From an uncultured Chitinophagaceae bacterium (GTDB lineage Bacteria; Bacteroidota; Ignavibacteria; UBA10030; UBA8401), in NCBI GenBank assembly GCA_964603685.1, contig CAZRWF010000006.1, forward strand, positions 677 to 64,676: a DNA stretch of 64,000 nucleotides. Reading direction: 5' to 3'. Each line of letters starts with the position of its first letter. Within the stretch, counting starts at the first letter, position 1. The notes under the pieces were generated by a model. That model made no database searches. It was given only the letters and a program-made list of their open reading frames with translations, and was not told where the DNA came from. The translations under genes were made by a program, and so were the position numbers. Below, one piece after another: positions 1 through 64,000 of the stretch.

Positions 1-2354
1 TGGAACCGTTCAACCGGCGGCACGCAATTCCCGTTGATCAAATGGAATGAAGCGAATGTCATCCTCGCGCTCGAATCGGATTTCCTCGGATATGAGGGTC
101 ACCTTGCCGAACAGACGAGGATGTATGTAGAGAAGAGAAACGTCAATAATGCCAAAGGGATCAGCCGGCTCTATTCTGCGGATGGGACGATGAACTCCAC
201 CGCAATGAACGCCGATTACCGCTTGAAGGTGCGGCCCGATCAGCAGCTGGAATTCGTCCTCGCGCTCATCAACGAATTCCGTCCGAATGGGAAAGCGTCG
301 TTGAAGGATTTTACGGCCAAAAACGGACTTGATGCCGCCGCCGTGCAGCAATTGGTGAAAGATCTTTCCGCAAACCGCGGCAAATCGATCGTTCATGCCG
401 GCAATGGTTTGCCGGAATCGGTCCATGTTGCCGTAAACGTTCTGAACGATCTTCTCGGCAATTCCGCACTCTATAACAGAGAACAGTCGGCGGTGATCCT
501 CTCCGCGCTGACCAAACAATCGGAATGGGAATCGCTGGTTGCGCGAATGAACGGCGGTTCGGTCGGTGTGGTCATCCACTTCGATACCAATCCGGTCTAT
601 CACTTCGCACCCGATCTGGGATATGCCGACGCCGTCAAAAAAGTGCCGACGGTAATCACCTTCGCCGAAACGCAGAACGAATCATCCGCCGCCGGAAATT
701 TTGTCCTCCCGATTCACCATGACTACGAATCGTGGGGCGATCATAAAACCCGGACGGGCATGATCAGTCTTCAGCAGCCGGTGATTTCTCCGCTCTATAA
801 CACTCGTCAAAAAGAAGCGGCGCTGTTATTTTGGTCCAAAGGTGCGGCCGAAACGTTCAAAGAATCTTCCTATCACGAATTTGTGATGAACCGTTGGGAA
901 AAAGAGGTCTTCCCGGCGATGCGCGTGAGTGTTGACTTCAAATCATTCTGGTACTCTGCGTTGCACGACGGTGTGGTTACATACAACGAGGCGGCGGCAC
1001 CTGTTCCGGCAGTGAAAGGAGATGCACTGAACTCCGTTCTGCTGCCGAAACCGACCGGTGATTTTGTTTTGTATCTGCATGACAATTATTTTGTCGGCGA
1101 CGGACGGTACGCGAACAACGGCTGGCTGCAGGAAATGCCGCATCCCGCATCGAAGATTGCGTGGGACAATTATGCTGCCTTGTCTGTTGCGACGGCGAAA
1201 GAGGCCGGCGTTGAAGAAGGGGAGATGATCGAAGTGACCGCCGGCAGCAGAACGCTCGCGCTTCCGGTGCATGTGCAGCCCGGACTCTCGGACAAACTGA
1301 TTGCGGTGATGCTCGGATACGGCCGCACGGTTGCCGGAACGGTCGGCACCGGCGTCGGCTTCAACGCAAATGTGTTGATGTCGAAAACCGCCGTTTTGTC
1401 GCCGTGGCTGTATGACGGCGTGAAAATTTCCAAAACCGGTGAAAAATATCTGCTCGCCTCCACGCAGGAACATCACGACCTGGACGATACCTTCCTGAAA
1501 GACCTCCATAAAAAACGGCAGATCATTCAGGAAGGCACGGTCACGGAGTATGTCGACGATCCGAAGTTCCTCCAAAAGCAGCATCACTATCAGACGATCG
1601 TGCCGAAGATAAAATATGAGGGGGTCAAGTGGGCGATGGCGATCGATCTGAACAAATGCACCGGCTGCGGTGTCTGCACGCTCTCGTGTAATGTGGAAAA
1701 CAATATTCCGGTGGTGGGGAAAGATCAGCTGCACAAAGGCCGCGAAATGACCTGGATCCGGATCGACCGGTACTTCTCCGGAACGTCGGATGCACCGAAC
1801 GTGAGCAATCAGCCGATGTTGTGCCAGCATTGCGACAACGCGCCGTGCGAGAACGTCTGCCCGGTCGTCGCCACCACGCACAGTCCGGACGGACTGAACC
1901 AGATGGCATACAACCGCTGCGTCGGGACGAAATATTGTTCCAACAACTGTCCGTACAAAGTCCGGCGCTTCAACTTCTTCGATTTCCGCGACGAGTTTAA
2001 CGACGGCCATCAATATCAACAGCCCCTTAACATGATGCACAATCCCGAAGTGACCGTACGGTCACGCGGCGTAATGGAAAAATGCACCTTCTGCGTTCAG
2101 CGGATCATGGAAGGGCGTCAGCACGCCATCGAAGAGGGGAAAGAGTTTACGGGAGCCGGCATCACCGTCGCTTGCCAGGATGCCTGCCCGGCCGATGCAA
2201 TCGTCTTCGGGAACGTGTTGGACAAAAATTCGGATATCTATAAATACCGTCATCATGAAATCGGCTACCATGTGCTCGAAGAAATTAACGTGGCGCCGAA
2301 CGTGACGTATGTGGCAAAACTTCGCAATGTAGAATCTCAAACGGAGAAAGCATA

Positions 2355-2355
<1 letters not shown>
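1..2355 (+). CDS. actB: Alternative complex III subunit ActB (molybdopterin-like domain fused to a 4Fe-4S ferredoxin domain), 5'-truncated by the window edge
   Basis: Frame 1 is open from nt 1, so the TTG at 34 is not the real start. The C-terminal half has ferredoxin Cys clusters: [11 protein letters not shown] (from nt 1657), [33 protein letters not shown]. NrfD-like, DUF3341, cytochrome c and ActF-like genes follow in ACIII order. Confidence 0.9.
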
Positions 2356-3743
<1,388 letters not shown>

Positions 3744-3745
3744 CC

Positions 3746-4885
3746 ATGGAAAAGAAACTCTACGCCGTTACGGCACTCTATTCTCAACCGAACGATATCC
3801 TGCGCGCGGCAGCAAAAGTGCGCGACGCCGGATATCAAAAATTCGACGTACACACTCCCTATCCGGTTCACGGATTGGACGGAGCGATGGGGCTTCCCGA
3901 AACGAAACTCGGTTTTGTGACCTTGTTCTCCGGCATCCTCGGTGCCGTCGGAATGATTTCGTTCGCGTCGTGGGTCGCCATTGTGGACTATCCGCAGGTG
4001 ATCGGCGGAAAACCGTATTGGTCGTGGCCCGCGTTTGTTCCGGTGACGTACGAAATTGCCGTGCTGCTGGCCGTTCTCGGTACCGTCGGCGCCATGATCG
4101 CGTTCTTTTTTAAGTTTCCGAATACCAGCCATCCGTTGCACGATACGCCGTACATGAAACGGGTCTCCTCCGACCGGTTCGGGGTGGCGATACAGGCGGA
4201 CGATGCGCAATTCGACGAAAACAAAGCGCGTGAACTGCTCCGCTCCACCGGCGGGGAAGTGGATGCGGTGTATTACAGCGAAGAGTTTCTGACGTTCAAG
4301 CCGAAGACGTTCGATCCGAAGTTTGTGCTTCTGCTTGTCGGCGTGGCGCTGGCAACATCGGCCGGCGGATATCTGTATTGGAACAAACTATTGTTTCTTC
4401 CTCCATTCGATTGGATGATGCAGCAGCCGCGGTTCGACGTTCAGGCGACCACGGATTTTTATGAAGACGGCCGAACGATGCGACTGCCCGTAACGGGAAC
4501 GGTGGCGCGCGGATTTATGCCGTATCCGTACGCCCTCGGCGCGAATGCCGACTCGGTCGGAAAATTTTTGGTGAATCCGATGCTGCCGACGGCGGCGAAT
4601 CTGGAACTCGGGAAGAAAAAATATTTGACGTTTTGCAGTCCGTGCCACGGCAATTTCGGTAACGGCGACAGCCGGCTGCAGGGACAATTCCCGAATCCTC
4701 CGACGCTCCATTCGGACAAACTGCGGCAGTGGAGCGACGGGGCATTGTTTCACACGATCACCGTCGGACAGAACGTGATGCCGGCGTATCAGAATCAAAT
4801 TTCGCGGGACGAACGGTGGGCGGTGGTCAATTACATCCGAACATTACAGCGCGCTTATAACGCGAAGGAGTCCGATCTACAATGA
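3746..4885 (+). CDS. actDE: ACIII ActD (DUF3341-like) fused to an ActE-like monoheme cytochrome c
   Basis: The N-terminus, LYAVTALYSQPNDILRAAAKVRDAGYQKFDVHTPYPVHGLDGAMG, is DUF3341/ActD-like and is followed by 2 TM helices. The C-terminal domain has a single heme motif CSPCH (nt 4634-4648) and a distal MPAY. It is one uninterrupted 379-aa ORF. Confidence 0.8.
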   Translation: MEKKLYAVTALYSQPNDILRAAAKVRDAGYQKFDVHTPYPVHGLDGAMGLPETKLGFVTLFSGILGAVGMISFASWVAIVDYPQVIGGKPYWSWPAFVPVTYEIAVLLAVLGTVGAMIAFFFKFPNTSHPLHDTPYMKRVSSDRFGVAIQADDAQFDENKARELLRSTGGEVDAVYYSEEFLTFKPKTFDPKFVLLLVGVALATSAGGYLYWNKLLFLPPFDWMMQQPRFDVQATTDFYEDGRTMRLPVTGTVARGFMPYPYALGANADSVGKFLVNPMLPTAANLELGKKKYLTFCSPCHGNFGNGDSRLQGQFPNPPTLHSDKLRQWSDGALFHTITVGQNVMPAYQNQISRDERWAVVNYIRTLQRAYNAKESDLQ

Positions 4886-6066
4886 GCGCTCATGAATCGA
4901 TGATTGTTCCGAAAAAAGAACTGCCGTCCAACCTGACGAGAATCGGATGGACGTTGACGCTGGCGGGTCTGGCGCTCGTCATTCTCTCGTATTTCACCGA
5001 TGCACACCGCGCGGCGTTCAACAACGTCGTCGGATTTACTTTTTTGGTCAGTATCGGCGTCGGTTCGGTCTTTTTTATTTCACTGGAATATATCGCCGGT
5101 GCCGTGTGGAGCACCCCCTTCCGCCGGGTGATTGAATTTTTGGGGATGATGCTGGTCCCGGCCGCTCTGCTGGCAATCCCGTTGATCTTTCAATTGCACG
5201 ACTTATATCATTGGACGCATCCGGAAGCAGTCGCTGCCGACAAGGTGCTGCAAAGCAAAGCGCCGTATCTCAACGAACAGTTTTTCCTGATCCGTTTTGC
5301 GGTGATCTTCGTGATCTGGTTTCTTTTCTACGGCATCTTCCGACGGAACTCGCTGAAACAGGATTTGGATAAGGATCAGGCGAACACCAAAAAGAACATC
5401 GCATTGGCGGCCGCCTTTATTCCGCTGCTGGCGATTTCCATCTCCGTCTTCGGCATCGACTGGTTGATGAGCCTCGAACCGCATTGGTTTTCCACCATGT
5501 TCGGCGTCTATTATTTTACCGGGACGATCCTGACGGCGCTGAGCGTTACCACGTTGTTCGTCGTCGTTTTGAGTGAAAAAGGATTTTTCTTCAAAGGAGT
5601 GAACCACAATCATTATTACAGTTTCGGCGCGTTGATGTTCGGGCTTTGTTCCTTCTGGGCGTATATCGCCTTCAGCCAGTTCATGCTCATTTGGTATGCA
5701 AACATTCCGGAAGAAAACTTCTGGTTCATCGAACGCTGGCAGAACGGCTGGGAATATGTGTCGATTGCCATCGTGTTGATCCATTTCTGGATCCCGTATT
5801 TTATGCTCGTGTCGCGCCCGTCCAAAATGAATCCGGTCAACTTAAAACGGTCGGCGGCTATTCTCGTGTTCGCCCACTTTTTGGATCTCTACTGGCTGGT
5901 GATGCCGACATACGCCGACGCACCGGTCTTCAGTTATTACGAAGCCGCTTTTCCGGTCTTGTCGATCGGATTAATCATTGTGCTTTTCGCTTTTCAGTCC
6001 AAAAAATATAATATCGTGCCGATCGGCGATCCGAAATTGCAGCGCGGAATTGATTTCCATCTCTAA
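4882..6066 (+). CDS. actF: ACIII subunit ActF (second polytopic membrane subunit)
   Basis: 394-aa multi-TM protein. ATGA start/stop overlap with the preceding gene. It sits in the canonical position after ActE. Confidence 0.75.
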   Translation: MSAHESMIVPKKELPSNLTRIGWTLTLAGLALVILSYFTDAHRAAFNNVVGFTFLVSIGVGSVFFISLEYIAGAVWSTPFRRVIEFLGMMLVPAALLAIPLIFQLHDLYHWTHPEAVAADKVLQSKAPYLNEQFFLIRFAVIFVIWFLFYGIFRRNSLKQDLDKDQANTKKNIALAAAFIPLLAISISVFGIDWLMSLEPHWFSTMFGVYYFTGTILTALSVTTLFVVVLSEKGFFFKGVNHNHYYSFGALMFGLCSFWAYIAFSQFMLIWYANIPEENFWFIERWQNGWEYVSIAIVLIHFWIPYFMLVSRPSKMNPVNLKRSAAILVFAHFLDLYWLVMPTYADAPVFSYYEAAFPVLSIGLIIVLFAFQSKKYNIVPIGDPKLQRGIDFHL

Positions 6067-6081
6067 TTAGGTGTGAACAGA

Positions 6082-7017
6082 ATGTCACTCAAGGACGAAA
6101 CAGATTTTCAAGAAATTCTTCGCAACCCGGTCCGTCTGTTCGGACTGTCGTTCATCTATTTTCTCTCCGTAGCCGGTTTTCTCGGAGCATACTATCTTTG
6201 GCACATGAACGACATCTCCAAAAATGCCGTCGCCCCGGTGGTGTTGGCGGATTCTTCCCAGTTTGTGCAGGATATTCCGATGCAGCGCGGCGCGTTGATT
6301 GCTCCGGTGAACGTCACCGTAGTCGGCCGGACCTCCAAAGTGTTGGTGGATAAAGGCGCGAACCTCTACAAAGCGAATTGCGCTTCTTGCCACGGCGACA
6401 ACGGACTCGGCGACGGGCTCAGCGCCTCCACGCTTCCGGTGAAACCGAGAAATTTTCATTCTCCGGAAGGTTGGAAAAACGGCCGCACCGTCTCCAATCT
6501 CTATAAAACGCTTCACGAAGGAATCGTTCTGAACGGTATGCAGTCATTCAATTATTTGCCGGCGGAAGATCGTTTTGCGATCATCCACTTCATCCGGACG
6601 ATGGCGGCGGATTATCCGGTGGACTCGCTGACCGAGCTGTTGGAACTGGAAAAGACATATAACCTCTCCAAAGGGACGCAGCTGCCGCCGCAAATTCCGG
6701 TGAAGCTGGCGATGGAAAAATTGAAAAAAGAATCAGCCGGAATCAACGCGTATGTGGAAGACGTGTGCGAAACGATCGCCGACAAAAAACAGGAAGAACA
6801 AGGAATGATGCTGGCGAAACGGCTGAGCAGCAACAGCACGAAAGTGGTAACGGCGGCGCTCACTGTCGGCGGCAAGAATCTGGATGAATTCATCCGGACG
6901 GTTTCGGCCGATCCGGTGACGATCGGATTTAAGACCGCCGTGCTGCGGTTGAGCAGGGAAGAGTGGAGCGCGTTGCATTCCTATTTGACGAAAGTGGCCA
7001 GAGAGAAGAAAAGTTAA
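6082..7017 (+). CDS. Membrane-anchored class I cytochrome c with a ~140-aa C-terminal extension of unknown function
   Basis: One N-terminal TM helix (LFGLSFIYFLSVAGFLGAYYLW), heme motif CASCH (nt 6379-6393) and a distal GMQSF Met. ATG 6082 lies 8 nt after AGGTG. The GTG at 6073 is an alternative start. Confidence 0.8.
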   Translation: MSLKDETDFQEILRNPVRLFGLSFIYFLSVAGFLGAYYLWHMNDISKNAVAPVVLADSSQFVQDIPMQRGALIAPVNVTVVGRTSKVLVDKGANLYKANCASCHGDNGLGDGLSASTLPVKPRNFHSPEGWKNGRTVSNLYKTLHEGIVLNGMQSFNYLPAEDRFAIIHFIRTMAADYPVDSLTELLELEKTYNLSKGTQLPPQIPVKLAMEKLKKESAGINAYVEDVCETIADKKQEEQGMMLAKRLSSNSTKVVTAALTVGGKNLDEFIRTVSADPVTIGFKTAVLRLSREEWSALHSYLTKVAREKKS

Positions 7018-7782
7018 ATGAAATCGATAAGTATCGTGCTGTTGATTGCGGTGTCGCTGTTGAATGCGGAAGATTCAACGCGCCCGCGCATCGAAATCGG
7101 GATCGAAGAACGGATCGGCAATGTATTGCCGATGCAGACGTCGTTTTTCGACGAAAAGGGCAACTACCGGACGCTCGATGAGATGGTGGACAAACCAACC
7201 ATCTTCAATTTTGTTTATTACCGTTGTCCGGGTATTTGCAGTCCGCTGCTGACGGAAATTACCTCGATCGTCAATTTTCTTGACATGCAGATCGGGACGG
7301 ACTATCAGATCATCACGATTAGTTTCGATGAACGGGAAAAATTCGAACTGGCGGGATCAAAACGGGAGAGTTATTTCGGATTGTTGAAAAAGCAGATCCC
7401 CGACGAATCGTGGAAATTTCTCACCGGGGACAGTGCGGCGATCGCCGCGATCACCGATGCGGCGGGATTCCGTTTTAAACGCGAGGGGAACGATTTCCTC
7501 CATTTGGGTGCGCTGATCGTCGTTTCGCCGGATGGGAAGATCGCACGGTATTTGAACGGGACGAAGTTTCTTCCGTTCGACGTGAAACTGGCGGTCACCG
7601 AGGCGTCCGAGGGACGGACCGGTCCGACTATCACCAAATTGCTCTCCTATTGTTACAGTTACAATCCGGAAGGCCGCACCTATGTGTTCAACGTGACGCG
7701 GGTGACCGGAGGGGTGATTCTGTTGTTCGCGGCGGTGTTCGTGGTCTATTTGACCGTTAAACCAAAAAAAGTTCAATCGTAA
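7018..7782 (+). CDS. SCO1/SenC-family copper chaperone (thioredoxin fold)
   Basis: CPGIC (CxxxC) motif at nt 7225-7239 in the context YYRCPGICSPLL. A C-terminal TM helix is present. It sits directly upstream of oxidase subunit I. Confidence 0.85.
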   Translation: MKSISIVLLIAVSLLNAEDSTRPRIEIGIEERIGNVLPMQTSFFDEKGNYRTLDEMVDKPTIFNFVYYRCPGICSPLLTEITSIVNFLDMQIGTDYQIITISFDEREKFELAGSKRESYFGLLKKQIPDESWKFLTGDSAAIAAITDAAGFRFKREGNDFLHLGALIVVSPDGKIARYLNGTKFLPFDVKLAVTEASEGRTGPTITKLLSYCYSYNPEGRTYVFNVTRVTGGVILLFAAVFVVYLTVKPKKVQS

Positions 7783-7798
7783 GCAGGAAAGAGAATTT

Positions 7799-9451
7799 AT
7801 GGCGCATGTTGCACAGGCGGCGGAAAAGGTAGAACCGAGTTACCTGGAGGTCTCGACCAACAAGTACAAAAAAGGTCTGTTGTCGTGGATCTTGTCGGTC
7901 GATCACAAGAGGATCGGCGTATTGTATCTCTGGTCCATGATGGCGTTTTTCGCCGTCGCCGTCTTCTTCGGATTTATGATCCGTCTGGAACTCATTGCAC
8001 CGGGGAAAACGATCATTGATGCGCAGACGTACAATCAGTTCTTTACGCTGCACGGCATCATCATGATCTTCCTCTTCATCATTCCGGGATTGCCGGCGGT
8101 CTTCGGCAATTTTTTCCTGCCGATTATGATCGGCGCGAAGGATGTGATCTTTCCCCGTTTGAACCTGATGTCGTGGTATATGTTTGTGTTCGGCGGACTG
8201 TTTGCCGTTCTTTCGATTTTTCTTCCGGGCGGTTCCGCCGATACCGGCTGGATGTTCTACGTTCCGTATTCCGTCCGCACCACCACGAATGTGTTCCCGG
8301 CGCTGATGGCGGCATTTATTCTCGGATTTTCTTCCATCCTCACCGGATTAAATTTCATCACCACCATTCACCGGATGCGTCATCCCGAAATGTCGTGGTT
8401 TAAGATGCCGTTGTTCGTCTGGTCGCTGTATGCCACCGCCTGGATCCAGGTGCTGGCCACGCCGATCATCGGCATCACGCTGGCGCTCGTCGCCATCGAA
8501 CGGTTTCTCGGTGTCGGCATTTTCGATCCGGCACTGGGGGGCGATCCGGTATTGTATCAGCATCTGTTCTGGATTTATTCGCATCCGGCGGTGTACATCA
8601 TGATTCTGCCGGCAATGGGTCTGGTGTCCGAAATTATTCCGGTCTTTGCCCGCCGCGCCATCTTCGGGTATAAGTTCATCGCTTTTTCCAGTCTGGCCAT
8701 CGCACTCTTCGGTTCGCTGGTGTGGGCGCATCATATGTTCACGGCGGGGATGAGCGATACGGCGCAATTCGTCTTTTCCTTCATTACGTACGTAGTCTCG
8801 ATTCCCTCCGCGATTAAAGTGTTCAACTGGGTCTCCACAATGTATAAAGGATCGATCCAGGCCGACCCGCCGCTGTTGTACGTGTTGTCGTTCATCTTTC
8901 AGTTTTCGATCGGGGGATTCACCGGTTTGATGCTCGGTGCGTTATCGGTAAACATCCATCTGCAAGACACCTCGTTCGTGGTGGCGCATTTCCATTACGT
9001 AATGTTCGGAGGAACGGGATTCGGAATTTTCGCTGCGATGCATTATTGGCTGCCGAAGATGTTCGGCCGGATGTACAATTTGAAAGTGGCCACCTGGGCT
9101 TGGGCGACCGTGACGATCGGTTATAACATGCTCTATATGCCGTTGTTTATCATGGGATATCTCGGCATGCCGCGCCGATATTACGATTATCTTCCGGAAT
9201 TCCACGGATACCACCTCGCGTCGACCATCGGCTCGTGGATTTTGATCATCGGATTGATTGTTATGTTCTGGAATCTGTTCGTGGGTATGCGCCGCGGACC
9301 GAAGGCGCCGATGAATCCGTGGGGAGGCGAAACACTGGAGTGGAAGGTGCAAACGCCGCCGATTCTCGAAAATTTCCACGACGTTCCGGACGTTCATGCG
9401 GGACCGTACGACTATTCCAAGTATGAGGCAAAAAAGGAGGGAACGAAGTGA
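7799..9451 (+). CDS. ctaD: Heme-copper (aa3-type) cytochrome c oxidase subunit I
   Basis: 550 aa with 12+ TM helices. Hallmark stretches LFWIYSHPAVYIMILP and HFHYVMFGG are present. Confidence 0.95.
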   Translation: MAHVAQAAEKVEPSYLEVSTNKYKKGLLSWILSVDHKRIGVLYLWSMMAFFAVAVFFGFMIRLELIAPGKTIIDAQTYNQFFTLHGIIMIFLFIIPGLPAVFGNFFLPIMIGAKDVIFPRLNLMSWYMFVFGGLFAVLSIFLPGGSADTGWMFYVPYSVRTTTNVFPALMAAFILGFSSILTGLNFITTIHRMRHPEMSWFKMPLFVWSLYATAWIQVLATPIIGITLALVAIERFLGVGIFDPALGGDPVLYQHLFWIYSHPAVYIMILPAMGLVSEIIPVFARRAIFGYKFIAFSSLAIALFGSLVWAHHMFTAGMSDTAQFVFSFITYVVSIPSAIKVFNWVSTMYKGSIQADPPLLYVLSFIFQFSIGGFTGLMLGALSVNIHLQDTSFVVAHFHYVMFGGTGFGIFAAMHYWLPKMFGRMYNLKVATWAWATVTIGYNMLYMPLFIMGYLGMPRRYYDYLPEFHGYHLASTIGSWILIIGLIVMFWNLFVGMRRGPKAPMNPWGGETLEWKVQTPPILENFHDVPDVHAGPYDYSKYEAKKEGTK

Positions 9452-10071
9452 GTTCTGCCGATCACACCGCCGTGCATCACGTTCATCGGGACGATTACGG
9501 TTCCCGGATGGGGATGTGGCTCTTTTTGTTCACCGAGCTGATCCTGTTCGGTGGATTGTTCATCATCTATGCCGTTTATCGGTTCATGCATCAGCAGGAA
9601 TTCCACATCGCGGCGCAGGAACTGAACACGACCATCGGACTGATCAACACCATCGCTCTTCTTACCAGCAGTATGACCGCGGCGATGTCCATCACCGCGA
9701 TGCAAAAAGGGAATGTCCGGTTCTCCAAAGGGCTGATCTGGATCACCATCGGATTTGCCTTCGTCTTTTTGGTAAATAAATATTTCGAATGGGGCGCCAA
9801 GATTCACCACGGCATTTATCCCGGTTCCAAGGATCTGTTGAATAAACCGGACGGAGAAATTCTCTACTTCGGTCTGTATTACGTGATGACCGGATTGCAT
9901 ACGTTCCACGTGATTGTCGGTATCGTCTTTTTCTGGTTTATACTTCGACAGATTAATCAGAAAAAAATTCACCAAACACAGTACGTCCGTCTGGAAAATT
10001 CAGCGTTATATTGGCACTTGGTCGATCTCATCTGGATCTTCCTTTTCCCGTTATTCTATCTGATCCATTAA
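9448..10071 (+). CDS. ctaE: Cytochrome c oxidase subunit III
   Basis: 207 aa with 5 TM helices. MWLFLFTELILFGGLFIIY and YWHLVDLIWIFLFPLFYL are typical of subunit III. The GTGA overlaps the ctaD stop. Confidence 0.9.
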   Translation: MSSADHTAVHHVHRDDYGSRMGMWLFLFTELILFGGLFIIYAVYRFMHQQEFHIAAQELNTTIGLINTIALLTSSMTAAMSITAMQKGNVRFSKGLIWITIGFAFVFLVNKYFEWGAKIHHGIYPGSKDLLNKPDGEILYFGLYYVMTGLHTFHVIVGIVFFWFILRQINQKKIHQTQYVRLENSALYWHLVDLIWIFLFPLFYLIH

Positions 10072-10081
10072 AGGTTTGGCA

Positions 10082-10378
10082 ATGAGCGAACATCATCACG
10101 AAGAACCACACGTCGTCGAATACGGAAATTACATCTTCATCTGGCTGGGCCTGCTGGCATTCACCGGCATCACTGTTACCGTTTCCGGGATCAATCTCGG
10201 CAACTGGACGATTGTGATCGCGCTGCTAATCGCCTGCATCAAATCCTGGTATGTGCTGAACTATTTTATGCACATGAAATATGAGGATAACGTCTTCAAA
10301 CTGTTCATCCTGACGGCAATTTTGACATTTATCATCTTCCTGGGATTCACGTTCTGGGATTATTCGTTTACGAGGTAA
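10082..10378 (+). CDS. Cytochrome c oxidase subunit IV-family small membrane protein
   Basis: About 98 aa with 3 TM helices, immediately after subunit III. The TTG at 10076 is an alternative start. Confidence 0.7.
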   Translation: MSEHHHEEPHVVEYGNYIFIWLGLLAFTGITVTVSGINLGNWTIVIALLIACIKSWYVLNYFMHMKYEDNVFKLFILTAILTFIIFLGFTFWDYSFTR

Positions 10379-10382
10379 GGGA

Positions 10383-11033
10383 ATGTTCACAACGGCTTCA
10401 AATTTTACGGATGGAGTGGACGCGGTCTTTTTGTACATCACGGCGCTCTCGCTCATCGTCCTGCTCGGCATCACGGTCGCCATGATCTATTTTGTCATCC
10501 GCTACAGCCGGAAACGCAATCCCGTACCGACCCACGTGGAAGAAAATCTGACGCTGGAAATCCTCTGGACGGTGATCCCGCTGGTGCTCTTCATCAGCAT
10601 GTTCTATTTCGGCTGGGTCGGATATAAAGATATGCGGAATATTCCGGAAGATGCGATTACCATTGAAGTGACGGCGCGGATGTGGCAGTGGAGTTTCGAG
10701 TATCCGAACGGACTGAAAACCGATACGCTGTATGTGCCGAAGGACAAAGCGGTGAAAACGAACCTTATCTCCAGCGACGTGAGCCATGCGTTTTTTATCC
10801 CGGCATTTCGCGTGAAAAAGGATGTGTACCCGAACAAAAAGAACGATCTCTGGTTCAAATCCGACAAAGTGGGCCGGTACGACATCGCCTGCGCCGAATA
10901 TTGCGGATTGAACCATTCGGCGATGTATTCCGCCGTGTATATCATGGAGCAAGAGGATTTCGACCGATGGTATTCCGCAGCGTCGTCCAAAGCGGGATTG
11001 CCGCCGACCTTGACTGCTCCTGTTAAAAAATAA
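10383..11033 (+). CDS. ctaC: Cytochrome c oxidase subunit II (CuA cupredoxin domain, no fused cytochrome c domain)
   Basis: Two N-terminal TM helices. CuA ligand motif CAEYCGLNHSAM at nt 10890-10925, with an upstream DVSHAFFIP His. Confidence 0.9.
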   Translation: MFTTASNFTDGVDAVFLYITALSLIVLLGITVAMIYFVIRYSRKRNPVPTHVEENLTLEILWTVIPLVLFISMFYFGWVGYKDMRNIPEDAITIEVTARMWQWSFEYPNGLKTDTLYVPKDKAVKTNLISSDVSHAFFIPAFRVKKDVYPNKKNDLWFKSDKVGRYDIACAEYCGLNHSAMYSAVYIMEQEDFDRWYSAASSKAGLPPTLTAPVKK

Positions 11034-11056
11034 TTTTCACATCCGGCCAAACGACC

Positions 11057-12391
11057 ATGGATTTTCTGAGACAGATCGCGTTACCCCAATCCGAAGCACA
11101 GATCGCCGTGCTTCATTTTGTGATGAATTTGATCACCATCCTGCTGCTGCCGTTTATTAGTTATTTGTTCGGCGCCCTGATCCTTTCCCTTCGGTTTCAC
11201 CGCAAAGGAATGCAACAGAACGATGCGAACGCACTGCAGTACTCCGCCGATGTGATTGATCATCTGCTTCCGAATAAAAGTATCCTGGTGTTGTTCGGCG
11301 TTGTGCCGTACACCGCGCTTGTTTTTGCCTATGCACAACTTCTGCAAAATTCCTCCGCCGTCAGCGTGAGCATAATGACGTGGGGATTGCTGTTGTTCGC
11401 GGCCGCGGCGGCGTTCGCTTCGTCGTATCATTCCGCCGTGAAACTGGGCGGCGTGCTGGCGTCCGTACCGTCGAAAAGCGACGATGTGGAATCGATGAAA
11501 TCCCAAATGTCCGAAACCCGGCGTACCTCCGGGAAATATGCGCTCATCTTCCTTACGCTGTCCGTCTATTGCCTTGTGGCGGGAATGTCCTTGTCCGCCC
11601 GGCCGGAATTGTGGATGAGCATCGGTTCGATTGTTCCCTTGTTGTTTGCGCCCGATGTTCTGTTAAAACTGGCGCAATTTACCGCGGTCGGATTAACCAT
11701 CGCATCCCTGGGGATGGTCTTCTTTACATTCCATTGGCAGGGAGGGAAAAAGGGGATCACGGAATCGTACGCCGCGTATGTCCGAAGAGCCGCGCTGCCG
11801 TTATCGCTGGTGTTGTTGTTGGTGCAGCCGTTATTCGTCGTCGGTGCCGTGGTACTGCTGCCGGTTTCCGGATTGAGCGGGGTCGTTTTCACGGCTTCCT
11901 TCTTCACGATCTTTTTCATTTTCCTGGCGAGTCTGTTCGTCTACGGCATGATCAAAGATTTTATGCCGCGCCATTCCGGAAACGCGTTTTATCTTTTCGT
12001 CCTGTCGTTGATGTTTGTCATCGTCCAGTCGACATCGTCCCTCTCCACGTCGACGAAGCAGCATTCCGCGATGTTGGCCTATCAGTACACGAAATATCAT
12101 AACGAATTGCTTGCTTCCATGGGAATCAGTCTGGCTACCTTCAGCGGTGAGGATATTTTTAATGCGAAATGTTCCGCGTGCCATGAATTCGGCATCAAAA
12201 AGGTGGGACCGGCGTATAAGGATGTTCTTCCGAAATACGAAAACGACAGGGCGAAACTATTATCCTTCGTGTTGAATCCGCAAAAGATCGATCCGGCGTA
12301 TCCTCCCATGCCGAATCAAGGTTTAAAACCGGCGGAAGCGGATTCGATCACGTCGTATATTATGCAGATGTACAAACAGGGGCAGAAGTAA
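11057..12391 (+). CDS. Polytopic membrane protein fused to a C-terminal c551/c552-like monoheme cytochrome c domain
   Basis: About 9 TM helices over ~340 aa, then CSACH (nt 12170-12184) followed by KKVGPAYKDVLPKY...YPPMPNQ. From memory this closely resembles the c551 signature (CxxCH..VGPAYKDV..PMPPN). It is the last gene before a terminator. Confidence 0.7.
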   Translation: MDFLRQIALPQSEAQIAVLHFVMNLITILLLPFISYLFGALILSLRFHRKGMQQNDANALQYSADVIDHLLPNKSILVLFGVVPYTALVFAYAQLLQNSSAVSVSIMTWGLLLFAAAAAFASSYHSAVKLGGVLASVPSKSDDVESMKSQMSETRRTSGKYALIFLTLSVYCLVAGMSLSARPELWMSIGSIVPLLFAPDVLLKLAQFTAVGLTIASLGMVFFTFHWQGGKKGITESYAAYVRRAALPLSLVLLLVQPLFVVGAVVLLPVSGLSGVVFTASFFTIFFIFLASLFVYGMIKDFMPRHSGNAFYLFVLSLMFVIVQSTSSLSTSTKQHSAMLAYQYTKYHNELLASMGISLATFSGEDIFNAKCSACHEFGIKKVGPAYKDVLPKYENDRAKLLSFVLNPQKIDPAYPPMPNQGLKPAEADSITSYIMQMYKQGQK

Positions 12392-12421
12392 CATTTCCGA
12401 TTTCGTTTTTATCTTCTTCCT

Positions 12422-12450
12422 GCCTCTGACCACATCAGAGGCATTTTTAT
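12422..12450 (+). terminator. Rho-independent terminator closing the ACIII/oxidase gene string
   Basis: Stem GCCTCTGA (12422-12429) / TCAGAGGC (12435-12442), 5-nt loop, then ATTTTTATTAT. Confidence 0.75.
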
Positions 12451-12471
12451 TATCAGACGAAAAGGTGCAAT

Positions 12472-12942
12472 ATGAAAAACATACTCTATATCTCGGCAGC
12501 CATGGTACTCATCCTTTCCGCGGCGTTTGCCGGCGGGAAAAAACAGTACGGCAAAGAATTGACTGTCGCAGAGACCACGCCGATCTCTGCGATCATTGCC
12601 GATCCCGAACAGTATCAGGGGAAAAAAGTGAAAGTGAAAGGGCCGATCGTCGATGTTTGTAAAGAGCGCGGCTGCTGGATCAAAGTAGGAAGTGACAAGG
12701 AATTCGAATCGATCCGGTTTAAAGTGGATGACGGCGTGATCGTTTTTCCGCTCGATGTGAAAGGACGACCGGTGGTGGCGGAAGGTGTCGTCTCCTTCAA
12801 AAAAATTTCGGTGGAAGAGCAGATCAAAAGCGGCGAAGAACATGCCAAAAAAGAAGGGACGACGTTTGACCGTTCTTCCGTCAAAGGGGTCAAAACGATC
12901 CTGCAGATCAACGGTGAAGGGGCAGAGGTCGAAACACGATGA
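12472..12942 (+). CDS. DUF4920-like secreted protein
   Basis: Signal peptide MKNILYISAAMVLILSAAFAGG. The motif VDVCKERGCWIKV is the C..GCW signature I associate with DUF4920. Confidence 0.6.
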   Translation: MKNILYISAAMVLILSAAFAGGKKQYGKELTVAETTPISAIIADPEQYQGKKVKVKGPIVDVCKERGCWIKVGSDKEFESIRFKVDDGVIVFPLDVKGRPVVAEGVVSFKKISVEEQIKSGEEHAKKEGTTFDRSSVKGVKTILQINGEGAEVETR

Positions 12943-13505
12943 GCCGGTTTCCCTGGCGGCGCTGGAACATCGTGCTGCATCGCGACGTCGGATATTTGAG
13001 CGTCGCCATGGTGATCATCTACGGGATTTCTGGTTTAGCGGTGAATCATATCGCCGACTGGAATCCCAACTATGCGTTGTCCAAGGAACTCCGGACCATT
13101 CCGCCGATTTTATCTGCGGATAAGGACACGATCATCCAGCAGGCAGTCCGATCCCTTGCTCTTTCCTCTCCGCCGGAAAATTATTTTCGCCCCGATCCGG
13201 AAACAGCGCAGTTATTTTACTCCGGAACGACTTACACGATCGATCTGCCGACGGGGAATGTCATCCGCGAATCCACACCGAAACGTCCCGTTCTCTTCGA
13301 AATGAACCAACTTCATCTTAATTCCGTCAAAGGGGTGTGGACGTACATCGCCGATCTCTTTGCGGTGGGATTGATCTTTATGGGGATCTCCGGAATGTTC
13401 ATGCTGCGCGGATCCAATGGATTGTTCGGCCGGGGAAAGTGGCTGGTCGGCATCGGCGCGGCGATTCCGATCCTGTATTGGCTGTGGTTCAATTATCTGC
13501 AATAA
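12939..13505 (+). CDS. PepSY-associated TM-helix family membrane protein
   Basis: N-terminus [31 protein letters not shown] plus a C-terminal TM pair. ATGA overlap with the preceding gene. Confidence 0.6.
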
Positions 13506-13618
13506 ATCCGGCCGGCGGCCGTCCATTATTCCGACATTCGGCGGAACTTTTTGAATTTCAGCCGGTGTTATCATTGCTGTATACCAAAATATTTCAATTA
13601 ACTACGGAGATAAATGAT

Positions 13619-14476
13619 ATGAATACGATGAAAACATTCTTATTAATGGGTGTTCTCACCGTAATGTTCGTGTTAATCGGCGGAATGCTGGGCGGAGAAG
13701 GGGGAATGACGGTCGCATTGATCTTTGCCGGGGTGATGAATTTTGTTTCGTACTGGTGGAGCGACAAGATCGTGCTGAAAATGTACGGAGCAAAGGAAGT
13801 TACGGCCCAGGAGGCACCCGAATTGTTCCGCATGACGGAAGAGTTGACGCAACGGGCAAACTTACCGATGCCGAAACTCTATATCATCGACGGCGACCAA
13901 CCCAACGCGTTCGCGACCGGCCGGGATCCGCAACATTCTGCCGTGGCGGTAACCGAAGGGATCATGCGATTGCTCACCCGGGATGAACTGCGGGGGGTGA
14001 TCGCCCATGAATTGGCTCATATCAAAAACCGCGACATCCTCGTCGGCACGATTGCGGCAACGTTCGCCGGTGCCATCAGTTATCTCGCCAATATGGCGCA
14101 ATGGGCGATGATTTTCGGCGGCCGAAGTTCTGACGACGAAGAGGGAGGAAATCCTCTTTCCGGCATTTTAATGATGATTCTTGCTCCCATCGCCGCACTG
14201 CTGGTGCAGATGGCCATTTCCCGGTCCCGGGAATACTTGGCGGATCAGACCGGCGCGGAGATGGCGGGAAATCCGCTTTCGCTGGCCAGTGCGCTCCGGC
14301 GGCTTCATGCCGGTGCGGAGCGTATACCGATGCATGCCACGCCGGCAACGGCGCATATGTTCATCGTCAACCCGTTGACAGCCGGCGGCATTGCCAATCT
14401 CTTCAGTACCCATCCGCCGATGGAAGAACGGATTGCCCGCCTTGAAGCGATGGTCTACGGCAACCGTCTCGGTTAA
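13619..14476 (+). CDS. htpX: Zinc metalloprotease HtpX (M48 family)
   Basis: [10 protein letters not shown] HExxH motif and 4 TM helices. GGAG lies 9 nt upstream of ATG 13619. The ORF-track start at 13337 overlaps the previous gene and is rejected. Confidence 0.9.
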
Positions 14477-14490
14477 AAACATTATCAACG

Positions 14491-14530
14491 GCCGTGTTAA
14501 AATTCTGAAAAGGATTTTTCACGGCTTTTC
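14491..14530 (+). terminator. Candidate intrinsic terminator after htpX
   Basis: GCCGTG (14491-14496) pairs with CACGGC (14520-14525), followed by TTTTCT. The loop is large (23 nt), so this is moderate at best. Confidence 0.45.
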
Positions 14531-14554
14531 TGTATCTTAGAAGGAGAAATGGTC

Positions 14555-14821
14555 ATGAAATGTCCCGTCTGTTCCGTCGATCTCACCATGAGCGAACGCC
14601 AGGGAGTGGAGATTGATTACTGTCCGAAATGCCGCGGAGTGTGGTTGGACCGCGGAGAACTGGATAAGATCATCGAACGATCCGGTGCGATGGAAGAACC
14701 GCCGGCACGCGAACCGCAGCCGGCACCGTATCCGAAATACGAACAACGGCCGTACAACGACAATTATTACAAACACAAGAAGAGGAAAAATTTCCTCGGC
14801 GAGATCTTCGATTTCGACTAA
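14555..14821 (+). CDS. TFIIB-type zinc-ribbon protein (zf-TFIIB family)
   Basis: MKCPVCSVDL...IDYCPKCRGVWLDRGELDKIIE, with a Pro/Tyr-rich tail. AAGGAG lies 8 nt upstream of ATG 14555; ATG 14549 is too close to the SD. Confidence 0.75.
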   Translation: MKCPVCSVDLTMSERQGVEIDYCPKCRGVWLDRGELDKIIERSGAMEEPPAREPQPAPYPKYEQRPYNDNYYKHKKRKNFLGEIFDFD

Positions 14822-14846
14822 CGTTTGACCTGCATAAAGGGGAACA

Positions 14847-15800
14847 ATGGAACAATCGACATTAATGTGGGTGCTCTTCAACGGATTCGTTCTGCTGATG
14901 CTGGCACTCGATCTGGGGGTGTTCCACAAAACCGCCCACGAAGTAAAAATGAAAGAAGCGCTCACCTGGAGTGCGGTGTGGATCGTGTGTGCGCTGATTT
15001 TTAACGCACTCATCTACTACTATTGGGATTGGATGGCACCGGGGAGCGAATACACGAACAAAGATGCCGCGTTGGCGTTTCTTACCGGGTATCTGATCGA
15101 AAAATCGCTCAGTGTGGACAATGTCTTCGTGTTCCTCATGGTCTTCACCTATTTTCAGGTTCCTTCCTTATATCAGCACAAAGTCCTTTTCTGGGGCATT
15201 CTCGGTGCGTTGGTCATGCGCGCCATCTTTATCTTCGCCGGCGTTTCGCTCATCACGTCGTTTCATTGGATGATTTACATTTTCGGCGCCTTGTTGATCT
15301 TTACCGGCGTCAACATGGCGATGCAAAAGGACAAAAAACTCGAACCGGAGAAAAATCCGGTGATCAAACTCTTCAAACGATGGTTCCCGGTGACGAATGA
15401 TTATCACGGAGATCATTTCTTCGCGAAGATCGACGGCAGGAAAGTGGCGACGCCGATGTTCATCGTTCTTCTGGTGATCGAAACAACCGACGTGATCTTT
15501 GCCGTCGACTCGATCCCAGCGATTCTGGCGATCACCAGCAATCCGTTTATCGTCTATACCTCCAACGTCTTTGCCATCTTAGGACTCCGGGCGCTCTATT
15601 TTGCGCTGGCCGGAATCATGGGTCTCTTCCATTATTTGCATTATGGACTTTCCGTGATTTTGGTGTTTGTGGGACTCAAAATGATGGCCGTGGATTTTTA
15701 CAAGATCCCTGTCGAATACTCGTTGATGGTCGTGTTGGGGATACTCGTTATTTCGGTCATCCTTTCCACGATGTTCCCGCCGAAAGAAAAAAAGGGATAA
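14847..15800 (+). CDS. TerC/Alx-family integral membrane protein
   Basis: 317 aa with about 9 TM helices. Family-typical stretches EKSLSVDNVFVF and DVIFAVDSIPAILAIT. Confidence 0.85.
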   Translation: MEQSTLMWVLFNGFVLLMLALDLGVFHKTAHEVKMKEALTWSAVWIVCALIFNALIYYYWDWMAPGSEYTNKDAALAFLTGYLIEKSLSVDNVFVFLMVFTYFQVPSLYQHKVLFWGILGALVMRAIFIFAGVSLITSFHWMIYIFGALLIFTGVNMAMQKDKKLEPEKNPVIKLFKRWFPVTNDYHGDHFFAKIDGRKVATPMFIVLLVIETTDVIFAVDSIPAILAITSNPFIVYTSNVFAILGLRALYFALAGIMGLFHYLHYGLSVILVFVGLKMMAVDFYKIPVEYSLMVVLGILVISVILSTMFPPKEKKG

Positions 15801-15826
15801 AACGAGCATTTCCTGCAATAAAAAAA

Positions 15827-15851
15827 GGGAGCTTTCGGCTCCCTTTTTTTA
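15827..15851 (+). terminator. Bidirectional-type intrinsic terminator
   Basis: An A-run, then GGGAGC (15827-15832), loop TTTCG, GCTCCC (15838-15843), then TTTTTTT. Confidence 0.8.
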
Positions 15852-15866
15852 TTGGCGCCGATTTCG

Positions 15867-15895
15867 TTGACATTGAAAAGAGTATTCCGTATAAT
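15867..15895 (+). promoter_or_regulatory. Consensus sigma70-type promoter for sppA
   Basis: TTGACA (15867-15872), exact 17-nt spacer, TATAAT (15890-15895). It lies 44 nt upstream of the sppA ATG. Confidence 0.7.
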
Positions 15896-15939
15896 TGCAT
15901 AAGTATCAATAAGTTACAAAGATTACTTTCAGAAAAAAT

Positions 15940-16842
15940 ATGAGTAAAACCGCTAAATGGCTGATCGGAATTTTTTCCTTCTTGCTCATATTCCTCTTTT
16001 TTATTGTCCTGTCGTTTGTCATGATCCTTTCGGAGAGCGATACCGAAGATGTTTCTTCGGGTACTGCCGGTACGATTGCATTAATCGAATTGAATGAACC
16101 GATCGTTTCCTCCGAGAGGGTAGTGCAGCAATTAAAGAAGTACCGTGAAAATATCGGAATCCGGGCGATCGTTCTGCGGATTGATTCTCCGGGGGGCGGG
16201 GTTGCAGCGAGTCAAGAGATCTATGAAGAGGTGAAAAAAACCCGCGAGTACGGAAAACCGGTTGTCGTCTCCATGGGTGCCGTTGCGGCGAGCGGCGGAT
16301 ATTATGTGGCGATGGGTGCGTCGCGTGTTGTGGCGAATCCCGGCACCATCACCGGCAGCATCGGTGTGATTTCCCAATTCGTGCATGTGAACGAAATGCT
16401 GGAAAAGATCGGCGTTACCTCCACCACCATCAAAAGCGGTGCCCTGAAGGATGCCGGTTCACCATTTCGCGCTTCGAACGAAACGGATAAACGAAGTTTT
16501 CAAGAAATGATCGACGATGTCTATGACCAGTTCGTGTCGACGGTTGCCGAGGAGCGGAAGATGGAAAAATCGGCGGTGAAAAAATATGCGGACGGCCGGG
16601 TCTTTACCGGACGAAAAGCGTATGAGTTCGGATTGGTCGATACGCTTGGAACATATCAAGATGCCATCACCATCGCCGCCGGATTGGCGCAGATCTACGG
16701 TACGCCGCGGGTGATCAAAGAACGGAAAAAAGAACGCCTCTCCGACATGCTCTTCGGCACTCTTCGGGAAGAAGTTGCGGGCCTGAAAAACGAATTACTG
16801 CAGCAGCCGATCGTTCAATATCGATTCACTCAACCACAATAA
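15940..16842 (+). CDS. sppA: Signal peptide peptidase SppA (36K type, S49 family)
   Basis: N-terminal TM helix, then IRAIVLRIDSPGGGVAASQEI and AASGGYYVAMGA motifs. Confidence 0.9.
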   Translation: MSKTAKWLIGIFSFLLIFLFFIVLSFVMILSESDTEDVSSGTAGTIALIELNEPIVSSERVVQQLKKYRENIGIRAIVLRIDSPGGGVAASQEIYEEVKKTREYGKPVVVSMGAVAASGGYYVAMGASRVVANPGTITGSIGVISQFVHVNEMLEKIGVTSTTIKSGALKDAGSPFRASNETDKRSFQEMIDDVYDQFVSTVAEERKMEKSAVKKYADGRVFTGRKAYEFGLVDTLGTYQDAITIAAGLAQIYGTPRVIKERKKERLSDMLFGTLREEVAGLKNELLQQPIVQYRFTQPQ

Positions 16843-16851
16843 GGAGCACTT

Positions 16852-17148
16852 GTGACGAAAGCAGACATCGTTGATGTTATCGCATCTGGCACCGGTCTGA
16901 CGAAAGTGGAGACCGAAGCGGTGGTGGACGGTTTTATCCAGACCGTGATCGCTTCCTTGCGTGACGGTCGGAATATCGAGATCCGCGGATTCGGCAGTTT
17001 TAAGGTGAAAAAAAGGAAGGGGAGAATGGCGCGGAATCCACGGACCGGAGAACAGGTGCCGGTGCAGGATCATTATGTTCCGATCTTCAAAGTCTCCAAG
17101 GAGTTGAAAACAGTGGTGAACGACAATCTTATGAAGACGCTGGGGTAA
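16852..17148 (+). CDS. HU/IHF-family nucleoid-associated DNA-binding protein
   Basis: RGFGSFKVKKRKGRMARNPRTGEQVPV beta-arm signature. AAGGAG lies 5 nt upstream of the GTG start. Confidence 0.9.
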   Translation: MTKADIVDVIASGTGLTKVETEAVVDGFIQTVIASLRDGRNIEIRGFGSFKVKKRKGRMARNPRTGEQVPVQDHYVPIFKVSKELKTVVNDNLMKTLG

Positions 17149-17197
17149 TTTTCTGTCCAACAACGATCCCAAAAGTATCATCTGTACATCCTGCGGT

Positions 17198-17863
17198 ATG
17201 GTGAATCCCGCCGAACAATCGGTCTGCAGCGGCTGCGGAAGTCCTCTGGAAATGCTCCTCGCGCCCCCGCCGCCATCGGCGTCGCCGGCAAAAAAAAGTT
17301 CAGGGCCACATGGATCGGTCCCCCGTTGGCTTTCGGCCATTCTGGGATTATTTCTCGTCTATTCCGTCATTGTCGCGATCTATGAATATCAACGATCGCC
17401 CACCGGTTCCGTCCAAGTGAATCGTCCGGCGGCGCCGGTGGCTGCTGCTCCCGATCATGAATTGACGCACCGGATCGAAGCACTGGAAAAGGAAGCAGCC
17501 GCGGATCCGAAAAACGCCCTCCTGGCGCTGCAATTGGCCAATGCTCTTCATGATGCACGGCAATTCGAACGGGCTGTCGGCGCCTATCAAACGGTGCTGC
17601 GTCTGGACCCGAAAAATGCCGATGCCCGCGTGGACCTCGGAATCTGTTATTTTGAACTGGGAAATGTCTCTACGGCGGTTTCGGAGATTACTGCCGTCGT
17701 CAACGCGTTTCCGAAACATCAAATGGCGATGTTCAATCTCGGTGTGATATTGCTGAGCGATCAGAAAACGGAAGAGGCGAAACGCTGGCTGACGCGATGT
17801 GTCGAACTTGATCCACAATCAACAGCTGGGCTCCGAGCCCAACAGATCCTTCAACAACAGTAA
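17198..17863 (+). CDS. Zinc-ribbon / TM / TPR-repeat protein (start uncertain, see findings)
   Basis: CSGCGSPL half-ribbon, one TM helix (LSAILGLFLVYSVIVAIY), and 3-4 TPR-like repeats (e.g. AVGAYQTVLRLDPKNADARVDLGICYFELGN). Confidence 0.7.
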   Translation: MVNPAEQSVCSGCGSPLEMLLAPPPPSASPAKKSSGPHGSVPRWLSAILGLFLVYSVIVAIYEYQRSPTGSVQVNRPAAPVAAAPDHELTHRIEALEKEAAADPKNALLALQLANALHDARQFERAVGAYQTVLRLDPKNADARVDLGICYFELGNVSTAVSEITAVVNAFPKHQMAMFNLGVILLSDQKTEEAKRWLTRCVELDPQSTAGLRAQQILQQQ

Positions 17864-17882
17864 TCACGAAAGGAGGTTGCTT

Positions 17883-17978
17883 ATGCCAAGCGGAAAAAAA
17901 CGCAAACGTCATAAAATGGCGACCCACAAACGGAAAAAACGTCTTCGGAAGATGCGTCACAAGAAGAGGATCCGATAG
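17883..17978 (+). CDS. 31-aa hyper-basic micro-protein, bS22 / AURKAIP1-COX24-like (candidate small ribosomal protein)
   Basis: Not in the ORF track. ATG 17883 to TAG 17976-17978 encodes MPSGKKRKRHKMATHKRKKRLRKMRHKKRIR (20 of 31 residues are K/R). AGGAGG lies 9 nt upstream, and a hairpin follows at 17993-18011. Confidence 0.6.
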   Translation: MPSGKKRKRHKMATHKRKKRLRKMRHKKRIR

Positions 17979-17992
17979 TTATCCGCGCGCGG

Positions 17993-18011
17993 GGAGAGTT
18001 TAAAACTCTCC
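17993..18011 (+). terminator. Hairpin after the micro-ORF (weak terminator candidate)
   Basis: GGAGAGTT (17993-18000), loop TAA, AACTCTCC (18004-18011). The T-rich tract (CTTTTTCC, then a T10 run) starts only about 10-20 nt downstream. Confidence 0.4.
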
Positions 18012-18094
18012 TTGCGTGTTGCTTTTTCCTGTTTTTTTTTTCACTTTTCACACAACGAACACCTGCAACATACCAGTGAAACACCGAGGAAGTT

Positions 18095-18433
18095 ATGGCG
18101 AACAATGATGATGATTCAAAAACCGGATTTTTGATCGGCTTTTTAGCCGGGGCTGTTGTCGGCGGTATCGTAGCGCTGCTGTATGCGCCGAAACCGGGAA
18201 AAGAACTCCGTGCCGACATCAAAAACAAAGCGGGCGAAGCGATGGATTCCGCCGAAGAATACGTGAGCGCCGCAAAACACAAGGCGGTCGATATCATTAA
18301 CGAAGGGAAGAAGAAGTCCGAAGGGTTGATCACCGAAGCGAAAAAACGCGCGGAATCGCTCCTGGGCGATGCCGAAAAGATTCTGACGGATGCGCGCAGC
18401 AAATCGCACGCATCGGAAAAAAACAAAAATTAA
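18095..18433 (+). CDS. YtxH-domain protein
   Basis: GFLIGFLAGAVVGGIVALLYAPKPGKELR signature followed by a charged helical tail. Confidence 0.8.
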   Translation: MANNDDDSKTGFLIGFLAGAVVGGIVALLYAPKPGKELRADIKNKAGEAMDSAEEYVSAAKHKAVDIINEGKKKSEGLITEAKKRAESLLGDAEKILTDARSKSHASEKNKN

Positions 18434-18448
18434 TTTCGGGAGCGGTCC

Positions 18449-18859
18449 GTGGAAACATTTTTGATGGTCGCACAAATCGTCGTGCTGTTGCTGCTCAGCG
18501 GTGTGGCGGTGTACGGAATTCTCGTGCTGGTGAAACTGCGCGATCTTCTCGGTACAATCGACAGCAACGTGAAAGAAGTGGCGACCCGCACGCTGCCGAT
18601 GCTCGAAAATCTCGAAGTGATCACCAAAAAGATCCGCGTGATCGTGGAAAATTTCGACGAACAGATCGCCATGCTGAAAAGCTCCGTTGAGACCCTGAAG
18701 GGTGTCGCGGACAACGTTGCCGCATTTGAGCGGCGCGTACAAGATGCCATTGAATCTCCGATCATGGAAGTGATGAACACCATCGGCGGTGTCATCCGCG
18801 GTTTTACATCCTTCTTCAACAGAACGATCGGCGGCCGATCCTCCCGCGCCGACGAGTAA
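18449..18859 (+). CDS. DUF948-like membrane-anchored coiled-coil protein
   Basis: N-terminal TM helix (VAQIVVLLLLSGVAVYGILVLV) followed by a helical region. It pairs with YtxH as in many genomes. Confidence 0.6.
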   Translation: METFLMVAQIVVLLLLSGVAVYGILVLVKLRDLLGTIDSNVKEVATRTLPMLENLEVITKKIRVIVENFDEQIAMLKSSVETLKGVADNVAAFERRVQDAIESPIMEVMNTIGGVIRGFTSFFNRTIGGRSSRADE

Positions 18860-18951
18860 TCTCGCTTTTTCAACACGATCCTATCCACTTCATCATCGTC
18901 TGCTGGCGATGACTCCTCTTCACCGGCGGCAGGCGAGCAAAGGAGTCCGTT

Positions 18952-21063
18952 GTGGCACAACAGAACAATCACCGGGAATACTCTTCCCTTCAGGTCCGGA
19001 CCGTCGCTCTCATTGGACACGGCGGCTCCGGAAAAACGACGTTTTCCGAAGCCGCGCTCTACGCAACGAATATCATCAACCGCCAAGGGAGAATTGAAGA
19101 CGGCAATACGGTCTCCGATTACCACCCGGACGAAATCGAACGTAAAATCTCCATCAACTCCTCACTCCTCACCACCGACGTCAACTCCATTAAGATCAAC
19201 ATTCTCGACACTCCCGGGTACACCGATTTCACCGGCGAAGTGAAAGCGGCCCTGCGGGTCTCCGATTCCGCCGTGACATTCGTCCGGGCGTTTGAAGGGG
19301 TGGAGGTCGGCACGGAATTCGTCTGGAACTATGTGAAAGAATATTCGCTTCCGTCGCTGTTCGCCGTGAACAGGATCGACGGGGAATCGGCGGACTTCGA
19401 CCGGGTCTGCGCCGCGGTGAAAGAACGCTGCAGCAACGACGCAACAATCGTGACGTTTCCGGTGCGCACCGGACCCGGCGCCGACGCCGTGATCGACGTG
19501 GTGAAGATGAAATTGCTCCGCTTTCCGCCGAACGGTTCGGGAAAATATTCCGAAGAAGAAATTCCCTCCGATCTGAAAGATCGCGCGACGCATCTGCACG
19601 AAGAACTGATCGAAAAGATCGCGGAATCGGACGAGGCGATGATGGACAAGTTTTTCGCCAACGGCACGTTGAGCGACGACGAGATCAAAAAGGGACTGCA
19701 TCAAGCGCTGGTGGACAGGAAAATTTATCCGCTGTTTGCCGTCTCCGCTTCCACGAACGTCGGCGTGCTGAACCTGCTGGAATTTATCGCCCATTTCTGC
19801 CCGCCGCCGGCGGAGATCCAAACGGTGAGAGCGACGGATATCACCACGAATGCGCCGATCGACGTGAAGATCGACGATTCCAGTCCCGCGACGATGTTCG
19901 TCTACAAAACCGTTTCGGAACATCACGTGGGTGAATTGTCGTACTTCAAAGTGTATTCGGGTGCCGTCACGGCAGGGATGGATCTCGTGAACGAATCCAA
20001 CGGCAAGCCGGAACGGCTCGGGCAGATTTTCGTGATGAACGGACGCGAGCGGAAGGAAGTGGCAAAACTGCATGCCGGGGATCTAGGCGCGGTCGTTAAA
20101 CTGAAGGATACGCACACGAACAACACTCTCTCGACCAAAACGTTTCCGGTGATCTACGACCCGATTGTTTTCCCGGAACCGGTGATCACCGAGGCAATTG
20201 TGCCGAAACACAAAGGAGAAGAGGATAAAATCGGGAGCGGCCTGCACACGCTGCACGAAGAAGATCCGACATTTGTTTATAAGGTCGATCCCGAGATCAA
20301 ACAAACGGTGGTTTCGGGCCAGGGGGAATTACATCTGGCGATCATTATCCGCCGGTTGAAGGAGAAATTCGGGGTGGAGGTGGACTTGGTCGAACCGCGA
20401 GTCCCATTCAAAGAAACGATTAAAGGCACAGTGCCGGATGCGGAGTTCAAACATAAAAAACAGTCGGGCGGTCGGGGACAATACGGCCATGTGCACCTGA
20501 AGTTAGAACCCAAAAAACGGGGTGAAGGTTTCGAATTCGTTGATGCGGTAGTGGGGGGTGTCGTTCCCGGGCGGTTTATTCCGGCGGTGGAAAAAGGGGT
20601 AATCGATGCGATGGAACACGGCGTGATCGCCGGAAATACGGTGATCGACGTGAAGGTGACCTTGTTCGACGGATCGTATCATGATGTCGATTCGGATGAG
20701 ATGTCCTTCCGCATCGCCGCATCGCAAGCATTCAAAAAAGGATTTAAGGAAGCAAAACCGATCCTGCTCGAACCGATCTGCGAAGTGGAAGTGATTGTGC
20801 CGGACGACCACATGGGGGATGTGATGGGAGACTTATCGAGCCGGCGCGGGAAGATTATCGGCATGGACACGGACGGTGCGCATCAGATCATTAAAGCGAC
20901 GGTGCCGCTCAAGGAGCTGTATCATTATTCCACGACACTCCGCTCCGTGACGCAAGGTCGCGGACTGCACCGGCAAAGGTTCTCGCATTATGATGAAGTG
21001 CCGCGCGAAGTGGCGGAGAAGCTTATACAAGAATACGAAAAAAACCGACAATCGGAAGGGTAA
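18952..21063 (+). CDS. Elongation factor G paralog (EF-G2-like translational GTPase)
   Basis: G1 motif GHGGSGKTT instead of the canonical AHIDAGKTT. DTPGYTDF (G3) and NRID (G4) are present. The full five-domain length is there (703 aa). AAGGAG lies 7 nt before the GTG start. Confidence 0.85.
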   Translation: MAQQNNHREYSSLQVRTVALIGHGGSGKTTFSEAALYATNIINRQGRIEDGNTVSDYHPDEIERKISINSSLLTTDVNSIKINILDTPGYTDFTGEVKAALRVSDSAVTFVRAFEGVEVGTEFVWNYVKEYSLPSLFAVNRIDGESADFDRVCAAVKERCSNDATIVTFPVRTGPGADAVIDVVKMKLLRFPPNGSGKYSEEEIPSDLKDRATHLHEELIEKIAESDEAMMDKFFANGTLSDDEIKKGLHQALVDRKIYPLFAVSASTNVGVLNLLEFIAHFCPPPAEIQTVRATDITTNAPIDVKIDDSSPATMFVYKTVSEHHVGELSYFKVYSGAVTAGMDLVNESNGKPERLGQIFVMNGRERKEVAKLHAGDLGAVVKLKDTHTNNTLSTKTFPVIYDPIVFPEPVITEAIVPKHKGEEDKIGSGLHTLHEEDPTFVYKVDPEIKQTVVSGQGELHLAIIIRRLKEKFGVEVDLVEPRVPFKETIKGTVPDAEFKHKKQSGGRGQYGHVHLKLEPKKRGEGFEFVDAVVGGVVPGRFIPAVEKGVIDAMEHGVIAGNTVIDVKVTLFDGSYHDVDSDEMSFRIAASQAFKKGFKEAKPILLEPICEVEVIVPDDHMGDVMGDLSSRRGKIIGMDTDGAHQIIKATVPLKELYHYSTTLRSVTQGRGLHRQRFSHYDEVPREVAEKLIQEYEKNRQSEG

Positions 21064-21097
21064 AACGCCCGGATACGGTTTCGGCCTGGATACCACC

Positions 21098-21140
21098 GCA
21101 GCCTTTGCTCGCCGTGCGACAAAGGCTGCCGGTTTTTTAA
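21098..21140 (+). terminator. Rho-independent terminator after the EF-G paralog
   Basis: 10-bp stem GCAGCCTTTG (21098-21107) / CAAAGGCTGC (21120-21129), then CGGTTTTTT. Confidence 0.75.
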
Positions 21141-21184
21141 TACCGTTCTCCGCCGAACCCGGAACTGCCGACCCGAAGACCGAC

Positions 21185-22618
21185 ATGACGATAACGACGA
21201 AACTATCGACGCGTGCTTTGCTCAACATCGTCTCCCGTATCGCATTTTCGGCCGCTTTTTTTCTGCTGAACGTCGCTGCGGTGAACGAACTCGATCCGGA
21301 ACGGTATGGCCGGTCGCAATTTATTGTCTGGATCGTTTACGTCTCCTGGTTGGTCGGAAACCTCGGGCTTCCTTCCGTGCTTATCCGTTACGGTCCGCTT
21401 TTTCCGTTGCGGTCCATTCTATCTTCCGTGACGGCAATTTTTCCATCCGGATGGTTGGTCGCAACGGTGATTGTTTTCGGTGCGGGGATGATGGCGATGT
21501 TCGGCCGGGAAGGTCCGATGATGACGGTGATGTTGACCGGTCTGGGACTATCGATGCTGATCACATCCGTGTTGGAAGGTTCTTTCCTGAACAGGGTCAA
21601 TGCGGTTTCCTCCGTCATCGCGGCTGCGGCAACGGGTGCACTCTGTCTTCCGCTGATTCGAATGTTCGGTGTGGATGGTTATTATGCTGCGATCGCGGTG
21701 TATTTCTATTCGTACAGCGCCGCCTCCCTTCCGGCGATCGTTCGGACGGTGCGTGAACAACGCACGCGGACGGCGCCGGCAGATATCGCATCGGCCGGGA
21801 TGTTGCGGTACGCGTTGGCCATGTGGCTGATCGGTATCGTGTCGGCATTCGTTTGGCAGCGGCTCGAGATCGTGTTCTTGCAGACCTTCCTGACGCCGCG
21901 CGATATTGCGTTTTTTTCCGTCGGCTTTTTGTGTGCCTCCGTGCCGGTTCAATTTTTCGGCATACTCGTGTCCGGATTGGTCCCGTATTTTTCCCTTCAT
22001 GCCTCTCGCGGACATGCCGGCCAATTGCCGCATGTTTATTCCGTGAATGTCACGGCCATCGGCACCGCCGCAATTTTTGTTGCAGTGTTCTTTTCGGTCT
22101 ATGCTGATCGAATTTTACCGGCGGTATTCGGTGAGGTGTACCGAGAAAGTGTGACCGCCGCCGTGTTGCTGATGGCCGCCATGCCGCTGGCTGCGATCGG
22201 TGCCGTCGGCTCTGCCGTTCTCAAAGGCATCGGCAAACCGAATACACTTTTGGTTTCCAATGTCACCGGATTGGCCGCCGCCGTTCCGTTGTATTATTGG
22301 GCGATAACTTCGTATCATTTGGAAGCGATGCTGGTGATCAGAATCGGTATATTATTTTTGGTGGTCGGAATTGAATACGCCGCCCTCAAACGCGCCGTTC
22401 GGTACCGAATGCCGTTCCTTCCGTTGTTTTTTGCCGCTGCGGTTGCTTCGGTGATCGTTTTCGGCAGTACTTTTGTGCAGTTCGGTGAGTCGCTTCCGGC
22501 CGTGGCCGGCAGTGCGGTGTGTGCATTTGCCGTGTTCGCCGCGGCGGTGATCGTGCTGCGGATTGTGACGGTGGAGGATGTGCGCCGGTACTTCCAGATT
22601 GAAAATACCGCTGCATGA
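21185..22618 (+). CDS. Wzx-like polysaccharide/oligosaccharide flippase (MOP superfamily)
   Basis: About 477 aa with about 14 TM helices and no soluble domain. The ORF-track start at 20990 overlaps EF-G and the terminator; the first ATG after the terminator is 21185. Confidence 0.65.
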   Translation: MTITTKLSTRALLNIVSRIAFSAAFFLLNVAAVNELDPERYGRSQFIVWIVYVSWLVGNLGLPSVLIRYGPLFPLRSILSSVTAIFPSGWLVATVIVFGAGMMAMFGREGPMMTVMLTGLGLSMLITSVLEGSFLNRVNAVSSVIAAAATGALCLPLIRMFGVDGYYAAIAVYFYSYSAASLPAIVRTVREQRTRTAPADIASAGMLRYALAMWLIGIVSAFVWQRLEIVFLQTFLTPRDIAFFSVGFLCASVPVQFFGILVSGLVPYFSLHASRGHAGQLPHVYSVNVTAIGTAAIFVAVFFSVYADRILPAVFGEVYRESVTAAVLLMAAMPLAAIGAVGSAVLKGIGKPNTLLVSNVTGLAAAVPLYYWAITSYHLEAMLVIRIGILFLVVGIEYAALKRAVRYRMPFLPLFFAAAVASVIVFGSTFVQFGESLPAVAGSAVCAFAVFAAAVIVLRIVTVEDVRRYFQIENTAA

Positions 22619-24219
22619 ATTCACCGACGGCGGCGATACCATCCCTTTCGTTCGGAGCGCCGTTGCGCGCCGTGTTGATTGTTGTCTTCTGCAACATTGT
22701 CATTTTCCTCCCTGCCGTCTTCCTCTTTCCCGGCTTTATCGGAGATGATTATGTCGTGATGGAGTACATCGAACGCCGGCCGGACCAATTTTTTGCAGAG
22801 GATACGAACGCGCCGTTCTTTTTATATACACGGCCTCTGTCGGTCGCGTTTTTCCGGTTACTGCATTTCGCCGCACCGGATGAACCGCTGACCATGAAAT
22901 TGATCACGGTGACCGTACATCTGTTGTATGCGTCGATCGTTCCGCTGATCTTCTTTGCGATCGGACGGATCACCGGTCGGCGGCTTCCGGATTCGATCGT
23001 CATTCTCATCTCGCTCATCGTTACCCTTCATCCCGATGCGTTATTGTGGGTCGATTGGATTTCCAACGCCAACGAACTTCTGATGCTGCTGCTGTATGCC
23101 GGCGGATTGTTCTGTCTGCTTCGATACGCATCCTCCGCCGCATCATCACCGTTACTTCCGGCGGCCGCCGTGCTCTTGTTTCTATTGTCAACGCTTGCCA
23201 AACAACAGTCGATCCACTTTCCGCTGATCATTCTGCTGTTCACGCATGGTGTGTGGCGGAATGTACTTTCCCCGCTCCAGCGGCGCACATTAACCGCCGC
23301 CGCCGCCGTCGGTGCGGCAGCGGTGGCGGTTGAGATCTACGTCAACTACCACGTCAACATTGCGTCGGCGGGGATTGTTCGCTGGGATGACCTACCCAAA
23401 AAACCGTTTGCAGTGATTGGTACAATATTCTACATCGGTGTTCCGCTTTTCGGGCTTGACCTCTATCATTTTTTTGTCGCCCATAAGTTTGCCGCCGTTG
23501 TCACGGCGATAGTGATGATCGGCGCCGCATACCGGTGGCGGAACAACATTCCGTGGAACTTTGCCGGAACGGCCGCCGTCGTGACGATGTTCGTCTTTTT
23601 TCCCCGTTTCATCGGACCCGGCGGTGAACGGATCAATGCCCTTCAGCTGTTGTGGTTCGGTATATTACTGGCCGTATTGGCGGACCTCGTTCCTCGAAAA
23701 ACGTTGATACGAACGGTGCTTTGTGTAATGCTTGCCGGGAATATCATTGCCACCGGTATCGTCTTGGAACGTCAACGATCGGACTATCGAACTTCGCATC
23801 AAATGATCGCGGAGCTGCGGGGTCTTCAACAAAGCGCCGATCGGCCGATCGTGGTGCTCTTTTCCACTCTGTATGTGAGCTGGCCGCAGCAATTGATCGA
23901 CAAAGGCGAACAATCGATGCCCGACATCATGTTCTCCGGAGTAATCACAAAACCGATGGTGCGGGATTTCGGCATAACGCTGTCGGCGATGCCGGAACAA
24001 CGGAAGGATACGATCACGGTGACGGTGACTGATGCCGCAACGACATTGGATATGCTCAAGTATCATTCCGTCGGAATAAAGGTATCCGGTGAACGTTCCG
24101 CACAGCGCGGGTGGCGGCGCATTTCGTTTGTTTTACCCGATTCATTGCGGTCGCGTCCGCTGCAATTGGTGTATCCGTCCGATACCGGATGGGTGCGATT
24201 ATCGTGGGAGCATCCGTGA
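22615..24219 (+). CDS. Polytopic membrane protein, GT-C-fold (ArnT/PMT-like) glycosyltransferase candidate; a Wzy-like polymerase is not excluded
   Basis: About 11 TM helices plus a ~150-aa C-terminal soluble domain. An acidic GDDY motif lies right after TM1, where GT-C enzymes carry their DxD/ExD loop. ATGA overlap with the flippase stop. Confidence 0.4.
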   Translation: MNSPTAAIPSLSFGAPLRAVLIVVFCNIVIFLPAVFLFPGFIGDDYVVMEYIERRPDQFFAEDTNAPFFLYTRPLSVAFFRLLHFAAPDEPLTMKLITVTVHLLYASIVPLIFFAIGRITGRRLPDSIVILISLIVTLHPDALLWVDWISNANELLMLLLYAGGLFCLLRYASSAASSPLLPAAAVLLFLLSTLAKQQSIHFPLIILLFTHGVWRNVLSPLQRRTLTAAAAVGAAAVAVEIYVNYHVNIASAGIVRWDDLPKKPFAVIGTIFYIGVPLFGLDLYHFFVAHKFAAVVTAIVMIGAAYRWRNNIPWNFAGTAAVVTMFVFFPRFIGPGGERINALQLLWFGILLAVLADLVPRKTLIRTVLCVMLAGNIIATGIVLERQRSDYRTSHQMIAELRGLQQSADRPIVVLFSTLYVSWPQQLIDKGEQSMPDIMFSGVITKPMVRDFGITLSAMPEQRKDTITVTVTDAATTLDMLKYHSVGIKVSGERSAQRGWRRISFVLPDSLRSRPLQLVYPSDTGWVRLSWEHP

Positions 24220-25181
24220 TCACCGTGCTGCTGCCGACATATAATTCCGCGGAAATCATCGGTCGGTCGATCCGTAGCATTCTGCAGCAAACTTTTTCGG
24301 AGTTTGAACTGTTGATTGTTGATGACGGATCGACGGATGCGACGGCCGACGTCATCCGCCGGTTCCGCGATCGCCGCATCCGTTATCTCCCGTGTCCTCA
24401 CCGCGGACTTCCGGAAACACTCAACACCGGTTTGCGTGAGGCGCGATACGACGTTATCGCCCGGATGGATGCCGGTGATGTTTCGGTTCCCGCGCGGTTG
24501 GAAAAACAGTTCGCGGAATTATCGGCACTTTCGCCGACGGCGGTGATCGGGTGTCATTTCGGTGTCTTTTCCGGCGGCCGGCTGCGATATGTGGTGGAAT
24601 CCGGCGGCTCCTCGGCAGAAATCCGCCGACGCCTTGCACTTCATTCGGTGATCGTGCATAGCGGATCGATGTACCGACGGTCGTTAGTACTGGAATCGGG
24701 CGGATACCGCGATGTTCCGTTGGAAGATTATGACCTCTGGTTGAGGGTGAAACACCGGGCGGAATTTTCGATTCTCGGCGAGGTGCTGCATTTTTGGGAG
24801 AATGCACCGAACAGACTTTCAACGGCGGACCTGGAAAAAAAATGGAAAAATCATTATCTGCTGCAGGAAAAATATTATACCGATCTGCAGCGTGAATTTA
24901 TGATCGAAGGATCCGATGAACAGGCCGTCGTTCGGGGCTGGCGCGAATATTTTTACGGAGAAAAAAAAGCGGCGCGACAATGGTGGAATCAATCGCCGCA
25001 GTGTGTTATTCTGTCCATCAGACTCATGACGGCGTATTGTTTCACCTTTCTGCCCGAACAATATTTTCGGAGGATCAAAGAGAGCCGGCTCCGATTCCGG
25101 ATCCGCACGGTACTGCGGATATTTTCCGCAGACCGGGGAACGGCACGGCGGCAGTTTGCCGCGCTGATGAGGGAGCCATGA
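24189..25181 (+). CDS. Family 2 glycosyltransferase (GT-A fold)
   Basis: VLLPTYNSAEIIGRSIRSILQQTFSEFELLIVDDGSTDAT signature. An alternative GTG start at 24216 forms a GTGA overlap with the upstream stop. Confidence 0.85.
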   Translation: MGAIIVGASVITVLLPTYNSAEIIGRSIRSILQQTFSEFELLIVDDGSTDATADVIRRFRDRRIRYLPCPHRGLPETLNTGLREARYDVIARMDAGDVSVPARLEKQFAELSALSPTAVIGCHFGVFSGGRLRYVVESGGSSAEIRRRLALHSVIVHSGSMYRRSLVLESGGYRDVPLEDYDLWLRVKHRAEFSILGEVLHFWENAPNRLSTADLEKKWKNHYLLQEKYYTDLQREFMIEGSDEQAVVRGWREYFYGEKKAARQWWNQSPQCVILSIRLMTAYCFTFLPEQYFRRIKESRLRFRIRTVLRIFSADRGTARRQFAALMREP

Positions 25182-26281
25182 CCATCCTTTTGGTGACCGA
25201 TCATTTGTTTCCCGGCGGAATTTCCCGGCATGTTGTTGACCTGGCGAACGGTTTGCAGGATCGGGGAATGAGTGTCACCGTTGCGGCGACAGACGGAGAG
25301 TTCCGTTCATTCCTTCGTCCGGACATTCGTTTCCTGGAGCTCTTCTTGCGAAAATCCGATTCCGGTCAAAAAAATCTCAACGGAATCGTTGCGTCGGCCG
25401 CCCGCCTGCGGTCATTTTTCCGGAAGAATCCCGTCGACATCGTTCATACGCATATGCGTTTTTCCGGAGTTCTTGTCCGTGCGGTTATGCCGGTCCGACA
25501 CATACCGTTGGTCACGAGCTATCATTCGCTGGTCACGGGTAAAAAACTGTTTACCGTATTAGGGGACCGAACGGTCGCCTGCAGCCACGCCGTCCGCCGA
25601 TCATTGATCGAACGGATCGGCGCCGATCCGCGCACGATATCGGTGATGTATAACGGAATTCCTCCTATCACCGACGATCCGCTGTACAGAGCCGGGGATG
25701 CTGAACTTCCAGAAAAAATCAAACAGGCAAAAAAAGTGATCACAACGATCGTCCGTCTGGTTCCCTCCAAAGGCATCGACGGAATTATCCGCGCCGTCGC
25801 GATACTCCGGAATTCCGCCGATCTGCGCGGCGTCGTATTCGTCGTGATGGGAAACGGGGCCGATCGTCATCGCTATCACGCCAAAATCGCCGCCGCCGGC
25901 GTGGAGAACCATATCATGATCGTGGACGGACGCCTCTCGGTTGCCCGTTTGATCGAACGTTCGGAGTTTCTGTTGCTCAATTCGTCGTCACAGGAAGGAT
26001 TCGGTATCGTACTGCTGGAAGGAGCCCGTGCTGGAAAAATGACCGTCGGTACCCGGGTCGGAGGGATTCCCGAGTTCATTGAAGAGGGGAGAACAGGCGT
26101 TTTGATCGATCCGAATGCTCCGTCTCAATTGGCCGCACGCGTGCAGGAATTACTGCAGCAGCCGGAGGAGTACCGGCGGATGGGGGAGGCCGCCCGGGAA
26201 AAATATGAACGGTCATTTACGGCAGCACGCATGGTGGACGAAGTGTCGGACATCTATCGATCGGTACAGCGAACGGCATGA
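25178..26281 (+). CDS. Family 4 glycosyltransferase (GT-B fold)
   Basis: MTILLVTDHLFPGGISRHV N-terminus. EGFGIVLLEGARAGKMTVGTRVGGIPEFIEEG (E-x7-E region). ATGA overlap with the GT2 stop. Confidence 0.85.
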   Translation: MTILLVTDHLFPGGISRHVVDLANGLQDRGMSVTVAATDGEFRSFLRPDIRFLELFLRKSDSGQKNLNGIVASAARLRSFFRKNPVDIVHTHMRFSGVLVRAVMPVRHIPLVTSYHSLVTGKKLFTVLGDRTVACSHAVRRSLIERIGADPRTISVMYNGIPPITDDPLYRAGDAELPEKIKQAKKVITTIVRLVPSKGIDGIIRAVAILRNSADLRGVVFVVMGNGADRHRYHAKIAAAGVENHIMIVDGRLSVARLIERSEFLLLNSSSQEGFGIVLLEGARAGKMTVGTRVGGIPEFIEEGRTGVLIDPNAPSQLAARVQELLQQPEEYRRMGEAAREKYERSFTAARMVDEVSDIYRSVQRTA

Positions 26282-27462
26282 ACCAAAAAAAAATCACATC
26301 CATCGTCTTCATCGTTCAGAATAATTCTTTTCCGTTCGATCATCGCGTGTTCAAGCAGGCACGGAGTGCTTCTGCCGCCGGCTACGATGTGCATGTGATC
26401 TCCCCGCAGTCGGCGTTGGATCCGCAACCGGAAGAAACCATCGACGGCGTCCGGGTGTATCGGTACCCGAATGCACTTTCTTCCGGTTCGTTCTCCGGAT
26501 ACATCAAGGAATATGCCGTTTCCATATATTATATCTATCGAATGTTCCGTACATTGTGCGGACGATTCGACGTCGCGGCGGTTCATGTCGCCAATCCGCC
26601 GGATCTCTTCTGGCCTCTGGCATTGTACTGCAAAATGTATGGTATCCGATTCATTTATGATCAGCACGATCTTGTGCCTGAAATGTACGCACTGCGGTTC
26701 GGCAAAGGATTCGTGTACTGGATCTTACTCCTCAACGAATATTTGACGGCCCTGCTGGCCGATCACATCATTACGGTGAATTCCACTTTTGTCCGCCGCT
26801 CCCGGAAAAAATGGGGATTGCCGGAAGAAAAATATACGGTGGTGATGAATGGACCGTCGAAAGGACCGGTCCGGACTCCGCCGCAACACTTGCTGGAACG
26901 ATATCGCGGATCCAAAGTGATCGTGTATGTCGGTTTAATGTCGGTGAACGATCACATCGACGTTGTTTTGGAACTGGCCAGCGATATCTTGCTGAAGCAT
27001 GGACGGACGGAATGCCGGTGTATTCTTATCGGATCGGGCGATGTTGAACCGCGCATGAGACAATTGTCCCGCGATATGAATATCGACGACGTCGTTGAGT
27101 TCACCGGTGCACTCCCACACGCGGCGGTGATGGAATATCTCGCGCTGGCCGACCTCTGCCTCGTCCCCGACCGGCCGAACGGAATGAACGAATATTTGAC
27201 GCATGTCAAAACTTTGGAATATATGATGGCATCGAAACCGTTTGTCGGTTTTCACCTGAAAGAAACGATGGACCGGTCCATGGGATCGGCTCTGTTTGCT
27301 TCGGACAGGGATGATTTCGCGTCGAAAGTACTTTTTCTGTTGGACCATCCGGACGAGGCCCGGCGACTCGGAGAACATGGCCGCGCCGCCGTGATGAACG
27401 GACTATTGTGGGAACATTCCGAACAGCATTTATTATCCGCCTATCAAAAGATTCTTTTGTGA
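26278..27462 (+). CDS. Family 4 glycosyltransferase (WbuB-like)
   Basis: 394 aa with GT-B architecture. C-terminal LVPDRPNGMNEYLTHVKTLEYMMASKPFV region. ATGA overlap with the previous stop. Confidence 0.75.
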   Translation: MNQKKITSIVFIVQNNSFPFDHRVFKQARSASAAGYDVHVISPQSALDPQPEETIDGVRVYRYPNALSSGSFSGYIKEYAVSIYYIYRMFRTLCGRFDVAAVHVANPPDLFWPLALYCKMYGIRFIYDQHDLVPEMYALRFGKGFVYWILLLNEYLTALLADHIITVNSTFVRRSRKKWGLPEEKYTVVMNGPSKGPVRTPPQHLLERYRGSKVIVYVGLMSVNDHIDVVLELASDILLKHGRTECRCILIGSGDVEPRMRQLSRDMNIDDVVEFTGALPHAAVMEYLALADLCLVPDRPNGMNEYLTHVKTLEYMMASKPFVGFHLKETMDRSMGSALFASDRDDFASKVLFLLDHPDEARRLGEHGRAAVMNGLLWEHSEQHLLSAYQKILL

Positions 27463-30400
27463 AGATCTCCCTTCGAATTATCCTCTTTCTCTTCGGCTGT
27501 GCCGTAACGTTAAACGCACAACTGCGCTTGTTGAACGAACGATTGGTCGGGCAACGATATACGGTGGAATATGTTTTTCATCGCGAGTGGAGAGGGATGC
27601 CGTCGGCGGAACACGCGGCCTCGTCGGACTATCCCGCACAACACCTGTTTATCGCACTCCCGATGGAAACGGAAACGCCGGCGAATATTTCGATCGTCTG
27701 GAAAAATGGGCCGGTCGGCGGGTCTTCCGTTCCGGAGGGGGCCGTCACTGTGAAAGGATTTGTATGGATCGGCCAATATCGCACCCTTCACATTGAAGTA
27801 CGACCGGTGGTTGTTTCTCCAGTCAACGGTACGGAAAGAGAGATCGAACGACTATCGCTGGAGTTTATCGTTCCTCCGAACCGACCGTCGTCGATCGGAA
27901 CCGAATCCCGGGAATCGCCGGTCATCGACAATCCGACATACGGCTCGCAATGGACCGTACGCCGCATGCCGGAGAGCGGGATACAGCACGATGGATGGAT
28001 CGACTATTCTTCCGAATATGTCAAACTGGGCGTGGCGGCAGACGGAATATACCGGCTCCGGTATTCCGATTTGCAACAGTATGGAGTACCGGTCGGGACG
28101 ATCAATCCCAAAGCGTTAAAAATGTACCTGAAAGGGAAAGAGATTCCCATCCGCGTCACCGGTGAGGCGGACGGTCAGTTTCATCACGATGATGTCGTGG
28201 AATTTGTCGGACGGAGGAATTACGGCGATCCGCGATACCGGGAAGCCGCCCCGTACGGTTCTTCGTATTACGAATATTTGGACCGGTATTCCGACACGAC
28301 CATTTATTGGCTTCGCTGGACCGGTGCCGACGGTAAACGGATTGTTCAACATTCGGACGGTCCCGCGCCGCCGAACGATACGATCCGGCATTATGATCGG
28401 TTGATGAGAGTGGAACGGGACTATCATTGGGATTTTTCTTTGGAAGGGGATGAGATCCGGAGGAACTTCCCGGAGTTGCTGGAAAATGAACGGTGGGGCG
28501 AAGGGGGATTCGGCGTAGGAAGTGTTTCCGTTTCATTCGATGTGACGGATCGATTTCCCGGCCGGCCGGCGCGAGCGTTCATGAAACTGCAGGATTATGC
28601 CTCCAGTATCACGACGAATGCCCACAAAGTAGCATTGTCGATCAACCAAGGTGCCGTGCGGTACGATTCGGGATATATCAACAAATATCAGGTGAAAACC
28701 CTGACGGCCGCTTTTCATTCGACTCTGCTGCAGAACGGCATCAATACCGTTGATCTGCATTCGTACGCCACCGCCAGCACAGTGAACTCCGTCCATCGGG
28801 ATTGGTGGGAATTGGAGTATCCGCGATATCTTCGCGTCCTGTCGGACTCCCTCACTTTCGGCTACACAATGCTGGAGTCGCCCCGCCGAGCAGTGGTAGC
28901 CGTTACCGGTCTTACCACCCCGTCGGTTTCGTTGTACAAATTCCGTTCGAGTGACAGCCTGGTGTCGCTCGTTTCCACCGTTACCGTTTCGAACGATACG
29001 CTCTATTTTGCAGATTCGGTCACGAACGACATCACATATTTTCTCCAAAAAGAATCAACGGCACGGGCGCCGATTTTTTTCACGAAAAAGAAATTCGTCA
29101 ATCTGCGGGAGAGTTCGCGTTCGGCCCAATACCTTGCAATCACTCATCCCGTCTTCCTTTCTTCGGCCGCTCAATATGTTTCCTTTATCGCCTCCGCCTA
29201 TTCCGTGAGCACAGCCGTGATCAATGTGGAAGATATCTATGATGAATTTTTTTACGGTTTTTTTTCCCCCGAACCGATCCGCGAATTTCTGAAAATGACC
29301 CATTCACGATGGCAGTTGCCGTCGCCGAAACACGTTGTGTTAATCGGAAAGGGGACGTATGATTTCTACGGCAATAAAAGCAAATATTTCGCCGCGCCCC
29401 GCGTGATCAACTTTGTTCCTTCCTGGGGGAATCCCGTGTCGGACAATTGGTTTGTCCTGTGGGACAGCACGGAGGCGTATATTCCGCAAATGAATATCGG
29501 CAGAATTCCCGCGCGGACGGTCGAAGAGTTTCAATCATATGCCGTTAAACATCAAAAGTACGTTGCGAAAGGATTTGATGACTGGAACAAACGGTATCTT
29601 TTCTTTTCGGGCGGAAATTTTACCGATCCGAACCAGATCGCGCAGTCCAAAAGTGTCAATGACTTCATCATCACTCAATATGTCGAACCGCCGCCGGTCG
29701 GAGGACGGGCGATGAATTTTTACAAGACGAACGATCCCGTTACCAATTTTGGTCCGTATGCGCCGGACGTCGTCCAATCTTCTATCGACAACGGCGCCGT
29801 CTTCATCTCCTATATCGGACACAGCGGAACGCAGACGTGGGACAACAGCATTACCGATATTTCCCAACTGGCCAACAACCGCGACCGTCATCCGATGATT
29901 TCGGATTTCGGCTGTTCGACCGCAAAATTTGCGGAACCGGACATCCTTTCCTTTTCCGAATTAGCGGTGAATTCCGCGAATGGTCAGGCCATTGCCTACA
30001 TCGGGAACTCTTCCCTGGGATTTACGACCACGGCATTCACGTTCCCCCAGATTTTTTATAAACGGTTATTGACCGATTCTTCCGTGTCGCTGGGGGATGC
30101 GCACCGGCGGGCCAAAATTGATTTTATCAAACAGTTCGGCACGGCGAATTCCCACGGATTGTTCATTAAAACAAATACTCTTATCGGCGACCCGATCGTA
30201 CGGCTCCAGGTTCCGCAAAAACCGAATCTCTCCCTGGCGGTGGAATCCCCTTCTGTGTCGCACCTCCCGGTGACGGACCGACAAGACAGCGTGACTCTCG
30301 TTGTTCCCGTCTATAACATCGGCACCGTTACGAACGACACTGTCGTGGTGTCGGTCCGGACGGTTTATCGCGGTGCGGAAAATTATGCACGTCATTTCCG

Positions 30401-33400
30401 GCTGCCGATGCCGTCGTTCCGGGAATCGTTGACCGTCGCCGTGCCGGTATTACAGCAACCGGGAGAACATACGGTTTTTATTTCCATCGACTCCGTGAAT
30501 GTGATCGATGAAATCAGCGAGACGGACAATAGTGTTTCGCTCTCGGTGATCGTAGCGACCACCGCCGTCCGGAACCTGTCCGAATACCAAACAGTGAACG
30601 GCACCACCGGCACGATTTCGTTTTTAAATCCTTCGATCGTACCGACCTCCTCGTCCTTTACCTTCACGGTAAGCGATAATCCGCAGTTTCAGAACGCGGT
30701 GACACGGCAAGTCGCCTACGATACGTTTGCGACCGCCGTGGCGATCGATCCGGAGTTCTCCGGAAAACGGATTTGGGTCAAGGCAAAACAATCCGACGCG
30801 TCGCCGGAAGGGCTGGCGTTTTCATACCGGGTCGGGAGTCCCTTGACGGCGGTGTTCGACGATAGCACGGCATTCCGCACAACGACGATGTCGGGAACCG
30901 TTTATGATCACAGCGGTGTCCGGCTCGATTCAGCGCGAACGACGTTCGGAGTGATCTCCGGGGGTTTTAATGACGGGATCACTGCCGTGATTACCCGCAA
31001 CGGACAGAATTATGTTCCGGAAAACACGCTGCGCGGGCATCACGTGGTGTTATTCGAAGCCGGATCATTCGCATTTCATTCCTACCGGCGATTCGACATT
31101 TTTGCCAGTGCATCCGTAGCAGCCCAGTATGTTTCGTTTCTCGACACGCTGAACGACCAGTATATCGTCGCGATCGGTATTGCCGATGAAGGATCGCAAA
31201 ACTTGACGGCAGAACTCCGTTCGGCGCTCAAAAATTTCGGCAGTCGTTGGATTGACAGTGTCCGATTCCGCAGCTCGTGGGGCATTATCGGCCGGAAAGG
31301 ATCATCACCCGGTTCTGTTCCGGAAATGGTATCGCATCCCTTCGGCGGAAGGATCTCGATCGATACCACGATCATTTCACCCACCACCGACGGCGTTCTG
31401 ACGACGCCGGTCTTGGGGCCGGCAGCCGAGTGGACTGTGCTCCGTGTGAACAAACAAACGCCGGCGAACAGTTTATTGTCGATCGGAGTGGTCGGAATCA
31501 CGGCGGAGGATCAACGGGACACGTTGTTCGTCCATACCGCACTCGATTCCGTCGTGTCGCTTGCTTCCGTCAATGCATCGCAATACCCGTTTCTGCAGTT
31601 GTTCGCCCGGCTGCAGTCAGGACCGGGAAATATTTCTCCCCGTGTCACCTCCCTCGGAGTACATCATCGATCGCTGGCGGAACTCGGCGTCAACAGCCAA
31701 ACAATGTCGGTATACAAAATTCTTCCGGCCGGCGAAGAAATTCTCCTCCAACCGAATGACACCGTGTTCCAGGGTGAAAAAGTGAGGATCACGTATCGTA
31801 TCGACAATGCCGGCGGTGTGACGGCCAAAAAAATACCGCTTGCCATCACCTCTCTGTGGGACAACAACGCGAAGGAACAGATCGCCGAACGGGTCATCGA
31901 TTCGATTCCGCCGGGCAAACAATTCCGAAGTTCCGCGGAATATGCGACGACGCTGGGAAGCGGTCGAAGGACGCTGCGGATGACCATTGACGGCGATTCC
32001 TCGGTCGCGGAGCGTTGGAAGGATAATAATTCGTATTCTTTTCCATTCATCGTGCGACCGCGCTCCGGAAACCCTCTTCTGCCGAACGTTTTCATTCTGA
32101 GTTCCGGCATCCGTTCCGAACCGGCGGTGATCACGGACGAGACCGATACCGCACGGTTCCATATCGCGTACGGAAATTCCGGTGCGTTAACAAACGATTC
32201 CGTTGCCATCCACATTCGGCATTTTTATCAAGGGAATCTTTCCGGCAGCTGGGTGGTGCGGAGGAAATATCCCGCAACGGCCGATACGGTATCATTGAGC
32301 ATTCCGATCGGCGCACGGGCCGGAAACCATCACCTCACGGTCGAATTGGATTATACCGGGACGATCACGGAATTTTCCGAAACGGACAATATGGCGAGTT
32401 TCTATTTTACCGTTGCGACGACGGATTTTAAGATGATGACACCCGTGGCGTTGAACGTTGCTCCCGTGACGGCGATGATATTTTTGAATCCCACCGCACC
32501 GTCGATCGGCACCGAAACGGTCCGGCTGGAATTGGATACGGTGTCCGGTTTTTCCGCTCCGTTGACGTTTACGGTTCCGTTGCGGGGATTGACGTCGGTC
32601 TTCTCCGTGCCCGGACTTCAACCGCAACAACGGTATTTTTGGAGGGTGAAAATCCTTCAACGTCCGCGCGACTGGACCTCCGGTTCCTTCTACTCCGGCG
32701 GGGCGACCACGGCGCTCGTGGGAAGCAGTGACTCTCTGTCCTGGTCCGCCGGAAGTTTCATTCGTGCGGAATACCGGCCGTCGACAGGTGCCGTGATCGT
32801 CGATTCGAAATACCGGCTTTCGACCTATTCCGCCGGAACGGCGGACGGTAACACCGGACGGATCGAACGGAACGGCAGCAACGTGATTGCTCCCGTGTTC
32901 GGCAGGGGATTTGCAATTGCGGTGTTCGATTCGACCGATCTGACCCTGTTGTCGATCCGCCGGTTCGACGTTTCTGCCGATTCGTCCCTTGCCGATTCAT
33001 TATCCGCCTATATTACCGGAATTTCTGCCGGAAATATCGTCGCAGCAGTCGTTATTGAAGACGGAGCGAACAATTTAACGGCAGCGGCGCGTAATGCGTT
33101 CCGTTCGATCGGCAGCGGAAAGATCGATCTATTATCCTACGGCGATTCATGGTCGATCATCGGAAGGAAAGGAGCGGCGCCGGGAAGCGTACCGGAAGAG
33201 TGGAAATCGAGTTCATCCGGAGCGGCGGTAGCCGATACGACGTTTCTCCGACCCGAAACGGATGCGATCATCAGCACACCTTCCTTCGGACCATTCAGCG
33301 GATTGAACATGTTGCACGTCGAACATTTGATTCCGGCAGGGGCGCACAATACCGTTCACTTTGTCGGTGAAACCGACGAGGGGACGAAGGATACATTGAT

Positions 33401-34553
33401 CACCGCCGTGGATCAGCAACAAATATCGCTGGCCCCGGTTGACGTAAAAAAATATCCGAAAGGAAGGGTGATCTTTCATTTGCAGCGTTCCACCGCGGTT
33501 CGGGCGATGCAAAGAAACTCCGCGGCATCCACGCCGTCGGTTCAGCGGTGGACCATCTCGGCACGTCCTTCGACGGAACTCGCCTTTCCGAACAACGGTG
33601 TCTCGATCGATGATGACAACGTCATGGAAGGGGAACCGCTCCGGGTACACGCTTCCATTATCAATGTCAGCTCTGTCGAAGCCGAATCGGTTCGTGTCCG
33701 GGTCAAAACCACGACCTCCGGCATCGACAACATCATTCAGGATCGCTACTTTTCCGCCCTCCCGCCGGGAGACACTGTCCGAATATCCGTGGAGATGAAT
33801 ACCCGCGGGAAAAAAGGATCGCATTCCGTTACCGTGGAGATCGATCCGGAGCGGCGTCAGTCGGAATATTCGCGCTCCAATAACGTCGTGACAATCCCCT
33901 ACACCATTGCGGGCGATTCGATCCGTCCGACGTTACTCATGACCGTTGACGGTGCTCCCTTTTTGGACGGGGAGTTTGTTGCCCGCCAACCGGAGATTCT
34001 GATCCGGTACGCGGATAATAATCCCGCGCAGCTGCTGTCCACCGATACGTCACAGTTTCGCATTGAGCTGAACCGCGAACGGGTATATTTCTCACCGGGA
34101 ACACTTGAGTTGTCCGTCTCCTCGTCACCGGGAGAGGCCACTCTCCGATGGATGCCGGTGTTGCCGGAAGGAAGGAGTGATGTGGTGATCTCCGCGGGGG
34201 ATATTTCCGGGAACGGCGCCGACACCATCGCCGTGATGATGAACGTCACATCCGATTTTTCGCTTCAAAAAGTTTTTTCGCTGCCGAATCCGTTCAGAAC
34301 AGCGACTGCATTCACCTTCGTCATCTCCGGCCCGGAAGATCCGGACGACGTGGTTGTCAAAATTTACACCGTGGCGGGGAGATTGATCAAAGAGATTACC
34401 TCTCACGGGAAAGTGGGTTTCAACAGGATCGATTGGGACGGAACGGACAACGACGGCGATGCGATCGCCAATGGGGTCTATTTCTACAAAGTGATCGTTC
34501 GATCGTCGGGAAAACAGACCGAAGGGCTTTCGAAAATCGTCAAAATGCGGTAA
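27459..34553 (+). CDS. Giant (~2,364 aa) PorU-like C25/gingipain-family protein with CARDB-like domains, two ILEI/FAM3-type lectin-like domains and a T9SS C-terminal sorting domain
   Basis: GTG 27459 (GTGA overlap with the GT4 stop) yields the signal peptide VKISLRIILFLFGCAVTLNAQ. The catalytic-type motifs are YIGHSG (His codon 29820-29822) and DFGCST (Cys codon 29913-29915). CARDB-like domain endings are ETDNSVSLSV, KDNNSYSFPF, ETDNMASFYF and RSNNVVTIPY. The CTD is LPNPFRTATAFTF...WDGTDNDGDAIANGVYFYKVIV (about 34272-34550). Confidence 0.8.
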   Translation: MKISLRIILFLFGCAVTLNAQLRLLNERLVGQRYTVEYVFHREWRGMPSAEHAASSDYPAQHLFIALPMETETPANISIVWKNGPVGGSSVPEGAVTVKGFVWIGQYRTLHIEVRPVVVSPVNGTEREIERLSLEFIVPPNRPSSIGTESRESPVIDNPTYGSQWTVRRMPESGIQHDGWIDYSSEYVKLGVAADGIYRLRYSDLQQYGVPVGTINPKALKMYLKGKEIPIRVTGEADGQFHHDDVVEFVGRRNYGDPRYREAAPYGSSYYEYLDRYSDTTIYWLRWTGADGKRIVQHSDGPAPPNDTIRHYDRLMRVERDYHWDFSLEGDEIRRNFPELLENERWGEGGFGVGSVSVSFDVTDRFPGRPARAFMKLQDYASSITTNAHKVALSINQGAVRYDSGYINKYQVKTLTAAFHSTLLQNGINTVDLHSYATASTVNSVHRDWWELEYPRYLRVLSDSLTFGYTMLESPRRAVVAVTGLTTPSVSLYKFRSSDSLVSLVSTVTVSNDTLYFADSVTNDITYFLQKESTARAPIFFTKKKFVNLRESSRSAQYLAITHPVFLSSAAQYVSFIASAYSVSTAVINVEDIYDEFFYGFFSPEPIREFLKMTHSRWQLPSPKHVVLIGKGTYDFYGNKSKYFAAPRVINFVPSWGNPVSDNWFVLWDSTEAYIPQMNIGRIPARTVEEFQSYAVKHQKYVAKGFDDWNKRYLFFSGGNFTDPNQIAQSKSVNDFIITQYVEPPPVGGRAMNFYKTNDPVTNFGPYAPDVVQSSIDNGAVFISYIGHSGTQTWDNSITDISQLANNRDRHPMISDFGCSTAKFAEPDILSFSELAVNSANGQAIAYIGNSSLGFTTTAFTFPQIFYKRLLTDSSVSLGDAHRRAKIDFIKQFGTANSHGLFIKTNTLIGDPIVRLQVPQKPNLSLAVESPSVSHLPVTDRQDSVTLVVPVYNIGTVTNDTVVVSVRTVYRGAENYARHFRLPMPSFRESLTVAVPVLQQPGEHTVFISIDSVNVIDEISETDNSVSLSVIVATTAVRNLSEYQTVNGTTGTISFLNPSIVPTSSSFTFTVSDNPQFQNAVTRQVAYDTFATAVAIDPEFSGKRIWVKAKQSDASPEGLAFSYRVGSPLTAVFDDSTAFRTTTMSGTVYDHSGVRLDSARTTFGVISGGFNDGITAVITRNGQNYVPENTLRGHHVVLFEAGSFAFHSYRRFDIFASASVAAQYVSFLDTLNDQYIVAIGIADEGSQNLTAELRSALKNFGSRWIDSVRFRSSWGIIGRKGSSPGSVPEMVSHPFGGRISIDTTIISPTTDGVLTTPVLGPAAEWTVLRVNKQTPANSLLSIGVVGITAEDQRDTLFVHTALDSVVSLASVNASQYPFLQLFARLQSGPGNISPRVTSLGVHHRSLAELGVNSQTMSVYKILPAGEEILLQPNDTVFQGEKVRITYRIDNAGGVTAKKIPLAITSLWDNNAKEQIAERVIDSIPPGKQFRSSAEYATTLGSGRRTLRMTIDGDSSVAERWKDNNSYSFPFIVRPRSGNPLLPNVFILSSGIRSEPAVITDETDTARFHIAYGNSGALTNDSVAIHIRHFYQGNLSGSWVVRRKYPATADTVSLSIPIGARAGNHHLTVELDYTGTITEFSETDNMASFYFTVATTDFKMMTPVALNVAPVTAMIFLNPTAPSIGTETVRLELDTVSGFSAPLTFTVPLRGLTSVFSVPGLQPQQRYFWRVKILQRPRDWTSGSFYSGGATTALVGSSDSLSWSAGSFIRAEYRPSTGAVIVDSKYRLSTYSAGTADGNTGRIERNGSNVIAPVFGRGFAIAVFDSTDLTLLSIRRFDVSADSSLADSLSAYITGISAGNIVAAVVIEDGANNLTAAARNAFRSIGSGKIDLLSYGDSWSIIGRKGAAPGSVPEEWKSSSSGAAVADTTFLRPETDAIISTPSFGPFSGLNMLHVEHLIPAGAHNTVHFVGETDEGTKDTLITAVDQQQISLAPVDVKKYPKGRVIFHLQRSTAVRAMQRNSAASTPSVQRWTISARPSTELAFPNNGVSIDDDNVMEGEPLRVHASIINVSSVEAESVRVRVKTTTSGIDNIIQDRYFSALPPGDTVRISVEMNTRGKKGSHSVTVEIDPERRQSEYSRSNNVVTIPYTIAGDSIRPTLLMTVDGAPFLDGEFVARQPEILIRYADNNPAQLLSTDTSQFRIELNRERVYFSPGTLELSVSSSPGEATLRWMPVLPEGRSDVVISAGDISGNGADTIAVMMNVTSDFSLQKVFSLPNPFRTATAFTFVISGPEDPDDVVVKIYTVAGRLIKEITSHGKVGFNRIDWDGTDNDGDAIANGVYFYKVIVRSSGKQTEGLSKIVKMR
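30939..31325 (+). other. ILEI/FAM3-type (GG-type lectin-like) domain 1 within the giant protein
   Basis: LRGHHVVLFEAGSFAFHSYRRFDIF...YIVAIGIADEGSQNLTAELRSALKNFGSRWIDSVRFRSSWGIIGRKGSSPGSVPE. From memory this matches the FAM3C core pattern GRGINVAL..FD....GTIVL..YDDGATKL..EAR..I..LGS..I..LGFRD.W.F.G.KG. Confidence 0.65.
32811..33200 (+). other. ILEI/FAM3-type (GG-type lectin-like) domain 2 within the giant protein
   Basis: GRGFAIAVFDSTDLTLLSIRRFDV...NIVAAVVIEDGANNLTAAARNAFRSIGSGKIDLLSYGDSWSIIGRKGAAPGSVPEE. It shares the same pattern as domain 1 and the FAM3 family. Confidence 0.7.
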
Positions 34554-34565
34554 TGCCGCGGGTTC

Positions 34566-34874
34566 TTAAAGGGGGAGGTCCGACAGTTTATATCCGACCC
34601 CTTTCAGGACGGTGATCACTTCCTTATTGTCCAACCGGCCGACTTTTTTCCGGATGTTGCTGATGTGTACGTCGATCGTCCGCGGAAAGTTCAACTCCTT
34701 TTTACCCCAAACATACTCCGCAATTTCCCGGCGTGAATGTACTTTTCCCCGCGTGCTCATCATCAAATACAGAATGCGGAATTCCGTTTTTGTCAACGTG
34801 ATCGAGACACCGTTGCGGAACACGACGTACCGTTCCGGATCGATAACCAAGTTTCCGACATGAATTGTTTCCAC
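34566..34874 (-). CDS. Standalone OmpR/PhoB-type winged-helix DNA-binding protein (no receiver domain)
   Basis: LTKTEFRILYLMMSTRGKVHSRREIAEYVWG...RTIDVHISNIRKKV...GVGYKL is a full Trans_reg_C signature. The GTG at 34874 is preceded by AAGGAG (34885-34880) at 5-nt spacing. The TTG at 34919 is the ORF-track alternative. Confidence 0.75.
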   Translation of the reverse strand: METIHVGNLVIDPERYVVFRNGVSITLTKTEFRILYLMMSTRGKVHSRREIAEYVWGKKELNFPRTIDVHISNIRKKVGRLDNKEVITVLKGVGYKLSDLPL

Positions 34875-35017
34875 AGTTTCTCCTTCTGCGTGTAAGGTAA
34901 ACAGTCCCGGTAACGCCAATGGAACCGTAATGTTAAGATTCCGTTAACAGGTTGCGCCGCGCCGGCCGGAATTGGTAACAAAATTTTCATTCATCCATTA
35001 CGCCTGCGTTGCGACGG

Positions 35018-35992
35018 ATGGATATTTTGTTGCCAAAAACAATGAAAAAACACCCCCTCCGTATCGTTCATCTTTCCGATCTCCATCTCAGTCCGAAATA
35101 TTATCCCGAACGCTCGCACCGGTTGAATAACGCTCTCCGGCAGGCGACCGCACACAAGGCCGATCATATCATCGTTTCCGGGGACATCACCAATCAGGCA
35201 TTGCCGGACGAATTTGCGGAATTCCGCCGGATTATTGCCGATCACGGCCTGTTGGACGGAAATCGGCTGACGGTGGTACCGGGGAATCATGACATCTTTG
35301 GCGGACCGTATCATGCGGAGGATGTGCTGGAATTTCCGGCGCAGTGCCAACGAACCGACTATGACCGCAAACTTTCGTTGTTCCACCGGAACACCGAAGA
35401 GTTGTTTGCCACAGCCGTTCCGTTGGATCCGCAACACCGGTATCCGTTCGTCAAAAATCTCGGTTCGACGGCGATCGTCATTGGATTAAATTCTGTTACC
35501 CGGTGGAGTCCGCTGAAAAATCCTCTCGGATCGAACGGTCTCGTGGATGATGCACAGTTCGATCTTCTGAAATCGTTCCTGCAAAGCGGAGCAGTGGAAG
35601 AGAAAAATGTCTTTATCGTGATCCATCATCACCTCCATAAGACACCGGTCACCACATCGGCGTCAAAGTTGGAGCGTTTATGGAATGCCATTGAAGATAC
35701 CACGATGAAAATGCGGAAGAAAAAACGGCTGCTCCGGCTTTTTTCGCGGTCCGGGATCGCCGGCGTATTCCACGGACATGTTCATTCCACCGAAGAATAC
35801 CGGCGACGGTCGATCCCGTGTTACAATGCCGGAGGATCGATCGTGCCGTCCCGACACCGGCCGATCTCTTTTCATCTTCTCTCCGTTTCGCCGACGGATA
35901 TAGAACGAATCTCTCTGTCGTCCGAACCGGTGCTCGAACCGGTTCGTCGAAAAAGAACGTTTGCCTCTCCATCCTTAACCACCGCAGCATAG
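35018..35992 (+). CDS. Calcineurin-like metallophosphoesterase
   Basis: LRIVHLSDLHLS, HIIVSGDITN and VVPGNHD motifs. The start is ambiguous (TTG 35009, ATG 35018 or ATG 35042). Confidence 0.85.
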   Translation: MDILLPKTMKKHPLRIVHLSDLHLSPKYYPERSHRLNNALRQATAHKADHIIVSGDITNQALPDEFAEFRRIIADHGLLDGNRLTVVPGNHDIFGGPYHAEDVLEFPAQCQRTDYDRKLSLFHRNTEELFATAVPLDPQHRYPFVKNLGSTAIVIGLNSVTRWSPLKNPLGSNGLVDDAQFDLLKSFLQSGAVEEKNVFIVIHHHLHKTPVTTSASKLERLWNAIEDTTMKMRKKKRLLRLFSRSGIAGVFHGHVHSTEEYRRRSIPCYNAGGSIVPSRHRPISFHLLSVSPTDIERISLSSEPVLEPVRRKRTFASPSLTTAA

Positions 35993-36088
35993 AAAAGCGA
36001 TCGGAAACGAACGTCGGACTATCCATACATTGCATTTTGTCACCGAGAACGGTACCTTTCCTGTATAAAACGTTGACGAAAGCGAATC

Positions 36089-36493
36089 ATGCCCCGATTT
36101 TTGATCAAAACTGAACCGAGCGAATATTCCTACGATGATCTGGAGAGGGACAAACGGACCGTCTGGAGCGGAGTTGCCGCTGCACCGGCGTTGATCCATC
36201 TCCGCGCGATGAAAAAGGGGGATCTCGCATTTGTCTACCATACCGGTGATGAACGGCGGATTGTCGGAATCGCGAAAGTCGCCGGCGACCCGTATCCTGA
36301 TCCGAAATTAAAAAATGAAAAAATGGCCGTCGTGGAAATCCAACCGGTGCGCCGGTTGAAGAATCCGGTAACGCTGACGGCGATCAAATCGGTAAAATCA
36401 TTGGCCACGATGCCGCTTGTCCGGATCGGCCGGCTTTCCGTTCAACCCGTTTCCGATAATGAATGGGAAACGATCCTCTCCATGAGTCAATAA
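36089..36493 (+). CDS. EVE-domain (PUA-like) protein
   Basis: MPRFLIKTEPSEYSYDDLERDKRTVWSGV...MKKGDLAFVYHTG is the classic EVE/thymocyte-nuclear-protein-1-like N-terminus. Confidence 0.8.
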   Translation: MPRFLIKTEPSEYSYDDLERDKRTVWSGVAAAPALIHLRAMKKGDLAFVYHTGDERRIVGIAKVAGDPYPDPKLKNEKMAVVEIQPVRRLKNPVTLTAIKSVKSLATMPLVRIGRLSVQPVSDNEWETILSMSQ

Positions 36494-36506
36494 TCCAACG
36501 AATCCT

Positions 36507-37673
36507 ATGAAACAATCTCTTTTTGTCATTTGTGTCACGCTGTTTTTTCTTGCCGGTTGTTCTCCGCAACAGCCGGAGCAGGCAACATATCCTGCAGTCA
36601 AAGAATTGCAGAAAAAATATGCTCCGGACAAACGGGTCGCTGTCTTTTCGGTGAAGACGTTCGATCGCGGCAATTCCATCGTCGTTACCGGCGAAGTCGA
36701 ACATCCGGAGGCGAAACAGGAATTGCTCGCGGCATTGGCCAACGAGAAGAAAGAAATTATTGACAGCGTCGTCGTGCTGCCGGAGGAGTCGCTCGGTGAT
36801 CGCCGGTGGGGGATCATTACCGTCAGCGTGGCGAATATGCGCAGCGAACCGAGCGAATCGGCGGAGCTCGGAACACAGGTGCTGATGGGCAACGTCGTCC
36901 GCATTCTGAAGAAAAAAGGGGGATGGGTGTTCATTCAATCGCCGGACAAATATCTCGGCTGGGCCGATCCGGATCAAATGGCGCGGGTAACGGAACAACA
37001 GGCAAAAGATTGGCAGGAATCGCGCAAAGTTTTCGTCTCCAACTATATGGGGTTCATTCAACAACAACCCGCCGCCCAATCGTTTCCGGTGTGTGATATC
37101 ACCGCCGGCGGTGTGCTGAAATATCTCGGTGCATCGGGTGAATGGGTGAAGGTGGGATTGGCCGACGGACGGTCCGGATTTATCCGGCGATCGGATGTGA
37201 TGGATTTTTCCGAGTGGGGTACACGATTGACTCCGGTGGCGGAAAACATCGAACGAACGGGAAAATATTTGCTCGGTGTGCCGTATTTGTGGGGTGGAAC
37301 CTCGACCAAAGGGGTCGATTGTTCCGGGTTTACCAAGACGGTCTTTTTATTAAACGGTCAAATGTTGAACCGCGATGCGAATCAACAGGCGGAACAAGGG
37401 GAGCCGGTGGAACCGGGGGCGCAATTCGAACATCTGAAAAAAGGGGACCTTCTCTTTTTCGGACGGAAAGCAGAGAACGGGAAATCGGAACGGATCGTCC
37501 ATGTCGGCATTTATCTCGGCAACCGGGAGTATATTCATTCTTCGGGGAAAGTCCGGCTGAACAGTTTTGATCCCGATTCGCCGATCTTTGATGAATATAA
37601 CCTGAAACGATTTGTCCGTGCCCGCCGGGTGATCGTGGCAACACCGCAGGTGGCGGAAGTCCCGGCGCCGTAA
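36507..37673 (+). CDS. NlpC/P60 (C40) cell-wall peptidase lipoprotein with SH3b-like domains
   Basis: Lipobox FFLAGC. Catalytic region GVPYLWGGTSTKGVDCSGFTKTVF ... VHVGIYLGNREYIHSSG. Confidence 0.85.
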   Translation: MKQSLFVICVTLFFLAGCSPQQPEQATYPAVKELQKKYAPDKRVAVFSVKTFDRGNSIVVTGEVEHPEAKQELLAALANEKKEIIDSVVVLPEESLGDRRWGIITVSVANMRSEPSESAELGTQVLMGNVVRILKKKGGWVFIQSPDKYLGWADPDQMARVTEQQAKDWQESRKVFVSNYMGFIQQQPAAQSFPVCDITAGGVLKYLGASGEWVKVGLADGRSGFIRRSDVMDFSEWGTRLTPVAENIERTGKYLLGVPYLWGGTSTKGVDCSGFTKTVFLLNGQMLNRDANQQAEQGEPVEPGAQFEHLKKGDLLFFGRKAENGKSERIVHVGIYLGNREYIHSSGKVRLNSFDPDSPIFDEYNLKRFVRARRVIVATPQVAEVPAP

Positions 37674-37713
37674 CTCCGTCCGCCGTTCGTGAAAACATTT
37701 TCCCGTACTCTCC

Positions 37714-39027
37714 ATGCCGCTGCGATATCTGTTTATCGACTTCAACGCTTTTTTTGCCTCCGTGGAGCAGCAGGAGAATTCGCAGCTGCGGGGCAAACCG
37801 GTGGTGGTCATTCCGGTTCCGGCGGAAAATACCTCCTGCATCGCCGCCAGCTATGAGGCGAAAAAATTCGGCATCAAGACCGGCACGACCGCTGCGGAAG
37901 CCCGCAAACGTTGTCCCGGCCTCACCGTGATCGTTGCCCGTCCTCCGCTCTATGTTCAATACCACAAACGATTGATCGAAGCGGTCCATTCCTGCCTGCC
38001 GGTCCATGCGGTAAAATCAATCGATGAAATGGTGTGTGAATTGTCCGGCAGTCAACGCCAAAAACAACGGGCAGTAGAACTTGCGATGTCGGTTAAATCG
38101 GCGATTGCGTCCTCGGTCGGGATACAACTGCGCGCCTCCATCGGAATCGCGCCGAATGTATTTTTGGCGAAGACTGCTTCGGACATGCAAAAGCCGGACG
38201 GATTGGTCGTGATCGAAGAACAGGATCTTCCGGGCATCCTTCATCCATTAGAATTGCAGGACCTCTTCGGCGTCGGCCGGAACATGCTGCGGCGATTGTA
38301 CCGGCATGGGATTTATACTGTTGCGGCACTGTGTGAGGCGGATCGTGATACGTTACGTGCTGTGTGGCGCGGCATCGAAGGAGAGAGGATGTACGAACGC
38401 CTCCGCGGAAGGGAACCGGAACTTCCGGAAACTCATCATACGACGGTCAGTCATTCCCATATGTTGACGCCGAATGAAAGAAACCAACGCGGTGCGGCGG
38501 CGGTTCTGCACCGGATGCTGCAAAAATCCGCCATGCGGCTCCGGCACATGCGCTGCACTGCCGAACAACTCTCCGCCGGAATCCGTTGTTACGACGGGAG
38601 CGTGTGGCACGACGAGTTGACGTTTACTGCAACATCCGATACGCTGGTGCTGACTCAGGCGTTGACAAAAATGCTCGACCGCAGAACGGCCGGAGCAGGA
38701 ACGCCCATGCAGGTGTCGGTGACATTGACCGGACTAAAACCGGAGGGAGAAAAAACCATCTCCTTATTTGACGATACGGCGCGTTCTTCCGCGTTGAATG
38801 CCGCCGTCGACGAATTGAATCTCCGTTTCGGTAAACAGGCGCTCTATTTCGGCGAAGCACACACGGCGCTGGAATCGTCACCGGCGCGAATCGCGTTCAA
38901 TCACATTCCCGATATTGTGTTGGAAGAGGGGATCGGAGGGATGAAAAAACCGAAACGGACCGTGGGGAAGAAGAAGAAAGGGGGCGACCGGCCGGAGTCA
39001 CCTGAAACGTTTGAAGAACCGCCGTGA
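37714..39027 (+). CDS. Y-family DNA polymerase (DinB-like)
   Basis: LFIDFNAFFASVEQ (motif I at nt 37738-37746 reads D-F-N) and SIDE (nt 38017-38028). A HhH/little-finger-length C-terminus ends in the Lys-rich tail KKPKRTVGKKKKGG. Confidence 0.8.
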   Translation: MPLRYLFIDFNAFFASVEQQENSQLRGKPVVVIPVPAENTSCIAASYEAKKFGIKTGTTAAEARKRCPGLTVIVARPPLYVQYHKRLIEAVHSCLPVHAVKSIDEMVCELSGSQRQKQRAVELAMSVKSAIASSVGIQLRASIGIAPNVFLAKTASDMQKPDGLVVIEEQDLPGILHPLELQDLFGVGRNMLRRLYRHGIYTVAALCEADRDTLRAVWRGIEGERMYERLRGREPELPETHHTTVSHSHMLTPNERNQRGAAAVLHRMLQKSAMRLRHMRCTAEQLSAGIRCYDGSVWHDELTFTATSDTLVLTQALTKMLDRRTAGAGTPMQVSVTLTGLKPEGEKTISLFDDTARSSALNAAVDELNLRFGKQALYFGEAHTALESSPARIAFNHIPDIVLEEGIGGMKKPKRTVGKKKKGGDRPESPETFEEPP

Positions 39028-39116
39028 CGAAAAAGGGCGGATGTCGAAACCGCGGGGTATAAAAAGATCTTTGGGATCTCTTCTGTCGTGTTACAATTCC
39101 CCGCTTTACCGATCCC

Positions 39117-40106
39117 TTACTTATCCCGCTCCATCACAAAATCAATGAACGCTTCCAGGGATCGCTTGGCGTCGGAATCGGCCAACGGTGCGAGACATCG
39201 ACGCGCCGCGGAACCGAACTCCAACGCACGGGATTCCGCATACGTGATTCCGCCGTGCGTGTGAACAAAATCGACGATATACTCCACATCTTTCCCCGAC
39301 GCCCCTTTTTTGATCATCTTCAGCACTTTTTTCGCATCCTGTTTTGACGCATGGTTTAGAGCGTGGATCAACGGCAGCGTGATTTTTTTCTCTTTCATAT
39401 CGCCGCCGATCGGTTTTCCGAGGATGCTCTTTCGGGAGGTAAAATCGAGAATATCGTCCCGGATCTGGAACGCCATACCGACATTTTCCCCATACTCTTT
39501 CATCTGTTTCCGGAGCGCCGGATCGTCCGTGACGCTTGCTGCACCGATTTCGGAACAGGTGGAAAGGAGAGAGGCGGTTTTGTTCGCAATGATCGTGAGA
39601 TAGGTCTGTTCGTCGATATCCAGCTCGCGGCTTTTTTGGATCTGCAGGATTTCCCCCTCGCTCATCCGGCGGACCGCATCGGAGGTGACTTTCAGGAAGT
39701 AGACATCGTCGTGATTCAACGAGATCATCAATCCGGTAGAAAGAAGGTAATCACCCATCAAGACCGCGACTTTGTTCTTCCATACGGCATTGATGGAAGC
39801 AAGACCCCGCCGGGTATCGGCATCATCCACCACGTCGTCGTGCACCAGCGTGGCGGTGTGAAGAATTTCCACCAGCGTCGCACCGCGGAACGTGCTTTGA
39901 TTGACCTGCCCGATCGCTTTGGCGCAGAGGAACACCACGATCGGACGGATCCGTTTTCCTTTTTGTTTTACGATATACCGGGCGATCGTGTCTACCAGCG
40001 TAACGTTGGACCGCATGGCCCCTTTAAAAAAAACGGCGAATTCTTTGATCTCTTTTTCGACCGGAGCTTTGATATCATCCAACGATATGGCGGTGTGAGC
40101 GGACAT
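39117..40106 (-). CDS. Long-chain trans-polyprenyl diphosphate synthase (IspB-like)
   Basis: First Asp-rich motif LVHDDVVDDADTRRG and second Asp-rich motif FQIRDDILD. ATG 40106 (MSAHTAIS) avoids overlapping the tatC end; the ORF-track start is 40151. Confidence 0.85.
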   Translation of the reverse strand: MSAHTAISLDDIKAPVEKEIKEFAVFFKGAMRSNVTLVDTIARYIVKQKGKRIRPIVVFLCAKAIGQVNQSTFRGATLVEILHTATLVHDDVVDDADTRRGLASINAVWKNKVAVLMGDYLLSTGLMISLNHDDVYFLKVTSDAVRRMSEGEILQIQKSRELDIDEQTYLTIIANKTASLLSTCSEIGAASVTDDPALRKQMKEYGENVGMAFQIRDDILDFTSRKSILGKPIGGDMKEKKITLPLIHALNHASKQDAKKVLKMIKKGASGKDVEYIVDFVHTHGGITYAESRALEFGSAARRCLAPLADSDAKRSLEAFIDFVMERDK

Positions 40107-40119
40107 GAACACTTCGTGT

Positions 40120-40872
40120 TTACCCTTCTGACGGATTTTTCCGTTGTGCAATTTTTGAAATTAGGATGCTCACTTCATACAACAGGATCATCGGTGTTGC
40201 CAGCAACGCCTGCGTGACGATATCGGGCGTCGGAGTGATGATGGCGGAAATGATCAATATCCCGACGATCGAATGACGGCGATACTTTCGCATGACCTGC
40301 GGCGTCAGGATGCCGAATTTCGACAGGAAATACGTCACCATCGGAAGTTCGAAGACGAGTCCCGCACCGAGGATTAAACTGAGCAGGAAGCTGATATATT
40401 CGTTGATGGCGATGTTCAGTTCGAACACATCCGTGCCGAACGTGGAGAAAAAAGTCAATGCGGTCGGTACGATTACGAAATATGCAAAAGCGATACCGGA
40501 GAGGAAACAGACGGAAGTGAAAAAAACGATGCGGAACGCATATTTTCGCTCGTTCGGCAGCAAGCCGGGGGCGATAAATTTCCAGAGCTGATACAGAATT
40601 ACCGGCATGGCCCCGATGATTCCCACGACGATGAACACCTGCATGTAGGTGAGCATAATGCCGTACGGCGTCAACACCTGCGGTTTTAATCCGACCGCCA
40701 GCAGCGGCGCGAGCAACACTTGTTTGACGAGAAAATCGGAAAAAAATGCCGCAATGATCGTTCCCAGCAACACGGCAAGGACCGAGGTGACGATTCGTCC
40801 CCGCAGTTCTTCGAGATGATCAAGAAATCCCATCTCCTTTTCGTCCGTGTGAGCTTGATCGTTCGGCATCAC
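40120..40872 (-). CDS. tatC: Twin-arginine translocase subunit TatC
   Basis: [16 protein letters not shown]-terminal signature and 6 TM helices. Confidence 0.9.
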
Positions 40873-42170
40873 GCCATCGTACTATAGAGGGGAAAACCGC
40901 CGCTCAGTTCGGCGACACTTTTTTTCACGGAGGCGTACACCTCTTTTTTCCCAAGATGGGACAACACGGTATCGATCAGATCACCCACGACCGCCATTTC
41001 TTTTTCTTTCATTCCGCGCGTGGTGAGTGCCGGAGTGCCGATCCGGATTCCGCTGGTGATGAGAGGGGATTTATCGTCGAACGGTACGCCGTTTTTGTTC
41101 ACGGTAATTCCTGCTTCGTCCAGCGCTTCCTGGGCATCTTTGCCGGTGATGTTTTTGTTCCGCAAGTCGAGCAGCATCAGATGATTATCCGTTCCGTTAG
41201 AGCAGACCGTGTACCCTTTGGCCATCAGATGACCGGCCAGCGCGCGGGCGTTGTTGATTACCTGTTGCGCATAGAGGGTGAACTCCGGTTGCAGCGCCTC
41301 CTTAAATGCCACCGCTTTGGCGGCGATGACGTGCATCAGCGGACCGCCTTGAATGCCGGGGATCACCATGGAGTCGAGCAGTTCCGAAATCATTTTTTTT
41401 CGGCCCGACTTCGGAGCGACAATGCCGAACGGATTTTCATAATCTTTCCCGACGAGAATGATGCCGCCGCGCGGTCCGCGCAGTGTTTTATGTGTGGTCG
41501 AAGTGACCACGTGACAGTGAGGGATCGGATCGTTCAGCAGGTCGGCGGCGATCAATCCGGCCGGATGGGCGATGTCGGCGAATAAAAAGGCACCGACCTT
41601 ATCCGCGATCTCCCGGAACGTTTTATAATCGATGTTCCGCGAATATGCGCTGGCGCCCACCGTTATCAGTTTCGGTTTCTCCCGTTTGGCGACATCTTCC
41701 ACTTCGTTATAGTCGATATAGCCCGTCTCTTTCGAAACGCCGTATGCGGAAAAATTATACATTTGTCCGGAAAAATTCACCGCGGCGCCGTGCGTTAAAT
41801 GACCGCCGTGGGCGAGATTCATCCCGAGTACTTTGTCCCCGGGTTTGATGAACGTAAAATAGACCGCCATGTTCGCCTGAGAACCCGAATGCGGCTGAAC
41901 GTTTGCATATTCCGCACCGAAAAGTTGTTTTACGCGGTCGCGGGCGATATTTTCCACCACGTCCACATATTCACAGCCGCCGTAATACCGTTTGCCGGGA
42001 TATCCTTCGGCATATTTGTTCGTCAACACCGTGCCTGCCGCTTCGAGCACCGCCGGCGATACGAAATTCTCCGATGCGATCAGTTCCAGTCCGGTGTTCT
42101 GCCGGTGTTGTTCGTGTTTGACGGCGTCATACACGGCGGGATCGAACTGTTGGATGTTCTTCATGGTCAA
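40869..42170 (-). CDS. glyA: Serine hydroxymethyltransferase
   Basis: [31 protein letters not shown] and [16 protein letters not shown] (PLP-Lys) motifs. Confidence 0.95.
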
Positions 42171-42604
42171 CGTCCTGTCAATGAGTGGATCTTTTCGACA
42201 CGGCGGGTATGGCGTCCCGCTTCAAAATTGGTGTTCAAAAATGCGGCGATCATCTCTTCGGCGACTCCCCAGCCGACGAGGCGTTCACCGAAACAGAGGA
42301 TGTTCGCATTGTTGTGCCGGCGGGAAAGTCCGGCCGCGGTGACCGATTCGCATGCGGCGGCACGGACACCTTTATGTTTGTTGGCCACAATCGACACGCC
42401 GATGCCGGACCCGCAGATGATGATGCCGAGTTCACATTCTCCCGATGAAACGGCGGACGCCGCCGCATGGGCAAAATCCGGATAGTCGACCGATTCCGCG
42501 GAGGCGGTGCCGAAATCTTTGTATTCCACGGAGAGGGAAGAGAGGAATTGTTTTGCCCTCTCCTTGTACGAAAATCCGGCATGGTCGCTGGCAATGGCAA
42601 TCAT
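42167..42604 (-). CDS. rpiB: Ribose-5-phosphate isomerase B
   Basis: [15 protein letters not shown] and [23 protein letters not shown] motifs. Confidence 0.9.
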
Positions 42605-42608
42605 AGGA

Positions 42609-43856
42609 TCAATCGATGGGTGGTTGAATGAACATTAATTCGGATGCAGTCAATGAAAGCGTAAAACGGACGATGGAATCTTTGATCAAGTTGGAAGCGG
42701 TCGTGCCGCGGATGCCGTATTCCAGTCCGAGATGGATCCGCGATTCAAAACTGAACGGAAGGGAAATCCCCGCCGAACCGAACAGTTCGTCGATCGAATT
42801 TCCGCTAATGTTCAAGTGACTCCGCCGGAGATAACCGCCGAAACGATATGAAACGCGCCGCCAAAAATCGTCGCTCACAAAATCGGAAACCGGGAGGAAT
42901 TCCACTCCGCCGGAAACACGGATGCTGTTTTGAAGATTCGGATTTGTCACGCCGTCCATCGCAAAACTTCCCCAATTCTGAAAATGAATGTCCGCGGCAT
43001 AGACGGTCTTGTTTTTCGTGTAACCGAGTCCGGCCGAAAAACCGAACGGCAGGTCGATCGTTTTAGTGTTGATTCTCGTCGTATCCTGCGTCACCGAAAA
43101 ATTTCTCAGAATCTCCTCGTCGTAGTTCAACGACGATCCCGTGAAGACAGTCGCGCCGACATTGAGCCGGTCTTCCGCCGGAAGTCCGATGACCGCACCC
43201 GCACCCGTATAGACGACACCGAACGTCATGGCGTATCCGCTCAGGGAGAACGTTTGTTGGAATGATCCGCCGAAAAAGTCGGACGAGGCGAATGTGGTGG
43301 ATTGGTCCCGATAGATCGATCCGAACAGATAGTGCATCGTTGCTCCGAGCACCAATTCGGACGATACGCCGTACGACAGGCCGATCTGTGCGGAAGAGAT
43401 GCCGCCGCGCCCTTCAAAGGTGTGGGTGTACGGATTGCCGTCGATCGATCCGGCGGAAGATTGTTCGTAGCTGACGCTGGAAAAAGGGAGGATCCCCAAT
43501 GTCAGCGCAATCCTATTTGGCGAATACACCGGCATCGCGAGTGCGAAGGAGGAGATGTTTCCCGAACCCAACACGGTGGACGTGTTCGCATCCTCGGAGA
43601 ATAAGGTGTGATATTGATAGGAGGCCGAAATGATCGTCCGATTAATTGTCGCCGCCGCGGCGGGATTCAACAAGTTGATATGTGTCTCTCCGAACAATGC
43701 GATGCCGGCGTTTCCCATCCCGACATTTTTTGCACTGAGGAACGGATTGATCTCGCCGATGCCGTAGCGGGAATAGACCGAACCTTTACCGCCGGATGCC
43801 GGAAGCGAAAGGAGAACAAAGAAAAGCACAATTCCGAAAATTTTATTCATGATCAT
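42609..43856 (-). CDS. Outer-membrane beta-barrel protein, FadL/PorV/PorQ-like
   Basis: Signal peptide MIMNKIFGIVLFFVLLSLPASGG. N-terminal plug-like motif FLSAKNVGMGNAGIAL....LLNPAA parallels the PorV motif in this window (SRASGMGEAGTGIA....HWNPAG). It ends in an aromatic-rich beta pattern. ATG 43856 forms an ATGA overlap with the upstream stop. Confidence 0.55.
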   Translation of the reverse strand: MIMNKIFGIVLFFVLLSLPASGGKGSVYSRYGIGEINPFLSAKNVGMGNAGIALFGETHINLLNPAAAATINRTIISASYQYHTLFSEDANTSTVLGSGNISSFALAMPVYSPNRIALTLGILPFSSVSYEQSSAGSIDGNPYTHTFEGRGGISSAQIGLSYGVSSELVLGATMHYLFGSIYRDQSTTFASSDFFGGSFQQTFSLSGYAMTFGVVYTGAGAVIGLPAEDRLNVGATVFTGSSLNYDEEILRNFSVTQDTTRINTKTIDLPFGFSAGLGYTKNKTVYAADIHFQNWGSFAMDGVTNPNLQNSIRVSGGVEFLPVSDFVSDDFWRRVSYRFGGYLRRSHLNISGNSIDELFGSAGISLPFSFESRIHLGLEYGIRGTTASNLIKDSIVRFTLSLTASELMFIQPPID

Positions 43857-45061
43857 TTTTTTGAGTAGATGACGGAAAGTTTCGGCCGTTTCGCCGGATC
43901 GGGATCGTTCCTCGTGAAGAAGACCGCCTTTTCCGCCGTACCCACTTCGGCGGACCAGCGGAGGTTTAATCCGTAATTGGGATTGATGCCGTTGATCCAT
44001 CGTTGGACCAACGTCGTCACCGGGAAAGAATAGACCGGATACGCGGTGGTGGTGTCGGCAATCCGTGAACCGTACGACAACAGCGTCAGCGACGACGAAT
44101 CGATCACCGAAGCGGAGAGCGAGATCATTGCCGTGACGGAGTCCGGCGAATATCCGCCGAAAAGGCTCGCGGCCGTATCGAGCGTCAGTGTCAGCCGGGC
44201 AAAGTTCACGATCGGCGGAACTTTGACGCTGTCGCCGTTGATCACGGCGGTCTCTTTTAACGATTCGATGTCGAAGGTAATCCGCGATCGGATGCCGAAT
44301 GCACCTTGCAGCGTAATTGCCGTGATCGGTGTGCCGGTTGCCGGCTTGGTGGTATATGTATCCTCGCCGGAGGTGAACGTAACGGTATCCGCGACGCCGT
44401 TGTTCATGTAGGAAATGAACAAAGCCGGGGAGAACGACGTGGAAAATCCGAACGGCACCACGCCGGCGATGCCGTTAACGGCGCCCCCGGCGGTATGGAC
44501 GGAAAATCCGTAGAACGGTGTCAACGTATCTTTTTTGGAATGGTACCGGTGCCACATGCCGATCGTGGCGCTGTCGATCGGAATCCGGACAGTCGATGCG
44601 ATGGTGAATGAGGTAGTATCGGTACGGATGATCCGGCCGAACGTGGAGGGAGTCACCGAATCGGCGGTGAAGGTATTCTGCGCCCACCGCTGCATGATCT
44701 GACGGACTTCGATGCCGACCGTTCCCGGTGCGAGCCGGTAGCGGTAGTTGGGGGTTAATCGAAGTTCGGCGGTAATGATGGAATCGAATTCCTTAAAATG
44801 GACCGAATCGGATACGGACGGGATAAATTGGAACATCGCTATTGCTTCATCCAGGAACGAATTTTTCCCGATCAAATTGCTCTCGCTGAATCCCGGTACG
44901 AACGCGACCCGGTACGACGTATCGCTCACGGAGGTGAACGACGTCGAGCGGACGGCGATCCGGTCGTTCGGATCGATGTCCGAGCCGACGGAACCCGGTT
45001 TTTCGGCACAGCCGGCGAGAAGTAGAAACGTACACAACAGTATGAGGAGGAATGTTTTCAT
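43853..45061 (-). CDS. DUF4270-like lipoprotein
   Basis: Lipobox LLLAGC. 402-aa Ser/Thr-rich beta protein. From memory, a position next to glgA is typical of DUF4270 in Bacteroidota. There is no catalytic motif. Confidence 0.4.
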   Translation of the reverse strand: MKTFLLILLCTFLLLAGCAEKPGSVGSDIDPNDRIAVRSTSFTSVSDTSYRVAFVPGFSESNLIGKNSFLDEAIAMFQFIPSVSDSVHFKEFDSIITAELRLTPNYRYRLAPGTVGIEVRQIMQRWAQNTFTADSVTPSTFGRIIRTDTTSFTIASTVRIPIDSATIGMWHRYHSKKDTLTPFYGFSVHTAGGAVNGIAGVVPFGFSTSFSPALFISYMNNGVADTVTFTSGEDTYTTKPATGTPITAITLQGAFGIRSRITFDIESLKETAVINGDSVKVPPIVNFARLTLTLDTAASLFGGYSPDSVTAMISLSASVIDSSSLTLLSYGSRIADTTTAYPVYSFPVTTLVQRWINGINPNYGLNLRWSAEVGTAEKAVFFTRNDPDPAKRPKLSVIYSKK

Positions 45062-45636
45062 TGATCCAGTTGAGATTTGATGAGTTGTACCGCGTCGTAG
45101 AGATCGGGGACGAAGGCATCGCGGAATAACGCCGCCGATTCTTTTTCCGCCGCTCCGTAGCCGGTCCCGACGTGAATGGTGCGGGCGCCGACCGATCGTC
45201 CCGCTTCCATGTCGATCTTTTTATCCCCGATAACGAACGAACGCGTGAGATCGAGGCCGTGTTCTTTTTGCGCCCGGTGCAGCAGCCCCGGTTTCGGTTT
45301 GCGGCAGTCGCAATCCGTGACGTACGGCGGCAGACCGTCATTCGGGTGATGAGGGCAATAATAATAACCCGTCACCGATGCGCCGGATTGCCGCAGCATT
45401 TCATCCAGCGCCCGGTGGATCTCCGACAGATCTTTCTCCGAAAACAATCCGCGGGCGATGCCGGACTGATTGGTGATGACGAAGACAGGGACCTTCCGGT
45501 CGTTCAATTCTTTAATCGCATCGGCACTGCGGGGGATCAACTGCAGCTGCTGGGGAGAGGAGAGGAAATCGACATCGACATTGATCGTTCCGTCCCGGTC
45601 GATAAACACGGCAACATCGTTGTGTGCCATCGTCAA
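45058..45636 (-). CDS. gmhB: D-glycero-D-manno-heptose 1,7-bisphosphate phosphatase (HAD-IIIA)
   Basis: VFIDRDGTIN (DxD nucleophile), Zn-finger-like CPHHP...CDCRKPKPG, and FVIGDKKIDMEAG. Confidence 0.85.
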   Translation of the reverse strand: MTMAHNDVAVFIDRDGTINVDVDFLSSPQQLQLIPRSADAIKELNDRKVPVFVITNQSGIARGLFSEKDLSEIHRALDEMLRQSGASVTGYYYCPHHPNDGLPPYVTDCDCRKPKPGLLHRAQKEHGLDLTRSFVIGDKKIDMEAGRSVGARTIHVGTGYGAAEKESAALFRDAFVPDLYDAVQLIKSQLDQ

Positions 45637-47115
45637 CTATTTCAGCAGGCTGCGGTAGAGGTTGATGTATTTTTTGGCCGACGACTCCCACGAAAAATCC
45701 TTCGCCATACCGTTCCGCATCACCTTCTGCCAGGTTTTTTGATCGCCGTACATCTTCACCGCGCGCTGGATCGTTTTCAACAGCTCTTTCCCTTCGTACT
45801 TTTGGAATTTGAAACCCGTACCGTTGCCGGCGGTGCCGACATCCTGAATCGTATCGTCCAATCCTCCCGTCGCGCGGACGATCGGAACGGTTCCGTATTT
45901 TAAGCTGTAGAGCTGATTCAGTCCGCACGGTTCGTAGCGGGAGGGCATCAGATACATATCGCTGCCGGCTTCGATCAAATGGGCGATCTCTTCGTTCATA
46001 CCGAACATGATGCCGGCCTTCTTCGGATGTTTTTTCTTCAGCGATTCAAAATATTCCTGATATCGTTTTTCCCCCTGGCCGATCATGATAAATTGCACAT
46101 CCAGTTTCAGCATGTCGTCGGCAATCTCTTTAATAAGATCGATCCCTTTTTGATCGACCAGCCGGGTAATGCAGCCGATCACCGGAACTCCTTCTTTGTA
46201 CGTTACGCCGAACTTTTCGCACAGGGCGATTTTGTTCTGTTCTTTCCCTTCAAGGGACTGGATGTCGTAGCGCTGATCGATGATCGGATCGGTCTCCGGA
46301 TTCCACACGGAATAATCGATACCGTTGACGATGCCGTACAGATCTTTTTTCCGTTTTTTCAGCACCCCTTCCAGCCCCGCGCCGAATTCTTCGGAAGTTG
46401 TGATCTCCTGCGAATATTTTTCGCTGACCGTTGTGATGATGTCGGAATAGACGAGCCCCGCCTTCATAAAGTTCAATTTGCCGTAGAATTCCACCCCTTC
46501 CGGCGTGAATTCGGCTTCGGGCAGGCCGGTTTTCGCAAATGACTTGTCGGGAAATGCTCCTTGATATCCGAGATTATGGATCGTAAAGACCGTCTTAATG
46601 TTTTTGAAAGTCGGCTCATCCTTGTAGATCGTTTTCATGTAGGCGGGAATGAGCCCCGTTTGCCAATCGTTGCAATGGATGATGTCGGGCTGCCATCCGA
46701 GTTTTTTCAGCGTCTCCAGCACTCCACGGCAGAAAAAAATGAACCGGTCGTCGTTGTCAGAATAATCTTTGTTCGTTTTCGGATCGGTGTACAATCCAGA
46801 ACGGAAATACATCTCCTTGTTGGCAAGGAAATAGACCTGCACTTTGGCCTTTAAGCTGGAGATGAACGATGAGTTGACGCTGGCAACTTTGTTTTCGCTG
46901 CCGACCGGAATGGAAATTTCGCGCAGGCGGATGACATCGTGTAATTTGAATTTTCGTTCGCTGATGGTGCCGTACCGCGGCGTCATGATCCGGATGTCAT
47001 GACCCAGTTCACGGATCATCTTGGGAAGTGCTCCTGAAACGTCTGCTAATCCGCCTGTTTTTGAGAAAGGTTCTGCTTCGCTGGTAATGAAGAGGATATT
47101 AAGGGGCTTCGACAT
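45637..47115 (-). CDS. glgA: Glycogen/starch synthase (GT5)
   Basis: MSKPLNILFITSEAEPFSKTGGLADV N-terminal KTGGL motif and C-terminal PSRYEPCGLNQLYSLKYGT. The upstream 32 codons of the ORF-track model are rejected. Confidence 0.9.
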   Translation of the reverse strand: MSKPLNILFITSEAEPFSKTGGLADVSGALPKMIRELGHDIRIMTPRYGTISERKFKLHDVIRLREISIPVGSENKVASVNSSFISSLKAKVQVYFLANKEMYFRSGLYTDPKTNKDYSDNDDRFIFFCRGVLETLKKLGWQPDIIHCNDWQTGLIPAYMKTIYKDEPTFKNIKTVFTIHNLGYQGAFPDKSFAKTGLPEAEFTPEGVEFYGKLNFMKAGLVYSDIITTVSEKYSQEITTSEEFGAGLEGVLKKRKKDLYGIVNGIDYSVWNPETDPIIDQRYDIQSLEGKEQNKIALCEKFGVTYKEGVPVIGCITRLVDQKGIDLIKEIADDMLKLDVQFIMIGQGEKRYQEYFESLKKKHPKKAGIMFGMNEEIAHLIEAGSDMYLMPSRYEPCGLNQLYSLKYGTVPIVRATGGLDDTIQDVGTAGNGTGFKFQKYEGKELLKTIQRAVKMYGDQKTWQKVMRNGMAKDFSWESSAKKYINLYRSLLK

Positions 47116-47246
47116 ACTTCCCATTCTTTGTGAAGGAATCGCTGAACTGCACAAAGGTACGAAAAATATGCCGAATTTACAACAATTTGACACCGTCCGG
47201 CGGAACAGCACGTTTCTTCACGTTATTGCGGACCGCCGTTGAACGC

Positions 47247-49031
47247 TCACTTTTTGGAAAAGGGTTCTTTCAGCCAATCAAGATAAATGGCGCGCTGTAC
47301 TTCGGTCGGCGTTGCGGATTTTTTTACCACAAAATTCGGTGAGGGGAAAAATTCCGCCCGAACCGGCACGGTGACCAATTTATCATTGCGGAAAACGGCG
47401 ATTACTGCTTCGTCACCCGGCGTGAGGGAGGAGATCCGTTCGGTCAGTTCCGCCGAGCGGACGCGGAATCCGTTTAACGCCAGAATTTCGTCATTGATGT
47501 CGAGTCCTGCCCGGGCGCCGGGCGATCCGGGAAGAACATTCGTGATCCGGGTCTTCTCGCCGACGTCCGCCGTCGTGATTCCGAGTCCGACCTTTTTGAC
47601 GGTATCTTTGGAGACGACGGTCAGTCCGGCATAGGCGAGTACTTTCTCCCACGGGATCGGAACGGTGGAATAAATATAGTCGGCAAAAAATTCCGCAAAA
47701 CTTCCTCCGCCGGTCTCTTCGCACACTTTTTGGAGATCGGCATTCGTAAATCCTTTTGTCCGCGGAAAACGCCGGTACATCGTCCGGAGCACGTCATCGA
47801 GCGATCGTTCGCCGTTCGTGCGGTGACGGATCTCCAGGTCGAGCATTAAACTCACATGTGAACCTTTTCCGTAATAGTCACTTTCGGCATTCTGCGCATT
47901 CTGCCGGCCGCGCCAGAATTTCACCCAGGCGTCAAAACTGGACTCGGCCAGGGGCTGTACCGTATTTCCGTACCGCGACCGCTCGTTGTTCACCATTTGT
48001 GTGATTATGTCCAAATACGATGAGGCGTCGGAGAACCCCGCACGGACGAGCATCAGATCGTCATAGTAGGAGGTCGTTCCCTCGCTCACCCAGAGTTCTT
48101 CCGTATAGTTCTCCCGCGAAAAATCGTACGGCGAGATTCCTTTCGGCCGGAGCTGTTTGACGTTCCACGTGTGAAAAAATTCATGCGAGACGAGCCCGAG
48201 GAATCCTTTATACGCTTTTGCATTGGTGAAAATGAAGGGGCGGACCCCCATGATGGTGGAATTGATGTGTTCCGTTCCGCCGCCGGCGTTGGGCTGACAG
48301 TGAATTTGGAACACGTACTTCTCGTAGGGCAAATCTCCCCATAATTCCTTATTGACGATGATGATCCTGGTGAAATCGGCGATGAGCGTGTCGATGTTCC
48401 AATTACCTTCTCCGTAGATGCTGATGATATGTTTTTTCCCGTCGACGAAAAATTCGAAGTCCTGCTGTGTGCCGATCTCGAGAGGACAGTCGCCGAAATA
48501 TTCGAAATTCGGCGCCATAAACGTGAAACGTTCTCCCGGCACTTCTTCCAATCCCGTCGTCACTTTCCAGTTGCCGAACGGTTTCACCGTCAACCGCAGC
48601 GGATTGTTTTTCAGATCGTCCACATAGAGAAACACCGTCAACGGATCGACGAAGGCATGTTCGGCATTTAATTCGCGAGTGCGAAGGTTAAATTCGTTTG
48701 CGTAGACTTTATACCGGATGATGACGGAGGAGGCCGAACCTTTTTCGATGCGCCAGGTATCCTTGTCGGTCTTTTTGAATTTCAGCGGCTGCTGTCGTTC
48801 GTTTACGGCGGAAAATTGCTGCACGCCGCCCGAAAAGTCGAGCATCATATACCGGCCGGTCCGCCATGCTGCCATGTGTACATCCACCGTTGACGCCCGA
48901 TACCGGTCGATTGTCATTTCCACCTCGAACAAGTGTGACGAAGGATCGGGCATGGATAACGTATATCGAACGGATGGTTGTGCGTTGATCATAGCGGAAA
49001 AAAGGAATAGGAAGAAGAGGCGATATGCCAT
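47247..49031 (-). CDS. M61 glycyl-aminopeptidase-family metallopeptidase with a C-terminal PDZ domain
   Basis: HEFFHTWNV HExxH motif. PDZ region GLGITTADVGEKTRITNVLPGSPGARAGLDINDEILALNG. ATG 49031 gives the signal peptide MAYRLFFLFLFSAMINAQ. Confidence 0.85.
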   Translation of the reverse strand: MAYRLFFLFLFSAMINAQPSVRYTLSMPDPSSHLFEVEMTIDRYRASTVDVHMAAWRTGRYMMLDFSGGVQQFSAVNERQQPLKFKKTDKDTWRIEKGSASSVIIRYKVYANEFNLRTRELNAEHAFVDPLTVFLYVDDLKNNPLRLTVKPFGNWKVTTGLEEVPGERFTFMAPNFEYFGDCPLEIGTQQDFEFFVDGKKHIISIYGEGNWNIDTLIADFTRIIIVNKELWGDLPYEKYVFQIHCQPNAGGGTEHINSTIMGVRPFIFTNAKAYKGFLGLVSHEFFHTWNVKQLRPKGISPYDFSRENYTEELWVSEGTTSYYDDLMLVRAGFSDASSYLDIITQMVNNERSRYGNTVQPLAESSFDAWVKFWRGRQNAQNAESDYYGKGSHVSLMLDLEIRHRTNGERSLDDVLRTMYRRFPRTKGFTNADLQKVCEETGGGSFAEFFADYIYSTVPIPWEKVLAYAGLTVVSKDTVKKVGLGITTADVGEKTRITNVLPGSPGARAGLDINDEILALNGFRVRSAELTERISSLTPGDEAVIAVFRNDKLVTVPVRAEFFPSPNFVVKKSATPTEVQRAIYLDWLKEPFSKK

Positions 49032-49223
49032 GGCCGGTACATAATAGTGAAACAATCATGAGTGTCCTTTAATCTACTGAAAGTGATTCCGCATCGCAAG
49101 AAAAAATCGGATCACCTCGCGCGATCATTGACGATGATCGAATGATAGAATATCGGACGAAACGAAGAGAAGGCGGAAGGACCGTTGTGATCCTGCCTGC
49201 TTCTGTCGGGGCCGAAAAAATAG

Positions 49224-49254
49224 TTGACAAACGAATTCGCCTTCTCTATATTTG
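49224..49254 (+). promoter_or_regulatory. Strong promoter candidate upstream of porU
   Basis: TTGACA (49224-49229), 17-nt spacer, TATATT (49247-49252). The -10 region reads TATATTTG (49247-49254), which also fits the Bacteroidota TAnnTTTG element. Confidence 0.6.
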
Positions 49255-49258
49255 TAGG

Positions 49259-49416
49259 AGTATTGTATTCCCATTGAAGGAGCTTCCCGTATAGGTTTTT
49301 GTTAAAGGTTTTGCGTCACAGTTTTTCACACTGACACCTTTAACGTTTATACCGGCTGCTCACCAATCGCACCGAACGTAAGGTGATCCTGAACCTGCCG
49401 TTCGGTTTTTTTATTT
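49259..49416 (+). ncRNA. Candidate ~155-nt structured RNA (small RNA or cis-acting 5' leader of porU), family not recognised
   Basis: It is bounded by the promoter above and an intrinsic terminator. It contains a 9-bp hairpin, GTTAAAGGT (49301-49309) / ACCTTTAAC (49336-49344), with an inner GTCA/TGAC helix. There is no ATG-initiated ORF inside. Confidence 0.35.
49371..49416 (+). terminator. Intrinsic terminator/attenuator abutting the porU start codon
   Basis: ACCGAACG (49371-49378) pairs with CGTTCGGT (49399-49406). An inner AGGT/ACCT helix is present. The tract TTTTTTTATTT runs directly into ATG 49417. Confidence 0.6.
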
Positions 49417-52400
49417 ATGGCCAAACACGTGATCATAGCGTTGTTCGCGATCGTTTCGACGGTGCTGTCGCAATGGAATGACATGTCCGGCGATATGAAA
49501 ATCCTCGCTTCCGATGCCGGAGGATTGACGGTAGAATTCCGTCCGCGATATTCCGCATTTCGCACGATCGCAGAGGGGGAAACCCGGTTCAAACTTCCGC
49601 AATTTGACCATGGTGTCTCATCGTTGAATCATCGGCCCGGGGCGGAAGAGGTGAAGGTCCGCGTGGTCCCCGTTGCCCTTCCGGCATATTCGGGACATCG
49701 TGTTTCGGTTTTGGCGGCGGATCACGAAACGATCGGATCGTTCGATCTCGCGCCGGTTCCGGAAATAACGATCGTCGATGCTCTCGGAGCGTCGCGTGCC
49801 TCCTATCGGCCGGCATTCGACATGCGCGGCATCTTTGTGCCGGAACAGATGGCCACGGTGAAAGAGGTGGCGAACATCCGGGGACGGCTGATCGGTAAAT
49901 TGGTGATTGCTCCTTATCAATATAACGCCGCCGCACGGACGCTTCGGCGGTACACCCGGCTAGTTATAAGGATCGATTTCGGCGTGCCGTCGGCGCCTCA
50001 GCGGTCAGCAGAGGAGGACGAGTTGCTCCGTTCCACCGTGATCAATTACTCTCAATCGCAGGCGTGGACGGCACGAACCACATTCCGGAAAACAGCCGCC
50101 GTTCCTTCCGTCCGGGCTGCCGGATCGTGGGCAAAATTGGAAGTGAACGAGCCGGCAATCTATAAGATAGATGCGAACTATCTGCGGGCACTGGGTTTCG
50201 ATCCCTCCGCACTGCAGTTGACCGACGTTAAAGTGTTCGGTGCGGACGGCCGTAAAATTCCCGAAGATATTTCCTCCGGTCGTCCGGCCGATCTTCCGCA
50301 GATCGCCGTCGATTATGTCAACACGAATCCCGATCCGGCGTTTAATGACGGTGATTACATTCTTTTTTACGGACAAGGAGTCACCGGTTGGAATTATGAT
50401 CCGGTGCAAAAACAATTTTCGCACTATTCAAATCCGTATACCTTCAGCAATTATTATTTTCTCGGCATCGGTACAACCGCTCCGGTACAACAAGCAGCGG
50501 TCGTTTCCGTTTCCGGCACGACCGGCGGACGGGTGACGGTGGTTCCGGGAAAGGCCTTCTTCGAAGAGGACAAATACAACTTTCTCCAATCCGGTCAAGA
50601 ATGGGCGAGTGCGCCGATCAATCCCAACGAGTCGCGCGTGGTCAGCACCAAGTTGCCGGGATATCAACCGGGCTCAACCGTCACATACCGGTACGCGGTC
50701 TATTCCCGCTCCAACGGGACAACGGAATTTTCCGTGGAGGAATCGGGAACGGTACTCGGAAATCCTTTGATCGGACCGGTCGACCTCGACAGTTATTGGT
50801 CGCCGTACGCCGCACGGTACGAAACGATTGTTTCTGCTGCGCTTCCGCTTGCCGACCAACGAAGCAATGTGAAGTTTACGTATAAGACGAACAATACGAT
50901 CGCCACCGGTTATCTCGACTATCTCCGGATCTTTTATCCGCAGCAGTTAACCGCATCGAACGATCTTTTGTTTTTCTCCTCACCGGACACGAACGGAACT
51001 GTCGAGTTCGGTTTGACGGGATATTCCTCCAACGATCTGCGTGTCTATGAGGTTTCGCGCGTCGGCTCGTTGCGGCGGATCGTGCACAGCGTCGATCAAC
51101 AAATGGGTTCGTTCTCCGTGAAGGACACGCTCCGCAGCGGCACGATCCACACGTATTGGGCCGGCACGCCGTCCGCTTACCGGACACCGGTGTCCGGCGT
51201 GCGGATCGGCAATTCCGATCTGCATTCGTTCGCCGGTGCGGAATTCCTCATCATCACGCATAACGATTTTCGTACGGAGGCGGATCGCCTGAAGAGGCAC
51301 AAAGAATCGCTCCCGGGTTCAAAGCGTCTGTCAACAGCCGTTTTTGACGTCGACACCATCTATAATGAATTCGGGATCGGCATGCCGGATCCGTCGGCCG
51401 TTCGGGATTTCCTGAAACACGCCTACGATCACTGGACCGTCCGGCCGAAATACGTTCTTTTCTTCGGCGACGCCAGTTATGATTTCCGGTCGATTCAAAA
51501 AAACGATCGTTCATGGGTGCCGACGTTCGAAACGTCGGAATCGAACGACAAGCTGGAAACATACGCCAACGAGGATTATTTTTCGTATGTGGACAGCAAT
51601 GCGCCGTTCAGTGTGGTGATCGCACACGGCCGCCTCACCCCGCGTTCGGCGGACGAAGCGCGACTGCTCGTCGACAAGATTATCAACTATGAATCGGCTC
51701 CGATGAAAGACCTGTGGAAGAACCTGCTGACGATCGTTGCCGACGATCTGTGGTCGAGCGATCAACCGAATGAATATTTCAATTTTAATCACGCGGAATC
51801 CATGGCCGCCATTCCGTCGATGGCCAATTTTTCCATCCGGAAAATTTACATGGAGGAGTATCCGATTACGTTCTCTTCCTCCGGACGGCGGCGTCCTGAT
51901 GTGCGTCAGGCGATCATCGATCAGATCAATGCCGGTACGGTGCTGATCAACTATGCCGGTCACGGGAACCCCAAAGTATGGGCCCACGAAAACGTCTTTA
52001 CGATTGACGACGTGCGGAACCAATTGTCCAACGGAAATAAACTGACCTTTATTGTCGCCGCTACCTGCGATTGGGGACGGTTCGAAGTGGCGGGGGAACA
52101 AAGTTCCGCCGAAGAGGCGCTCATCAACCGGCGCGGCGGGGCCATCGGCGTCTTAAGCGCGACCCGGGTTGTGTTTGCACAGGACAATCAGGAATTGAAC
52201 AGTTATTTCCTCTCCAATCTCTTTGTTGGTGCGAAAACGATGCGGTTGGGGGATGCCACTCTGGCGGCGAAAAATCTATCCAATGACTTCGACAACAAAA
52301 GAAAATATTTTCTTCTCGGCGATCCGACGCTCCGGCTCGCGGCTCCCGAAGGGAGCATCGTCGTCGACACCATCCTGAGGGCCGACGGTACGGCAGCCGA

Positions 52401-53409
52401 TACGCTCCGGGCGCTCGACAAGATCATCGTCAAAGCTTCGGTGCGCGATTCCGTCAACGCTCACATGAACGGATTTTCCGGTTCGGCGCTGCTCACCGTG
52501 TTCGATTCGGACCGGATCAAAAATATTCCGACCATGGGAACGGCGGGAAATTACCGTGATGACGGTGCGCTGATCTACAAAGGGGATCTTTCGGTCACCA
52601 ACGGCCGTTTGACCGCCACCTTTATCGTTCCGAAGGATATCTCCTACACGAATCTCGCCGGCAGAATCATCATCTATTTCTTCAATAATGAATCGGACGG
52701 TCGAGGGTATACGAAAAATTTCATCGTCGGCGGGACCAATCCTTCCGTTGTGAAAGATTCCGTCGGACCGGAACTGTCGATCTTTTTTAATGACACGAAG
52801 TTTCGTCCCGGCGATCTGGTGAACGACAATCCGAAACTGATCGTCGTCCTGCGCGACAGCAGCGGCATCAATTCCTCCACCAACAGCATCGGCCACCGGC
52901 TGGAAGCGTGGCTGGATGGCAGCGCCAAAAGCGTCGACCTGACCGAATTTTACCGCGGGAAGACCGACAGTTACCAGGAAGGAACAGCGGAATATCAGTT
53001 GTCGCAATTGTCCCCGGGAAGTCATTCCGTGAAAGTCCGCGCCTGGGATGTACACAATAATTCTTCGGCGGCGGAAACCTATTTTTCGGTCGCGGCCGGA
53101 TCATCGTTGTCGATTCATAACGTGTTCAACTTCCCGAATCCGGTGTCGACCACGACGAGTTTTACGTTTCAGCACAATCAATCTTCCGCGATCGACGTGA
53201 CGATCCATATTTATACCGTTACCGGACGGCTGATCCACACACTGCGGCGTCCCGTCGTCACCGACCGGTTCGTGAAAATTGACTGGGACAGGCGGGACGG
53301 CGACGGCGATGAGGTAGGCAACGGCATTTACTTCTATAAAGTAATCGCCACGACGGCGGACGGTGCGTTGACGAGCGAAGCGCTCGGCAAAATGGCCGTG
53401 GTCCGCTGA
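49417..53409 (+). CDS. porU: Type IX secretion system sortase PorU (C25 peptidase family)
   Basis: 1,330 aa with a signal peptide. Motifs NYAGHGNP (His codon 51961-51963) and VAATCDWG (Cys codon 52066-52068). CTD NFPNPVSTTTSFTF...WDRRDGDGDEVGNGIYFYKVIA (about 53113-53406). porV is adjacent. Confidence 0.85.
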   Translation: MAKHVIIALFAIVSTVLSQWNDMSGDMKILASDAGGLTVEFRPRYSAFRTIAEGETRFKLPQFDHGVSSLNHRPGAEEVKVRVVPVALPAYSGHRVSVLAADHETIGSFDLAPVPEITIVDALGASRASYRPAFDMRGIFVPEQMATVKEVANIRGRLIGKLVIAPYQYNAAARTLRRYTRLVIRIDFGVPSAPQRSAEEDELLRSTVINYSQSQAWTARTTFRKTAAVPSVRAAGSWAKLEVNEPAIYKIDANYLRALGFDPSALQLTDVKVFGADGRKIPEDISSGRPADLPQIAVDYVNTNPDPAFNDGDYILFYGQGVTGWNYDPVQKQFSHYSNPYTFSNYYFLGIGTTAPVQQAAVVSVSGTTGGRVTVVPGKAFFEEDKYNFLQSGQEWASAPINPNESRVVSTKLPGYQPGSTVTYRYAVYSRSNGTTEFSVEESGTVLGNPLIGPVDLDSYWSPYAARYETIVSAALPLADQRSNVKFTYKTNNTIATGYLDYLRIFYPQQLTASNDLLFFSSPDTNGTVEFGLTGYSSNDLRVYEVSRVGSLRRIVHSVDQQMGSFSVKDTLRSGTIHTYWAGTPSAYRTPVSGVRIGNSDLHSFAGAEFLIITHNDFRTEADRLKRHKESLPGSKRLSTAVFDVDTIYNEFGIGMPDPSAVRDFLKHAYDHWTVRPKYVLFFGDASYDFRSIQKNDRSWVPTFETSESNDKLETYANEDYFSYVDSNAPFSVVIAHGRLTPRSADEARLLVDKIINYESAPMKDLWKNLLTIVADDLWSSDQPNEYFNFNHAESMAAIPSMANFSIRKIYMEEYPITFSSSGRRRPDVRQAIIDQINAGTVLINYAGHGNPKVWAHENVFTIDDVRNQLSNGNKLTFIVAATCDWGRFEVAGEQSSAEEALINRRGGAIGVLSATRVVFAQDNQELNSYFLSNLFVGAKTMRLGDATLAAKNLSNDFDNKRKYFLLGDPTLRLAAPEGSIVVDTILRADGTAADTLRALDKIIVKASVRDSVNAHMNGFSGSALLTVFDSDRIKNIPTMGTAGNYRDDGALIYKGDLSVTNGRLTATFIVPKDISYTNLAGRIIIYFFNNESDGRGYTKNFIVGGTNPSVVKDSVGPELSIFFNDTKFRPGDLVNDNPKLIVVLRDSSGINSSTNSIGHRLEAWLDGSAKSVDLTEFYRGKTDSYQEGTAEYQLSQLSPGSHSVKVRAWDVHNNSSAAETYFSVAAGSSLSIHNVFNFPNPVSTTTSFTFQHNQSSAIDVTIHIYTVTGRLIHTLRRPVVTDRFVKIDWDRRDGDGDEVGNGIYFYKVIATTADGALTSEALGKMAVVR

Positions 53410-53484
53410 TGTGCGCTGAAACAACAGTGGTAAGAAAGATCTTTATTAATTATATTCAATAAATAATCATTGAGGAGTTTCACG

Positions 53485-54597
53485 ATGAAAAAGTTGTTGA
53501 GCGCGGTGGGTTGTGCGGTGTTGGTGTTGGGATGGACGCAGGAACTGTCGGCACAGGCCGGATCGACGGCCGTTCCGTTTTTAATGATTTCGCCCAATTC
53601 CCGCGCCAGCGGCATGGGTGAAGCCGGCACCGGCATTGCGGACGATGCGGCTTCCATTCATTGGAATCCCGCCGGATTGGCGTTCCAAAAAGGGGGAGAG
53701 GTCAGCATCACCCATTCCAACTGGTTGCCGCAATTCAACCTGTCCGATCTCTTTTACGACTATTTCAACATCAAACAGGAAGCTCCGGAATACGGCGGCA
53801 CGTTTGGCGCCAGCATCACGTATTTAAATCTCGGCGAATTCATCGTGACGACGGAAAAAGGCCCGGAAGCGGTCGACAAGTTTAAAGGATTCGAATTCGC
53901 TGTTACGCTCGGCTACGGTGCACAAGTGACCGAAGATTTCGGTCTCGGCATCAACTTGCGGTACATTAACAGCAGTCTCTCGCCGATCGGTACGGCACAG
54001 GAAAAAGGGTCCGGTATCGCGCACGATTTCAGTTTTGATTTCGGTTTCCTCTACAAGCCGAAAACCTTCGTGATCCCGTTCGCGGATGAGGATATTGGCG
54101 AACATTTCAGCGTGGGAATGAACGTGACCAACCTCGGTCCGAAAGTGACTTATATCGACGCCGCGCAAGCCGATCCGCTGCCGACACAACTGCGGCTGGG
54201 ATTCGGAATCATTCCGATGAAGGATGATTTTAACAGCCTGACGATCGCGCTGGACTTTGCCAAACTGCTCGTCTACCGCGAACCGAACGGTGCGTCCCAC
54301 GAATTGCCGAAGTCGATCATCACCTCGTTCACCGGCAACACGTTCGACGAGAACCTGAAATTCATCAACACATCGGTCGGCCTCGAATATTGGTACGACA
54401 AAAAGGTGGCGCTGCGGATGGGATATTTCTTTGAAGATCCGATGAACGGCAACAGAAATTTTATGACGTTCGGCGCCGGACTCCGGTACGATATCTATGG
54501 ATTTGATTTCAGCTATATTTCATCCAAAGAAGAAAATCACCCCTTGTCCGAGACCCTTCGCTTTACGCTGCTGATCATGTGGAACGAAATGCTCTGA
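53485..54597 (+). CDS. porV: Type IX secretion system outer-membrane shuttle protein PorV (LptO)
   Basis: GAGGAG lies 8 nt before ATG 53485. Signal peptide, then VPFLMISPNSRASGMGEAGTGIADDAASIHWNPAGLAF. FadL-like barrel length (370 aa). Confidence 0.85.
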   Translation: MKKLLSAVGCAVLVLGWTQELSAQAGSTAVPFLMISPNSRASGMGEAGTGIADDAASIHWNPAGLAFQKGGEVSITHSNWLPQFNLSDLFYDYFNIKQEAPEYGGTFGASITYLNLGEFIVTTEKGPEAVDKFKGFEFAVTLGYGAQVTEDFGLGINLRYINSSLSPIGTAQEKGSGIAHDFSFDFGFLYKPKTFVIPFADEDIGEHFSVGMNVTNLGPKVTYIDAAQADPLPTQLRLGFGIIPMKDDFNSLTIALDFAKLLVYREPNGASHELPKSIITSFTGNTFDENLKFINTSVGLEYWYDKKVALRMGYFFEDPMNGNRNFMTFGAGLRYDIYGFDFSYISSKEENHPLSETLRFTLLIMWNEML

Positions 54598-54611
54598 TCG
54601 TTCCCGACCGA

Positions 54612-54651
54612 CGCCGCACCGTTCACGCGGGTGCGGCGGCCGGCCCTTTTT
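54612..54651 (+). terminator. GC-rich hairpin after porV (possible partial terminator)
   Basis: CGCCGCACC (54612-54620) / GGTGCGGCG (54630-54638). The T5 run starts 8 nt later, after a GGCCGGCC palindrome. Confidence 0.4.
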
Positions 54652-54666
54652 CACCGTCCTGATCGT

Positions 54667-57663
54667 ATGAAAAATTTTTTAATCGTTCTGTTCTCCCTCG
54701 TGTTCGTTCCGTTCGCTGCCGCCCAGCAACTTTCTCATCCGTTGCGGGCGGGGGGCGCCGCCGAGCGATCCACGGTATCGACGGACACGGTGAAGATCCT
54801 GGCAATCCTCGTCCAGTTTCAGACGGACACCGACACCCGGACGTCCGGCAACGGCCGGTTCGATCTTTCCAACACCGGTGAAAGGATCATTGACGCCGCG
54901 CCGCACGATTCCGCATATTTCGCCGATCATTTTATCTTTGCCAAAAATTATTTTTCCAAAGCGTCCAACGGCCGCCAACATCTGCACGCCACGGTGCTCG
55001 GATCGGTGATCACGCTGAAAAAACAGATGCGGGATTATGCGCCGGTGAATTCAAACGTTCCGCTCGTTTCGATGATCGAAGAGGCATGGAAGGGGGCTGA
55101 CTCGCTGTATCCGGGATTTCCGTTCCAGTCGTACGATCTGTTCACGATCTTTCATGCCGGCGTCGGACGGGATATCGATCTCCGCTCTGTGCTCGGTTAC
55201 GACCCGACACCGCTCGACATACCCTCCTTGTACTTTAATTTGTCGTCGTTCCGTTCCGTGCTCGGCGGCGGATTTAACGGATTTGTCCTTCCGAATTCCT
55301 CCGCGGTCATCCCCAACACCGTCGTACTTCCTGAAACCGAAGTGCGGCGTATACCGGGCATCAACGGAGATTTTGTGCTGAAACTCGGCATCAACGGACT
55401 CCTGGTCGCGAGCATCGGCAGTTATCTCGGACTTCCGGATTTGTTCGACACTAAAACGGGAAAGTCCGGCATCGGCCGGTTCGGATTGATGGACGGACAG
55501 TCGATTTTCAGTTTTTCCGGAATCGCACCCCCTGAACCGAGCGCGTGGGAAAAAATTTCCTTGGGGTGGTCGACTCCCATCACCGTTACCTCTACGGCCA
55601 CACTGCCGCTTCCGGCTGCCGGCCTCCACGCAACGGGCAACGACACCATTTATAAGATTCCGATCAGCGCCAAGGAATATTTTTTGGTGGAAAACCGGCA
55701 GCGCGATGTGAACGGGAACGGACAGACGGTGACGATGAAGTGGAACGGGCAAATTTTTACCAAAACATTCGCCGCCGATACGGTCTTTTTCGAGAACGCC
55801 AATATCGACAGCGTCTATGGCGTGGTATTGGATGTGGAAGAATTGGATTGGAGCCTGCCGGGAGTGATCAATGCGTTCAACAATTACCGCGGTGGAGCGC
55901 TCGTTTGGCACATCGATGAATCGGTGATCGAACAACGCCGGCCGACAAATTCGGTCAATGCCGATCCGGAACACCGCGGGGTGGACCTGGAAGAGGCGGA
56001 TGGGTCGCAGGATATCGGACAATCGTACGAATTCGGTGATCCCGCCTCCGGCAGCGAAGATGGTTCGCCGATCGACTACTGGTTCAACGGCAACATTTTC
56101 CCGAATTATCGCAATGAATTTTCCGAACAATCGCTCCCGAATTCGCTCAGCAATACCAATGCACGGTCTCATATCACGTTAAGGAATTTTTCCGCATCAT
56201 CGTCCCGCATGACATTCGATGCGGTGATCGGTAGCGGCACGGCTGCACTGAACGCCGTGAAGCAGTTTTCGCGTGGATTTGCCGAACCGAACCACAAACC
56301 GATCGTGGCAGACAGGAACAATGACGGAACAGCGGAGATCTATCTGGTGAATGGCGATACTCTCTATGCTTTGTCCGATCGTTGGCTGCCGTTCTCTTCA
56401 TCTCCTTCGGGCGTCATCGGAGTGGCGACCGTCGTTCCCGCTGTCGTGAACAATTATGGCGCAGTCACCGGTCCGATCCTGGCCACCGCCGCTGGCAGCC
56501 GGGTGGAGCTGCGCAATTCCGCGGATTCAGTGATTCATTCCTTCACCGCCGATTCCACCGTCACGACACCGCTTGCTGCACAGAATGGAACATTCTATTA
56601 TGGGACGGTCACGGGCACAGTCGAACAGCAGAACGCCTCAAGCGGCAGGAGTGTCACCCGGGCATTTTCGACTGCTGTCTCTTCCATCGCGCTTCTTCCG
56701 AACGGTGCATGGATCGCTGCGTCGGGTGATTCCGTAAAACATTCCAACGGTGCGGCAGTAAAACTGAACGGAGTGAATATCGCCGGCCTCTCGGTTTTCC
56801 GGTGGCGTGCCACGGAACCGCAATTGCTGGCGGTGAGAACGTCCGATCACCATATTCGAATTTTCGATGCCGCAACGCTCGTCGGCAAATTCCATGTGGT
56901 GATCGACAACGGTCCGGTTTCCTCTCCGGCGTTCGCAGATATGAATGGAGACGGATCATTGGACATCGTCGTCGGTACCAGCAACGGCGTCGCCGCATAC
57001 AACGTGAACGGCACATTGATTGAATCATTCCCGTATCGTGTGTTGGACGGCGGAGCTGTCACCGGAACTCCGGTGATCGTCGGTATGAAAAACAGCTCAT
57101 CTCTGGCAATCATTTTCGGATCGACGAACGGTCATCTGTACGCGGTGTCGGAAAAAGGGAAATTGATCTCCGGCTTTCCGCTGCAAACCGGCGGCATTGC
57201 CGGTTCGCCGGCGATCGCGAACGACCGATTATTCGCCTTGTCCGAAGATTCGTCGGCGTACTCTTGGACCGTTTCCGGATTGTTTGATACAGCCAGGATT
57301 GTGTGGAATGGATTTCTCGGAAATACATCCAACACTTCCGCAGCGGAAAATAACGCCGCGGCGGCGCAACGGTCCTCCGAACTTCTTCCGAAAAAATTCG
57401 CCTATAACTGGCCCAATCCGGTCTACGGCGGCACGACGAATATCCGGTACTATCTCGGGAAGTCCGCAGCAGTCACCATTACCGTTGTCAATCTCGCCGG
57501 AGAGTTGGTCGACCGGTTTTTCGGTCCGGGTTCCGGCGGAATGGACAATGAAGTCGCGTGGAATGTTTCGAATGTGCAGAGCGGCATTTACTTTGCGCAG
57601 ATCACCGCCGCCGCGGGAGGGGAAGAAGCGAGTCAGATCGTGAAGATTGCGGTTGTGAAATAA
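54667..57663 (+). CDS. M6 (immune inhibitor A)-like domain protein lacking the HExxH zinc site, with FG-GAP/VCBS-like repeats and a T9SS CTD
   Basis: M6-like landmarks FTIFHAGVGRD, SYLGLPDLFDT and GGALVWHIDE....HRGVDLEEADGSQD. Where the HExxH should be, the sequence reads ASIGS (nt 55408-55422). Repeats include ADMNGDGSLDIVVGTSNG. CTD NWPNPVYGGTTNIRYYL...SGIYFAQI (about 57397-57660). Confidence 0.65.
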   Translation: MKNFLIVLFSLVFVPFAAAQQLSHPLRAGGAAERSTVSTDTVKILAILVQFQTDTDTRTSGNGRFDLSNTGERIIDAAPHDSAYFADHFIFAKNYFSKASNGRQHLHATVLGSVITLKKQMRDYAPVNSNVPLVSMIEEAWKGADSLYPGFPFQSYDLFTIFHAGVGRDIDLRSVLGYDPTPLDIPSLYFNLSSFRSVLGGGFNGFVLPNSSAVIPNTVVLPETEVRRIPGINGDFVLKLGINGLLVASIGSYLGLPDLFDTKTGKSGIGRFGLMDGQSIFSFSGIAPPEPSAWEKISLGWSTPITVTSTATLPLPAAGLHATGNDTIYKIPISAKEYFLVENRQRDVNGNGQTVTMKWNGQIFTKTFAADTVFFENANIDSVYGVVLDVEELDWSLPGVINAFNNYRGGALVWHIDESVIEQRRPTNSVNADPEHRGVDLEEADGSQDIGQSYEFGDPASGSEDGSPIDYWFNGNIFPNYRNEFSEQSLPNSLSNTNARSHITLRNFSASSSRMTFDAVIGSGTAALNAVKQFSRGFAEPNHKPIVADRNNDGTAEIYLVNGDTLYALSDRWLPFSSSPSGVIGVATVVPAVVNNYGAVTGPILATAAGSRVELRNSADSVIHSFTADSTVTTPLAAQNGTFYYGTVTGTVEQQNASSGRSVTRAFSTAVSSIALLPNGAWIAASGDSVKHSNGAAVKLNGVNIAGLSVFRWRATEPQLLAVRTSDHHIRIFDAATLVGKFHVVIDNGPVSSPAFADMNGDGSLDIVVGTSNGVAAYNVNGTLIESFPYRVLDGGAVTGTPVIVGMKNSSSLAIIFGSTNGHLYAVSEKGKLISGFPLQTGGIAGSPAIANDRLFALSEDSSAYSWTVSGLFDTARIVWNGFLGNTSNTSAAENNAAAAQRSSELLPKKFAYNWPNPVYGGTTNIRYYLGKSAAVTITVVNLAGELVDRFFGPGSGGMDNEVAWNVSNVQSGIYFAQITAAAGGEEASQIVKIAVVK

Positions 57664-57693
57664 TCACGTCAAAAATACCACCAGGAGGTCTTT

Positions 57694-59064
57694 ATGAAAA
57701 AGATGTCCCTGTTATCGAGTATTCTGATATTTGCTCTTACCGGATGTGAAAAAGAAAATTTCATTGTCACTGAGGGTATGGGAAGTTTGTATGATCCGAA
57801 TATCCGGCCGGCGGTCATTTATACCTATCCCGCGAATAACAGCACCGGTTCCTTTCAGGATTTTAATCCGTCCGGAAATTACACACCACCGCATTTTATT
57901 CTGCAATTCAATAAAGTAATGTCCATATCATATTCCACCCTCAATAAATTGATCACCGTCACCGGTTTTGATGTTCCGGTCGTGGCGGAACTGTATACTT
58001 CATCCTCGACCACCGGGTTGTATCAATTTATGATCAGAGACGCCGTGAGTGGAAGATATCTGCCGTACCGACTCGGTAAAAAGTATACCATCACTGTTTC
58101 GCAGGAAGTGAAAGATATGCACGGGTATACGCTGACATCGCCGTTTACATTTTCCTTTACCAAAGAATCGGAGTTCCGCGTTGTCTCGTCGACACCGAAA
58201 GACAGTTTATCTTCGGGAAATAGCACCATTTCGATACAATTTAACAGCGAAGTTGACGAATCGATTCTCTCCAAAATTTCTATCGCTCCGGCGGTGGTCG
58301 GAAACTGGTTAATCAGCGGATCATTGCGGAATTCGGTCTATTTCTATTCGAGCAATGGATACCAATCCGGAACGATGTATACCGTGACGGTTCCCACGAC
58401 GGTGAAAGATATAGACGGAAACGCATTAACGGCACCGTATAGTTTTCAGTTTAAATCCGGCGATTTCCGGATCGATTACACCAGTCCCTCTAATAATTCG
58501 ACCTCCGTATCGTTGACCCAATACATCTATGTCAATTTCAACGGATTGATAAATACGGTGAATCTCTCCAATCTCGTCACCATCACTCCGGCCATCGCCG
58601 GAACGTTCGAAGCGTATTCCGGTGCATCGTATTTTTATTTCCGTCCAACCGAACCGTACAAGGAACAAACGAAGTATACCGTCACCGTCGATTCCACTTT
58701 GCGCTCCACCAGCGGTCAAATGTTGTCTTCCAAAGTAACCTTCTCCTTCACGACAGAAGGATTTCGCATCGTCGAATTTTTGCCGTATAATTATAATGGA
58801 TCGGTATCGCGATATTCCAATATCGATGTACGATTTAATGCACCGGTCGACACTTCAACGGTCGCCGGAGGAATAACGATCCAACCCTCCGTGGCGGGTA
58901 AATTCAGCTTCTCCAGTAGTTTCCGACGAATGACCTTTCGGCCAGATTCTGCTCTCGCACCGAATACGCAGTACGCCGTAACATTCAATACTTCGGTCAA
59001 ATCGAAGATAGGGAACAGCCTGATGAATGCCGGTTCCTCATATTATTTTACGACTGAAAATTGA
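57694..59064 (+). CDS. Lipoprotein built of about 4 SbsA-type Ig-like (Big_5-like) repeats
   Basis: AGGAGG SD and lipobox ALTGC. A recurring unit of about 100 aa reads SP.....V.....I.I.FN..VD.ST....I.I.P.V.G.......F.P...L...T.Y.VTV...VKD..GN.L. Confidence 0.65.
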   Translation: MKKMSLLSSILIFALTGCEKENFIVTEGMGSLYDPNIRPAVIYTYPANNSTGSFQDFNPSGNYTPPHFILQFNKVMSISYSTLNKLITVTGFDVPVVAELYTSSSTTGLYQFMIRDAVSGRYLPYRLGKKYTITVSQEVKDMHGYTLTSPFTFSFTKESEFRVVSSTPKDSLSSGNSTISIQFNSEVDESILSKISIAPAVVGNWLISGSLRNSVYFYSSNGYQSGTMYTVTVPTTVKDIDGNALTAPYSFQFKSGDFRIDYTSPSNNSTSVSLTQYIYVNFNGLINTVNLSNLVTITPAIAGTFEAYSGASYFYFRPTEPYKEQTKYTVTVDSTLRSTSGQMLSSKVTFSFTTEGFRIVEFLPYNYNGSVSRYSNIDVRFNAPVDTSTVAGGITIQPSVAGKFSFSSSFRRMTFRPDSALAPNTQYAVTFNTSVKSKIGNSLMNAGSSYYFTTEN

Positions 59065-62000
59065 TGATGCGATCTTCGAATTTCCGATCTTTATTGATAT
59101 TGCTCTGTGCCGGTGCGGCAATGGTCTTCGCTCAAGAAGAGAATCATTACAACCACGGCGAATTAAACTGGCGGACGATCGAAACGGAACATTTTTTGAT
59201 CCATTTCCACGACGGAGCGGAGCGGACAGCGCGGGTGATCGGTACGATCGCTGAAGACATTTACGGTCCGGTGACAACATTGTATCAACACGAACCGGAC
59301 CACAAAATCAGTTTCGTGATCAAAGATTACGATGACTATTCCAACGGGGCCGCCTATTTTTACGACAACAAGATCGAAATTTGGGCGCCCGCGCTTGACT
59401 TCGACCTGCGCGGAACGCATCACTGGCTGCGGAATGTGATCACGCATGAATTTACTCACATCATTCAGATCCAATCGCAAATGAAATTCGGCCGCCGGTT
59501 TCCCGGCGTCTATCTGCAATGGCTCAATTATGAGGAAGAACGCCGGCAGGATGTTCTCTACGGCTATCCGAACACGGTCGTTTCCTACCCGTTCTCCGGA
59601 TTCGTGCTGCCGAGCTGGTTTGCAGAAGGCGTGGCGCAATACAACCGGCCCGAACTGAGTTACGATTTTTGGGATTCACACCGCGATATGATCCTCCGTT
59701 CGTACGTGTTGGACAGTAACATGCTTTCGTGGTCCGAAATGAGCGTTTTCGGGAAAACGTCGCTCGGCAACGAATCGTCTTACAATGCCGGATTCGCGCT
59801 GACGAAATATCTTTCCAACACATACGGTCAGGATGTCATTCCGGCGATCGCAAAAAATCTGTCGGGACTCGGCATCGTCACCATCGACCAGGCAATCGAA
59901 AAAACGGTCGGCAAATCGGGCGAGACCGTATATGCGGAGTGGAAGGAGTTTGTCACGAACGATTATCAACGGCGCGTTGCACCGATCCTTCCACACCGTG
60001 TGGAAGGGGAGGAGATCGCCTCCGAAGGGTTCGGGAATTTTTCTCCGGTCTTTTCTCCCGATAACCGGAAGATCGCCTATACATCCAACAAACAAGCAGA
60101 TTATTTCGGCCAATCCTCCTTGTACGTATACGACCGCGCCACCAAAGAGGAAAAAATGATCATCAGCGGCGTCCGCTCGTCGTTGTCGTGGTCCAAGGAC
60201 GGTTCCAAAATTTATTATTCCAAGATCACGCACGATAATCCGAACGGTTCGGAATTGTCCGATCTTTATTCGGTGGATGTGGCCTCGGGCGAAGAGACAC
60301 GGCTGACCCACGGTCTTCGCGCGATGAATCCTTCCCTTTCGTTCGACGGGAAACGGCTCTGTTTTGTTGTCTCGAAAGACGGAACAGGCAATATCATGAT
60401 CTCCGACACCCTCGGCAATGAGCGGCAGCAGATCACCAATAACACCGACGGCGAGCAGGTGTACCTTCCGAAATGGTCCCCGTACGGAAGTTCCATCGTC
60501 TTCGGATATTCGGTCGGCGACGGACAGGATATCGCGGCGGTGGACATCCGATCCGGAAACCAGTGGTTCATCGTGAACACCGAAGCGGATGAGCGGAATC
60601 CGTATTATGCTCCCGACGGTTTGCATATTTACTTTTCTTCCGATGTCACCGGGATTCATAATATCTATCGGTACGTCATCGCGCAGCAAACTTCCCTGCA
60701 AGTGACGAATGTGCTCGGCGGCGCCTTTATGCCGAACGTGAACAACAAAGGGGAGATGACCTTCGCCGCCTACACGTCGAGCGGATATAAAATACGGTAT
60801 ATGGAAAAATCGGTGCCGGGGGATTTTGCGGACAAACGGTATCTTGATCCCGGATCGGTCCGGCGCCCACCGCTGAGCATCGATGATCCGTCGCTGCCGA
60901 GGAATCAATTTGATTTTCAACGGTTACGGGCATACGATCACCGGACAGGATGGACGGGGGAGAGTCGTCCGTACAAAAATGTCTACTCCAGCGTTTCGAT
61001 CATTCCGTTTCTCCGGATCGACAATTACAATACGAAAAGCAGCGGAATCGATTTCCTGAAACCGGGATTGTATTTCCTTTCGTCGGATATGGTCGGGAAG
61101 TTCAGTATGTTCGGCGGCGCAGCGATCAATCATCTCTTCGAACGTGATCTTTTTGTTATTTTCGAATACCGGGACCGCCTGCCGCTCTTTCATCAAGCGG
61201 GATGGTATCCCACGCTCTCTTTAGAAGTGTACAGCGTCTCCCGCAAAAGGACGAACGAGACATTGACGATCGTGGAACAATTCGAAGAAACCACGGCGGA
61301 TGTCACCTACAGCCTGTTCGAATTCGATCTGTTCCTGAAACAGCATCTGTTCGGACCGTTCGATAAACTGACGCTCGGATTCACGTACAGTCAATACAGC
61401 AGCGCTCTCAGCTCCTTCCTGGTGAAAAGCAGCTCGCTGCTCGTCCCGGCCTCTTCGGAAACGTACTTCACCGGAAAGAACTTTTCGCTCCAATACGAAG
61501 TGAACGGCGTCCTTCCTGCACGCACGATGGAAATCAATCCCGTTGGACGGAGATTTTCATTCCGGCTGGATAATGAATTCGCCGAATTTGTCTCGGAAGA
61601 TTCCACCGGCGCGTCGGAATTCGAGGCGACCGAGACCGGCATAAAGTTAAAATTGCTCCCGTATACTATCCACCGGGCCGAGATCCGTCACACGGAACAT
61701 TTTGCCCTGCCGTGGCTGACGCATACACTCTCATTTACGCTGCGGGCGGGAACAATTTTTGGTCCCGAACTTCCCGACTTCTTCGATTTTTACGCCGGCG
61801 GTTTGGTCGGCATGAAAGGCTATCCCTTCTATTCCATCAGCGGGAATGAGATTGCCGCTCTGAATGTGGCGTACCGGTTTCCATTGTGGGACGAGATCGG
61901 ATTCCGGCTGTTTCAGATCCATTTCCACCGATTGTACGGCGAACTGCATGCGGACATCGGCAATGCGTGGAGCGGGGATCCGAACATTCGGGATTTCAAA

Positions 62001-62222
62001 AAAGATGCCGGATTCGAACTTCGGCTGGAAGCATTTTCCTGGTATGCCTATCCGACGCGGATTTTTTTTAACGGCACGTACGGATTGGATCGCTTTACAT
62101 ACAATCGGAGAAATGTTTCGGCGACGTACGGAAACGAGTGGCGTTTTTATTTCGGCATCCTGTTCGGTTTCGATTTCAGCAACGACATTCAACGTTTGAG
62201 GAGGGGATTCGATGGCCATTAG
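59064..62222 (+). CDS. Outer-membrane protein combining an HExxH (MA-clan-like) domain, TolB-type PD40 beta-propeller repeats and an Omp85-like C-terminal barrel
   Basis: Signal peptide. HEFTH at nt 59445-59459. PD40-like repeats (FSPVFSPDNRKIAYTSN, LSWSKDGSKIYYS, SLSFDGKRLCFVVS, WSPYGSSIVFGYS, YYAPDGLHIYFSS). C-terminus YAGGLVGMKGYP...GFELRLEAFSWY...FGILFGFDF. The ATG overlaps the upstream TGA (TGATG). Confidence 0.6.
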   Translation: MMRSSNFRSLLILLCAGAAMVFAQEENHYNHGELNWRTIETEHFLIHFHDGAERTARVIGTIAEDIYGPVTTLYQHEPDHKISFVIKDYDDYSNGAAYFYDNKIEIWAPALDFDLRGTHHWLRNVITHEFTHIIQIQSQMKFGRRFPGVYLQWLNYEEERRQDVLYGYPNTVVSYPFSGFVLPSWFAEGVAQYNRPELSYDFWDSHRDMILRSYVLDSNMLSWSEMSVFGKTSLGNESSYNAGFALTKYLSNTYGQDVIPAIAKNLSGLGIVTIDQAIEKTVGKSGETVYAEWKEFVTNDYQRRVAPILPHRVEGEEIASEGFGNFSPVFSPDNRKIAYTSNKQADYFGQSSLYVYDRATKEEKMIISGVRSSLSWSKDGSKIYYSKITHDNPNGSELSDLYSVDVASGEETRLTHGLRAMNPSLSFDGKRLCFVVSKDGTGNIMISDTLGNERQQITNNTDGEQVYLPKWSPYGSSIVFGYSVGDGQDIAAVDIRSGNQWFIVNTEADERNPYYAPDGLHIYFSSDVTGIHNIYRYVIAQQTSLQVTNVLGGAFMPNVNNKGEMTFAAYTSSGYKIRYMEKSVPGDFADKRYLDPGSVRRPPLSIDDPSLPRNQFDFQRLRAYDHRTGWTGESRPYKNVYSSVSIIPFLRIDNYNTKSSGIDFLKPGLYFLSSDMVGKFSMFGGAAINHLFERDLFVIFEYRDRLPLFHQAGWYPTLSLEVYSVSRKRTNETLTIVEQFEETTADVTYSLFEFDLFLKQHLFGPFDKLTLGFTYSQYSSALSSFLVKSSSLLVPASSETYFTGKNFSLQYEVNGVLPARTMEINPVGRRFSFRLDNEFAEFVSEDSTGASEFEATETGIKLKLLPYTIHRAEIRHTEHFALPWLTHTLSFTLRAGTIFGPELPDFFDFYAGGLVGMKGYPFYSISGNEIAALNVAYRFPLWDEIGFRLFQIHFHRLYGELHADIGNAWSGDPNIRDFKKDAGFELRLEAFSWYAYPTRIFFNGTYGLDRFTYNRRNVSATYGNEWRFYFGILFGFDFSNDIQRLRRGFDGH

Positions 62223-63096
62223 GATTGTGCTGCTGCTGGCGATCGCCGGCGCGTTCGGGAGGGCGGGGGAGCACCGGTTGACCGGAAATTTCAGGATTGA
62301 TCTTCTCGCCGCTCGGACGGATTCGGTGTCGATGCTCTCCGTTTCCGTGATCGACGATGCGCGGTACCAATCACCGCTAATGAATGGATTGTATTCGCTG
62401 GCCGTTCCGGGTGCCGGACAATGGGCCGCGGAACGGTATACCAAATCGCTCCTCTTTTTCGGCGCGGAGGTGGCGTTGATCGCGTACGCGATGATAAATG
62501 ATGATCGCGGGGATAAAAAGACGGCGGAATTTCAGCAATACGCAGAAGCACATTGGAGTCCGCTCCGCTATGCCCGGTGGATCGAACGGCACGGCGTCGC
62601 CGATTACGGGCCGAACCTTCCCCAAGCGATGGATTATGCGAAAGTGTCGGCATTCGATTTTTCACAGATCAATGCATGGGAACGGGGGGATTACGGTGCG
62701 CATAAGGAAGGATTTTCGCACACGCTGCCGGAATTCCGGTCCCAGCAGTATTATGAATTGATCGGAAAATATCACCAGTTCAAATTCGGATGGGATACGT
62801 ATCCGGACGTCAATAATGACGGGATTCCCGATTCCGACGGCGGCGTGACCGATAATATGATTCCGCAGCAATTGAAGGATTATGCGGAAGAGCGGGGAAA
62901 AGCGAACGACTATTATTATGCGGCGAGTTTTGCGGTGAGCGTACTGGTGATCAATCACGTTGCCAGTGCGGTGGATGCGTTTCTCTCCACGAAAAACTTC
63001 AATAAACAATTCTCCGCGTCGTTGCGGATCGTTCCGGACGACACACCGGAAGGAAAACGGCTCCGTTCCGCCGTGTCGCTTTCGGTCGGGTTCTGA
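62212..63096 (+). CDS. Hypothetical envelope protein, DUF5683-like
   Basis: Signal/TM helix, then LYSLAVPGAGQWAAERYTKSLLFFGAEVALIAYAM, which resembles the PGxGQ-plus-TM signature of DUF5683. It overlaps the upstream gene by 11 nt. Confidence 0.35.
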   Translation: MAIRIVLLLAIAGAFGRAGEHRLTGNFRIDLLAARTDSVSMLSVSVIDDARYQSPLMNGLYSLAVPGAGQWAAERYTKSLLFFGAEVALIAYAMINDDRGDKKTAEFQQYAEAHWSPLRYARWIERHGVADYGPNLPQAMDYAKVSAFDFSQINAWERGDYGAHKEGFSHTLPEFRSQQYYELIGKYHQFKFGWDTYPDVNNDGIPDSDGGVTDNMIPQQLKDYAEERGKANDYYYAASFAVSVLVINHVASAVDAFLSTKNFNKQFSASLRIVPDDTPEGKRLRSAVSLSVGF

Positions 63097-63099
63097 GTT

Positions 63100-64000
63100 T
63101 TATTTATTGATGCGAATGATGTTGACGACGCCGGCGACAAAGAAGATGATGTTCGCCAGCCATGCGGTCAGCAGCGGATCGATGTCGCCGTTATAGCCGA
63201 ACACGTTGCTGATCTTCATAAAGACCATGTAAATGAAGACGACCGCGGCGGAAATTCCCACCTGCAGCGCAATTCCCCCTTTTCTTTTCCCGAACGAAAA
63301 CGGAATCCCGAACAACACCACGATCACGCTGGCGAACGGGAACGCGATCTTGCCGTGATAATCCACCAGCCACCGCGCCACGTCGTTGCCGCTGCTTTGC
63401 TGCCGGCGGATAAACTCCTCCAGTTCTGTATAATTCATCTCTTCCGGCCGCTCTACTTTTTTGACGATATCCTTCGGAGAAAACGTGAGATCGTCGAACG
63501 TATAGGAATCAAACGAACGGACCTGTTCGCCGCCGCCGGTTATGATCCTCTCTTTGCCATACCGCATCGTCCACCGGTGCGCCGTACTGTCCCACGTAAA
63601 TTGTAATCCGTCCCACCGACGGGACATGGTGATGAGACTGGTATCGCTGAATTCCTGGACGGAGGTGCGCGTGCCGTTGCCGCTCAGTCTGTCGAAGAAG
63701 GCGATGTAGACGATCCGTCGCGTGCCGTCCTGCAGATAGATATTGGTCCGGGCGGAGGATTCGAGATTTTTATTCAGATACCGACGTTCTATCGCAAATT
63801 TCTGTTGGTTTGCGAACGGCACGATCCATCCGTTAAAATAGACCGACACGCCGCTCACCGCAAGCGCCACGAGAACGATGGGGAACATGTATCGGTAGAT
63901 ACTCATTCCGCCCGCCTTCATGGCGGTTAATTCGTTTTGACCGGCGAGTTTTCCGGTCGTAAAAAGACTCGCAAGCAACACGGCCACCGGGGTCATCAGT
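63100..64000 (-). CDS. LptF/LptG-family (YjgP/YjgQ) LPS export permease, N-terminus beyond the window edge
   Basis: NELTAMKAGGMSIYR motif, a periplasmic beta-jellyroll-length insert and 3 C-terminal TM helices. The frame stays open to nt 64000. Confidence 0.8.
   Translation of the reverse strand, partial: LMTPVAVLLASLFTTGKLAGQNELTAMKAGGMSIYRYMFPIVLVALAVSGVSVYFNGWIVPFANQQKFAIERRYLNKNLESSARTNIYLQDGTRRIVYIAFFDRLSGNGTRTSVQEFSDTSLITMSRRWDGLQFTWDSTAHRWTMRYGKERIITGGGEQVRSFDSYTFDDLTFSPKDIVKKVERPEEMNYTELEEFIRRQQSSGNDVARWLVDYHGKIAFPFASVIVVLFGIPFSFGKRKGGIALQVGISAAVVFIYMVFMKISNVFGYNGDIDPLLTAWLANIIFFVAGVVNIIRINK

Follow-up and report, generated by a model that had tools for sequence, protein, structure and literature searches.

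A second, giant PorU-like protein encoded behind a set of glycan-assembly genes and its possible role in surface glycan attachment

Why a gene related to the type IX secretion (T9SS) sortase PorU should lie directly behind a set of glycan-assembly genes is the question raised by this locus. In P. gingivalis, PorU couples proteins with a glycolipid (PMC10202324, PMC7468200), for which a linker oligosaccharide is built on Und-PP by four glycosyltransferases (GTs) and then flipped (PMC10202324, PMC7468200, PMC13086638). A preliminary description of the 64,000-nucleotide stretch of DNA analysed here (hereafter the window) had reported a flippase, a GT-C-like protein, one GT2, two GT4 and a giant PorU-like protein as a stitched gene unit, and our reading-frame check indeed found six open frames on the + strand at 21185-34553, with the following features and boundaries:

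21098..21140, + strand: intrinsic-terminator-like hairpin and U-run (sequence and RNA fold)
21185..22618, + strand: gene 1, 477 aa, divergent Wzx/MOP-type (Polysacc_synt-like) flippase (hhalign, TM count, position)
22615..24219, + strand: gene 2 (g2), 534 aa, polytopic GT-C-like protein, PMT_2-related (hhalign to PMT_2+TPR GT-C proteins)
24216..25181, + strand: gene 3, 321 aa, GT2 glycosyltransferase (PF00535, E 1e-30)
25178..26281, + strand: gene 4, 367 aa, GT4 glycosyltransferase (PF00534, E 4.7e-33; PF13439, E 5.5e-26)
26278..27462, + strand: gene 5, 394 aa, GT4 glycosyltransferase (PF13692, E 2.6e-16; PF13579, E 1.3e-14)
27459..34553, + strand: gene 6, 2,364 aa, PorU-family paralogue, marginally NCBIfam 'PorU2' (PF01364, NF052324, 6za2)
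34566..34919, - strand: convergent stand-alone Trans_reg_C (winged-helix) gene, 117 aa, unit boundary (PF00486, E 1.8e-21)

All five junctions are start/stop overlaps of 4 nt and lie exactly where they had been placed (ATGA at 22615-22618, GTGA at 24216-24219, ATGA at 25178-25181, ATGA at 26278-26281 and GTGA at 27459-27462), with an ATG at 24189 as a possible alternative start of gene 3. Both proposed boundaries were also recovered. The stem at 21098-21129 folds with -26.9 kcal/mol (z = -5.96, equalled by 0/200 shuffles) and is followed by a U-run. The unit thus starts behind a hairpin that closes the EF-G-like gene upstream; owing to an inner loop, a simple terminator scan did not detect this hairpin. 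At the other end, the stop codon of the giant gene is separated from the convergent Trans_reg_C gene by 12 nt. Judged from this arrangement, the six genes may well constitute one operon and be co-transcribed, a point that belongs to the overall explanation given below, which we regard as evenly poised.

The identities given to genes 1-5 likewise held. Gene 1 had no direct Pfam or NCBIfam match in profile searches and matched PF01943 proteins weakly; its alignment to the Wzx/Polysacc_synt flippase profile (hhalign 97.9%, E 4e-13, 359 columns), its approximately 12 hydrophobic segments and its place in the slot held by Wzx in related loci identify it as a Wzx-like flippase. Gene 2, also without a direct Pfam match, encodes about 10 TM segments plus some 145 aa of soluble tail and belongs to a family of at least 102 representatives, whose distant relatives carry PF13231 PMT_2 plus TPR. 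Its match to these PMT_2+TPR GT-C proteins (hhalign 99.6%, E 7e-25) and an invariant DD motif (D44-D45) after TM1 agree with a GT-C-like protein (invariant residues listed: D45, K196, P203 and R339). The one GT2 and two GT4 enzymes all gave clear Pfam matches. The best NCBIfam matches of the two GT4 genes were XrtA-system GTs, below cut-off. Pfam/NCBIfam annotation of the kit yielded neither an initiating phosphoglycosyl transferase nor a polymerase or ligase, and the kit also lacks amino-sugar or aminoacyl-sugar genes to supply an amine nucleophile of the kind that PorU uses in P. gingivalis.

Gene 6 starts with a GTG at 27459, which yields a canonical signal peptide, VKISLRIILFLFGCAVTLNAQ, in agreement with the consensus N-terminus of the family. 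The signal peptide is followed by a PorU-type N-region, a C25 domain, two CARDB-ILEI-CARDB modules and, at the C-terminus, PorU-like domains ending in a type A CTD; of these parts the following could be delimited:

29130..30206, + strand: Peptidase C25 catalytic domain, aa 558-916 (Pfam)
31032..31304, + strand: ILEI/FAM3/POMGnT1-stem-like domain 1, aa 1192-1282 (PF15711, E 3e-19; PDB FAM3C, FAM3B, POMGnT1 stem, TMEM2)
32151..33893, + strand: second CARDB-ILEI-CARDB module, inserted, aa 1565-2145 (ILEI-2 at 32904-33176)
33903..34550, + strand: PorU-like C-terminal region, aa 2149-2364 (6za2, BLASTP)
34284-34508, + strand: T9SS type A CTD, aa 2276-2350 (TIGR04183, 29 bits, cut-off 23)

The C25 domain (PF01364, E 3.3e-60) retains an intact catalytic dyad, with His788 encoded at 29820-29822 and Cys819 at 29913-29915; both residues align with their counterparts in P. 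gingivalis PorU (PDB 6za2), and the surrounding GHSG and DFGCS motifs are invariant in 14 family members. Together with the CTD and the match to 6za2, this bears out the view of the giant protein as C25/PorU-like with a T9SS CTD. The second module is missing from the 1,770-aa family members, with zero occupancy in the thirteen shorter forms (about 1,750-1,800 aa) taken into alignment A3; other long forms occur at loci L007-L021, L037 and L049. The ILEI domains are related in PDB comparisons to the glycan-binding POMGnT1 stem and to the TMEM2 domain. The POMGnT1 stem binds O-mannosyl glycans, and lectin activity is not general among FAM3-type ILEI domains.

As had been proposed, gene 6 encodes a true second PorU paralogue, because the same window also contains a canonical PorU-PorV pair, 15 kb downstream of the giant gene:

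49417..53409, + strand: canonical PorU sortase, 1,330 aa (NF033707, 980.9 bits, cut-off 420)
53470..54597, + strand: canonical PorV outer-membrane shuttle, directly 3' of PorU (NF033710, 272 bits, cut-off 250; NF033709, 319 bits)

A C25 domain combined with a type A CTD is also found in gingipains, and the giant protein might therefore be T9SS cargo and not a sorting enzyme, namely a gingipain-like surface protease or adhesin for which the glycan of the upstream genes serves as anchor or decoration, or which binds environmental glycans through ILEI/CARDB. Several Ig-like CARDB and ILEI modules are typical of adhesins, no PorV-like partner was found in the gene neighbourhood of the giant gene, and the two tandem copies (L084, L085) or two loci present in some genomes would be more cargo-like. 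However, the resemblance to PorU extends well beyond C25: the N-terminal 380 aa also fit the PorU and PorU2 profiles, the matches to NF052324 (PorU2; 474.4 bits, just above the cut-off of 450) and NF033707 (PorU; 296.8 bits, below the cut-off of 420) span aa 177-1024, and the last 215 aa fit the PorU C-terminal domains specifically, both in 6za2 (residues 1002-1149, E 6.9e-14) and in the window's own PorU (BLASTP to its C-terminus, E 3e-12). Moreover, the CTD (55%) and the C25 domain (52%) are the most conserved parts across the clade, as expected of a machine component, while the ILEI domains show 39% mean identity. A role as cargo thus appears rather improbable.

The preliminary description had staked its case on the linkage being conserved in related genomes, and it is. 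Species-level Ignavibacteriota-type loci for which 5 kb or more of upstream sequence was available (n=55) have at least one GT gene in this upstream stretch of 5 kb in 54/55 cases and at least three in 52/55, whereas on the downstream side of the PorU-like gene one GT gene occurs in 4/54 loci and two in 0/54. One of the related loci (L077) belongs to Stygiobacter electus 09-Me. Given this recurrence and nothing comparable downstream, the adjacency of glycan genes and PorU-like gene is more than chance. PorU-like identities among the relatives are as low as 33%, the GT repertoire varies by locus, and other ORFs within the clusters are glycan-related too (methyltransferases, Capsule_synth, GLF).

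Such recurrence might also reflect a PorU-like gene that lies stably beside the variable surface-polysaccharide locus (O-antigen or capsule-like) of the phylum, devoid of functional coupling, with the PorU-like protein acting as a second CTD peptidase/sortase on ordinary LPS or on nothing glycan-specific. Variable glycan loci are often flanked by conserved genes that have no functional tie to them, as enterobacterial O-antigen clusters are by conserved housekeeping genes. All relatives with the linkage fall in one phylum-level group, so that the synteny may be inherited; the usual left flank (TPR, LolB-like DUF4292 and M23) is likewise kept in about 30 loci; GT9, WecG and GLF genes, which typify general loci for LPS or O-antigen, occur in related loci; and those Bacteroidota PorU2 loci that were checked have no glycan genes next to them. 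The GT gene nearest to the PorU-like gene is divergent, on the other strand, in about half of the relatives, which also fits an uncoupled flank and means that co-transcription is not general. Yet the adjacency persists across varied right flanks and, in 14 or more loci (the window among them), despite a replaced left flank, and the last GT gene overlaps the PorU-like gene or sits <=7 nt from it in 21/31 co-oriented cases. As the protein also carries conserved lectin-type ILEI domains and glycolipid conjugation is inherent to PorU chemistry, we consider an uncoupled flank unlikely, though less so than the other two alternatives.

The kit could alternatively serve periplasmic protein glycosylation. 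A polyprenyl-P-sugar would come from the GT2, be translocated by the flippase and be passed on to Ser/Thr of secreted proteins by the PMT_2-like GT-C, with the PorU-like enzyme selecting glycosylated cargo via ILEI and supplying no anchor. The homology of g2 to PMT_2/TMTC-type GT-C proteins would suit this scheme, as would the g2-GT2 pairing in about 15 loci (the GT2 directly follows g2 in most g2-bearing relatives, and g2 is inverted, upstream of Wzx, in three) and the fact that, of the solved ILEI relatives whose ligand is known, the POMGnT1 stem is the closest. We nonetheless judge it very unlikely, with g2 homologues in only about 19/86 loci against the near-universal GT linkage, and with two GT4 and a Wzx-type flippase favouring an Und-PP oligosaccharide over single-sugar transfer.

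Among known systems, P. gingivalis PorU (PG0026; partners PorV, PorZ and PorQ) shares with gene 6 the PorU-type N-region, the C25 His/Cys dyad, the C-terminal domains and the type A CTD, at about 20% identity. Gene 6 is, however, twice as long, with two inserted CARDB-ILEI-CARDB modules, and lies away from porV, last in a glycan operon, in a genome with its own canonical PorU-PorV. The P. gingivalis A-LPS/A-linking-saccharide pathway (WbaP, GtfC, GtfF, VimF, Wbp/Vim and the PorS flippase) resembles the kit in that a few GTs and a flippase make the lipid-linked oligosaccharide that receives sortase cargo (PMC13086638, PMC7468200). Its genes are scattered and unlinked to porU (PMC7323717), whereas those of the kit are contiguous with a sortase paralogue and lack Wbp/Vim-type amino-sugar genes. 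A protein-sorting enzyme gene within a glycan locus is also known from PEP-CTERM/exosortase (EpsH/XrtA), where a transpeptidase-type enzyme is embedded in exopolysaccharide loci (PMC1569441), but exosortase is a membrane enzyme with a fold unrelated to the surface C25 peptidase, and its sorting signal and secretion route differ.

The supposition that this operon type was undescribed stood in part. Our literature search found no paper describing PorU2 or a linkage between a PorU-like gene and a glycan locus, but the protein family already has a name in NCBIfam, where NF052324 ('putative type IX secretion system sortase PorU2') has NF052325 ('PorV2') as its partner. Like gene 6, the Bacteroidota PorU2 (Cytophagia and others, e.g. 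Algoriphagus and Chryseolinea) is a second paralogue beside PorU and large (about 1,650 aa), with ILEI or CARDB in some members. True PorU2, however, reaches 1,035 bits and is preceded by a PorV2 gene that overlaps it, while gene 6 scores 474 and lacks such a partner. The Ignavibacteriota clade that includes gene 6 forms a deep branch apart from PorU2 (21-24% identity), with a near-universal glycan locus and no PorV-like neighbour, the opposite of PorU2.

We therefore propose as the most likely explanation, giving it an even chance, that within the T9SS the giant protein and the kit form a branch dedicated to glycan conjugation or anchoring. Several observations count against this: the gaps in the kit named above, no PorV-like gene near gene 6, a linkage confined to one phylum-level group, a divergent nearest GT gene in about half of the loci, no neighbouring glycan genes at the Bacteroidota PorU2 loci checked, and FAM3-type ILEI domains that are not always lectins. 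Genes 1-5 would build and export a lipid-linked glycan by means of the cytoplasmic GT2 and two GT4, the Wzx-type flippase and the periplasm-facing GT-C, while gene 6 would add to the T9SS a second and specialised cysteine transpeptidase of the PorU type, exported by that system via its own CTD and, as PorU is, kept at the cell surface. The ILEI (FAM3/POMGnT1-stem-type) and CARDB modules of this protein may bind the product of the neighbouring genes, be it glycan or glycolipid. The C25 domain would then cut the CTD off a subset of cargo and link the new C-terminus to the glycan, or otherwise dock the cargo, in parallel to the housekeeping PorU-PorV attachment complex. In Porphyromonas, PorZ presents the glycolipid to PorU, and the lectin-like modules might stand in for PorZ in this respect. 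A second PorU-like enzyme accompanied by a glycan operon in nearly all relatives suggests a separate, so far undescribed route that ties secreted proteins to a dedicated surface glycan.

Reading-frame analysis of the window placed six consecutive + strand open reading frames in the span 21185-34553, the first five of glycan type and the sixth encoding a giant protein of 2,364 aa. The start/stop overlaps listed in the preliminary description all proved exact when read directly (ATGA at 22615-22618, GTGA at 24216-24219, ATGA at 25178-25181, ATGA at 26278-26281 and GTGA at 27459-27462), and taking the GTG at 27459 as the start of gene 6 yields a canonical signal peptide and the family-consensus N-terminus.

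The six-gene unit and its borders
18952-21063, + strand: EF-G-like GTPase of 703 aa with a GTG start, the next gene upstream of the unit
21098-21129: stem of a hairpin with a U-run, after the end of the EF-G-like gene at 21063
21185-34553, + strand: genes 1-6 (gene 6, 27459-34553)
34566-34919, - strand: convergent Trans_reg_C (winged-helix) gene, 117 aa, 12 nt from the unit end at 34553

RNA folding gave the hairpin a stability of -26.9 kcal/mol (z = -5.96), which was reached by 0 of 200 shuffled sequences. The EF-G-like GTPase occupies the place of a TPR/LolB-like/M23 flank known from about 30 related loci, and the 117-aa Trans_reg_C protein is a stand-alone DNA-binding domain without a receiver domain. 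Recent horizontal transfer of the unit was rejected because the GC and GC3 values of genes 1-6 are those of the window.

Three of the glycan genes were assigned by Pfam, namely gene 3 as a GT2 (PF00535, E 1e-30) and genes 4 and 5 as GT4s (PF00534, E 5e-33, and PF13692, E 3e-16, respectively). Gene 1 had no Pfam or NCBIfam match even at E = 10, and its only database relatives were Polysacc_synt (PF01943) proteins (E 7e-7 to 6e-5). It aligned with a Wzx profile built from related loci (hhalign 97.9%, E 4e-13, 359 columns), its product has about 12 hydrophobic segments, where 12-14 transmembrane helices are expected of Wzx/MOP proteins, and its position is that of Wzx in the closest related loci. 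On this sequence evidence, we accept gene 1 as a putative divergent Wzx/MOP flippase. Gene 2 likewise had no direct Pfam match. A full HMMER scan placed it in a family of proteins of about 520-540 aa (102 representatives at E < 1e-10), the most distant relatives of which are TPR-tailed proteins, seven of them matching PMT_2 (PF13231). When the family profile was searched against the PDB, the TPR tails of the distant members swamped the search, while the core family alone gave no match; since nothing usable came from this search, membership was settled by profile-profile comparison, in which the core family matched the PMT_2+TPR proteins (hhalign 99.6%, E 7e-25, 254 columns), the 'DD' motifs of the two lining up. 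D45, K196, P203 and R339 do not vary within the family, and D44 hardly does. The initial guess of a GT-C-like protein is therefore borne out by PMT_2 profile homology and the acidic DD motif, and gene 2 is a predicted GT-C-type enzyme. AlphaFold2 models of genes 1 and 2, built from shallow alignments, were too poor for a fold search (pLDDT around 52). Pfam and NCBIfam recognised no initiating phosphoglycosyl transferase, Wzy polymerase or chain-length/ligase gene in the kit, nor does it hold amino-sugar genes able to supply a nucleophile.

The product of gene 6 is a multidomain protein with the following features.

Architecture of the giant protein (residue ranges)
1-21: signal peptide
177-557: PorU-type N-region
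558-916: Peptidase_C25 (PF01364, E 3.3e-60)
940-1026: CARDB
1192-1282: ILEI
1432-1527: CARDB
1565-1647: CARDB, second module
1816-1906: ILEI, second module
2051-2145: CARDB, second module
2149-2364: PorU-like C-terminal region including a type A CTD

Across an alignment of 14 family members, the motifs GHSG (His788) and DFGCS (Cys819) are invariant, and the family profile aligns these residues with the 'AGHGG' His and the 'TATC' Cys of P. gingivalis PorU (PDB 6za2). We take the latter to be the catalytic His657 and Cys690, with which an offset of 2 between 6za2 chain and protein numbering is consistent. The CTD is of type A (TIGR04183, 29 bits, cut-off 23), and the C-terminal region matches residues 1002-1149 of 6za2 (E 6.9e-14). 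The two CARDB-ILEI-CARDB modules show near-identical domain spacing in Pfam; BLASTP self-comparison detected no internal repeats, so that the duplication is visible only as this spacing. The second module represents an insertion, as there are family forms of 1,770 aa without it. Mean pairwise identity within the family is highest in the CTD (55%) and the C25 domain (52%) and amounts to 39% in ILEI. The ILEI domains match FAM3C (1e-15), FAM3B, the stem domain of POMGnT1 (1.6e-11) and the TMEM2 hyaluronidase (8e-8). Such matches, next to a predicted GT-C-type enzyme, could also fit a GT-C-based protein glycosylation whose products are read by the ILEI domains; about 19 loci contain a homologue of gene 2, mostly with a GT2 gene directly after it, and we consider this explanation quite improbable.

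To place the giant protein among C25 proteins, the NCBIfam profiles and the other type IX secretion system (T9SS) genes of the window were taken into account. Against the PorU profile (NF033707) the protein scored 296.8 bits, below the equivalog cut-off of 420, and against NF052324 ('putative T9SS sortase PorU2') 474.4 bits, marginally above the cut-off of 450. These profiles cover aa 177-1024 and thus extend beyond the C25 domain. A gingipain-type secreted C25 protease, for which no PorU-type N-region is expected, was discarded on account of this coverage. That the protein is itself a surface protease or adhesin cargo of the secretion system would agree with its C25 domain and type A CTD; its C-terminal region and N-region are PorU-like, and we regard such a role as unlikely.

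Further genes of the window
34-10071, + strand: respiratory gene block with a Qrc/ACIII-like molybdopterin and Fe-S fusion protein (773 aa), a DsrP/NrfD-like membrane subunit and cytochrome c proteins
7799-9451, + strand: cytochrome c oxidase subunit I, within the respiratory block
42609-44000, - strand: BamG-family beta-barrel-assembly protein (NF053685, 270 bits) with faint PorV-family similarity
49417-53409, + strand: canonical PorU, 1,330 aa (NF033707, 980.9 bits)
53470-54597, + strand: canonical PorV, 375 aa (272 bits, cut-off 250), directly after canonical PorU
after PorV, within 49417-57663, + strand: T9SS-dependent M6-like inactivated metalloprotease with CTD (NF052323, 852 bits)

The T9SS attachment cluster (49417-57663, + strand) continues with a 456-aa protein without a family match and a 1,053-aa TolB-like beta-propeller protein. 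Because a canonical PorU is encoded in the same window, the giant protein is shown directly to be a second PorU-type enzyme, as had been claimed. A neighbor-joining tree built on the N-region plus C25 gave three deep clades, comprising the Bacteroidota PorU2 proteins (Algoriphagus, Chryseolinea, Hymenobacter), the Ignavibacteriota-type proteins including the giant, and canonical PorU including the copy of the window; between the giant and proteins of the PorU2 and canonical PorU clades, identity is no more than 20-24%. The genomic settings differ as well. The PorU2 gene of Algoriphagus (1,034.9 bits) overlaps an upstream PorV2 gene (NF052325, 559 bits) and has no adjoining glycan genes, and the loci of Hymenobacter and a third Bacteroidota member resemble it. 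PorV2 was confirmed by NF052325 in L006 (L numbers are our handles for related loci), whereas L087 and L088 have an upstream gene of similar size (about 370 aa), identified by size only. PorV2 is absent at the window locus and at all Ignavibacteriota-type loci, no PorV-like open reading frame was found up to 10 kb away from the giant gene or from its 85 relatives, and in the window porV adjoins the canonical porU rather than the giant gene. The giant protein can thus be counted as no more than a marginal NCBIfam PorU2 member and belongs to a different genomic system, because it has no PorV2 partner and sits at a glycan locus, unlike the Bacteroidota PorU2 genes. The 'PorU2' label of NCBIfam accordingly covers at least two genomic systems, one linked to PorV2 and the other to glycan loci.

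The linkage to glycan genes was examined in the relatives. The first five, at 36-54% identity, all had Polysacc_synt, GT2, GT4, GLF, WecG or GT9 genes immediately upstream. Scanning one genome per species yielded 303 relatives, from which the best 80 loci were retrieved; the sampled loci derive almost all from Ignavibacteriota or 'Bacteroidetes' MAGs, in addition to Stygiobacter electus 09-Me and a Melioribacter roseus MAG. All open reading frames of these loci were annotated by jackhmmer with Pfam-labelled genes as seeds.

GT-class genes around the PorU-like gene (the giant's homologue) in related loci
Upstream 5 kb, 55 loci with at least 5 kb there: at least one in 54/55, at least two in 53/55, at least three in 52/55
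Downstream 5 kb (internal control), 54 loci with at least 5 kb there: at least one in 4/54, at least two in 0/54
Nearest GT gene within 300 bp: 61/69 loci with at least 1.2 kb upstream, WecG in 45

The proposed linkage is therefore kept in the relatives, with a GT-class gene upstream in 54 of 55 loci versus 4 of 54 downstream. The usual order is TPR, LolB-like DUF4292, M23, Wzx, GLF, GT2, GT9, GT4, WecG and the PorU-like gene, with a GT set that varies from locus to locus, and the adjacency is retained despite another left flank in at least 14 loci, the window among them. No initiating transferase was recognised in the relatives' clusters either, which add WecG, GT9, GLF, methyltransferases and Capsule_synth; the remaining unclassified open reading frames within them comprised mainly methyltransferases (10/29), Capsule_synth (4), radical-SAM and further GT proteins. 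Of the 61 nearest GT genes, only 31 share the orientation of the PorU-like gene and 30 are divergent; 21 of the 31 co-oriented genes overlap the PorU-like gene or sit within 7 nt of it. Adjacency is general, whereas the translational coupling seen in the window is one of two frequent arrangements. A conserved gene next to a variable glycan locus is not necessarily tied to it in function, and the PorU-like gene might simply form a conserved flank of a variable glycan locus without a functional tie, an explanation that we find rather unlikely yet stronger than the two alternatives above.

In 31/86 loci, the PorU-like gene has a direct downstream neighbour that encodes a conserved, secreted protein about 447 aa long, hereafter D447 (L002 15303-16643; L003 16086-17444; L005 15467-16813; and 28 further loci). 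Its members, 46-58% identical to the L002 copy, have a signal peptide and end in an aromatic C-terminus; Leptospira ImpL63 gave the sole match, over part of the protein, and none was found in the PDB. D447 was rejected as a PorV analogue (hhalign 0.5%), and it may be an outer-membrane partner. It does not occur in the window or with the long two-ILEI forms. In about 10 loci, a small protein of 220-241 aa with a type A CTD is encoded between the PorU-like gene and D447 (L003 15347-16069; also L032, L034, L035, L040, L041, L045, L048 and L076); this protein, absent from the window, is a candidate dedicated substrate or adaptor. Matches of '3,564 aa' in two loci were ruled out as single proteins, since each is a tandem pair of PorU-like genes that encode about 1,775 aa apiece (L084 6381-16370; L085 10001-20692). 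Two MAGs each contain two separate loci (JBBINR01, L023 and L049; CAZTYP01, L050 and L051). A second, distinct GT-C-like family of 485-567 aa, with weak resemblance to arabinofuranosyltransferase and Alg9, is found in some related glycan loci (L001 227-1930; L045, L084, L085). In the clade closest to the window (L001 15323-17784; L008; L013), a GT2 gene comes after the PorU-like gene, together with a gene for Wzi, a capsule-assembly outer-membrane lectin, and Capsule_synth (KpsC/KpsS-like) genes lie upstream in L011 and L013. The glycan in this clade may be capsule-like.

PorU acts as a Cys/His peptidase, cutting off the CTD and moving the new C-terminus to an amine of the A-LPS linking sugar delivered by PorZ, while retaining its own CTD and binding PorV (PMC10202324). 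Four dedicated GTs build the linker oligosaccharide on Und-PP, after which it is flipped and attached to O-antigen (PMC7468200, PMC13086638), and the A-LPS genes are spread through the P. gingivalis genome (PMC7323717). With three putative cytoplasmic GTs, a flippase and an outward-facing GT-C, the window kit would be of the right kind and size for making such a lipid-linked oligosaccharide or modifying one. We hypothesize that the giant protein is functionally coupled to the glycan genes. In the most economical reading, it would work with the glycan product of its own locus, the ILEI/CARDB modules binding this glycan in a PorZ-like role and the C25 domain processing a subset of CTD cargo onto it. 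This model is weakened because the kit has no initiating transferase, polymerase, ligase or amino-sugar genes, and we judge its chances as even. Its fuller version, a self-contained Ignavibacteriota 'glyco-sortase cassette' in which a PorU paralogue with ILEI lectin modules replacing PorZ/PorV-type partners covalently attaches a dedicated subset of T9SS cargo to the strain-variable glycan of the same locus, is a tentative possibility.

In the literature, we found no paper naming 'PorU2', no link between PorU and Ignavibacteriota apart from a brief remark on a possible T9SS in that group, and no description of a PorU paralogue adjoining glycan genes. The enzyme family is already known and the paralogue family is named in NCBIfam; the Ignavibacteriota clade, the ILEI module architecture, the absence of a PorV2 partner and the near-universal place at the end of a variable glycan locus appear to be undescribed. 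A conceptual analogue is provided by exosortase/PEP-CTERM systems embedded in EPS loci (PMC1569441), and the finding extends a known principle rather than revealing a new kind of system. It is robust and kept across the phylum, and the preliminary interpretation held in every testable part (gene identities, second PorU and conserved linkage).

To our knowledge, the anchoring of T9SS cargo has been worked out almost only in Porphyromonas, where the genes for the acceptor glycolipid are scattered and their identification took two decades. Here, a putative acceptor pathway and a sortase paralogue lie in one conserved unit across a whole phylum, with a species-variable glycan part, which would matter to specialists of T9SS and of surface glycans. 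If the cassette reading is true, it would be the first T9SS attachment enzyme encoded together with its glycolipid acceptor pathway and would provide these bacteria with a second, independently variable surface coat. Provided that the link is functional, it would offer a genomic handle on the glycans used by T9SS sortases outside Bacteroidota and a natural system to study or engineer protein-glycan surface display, it would give the ILEI/FAM3 fold a bacterial role, and one cell would be able to run two attachment branches.
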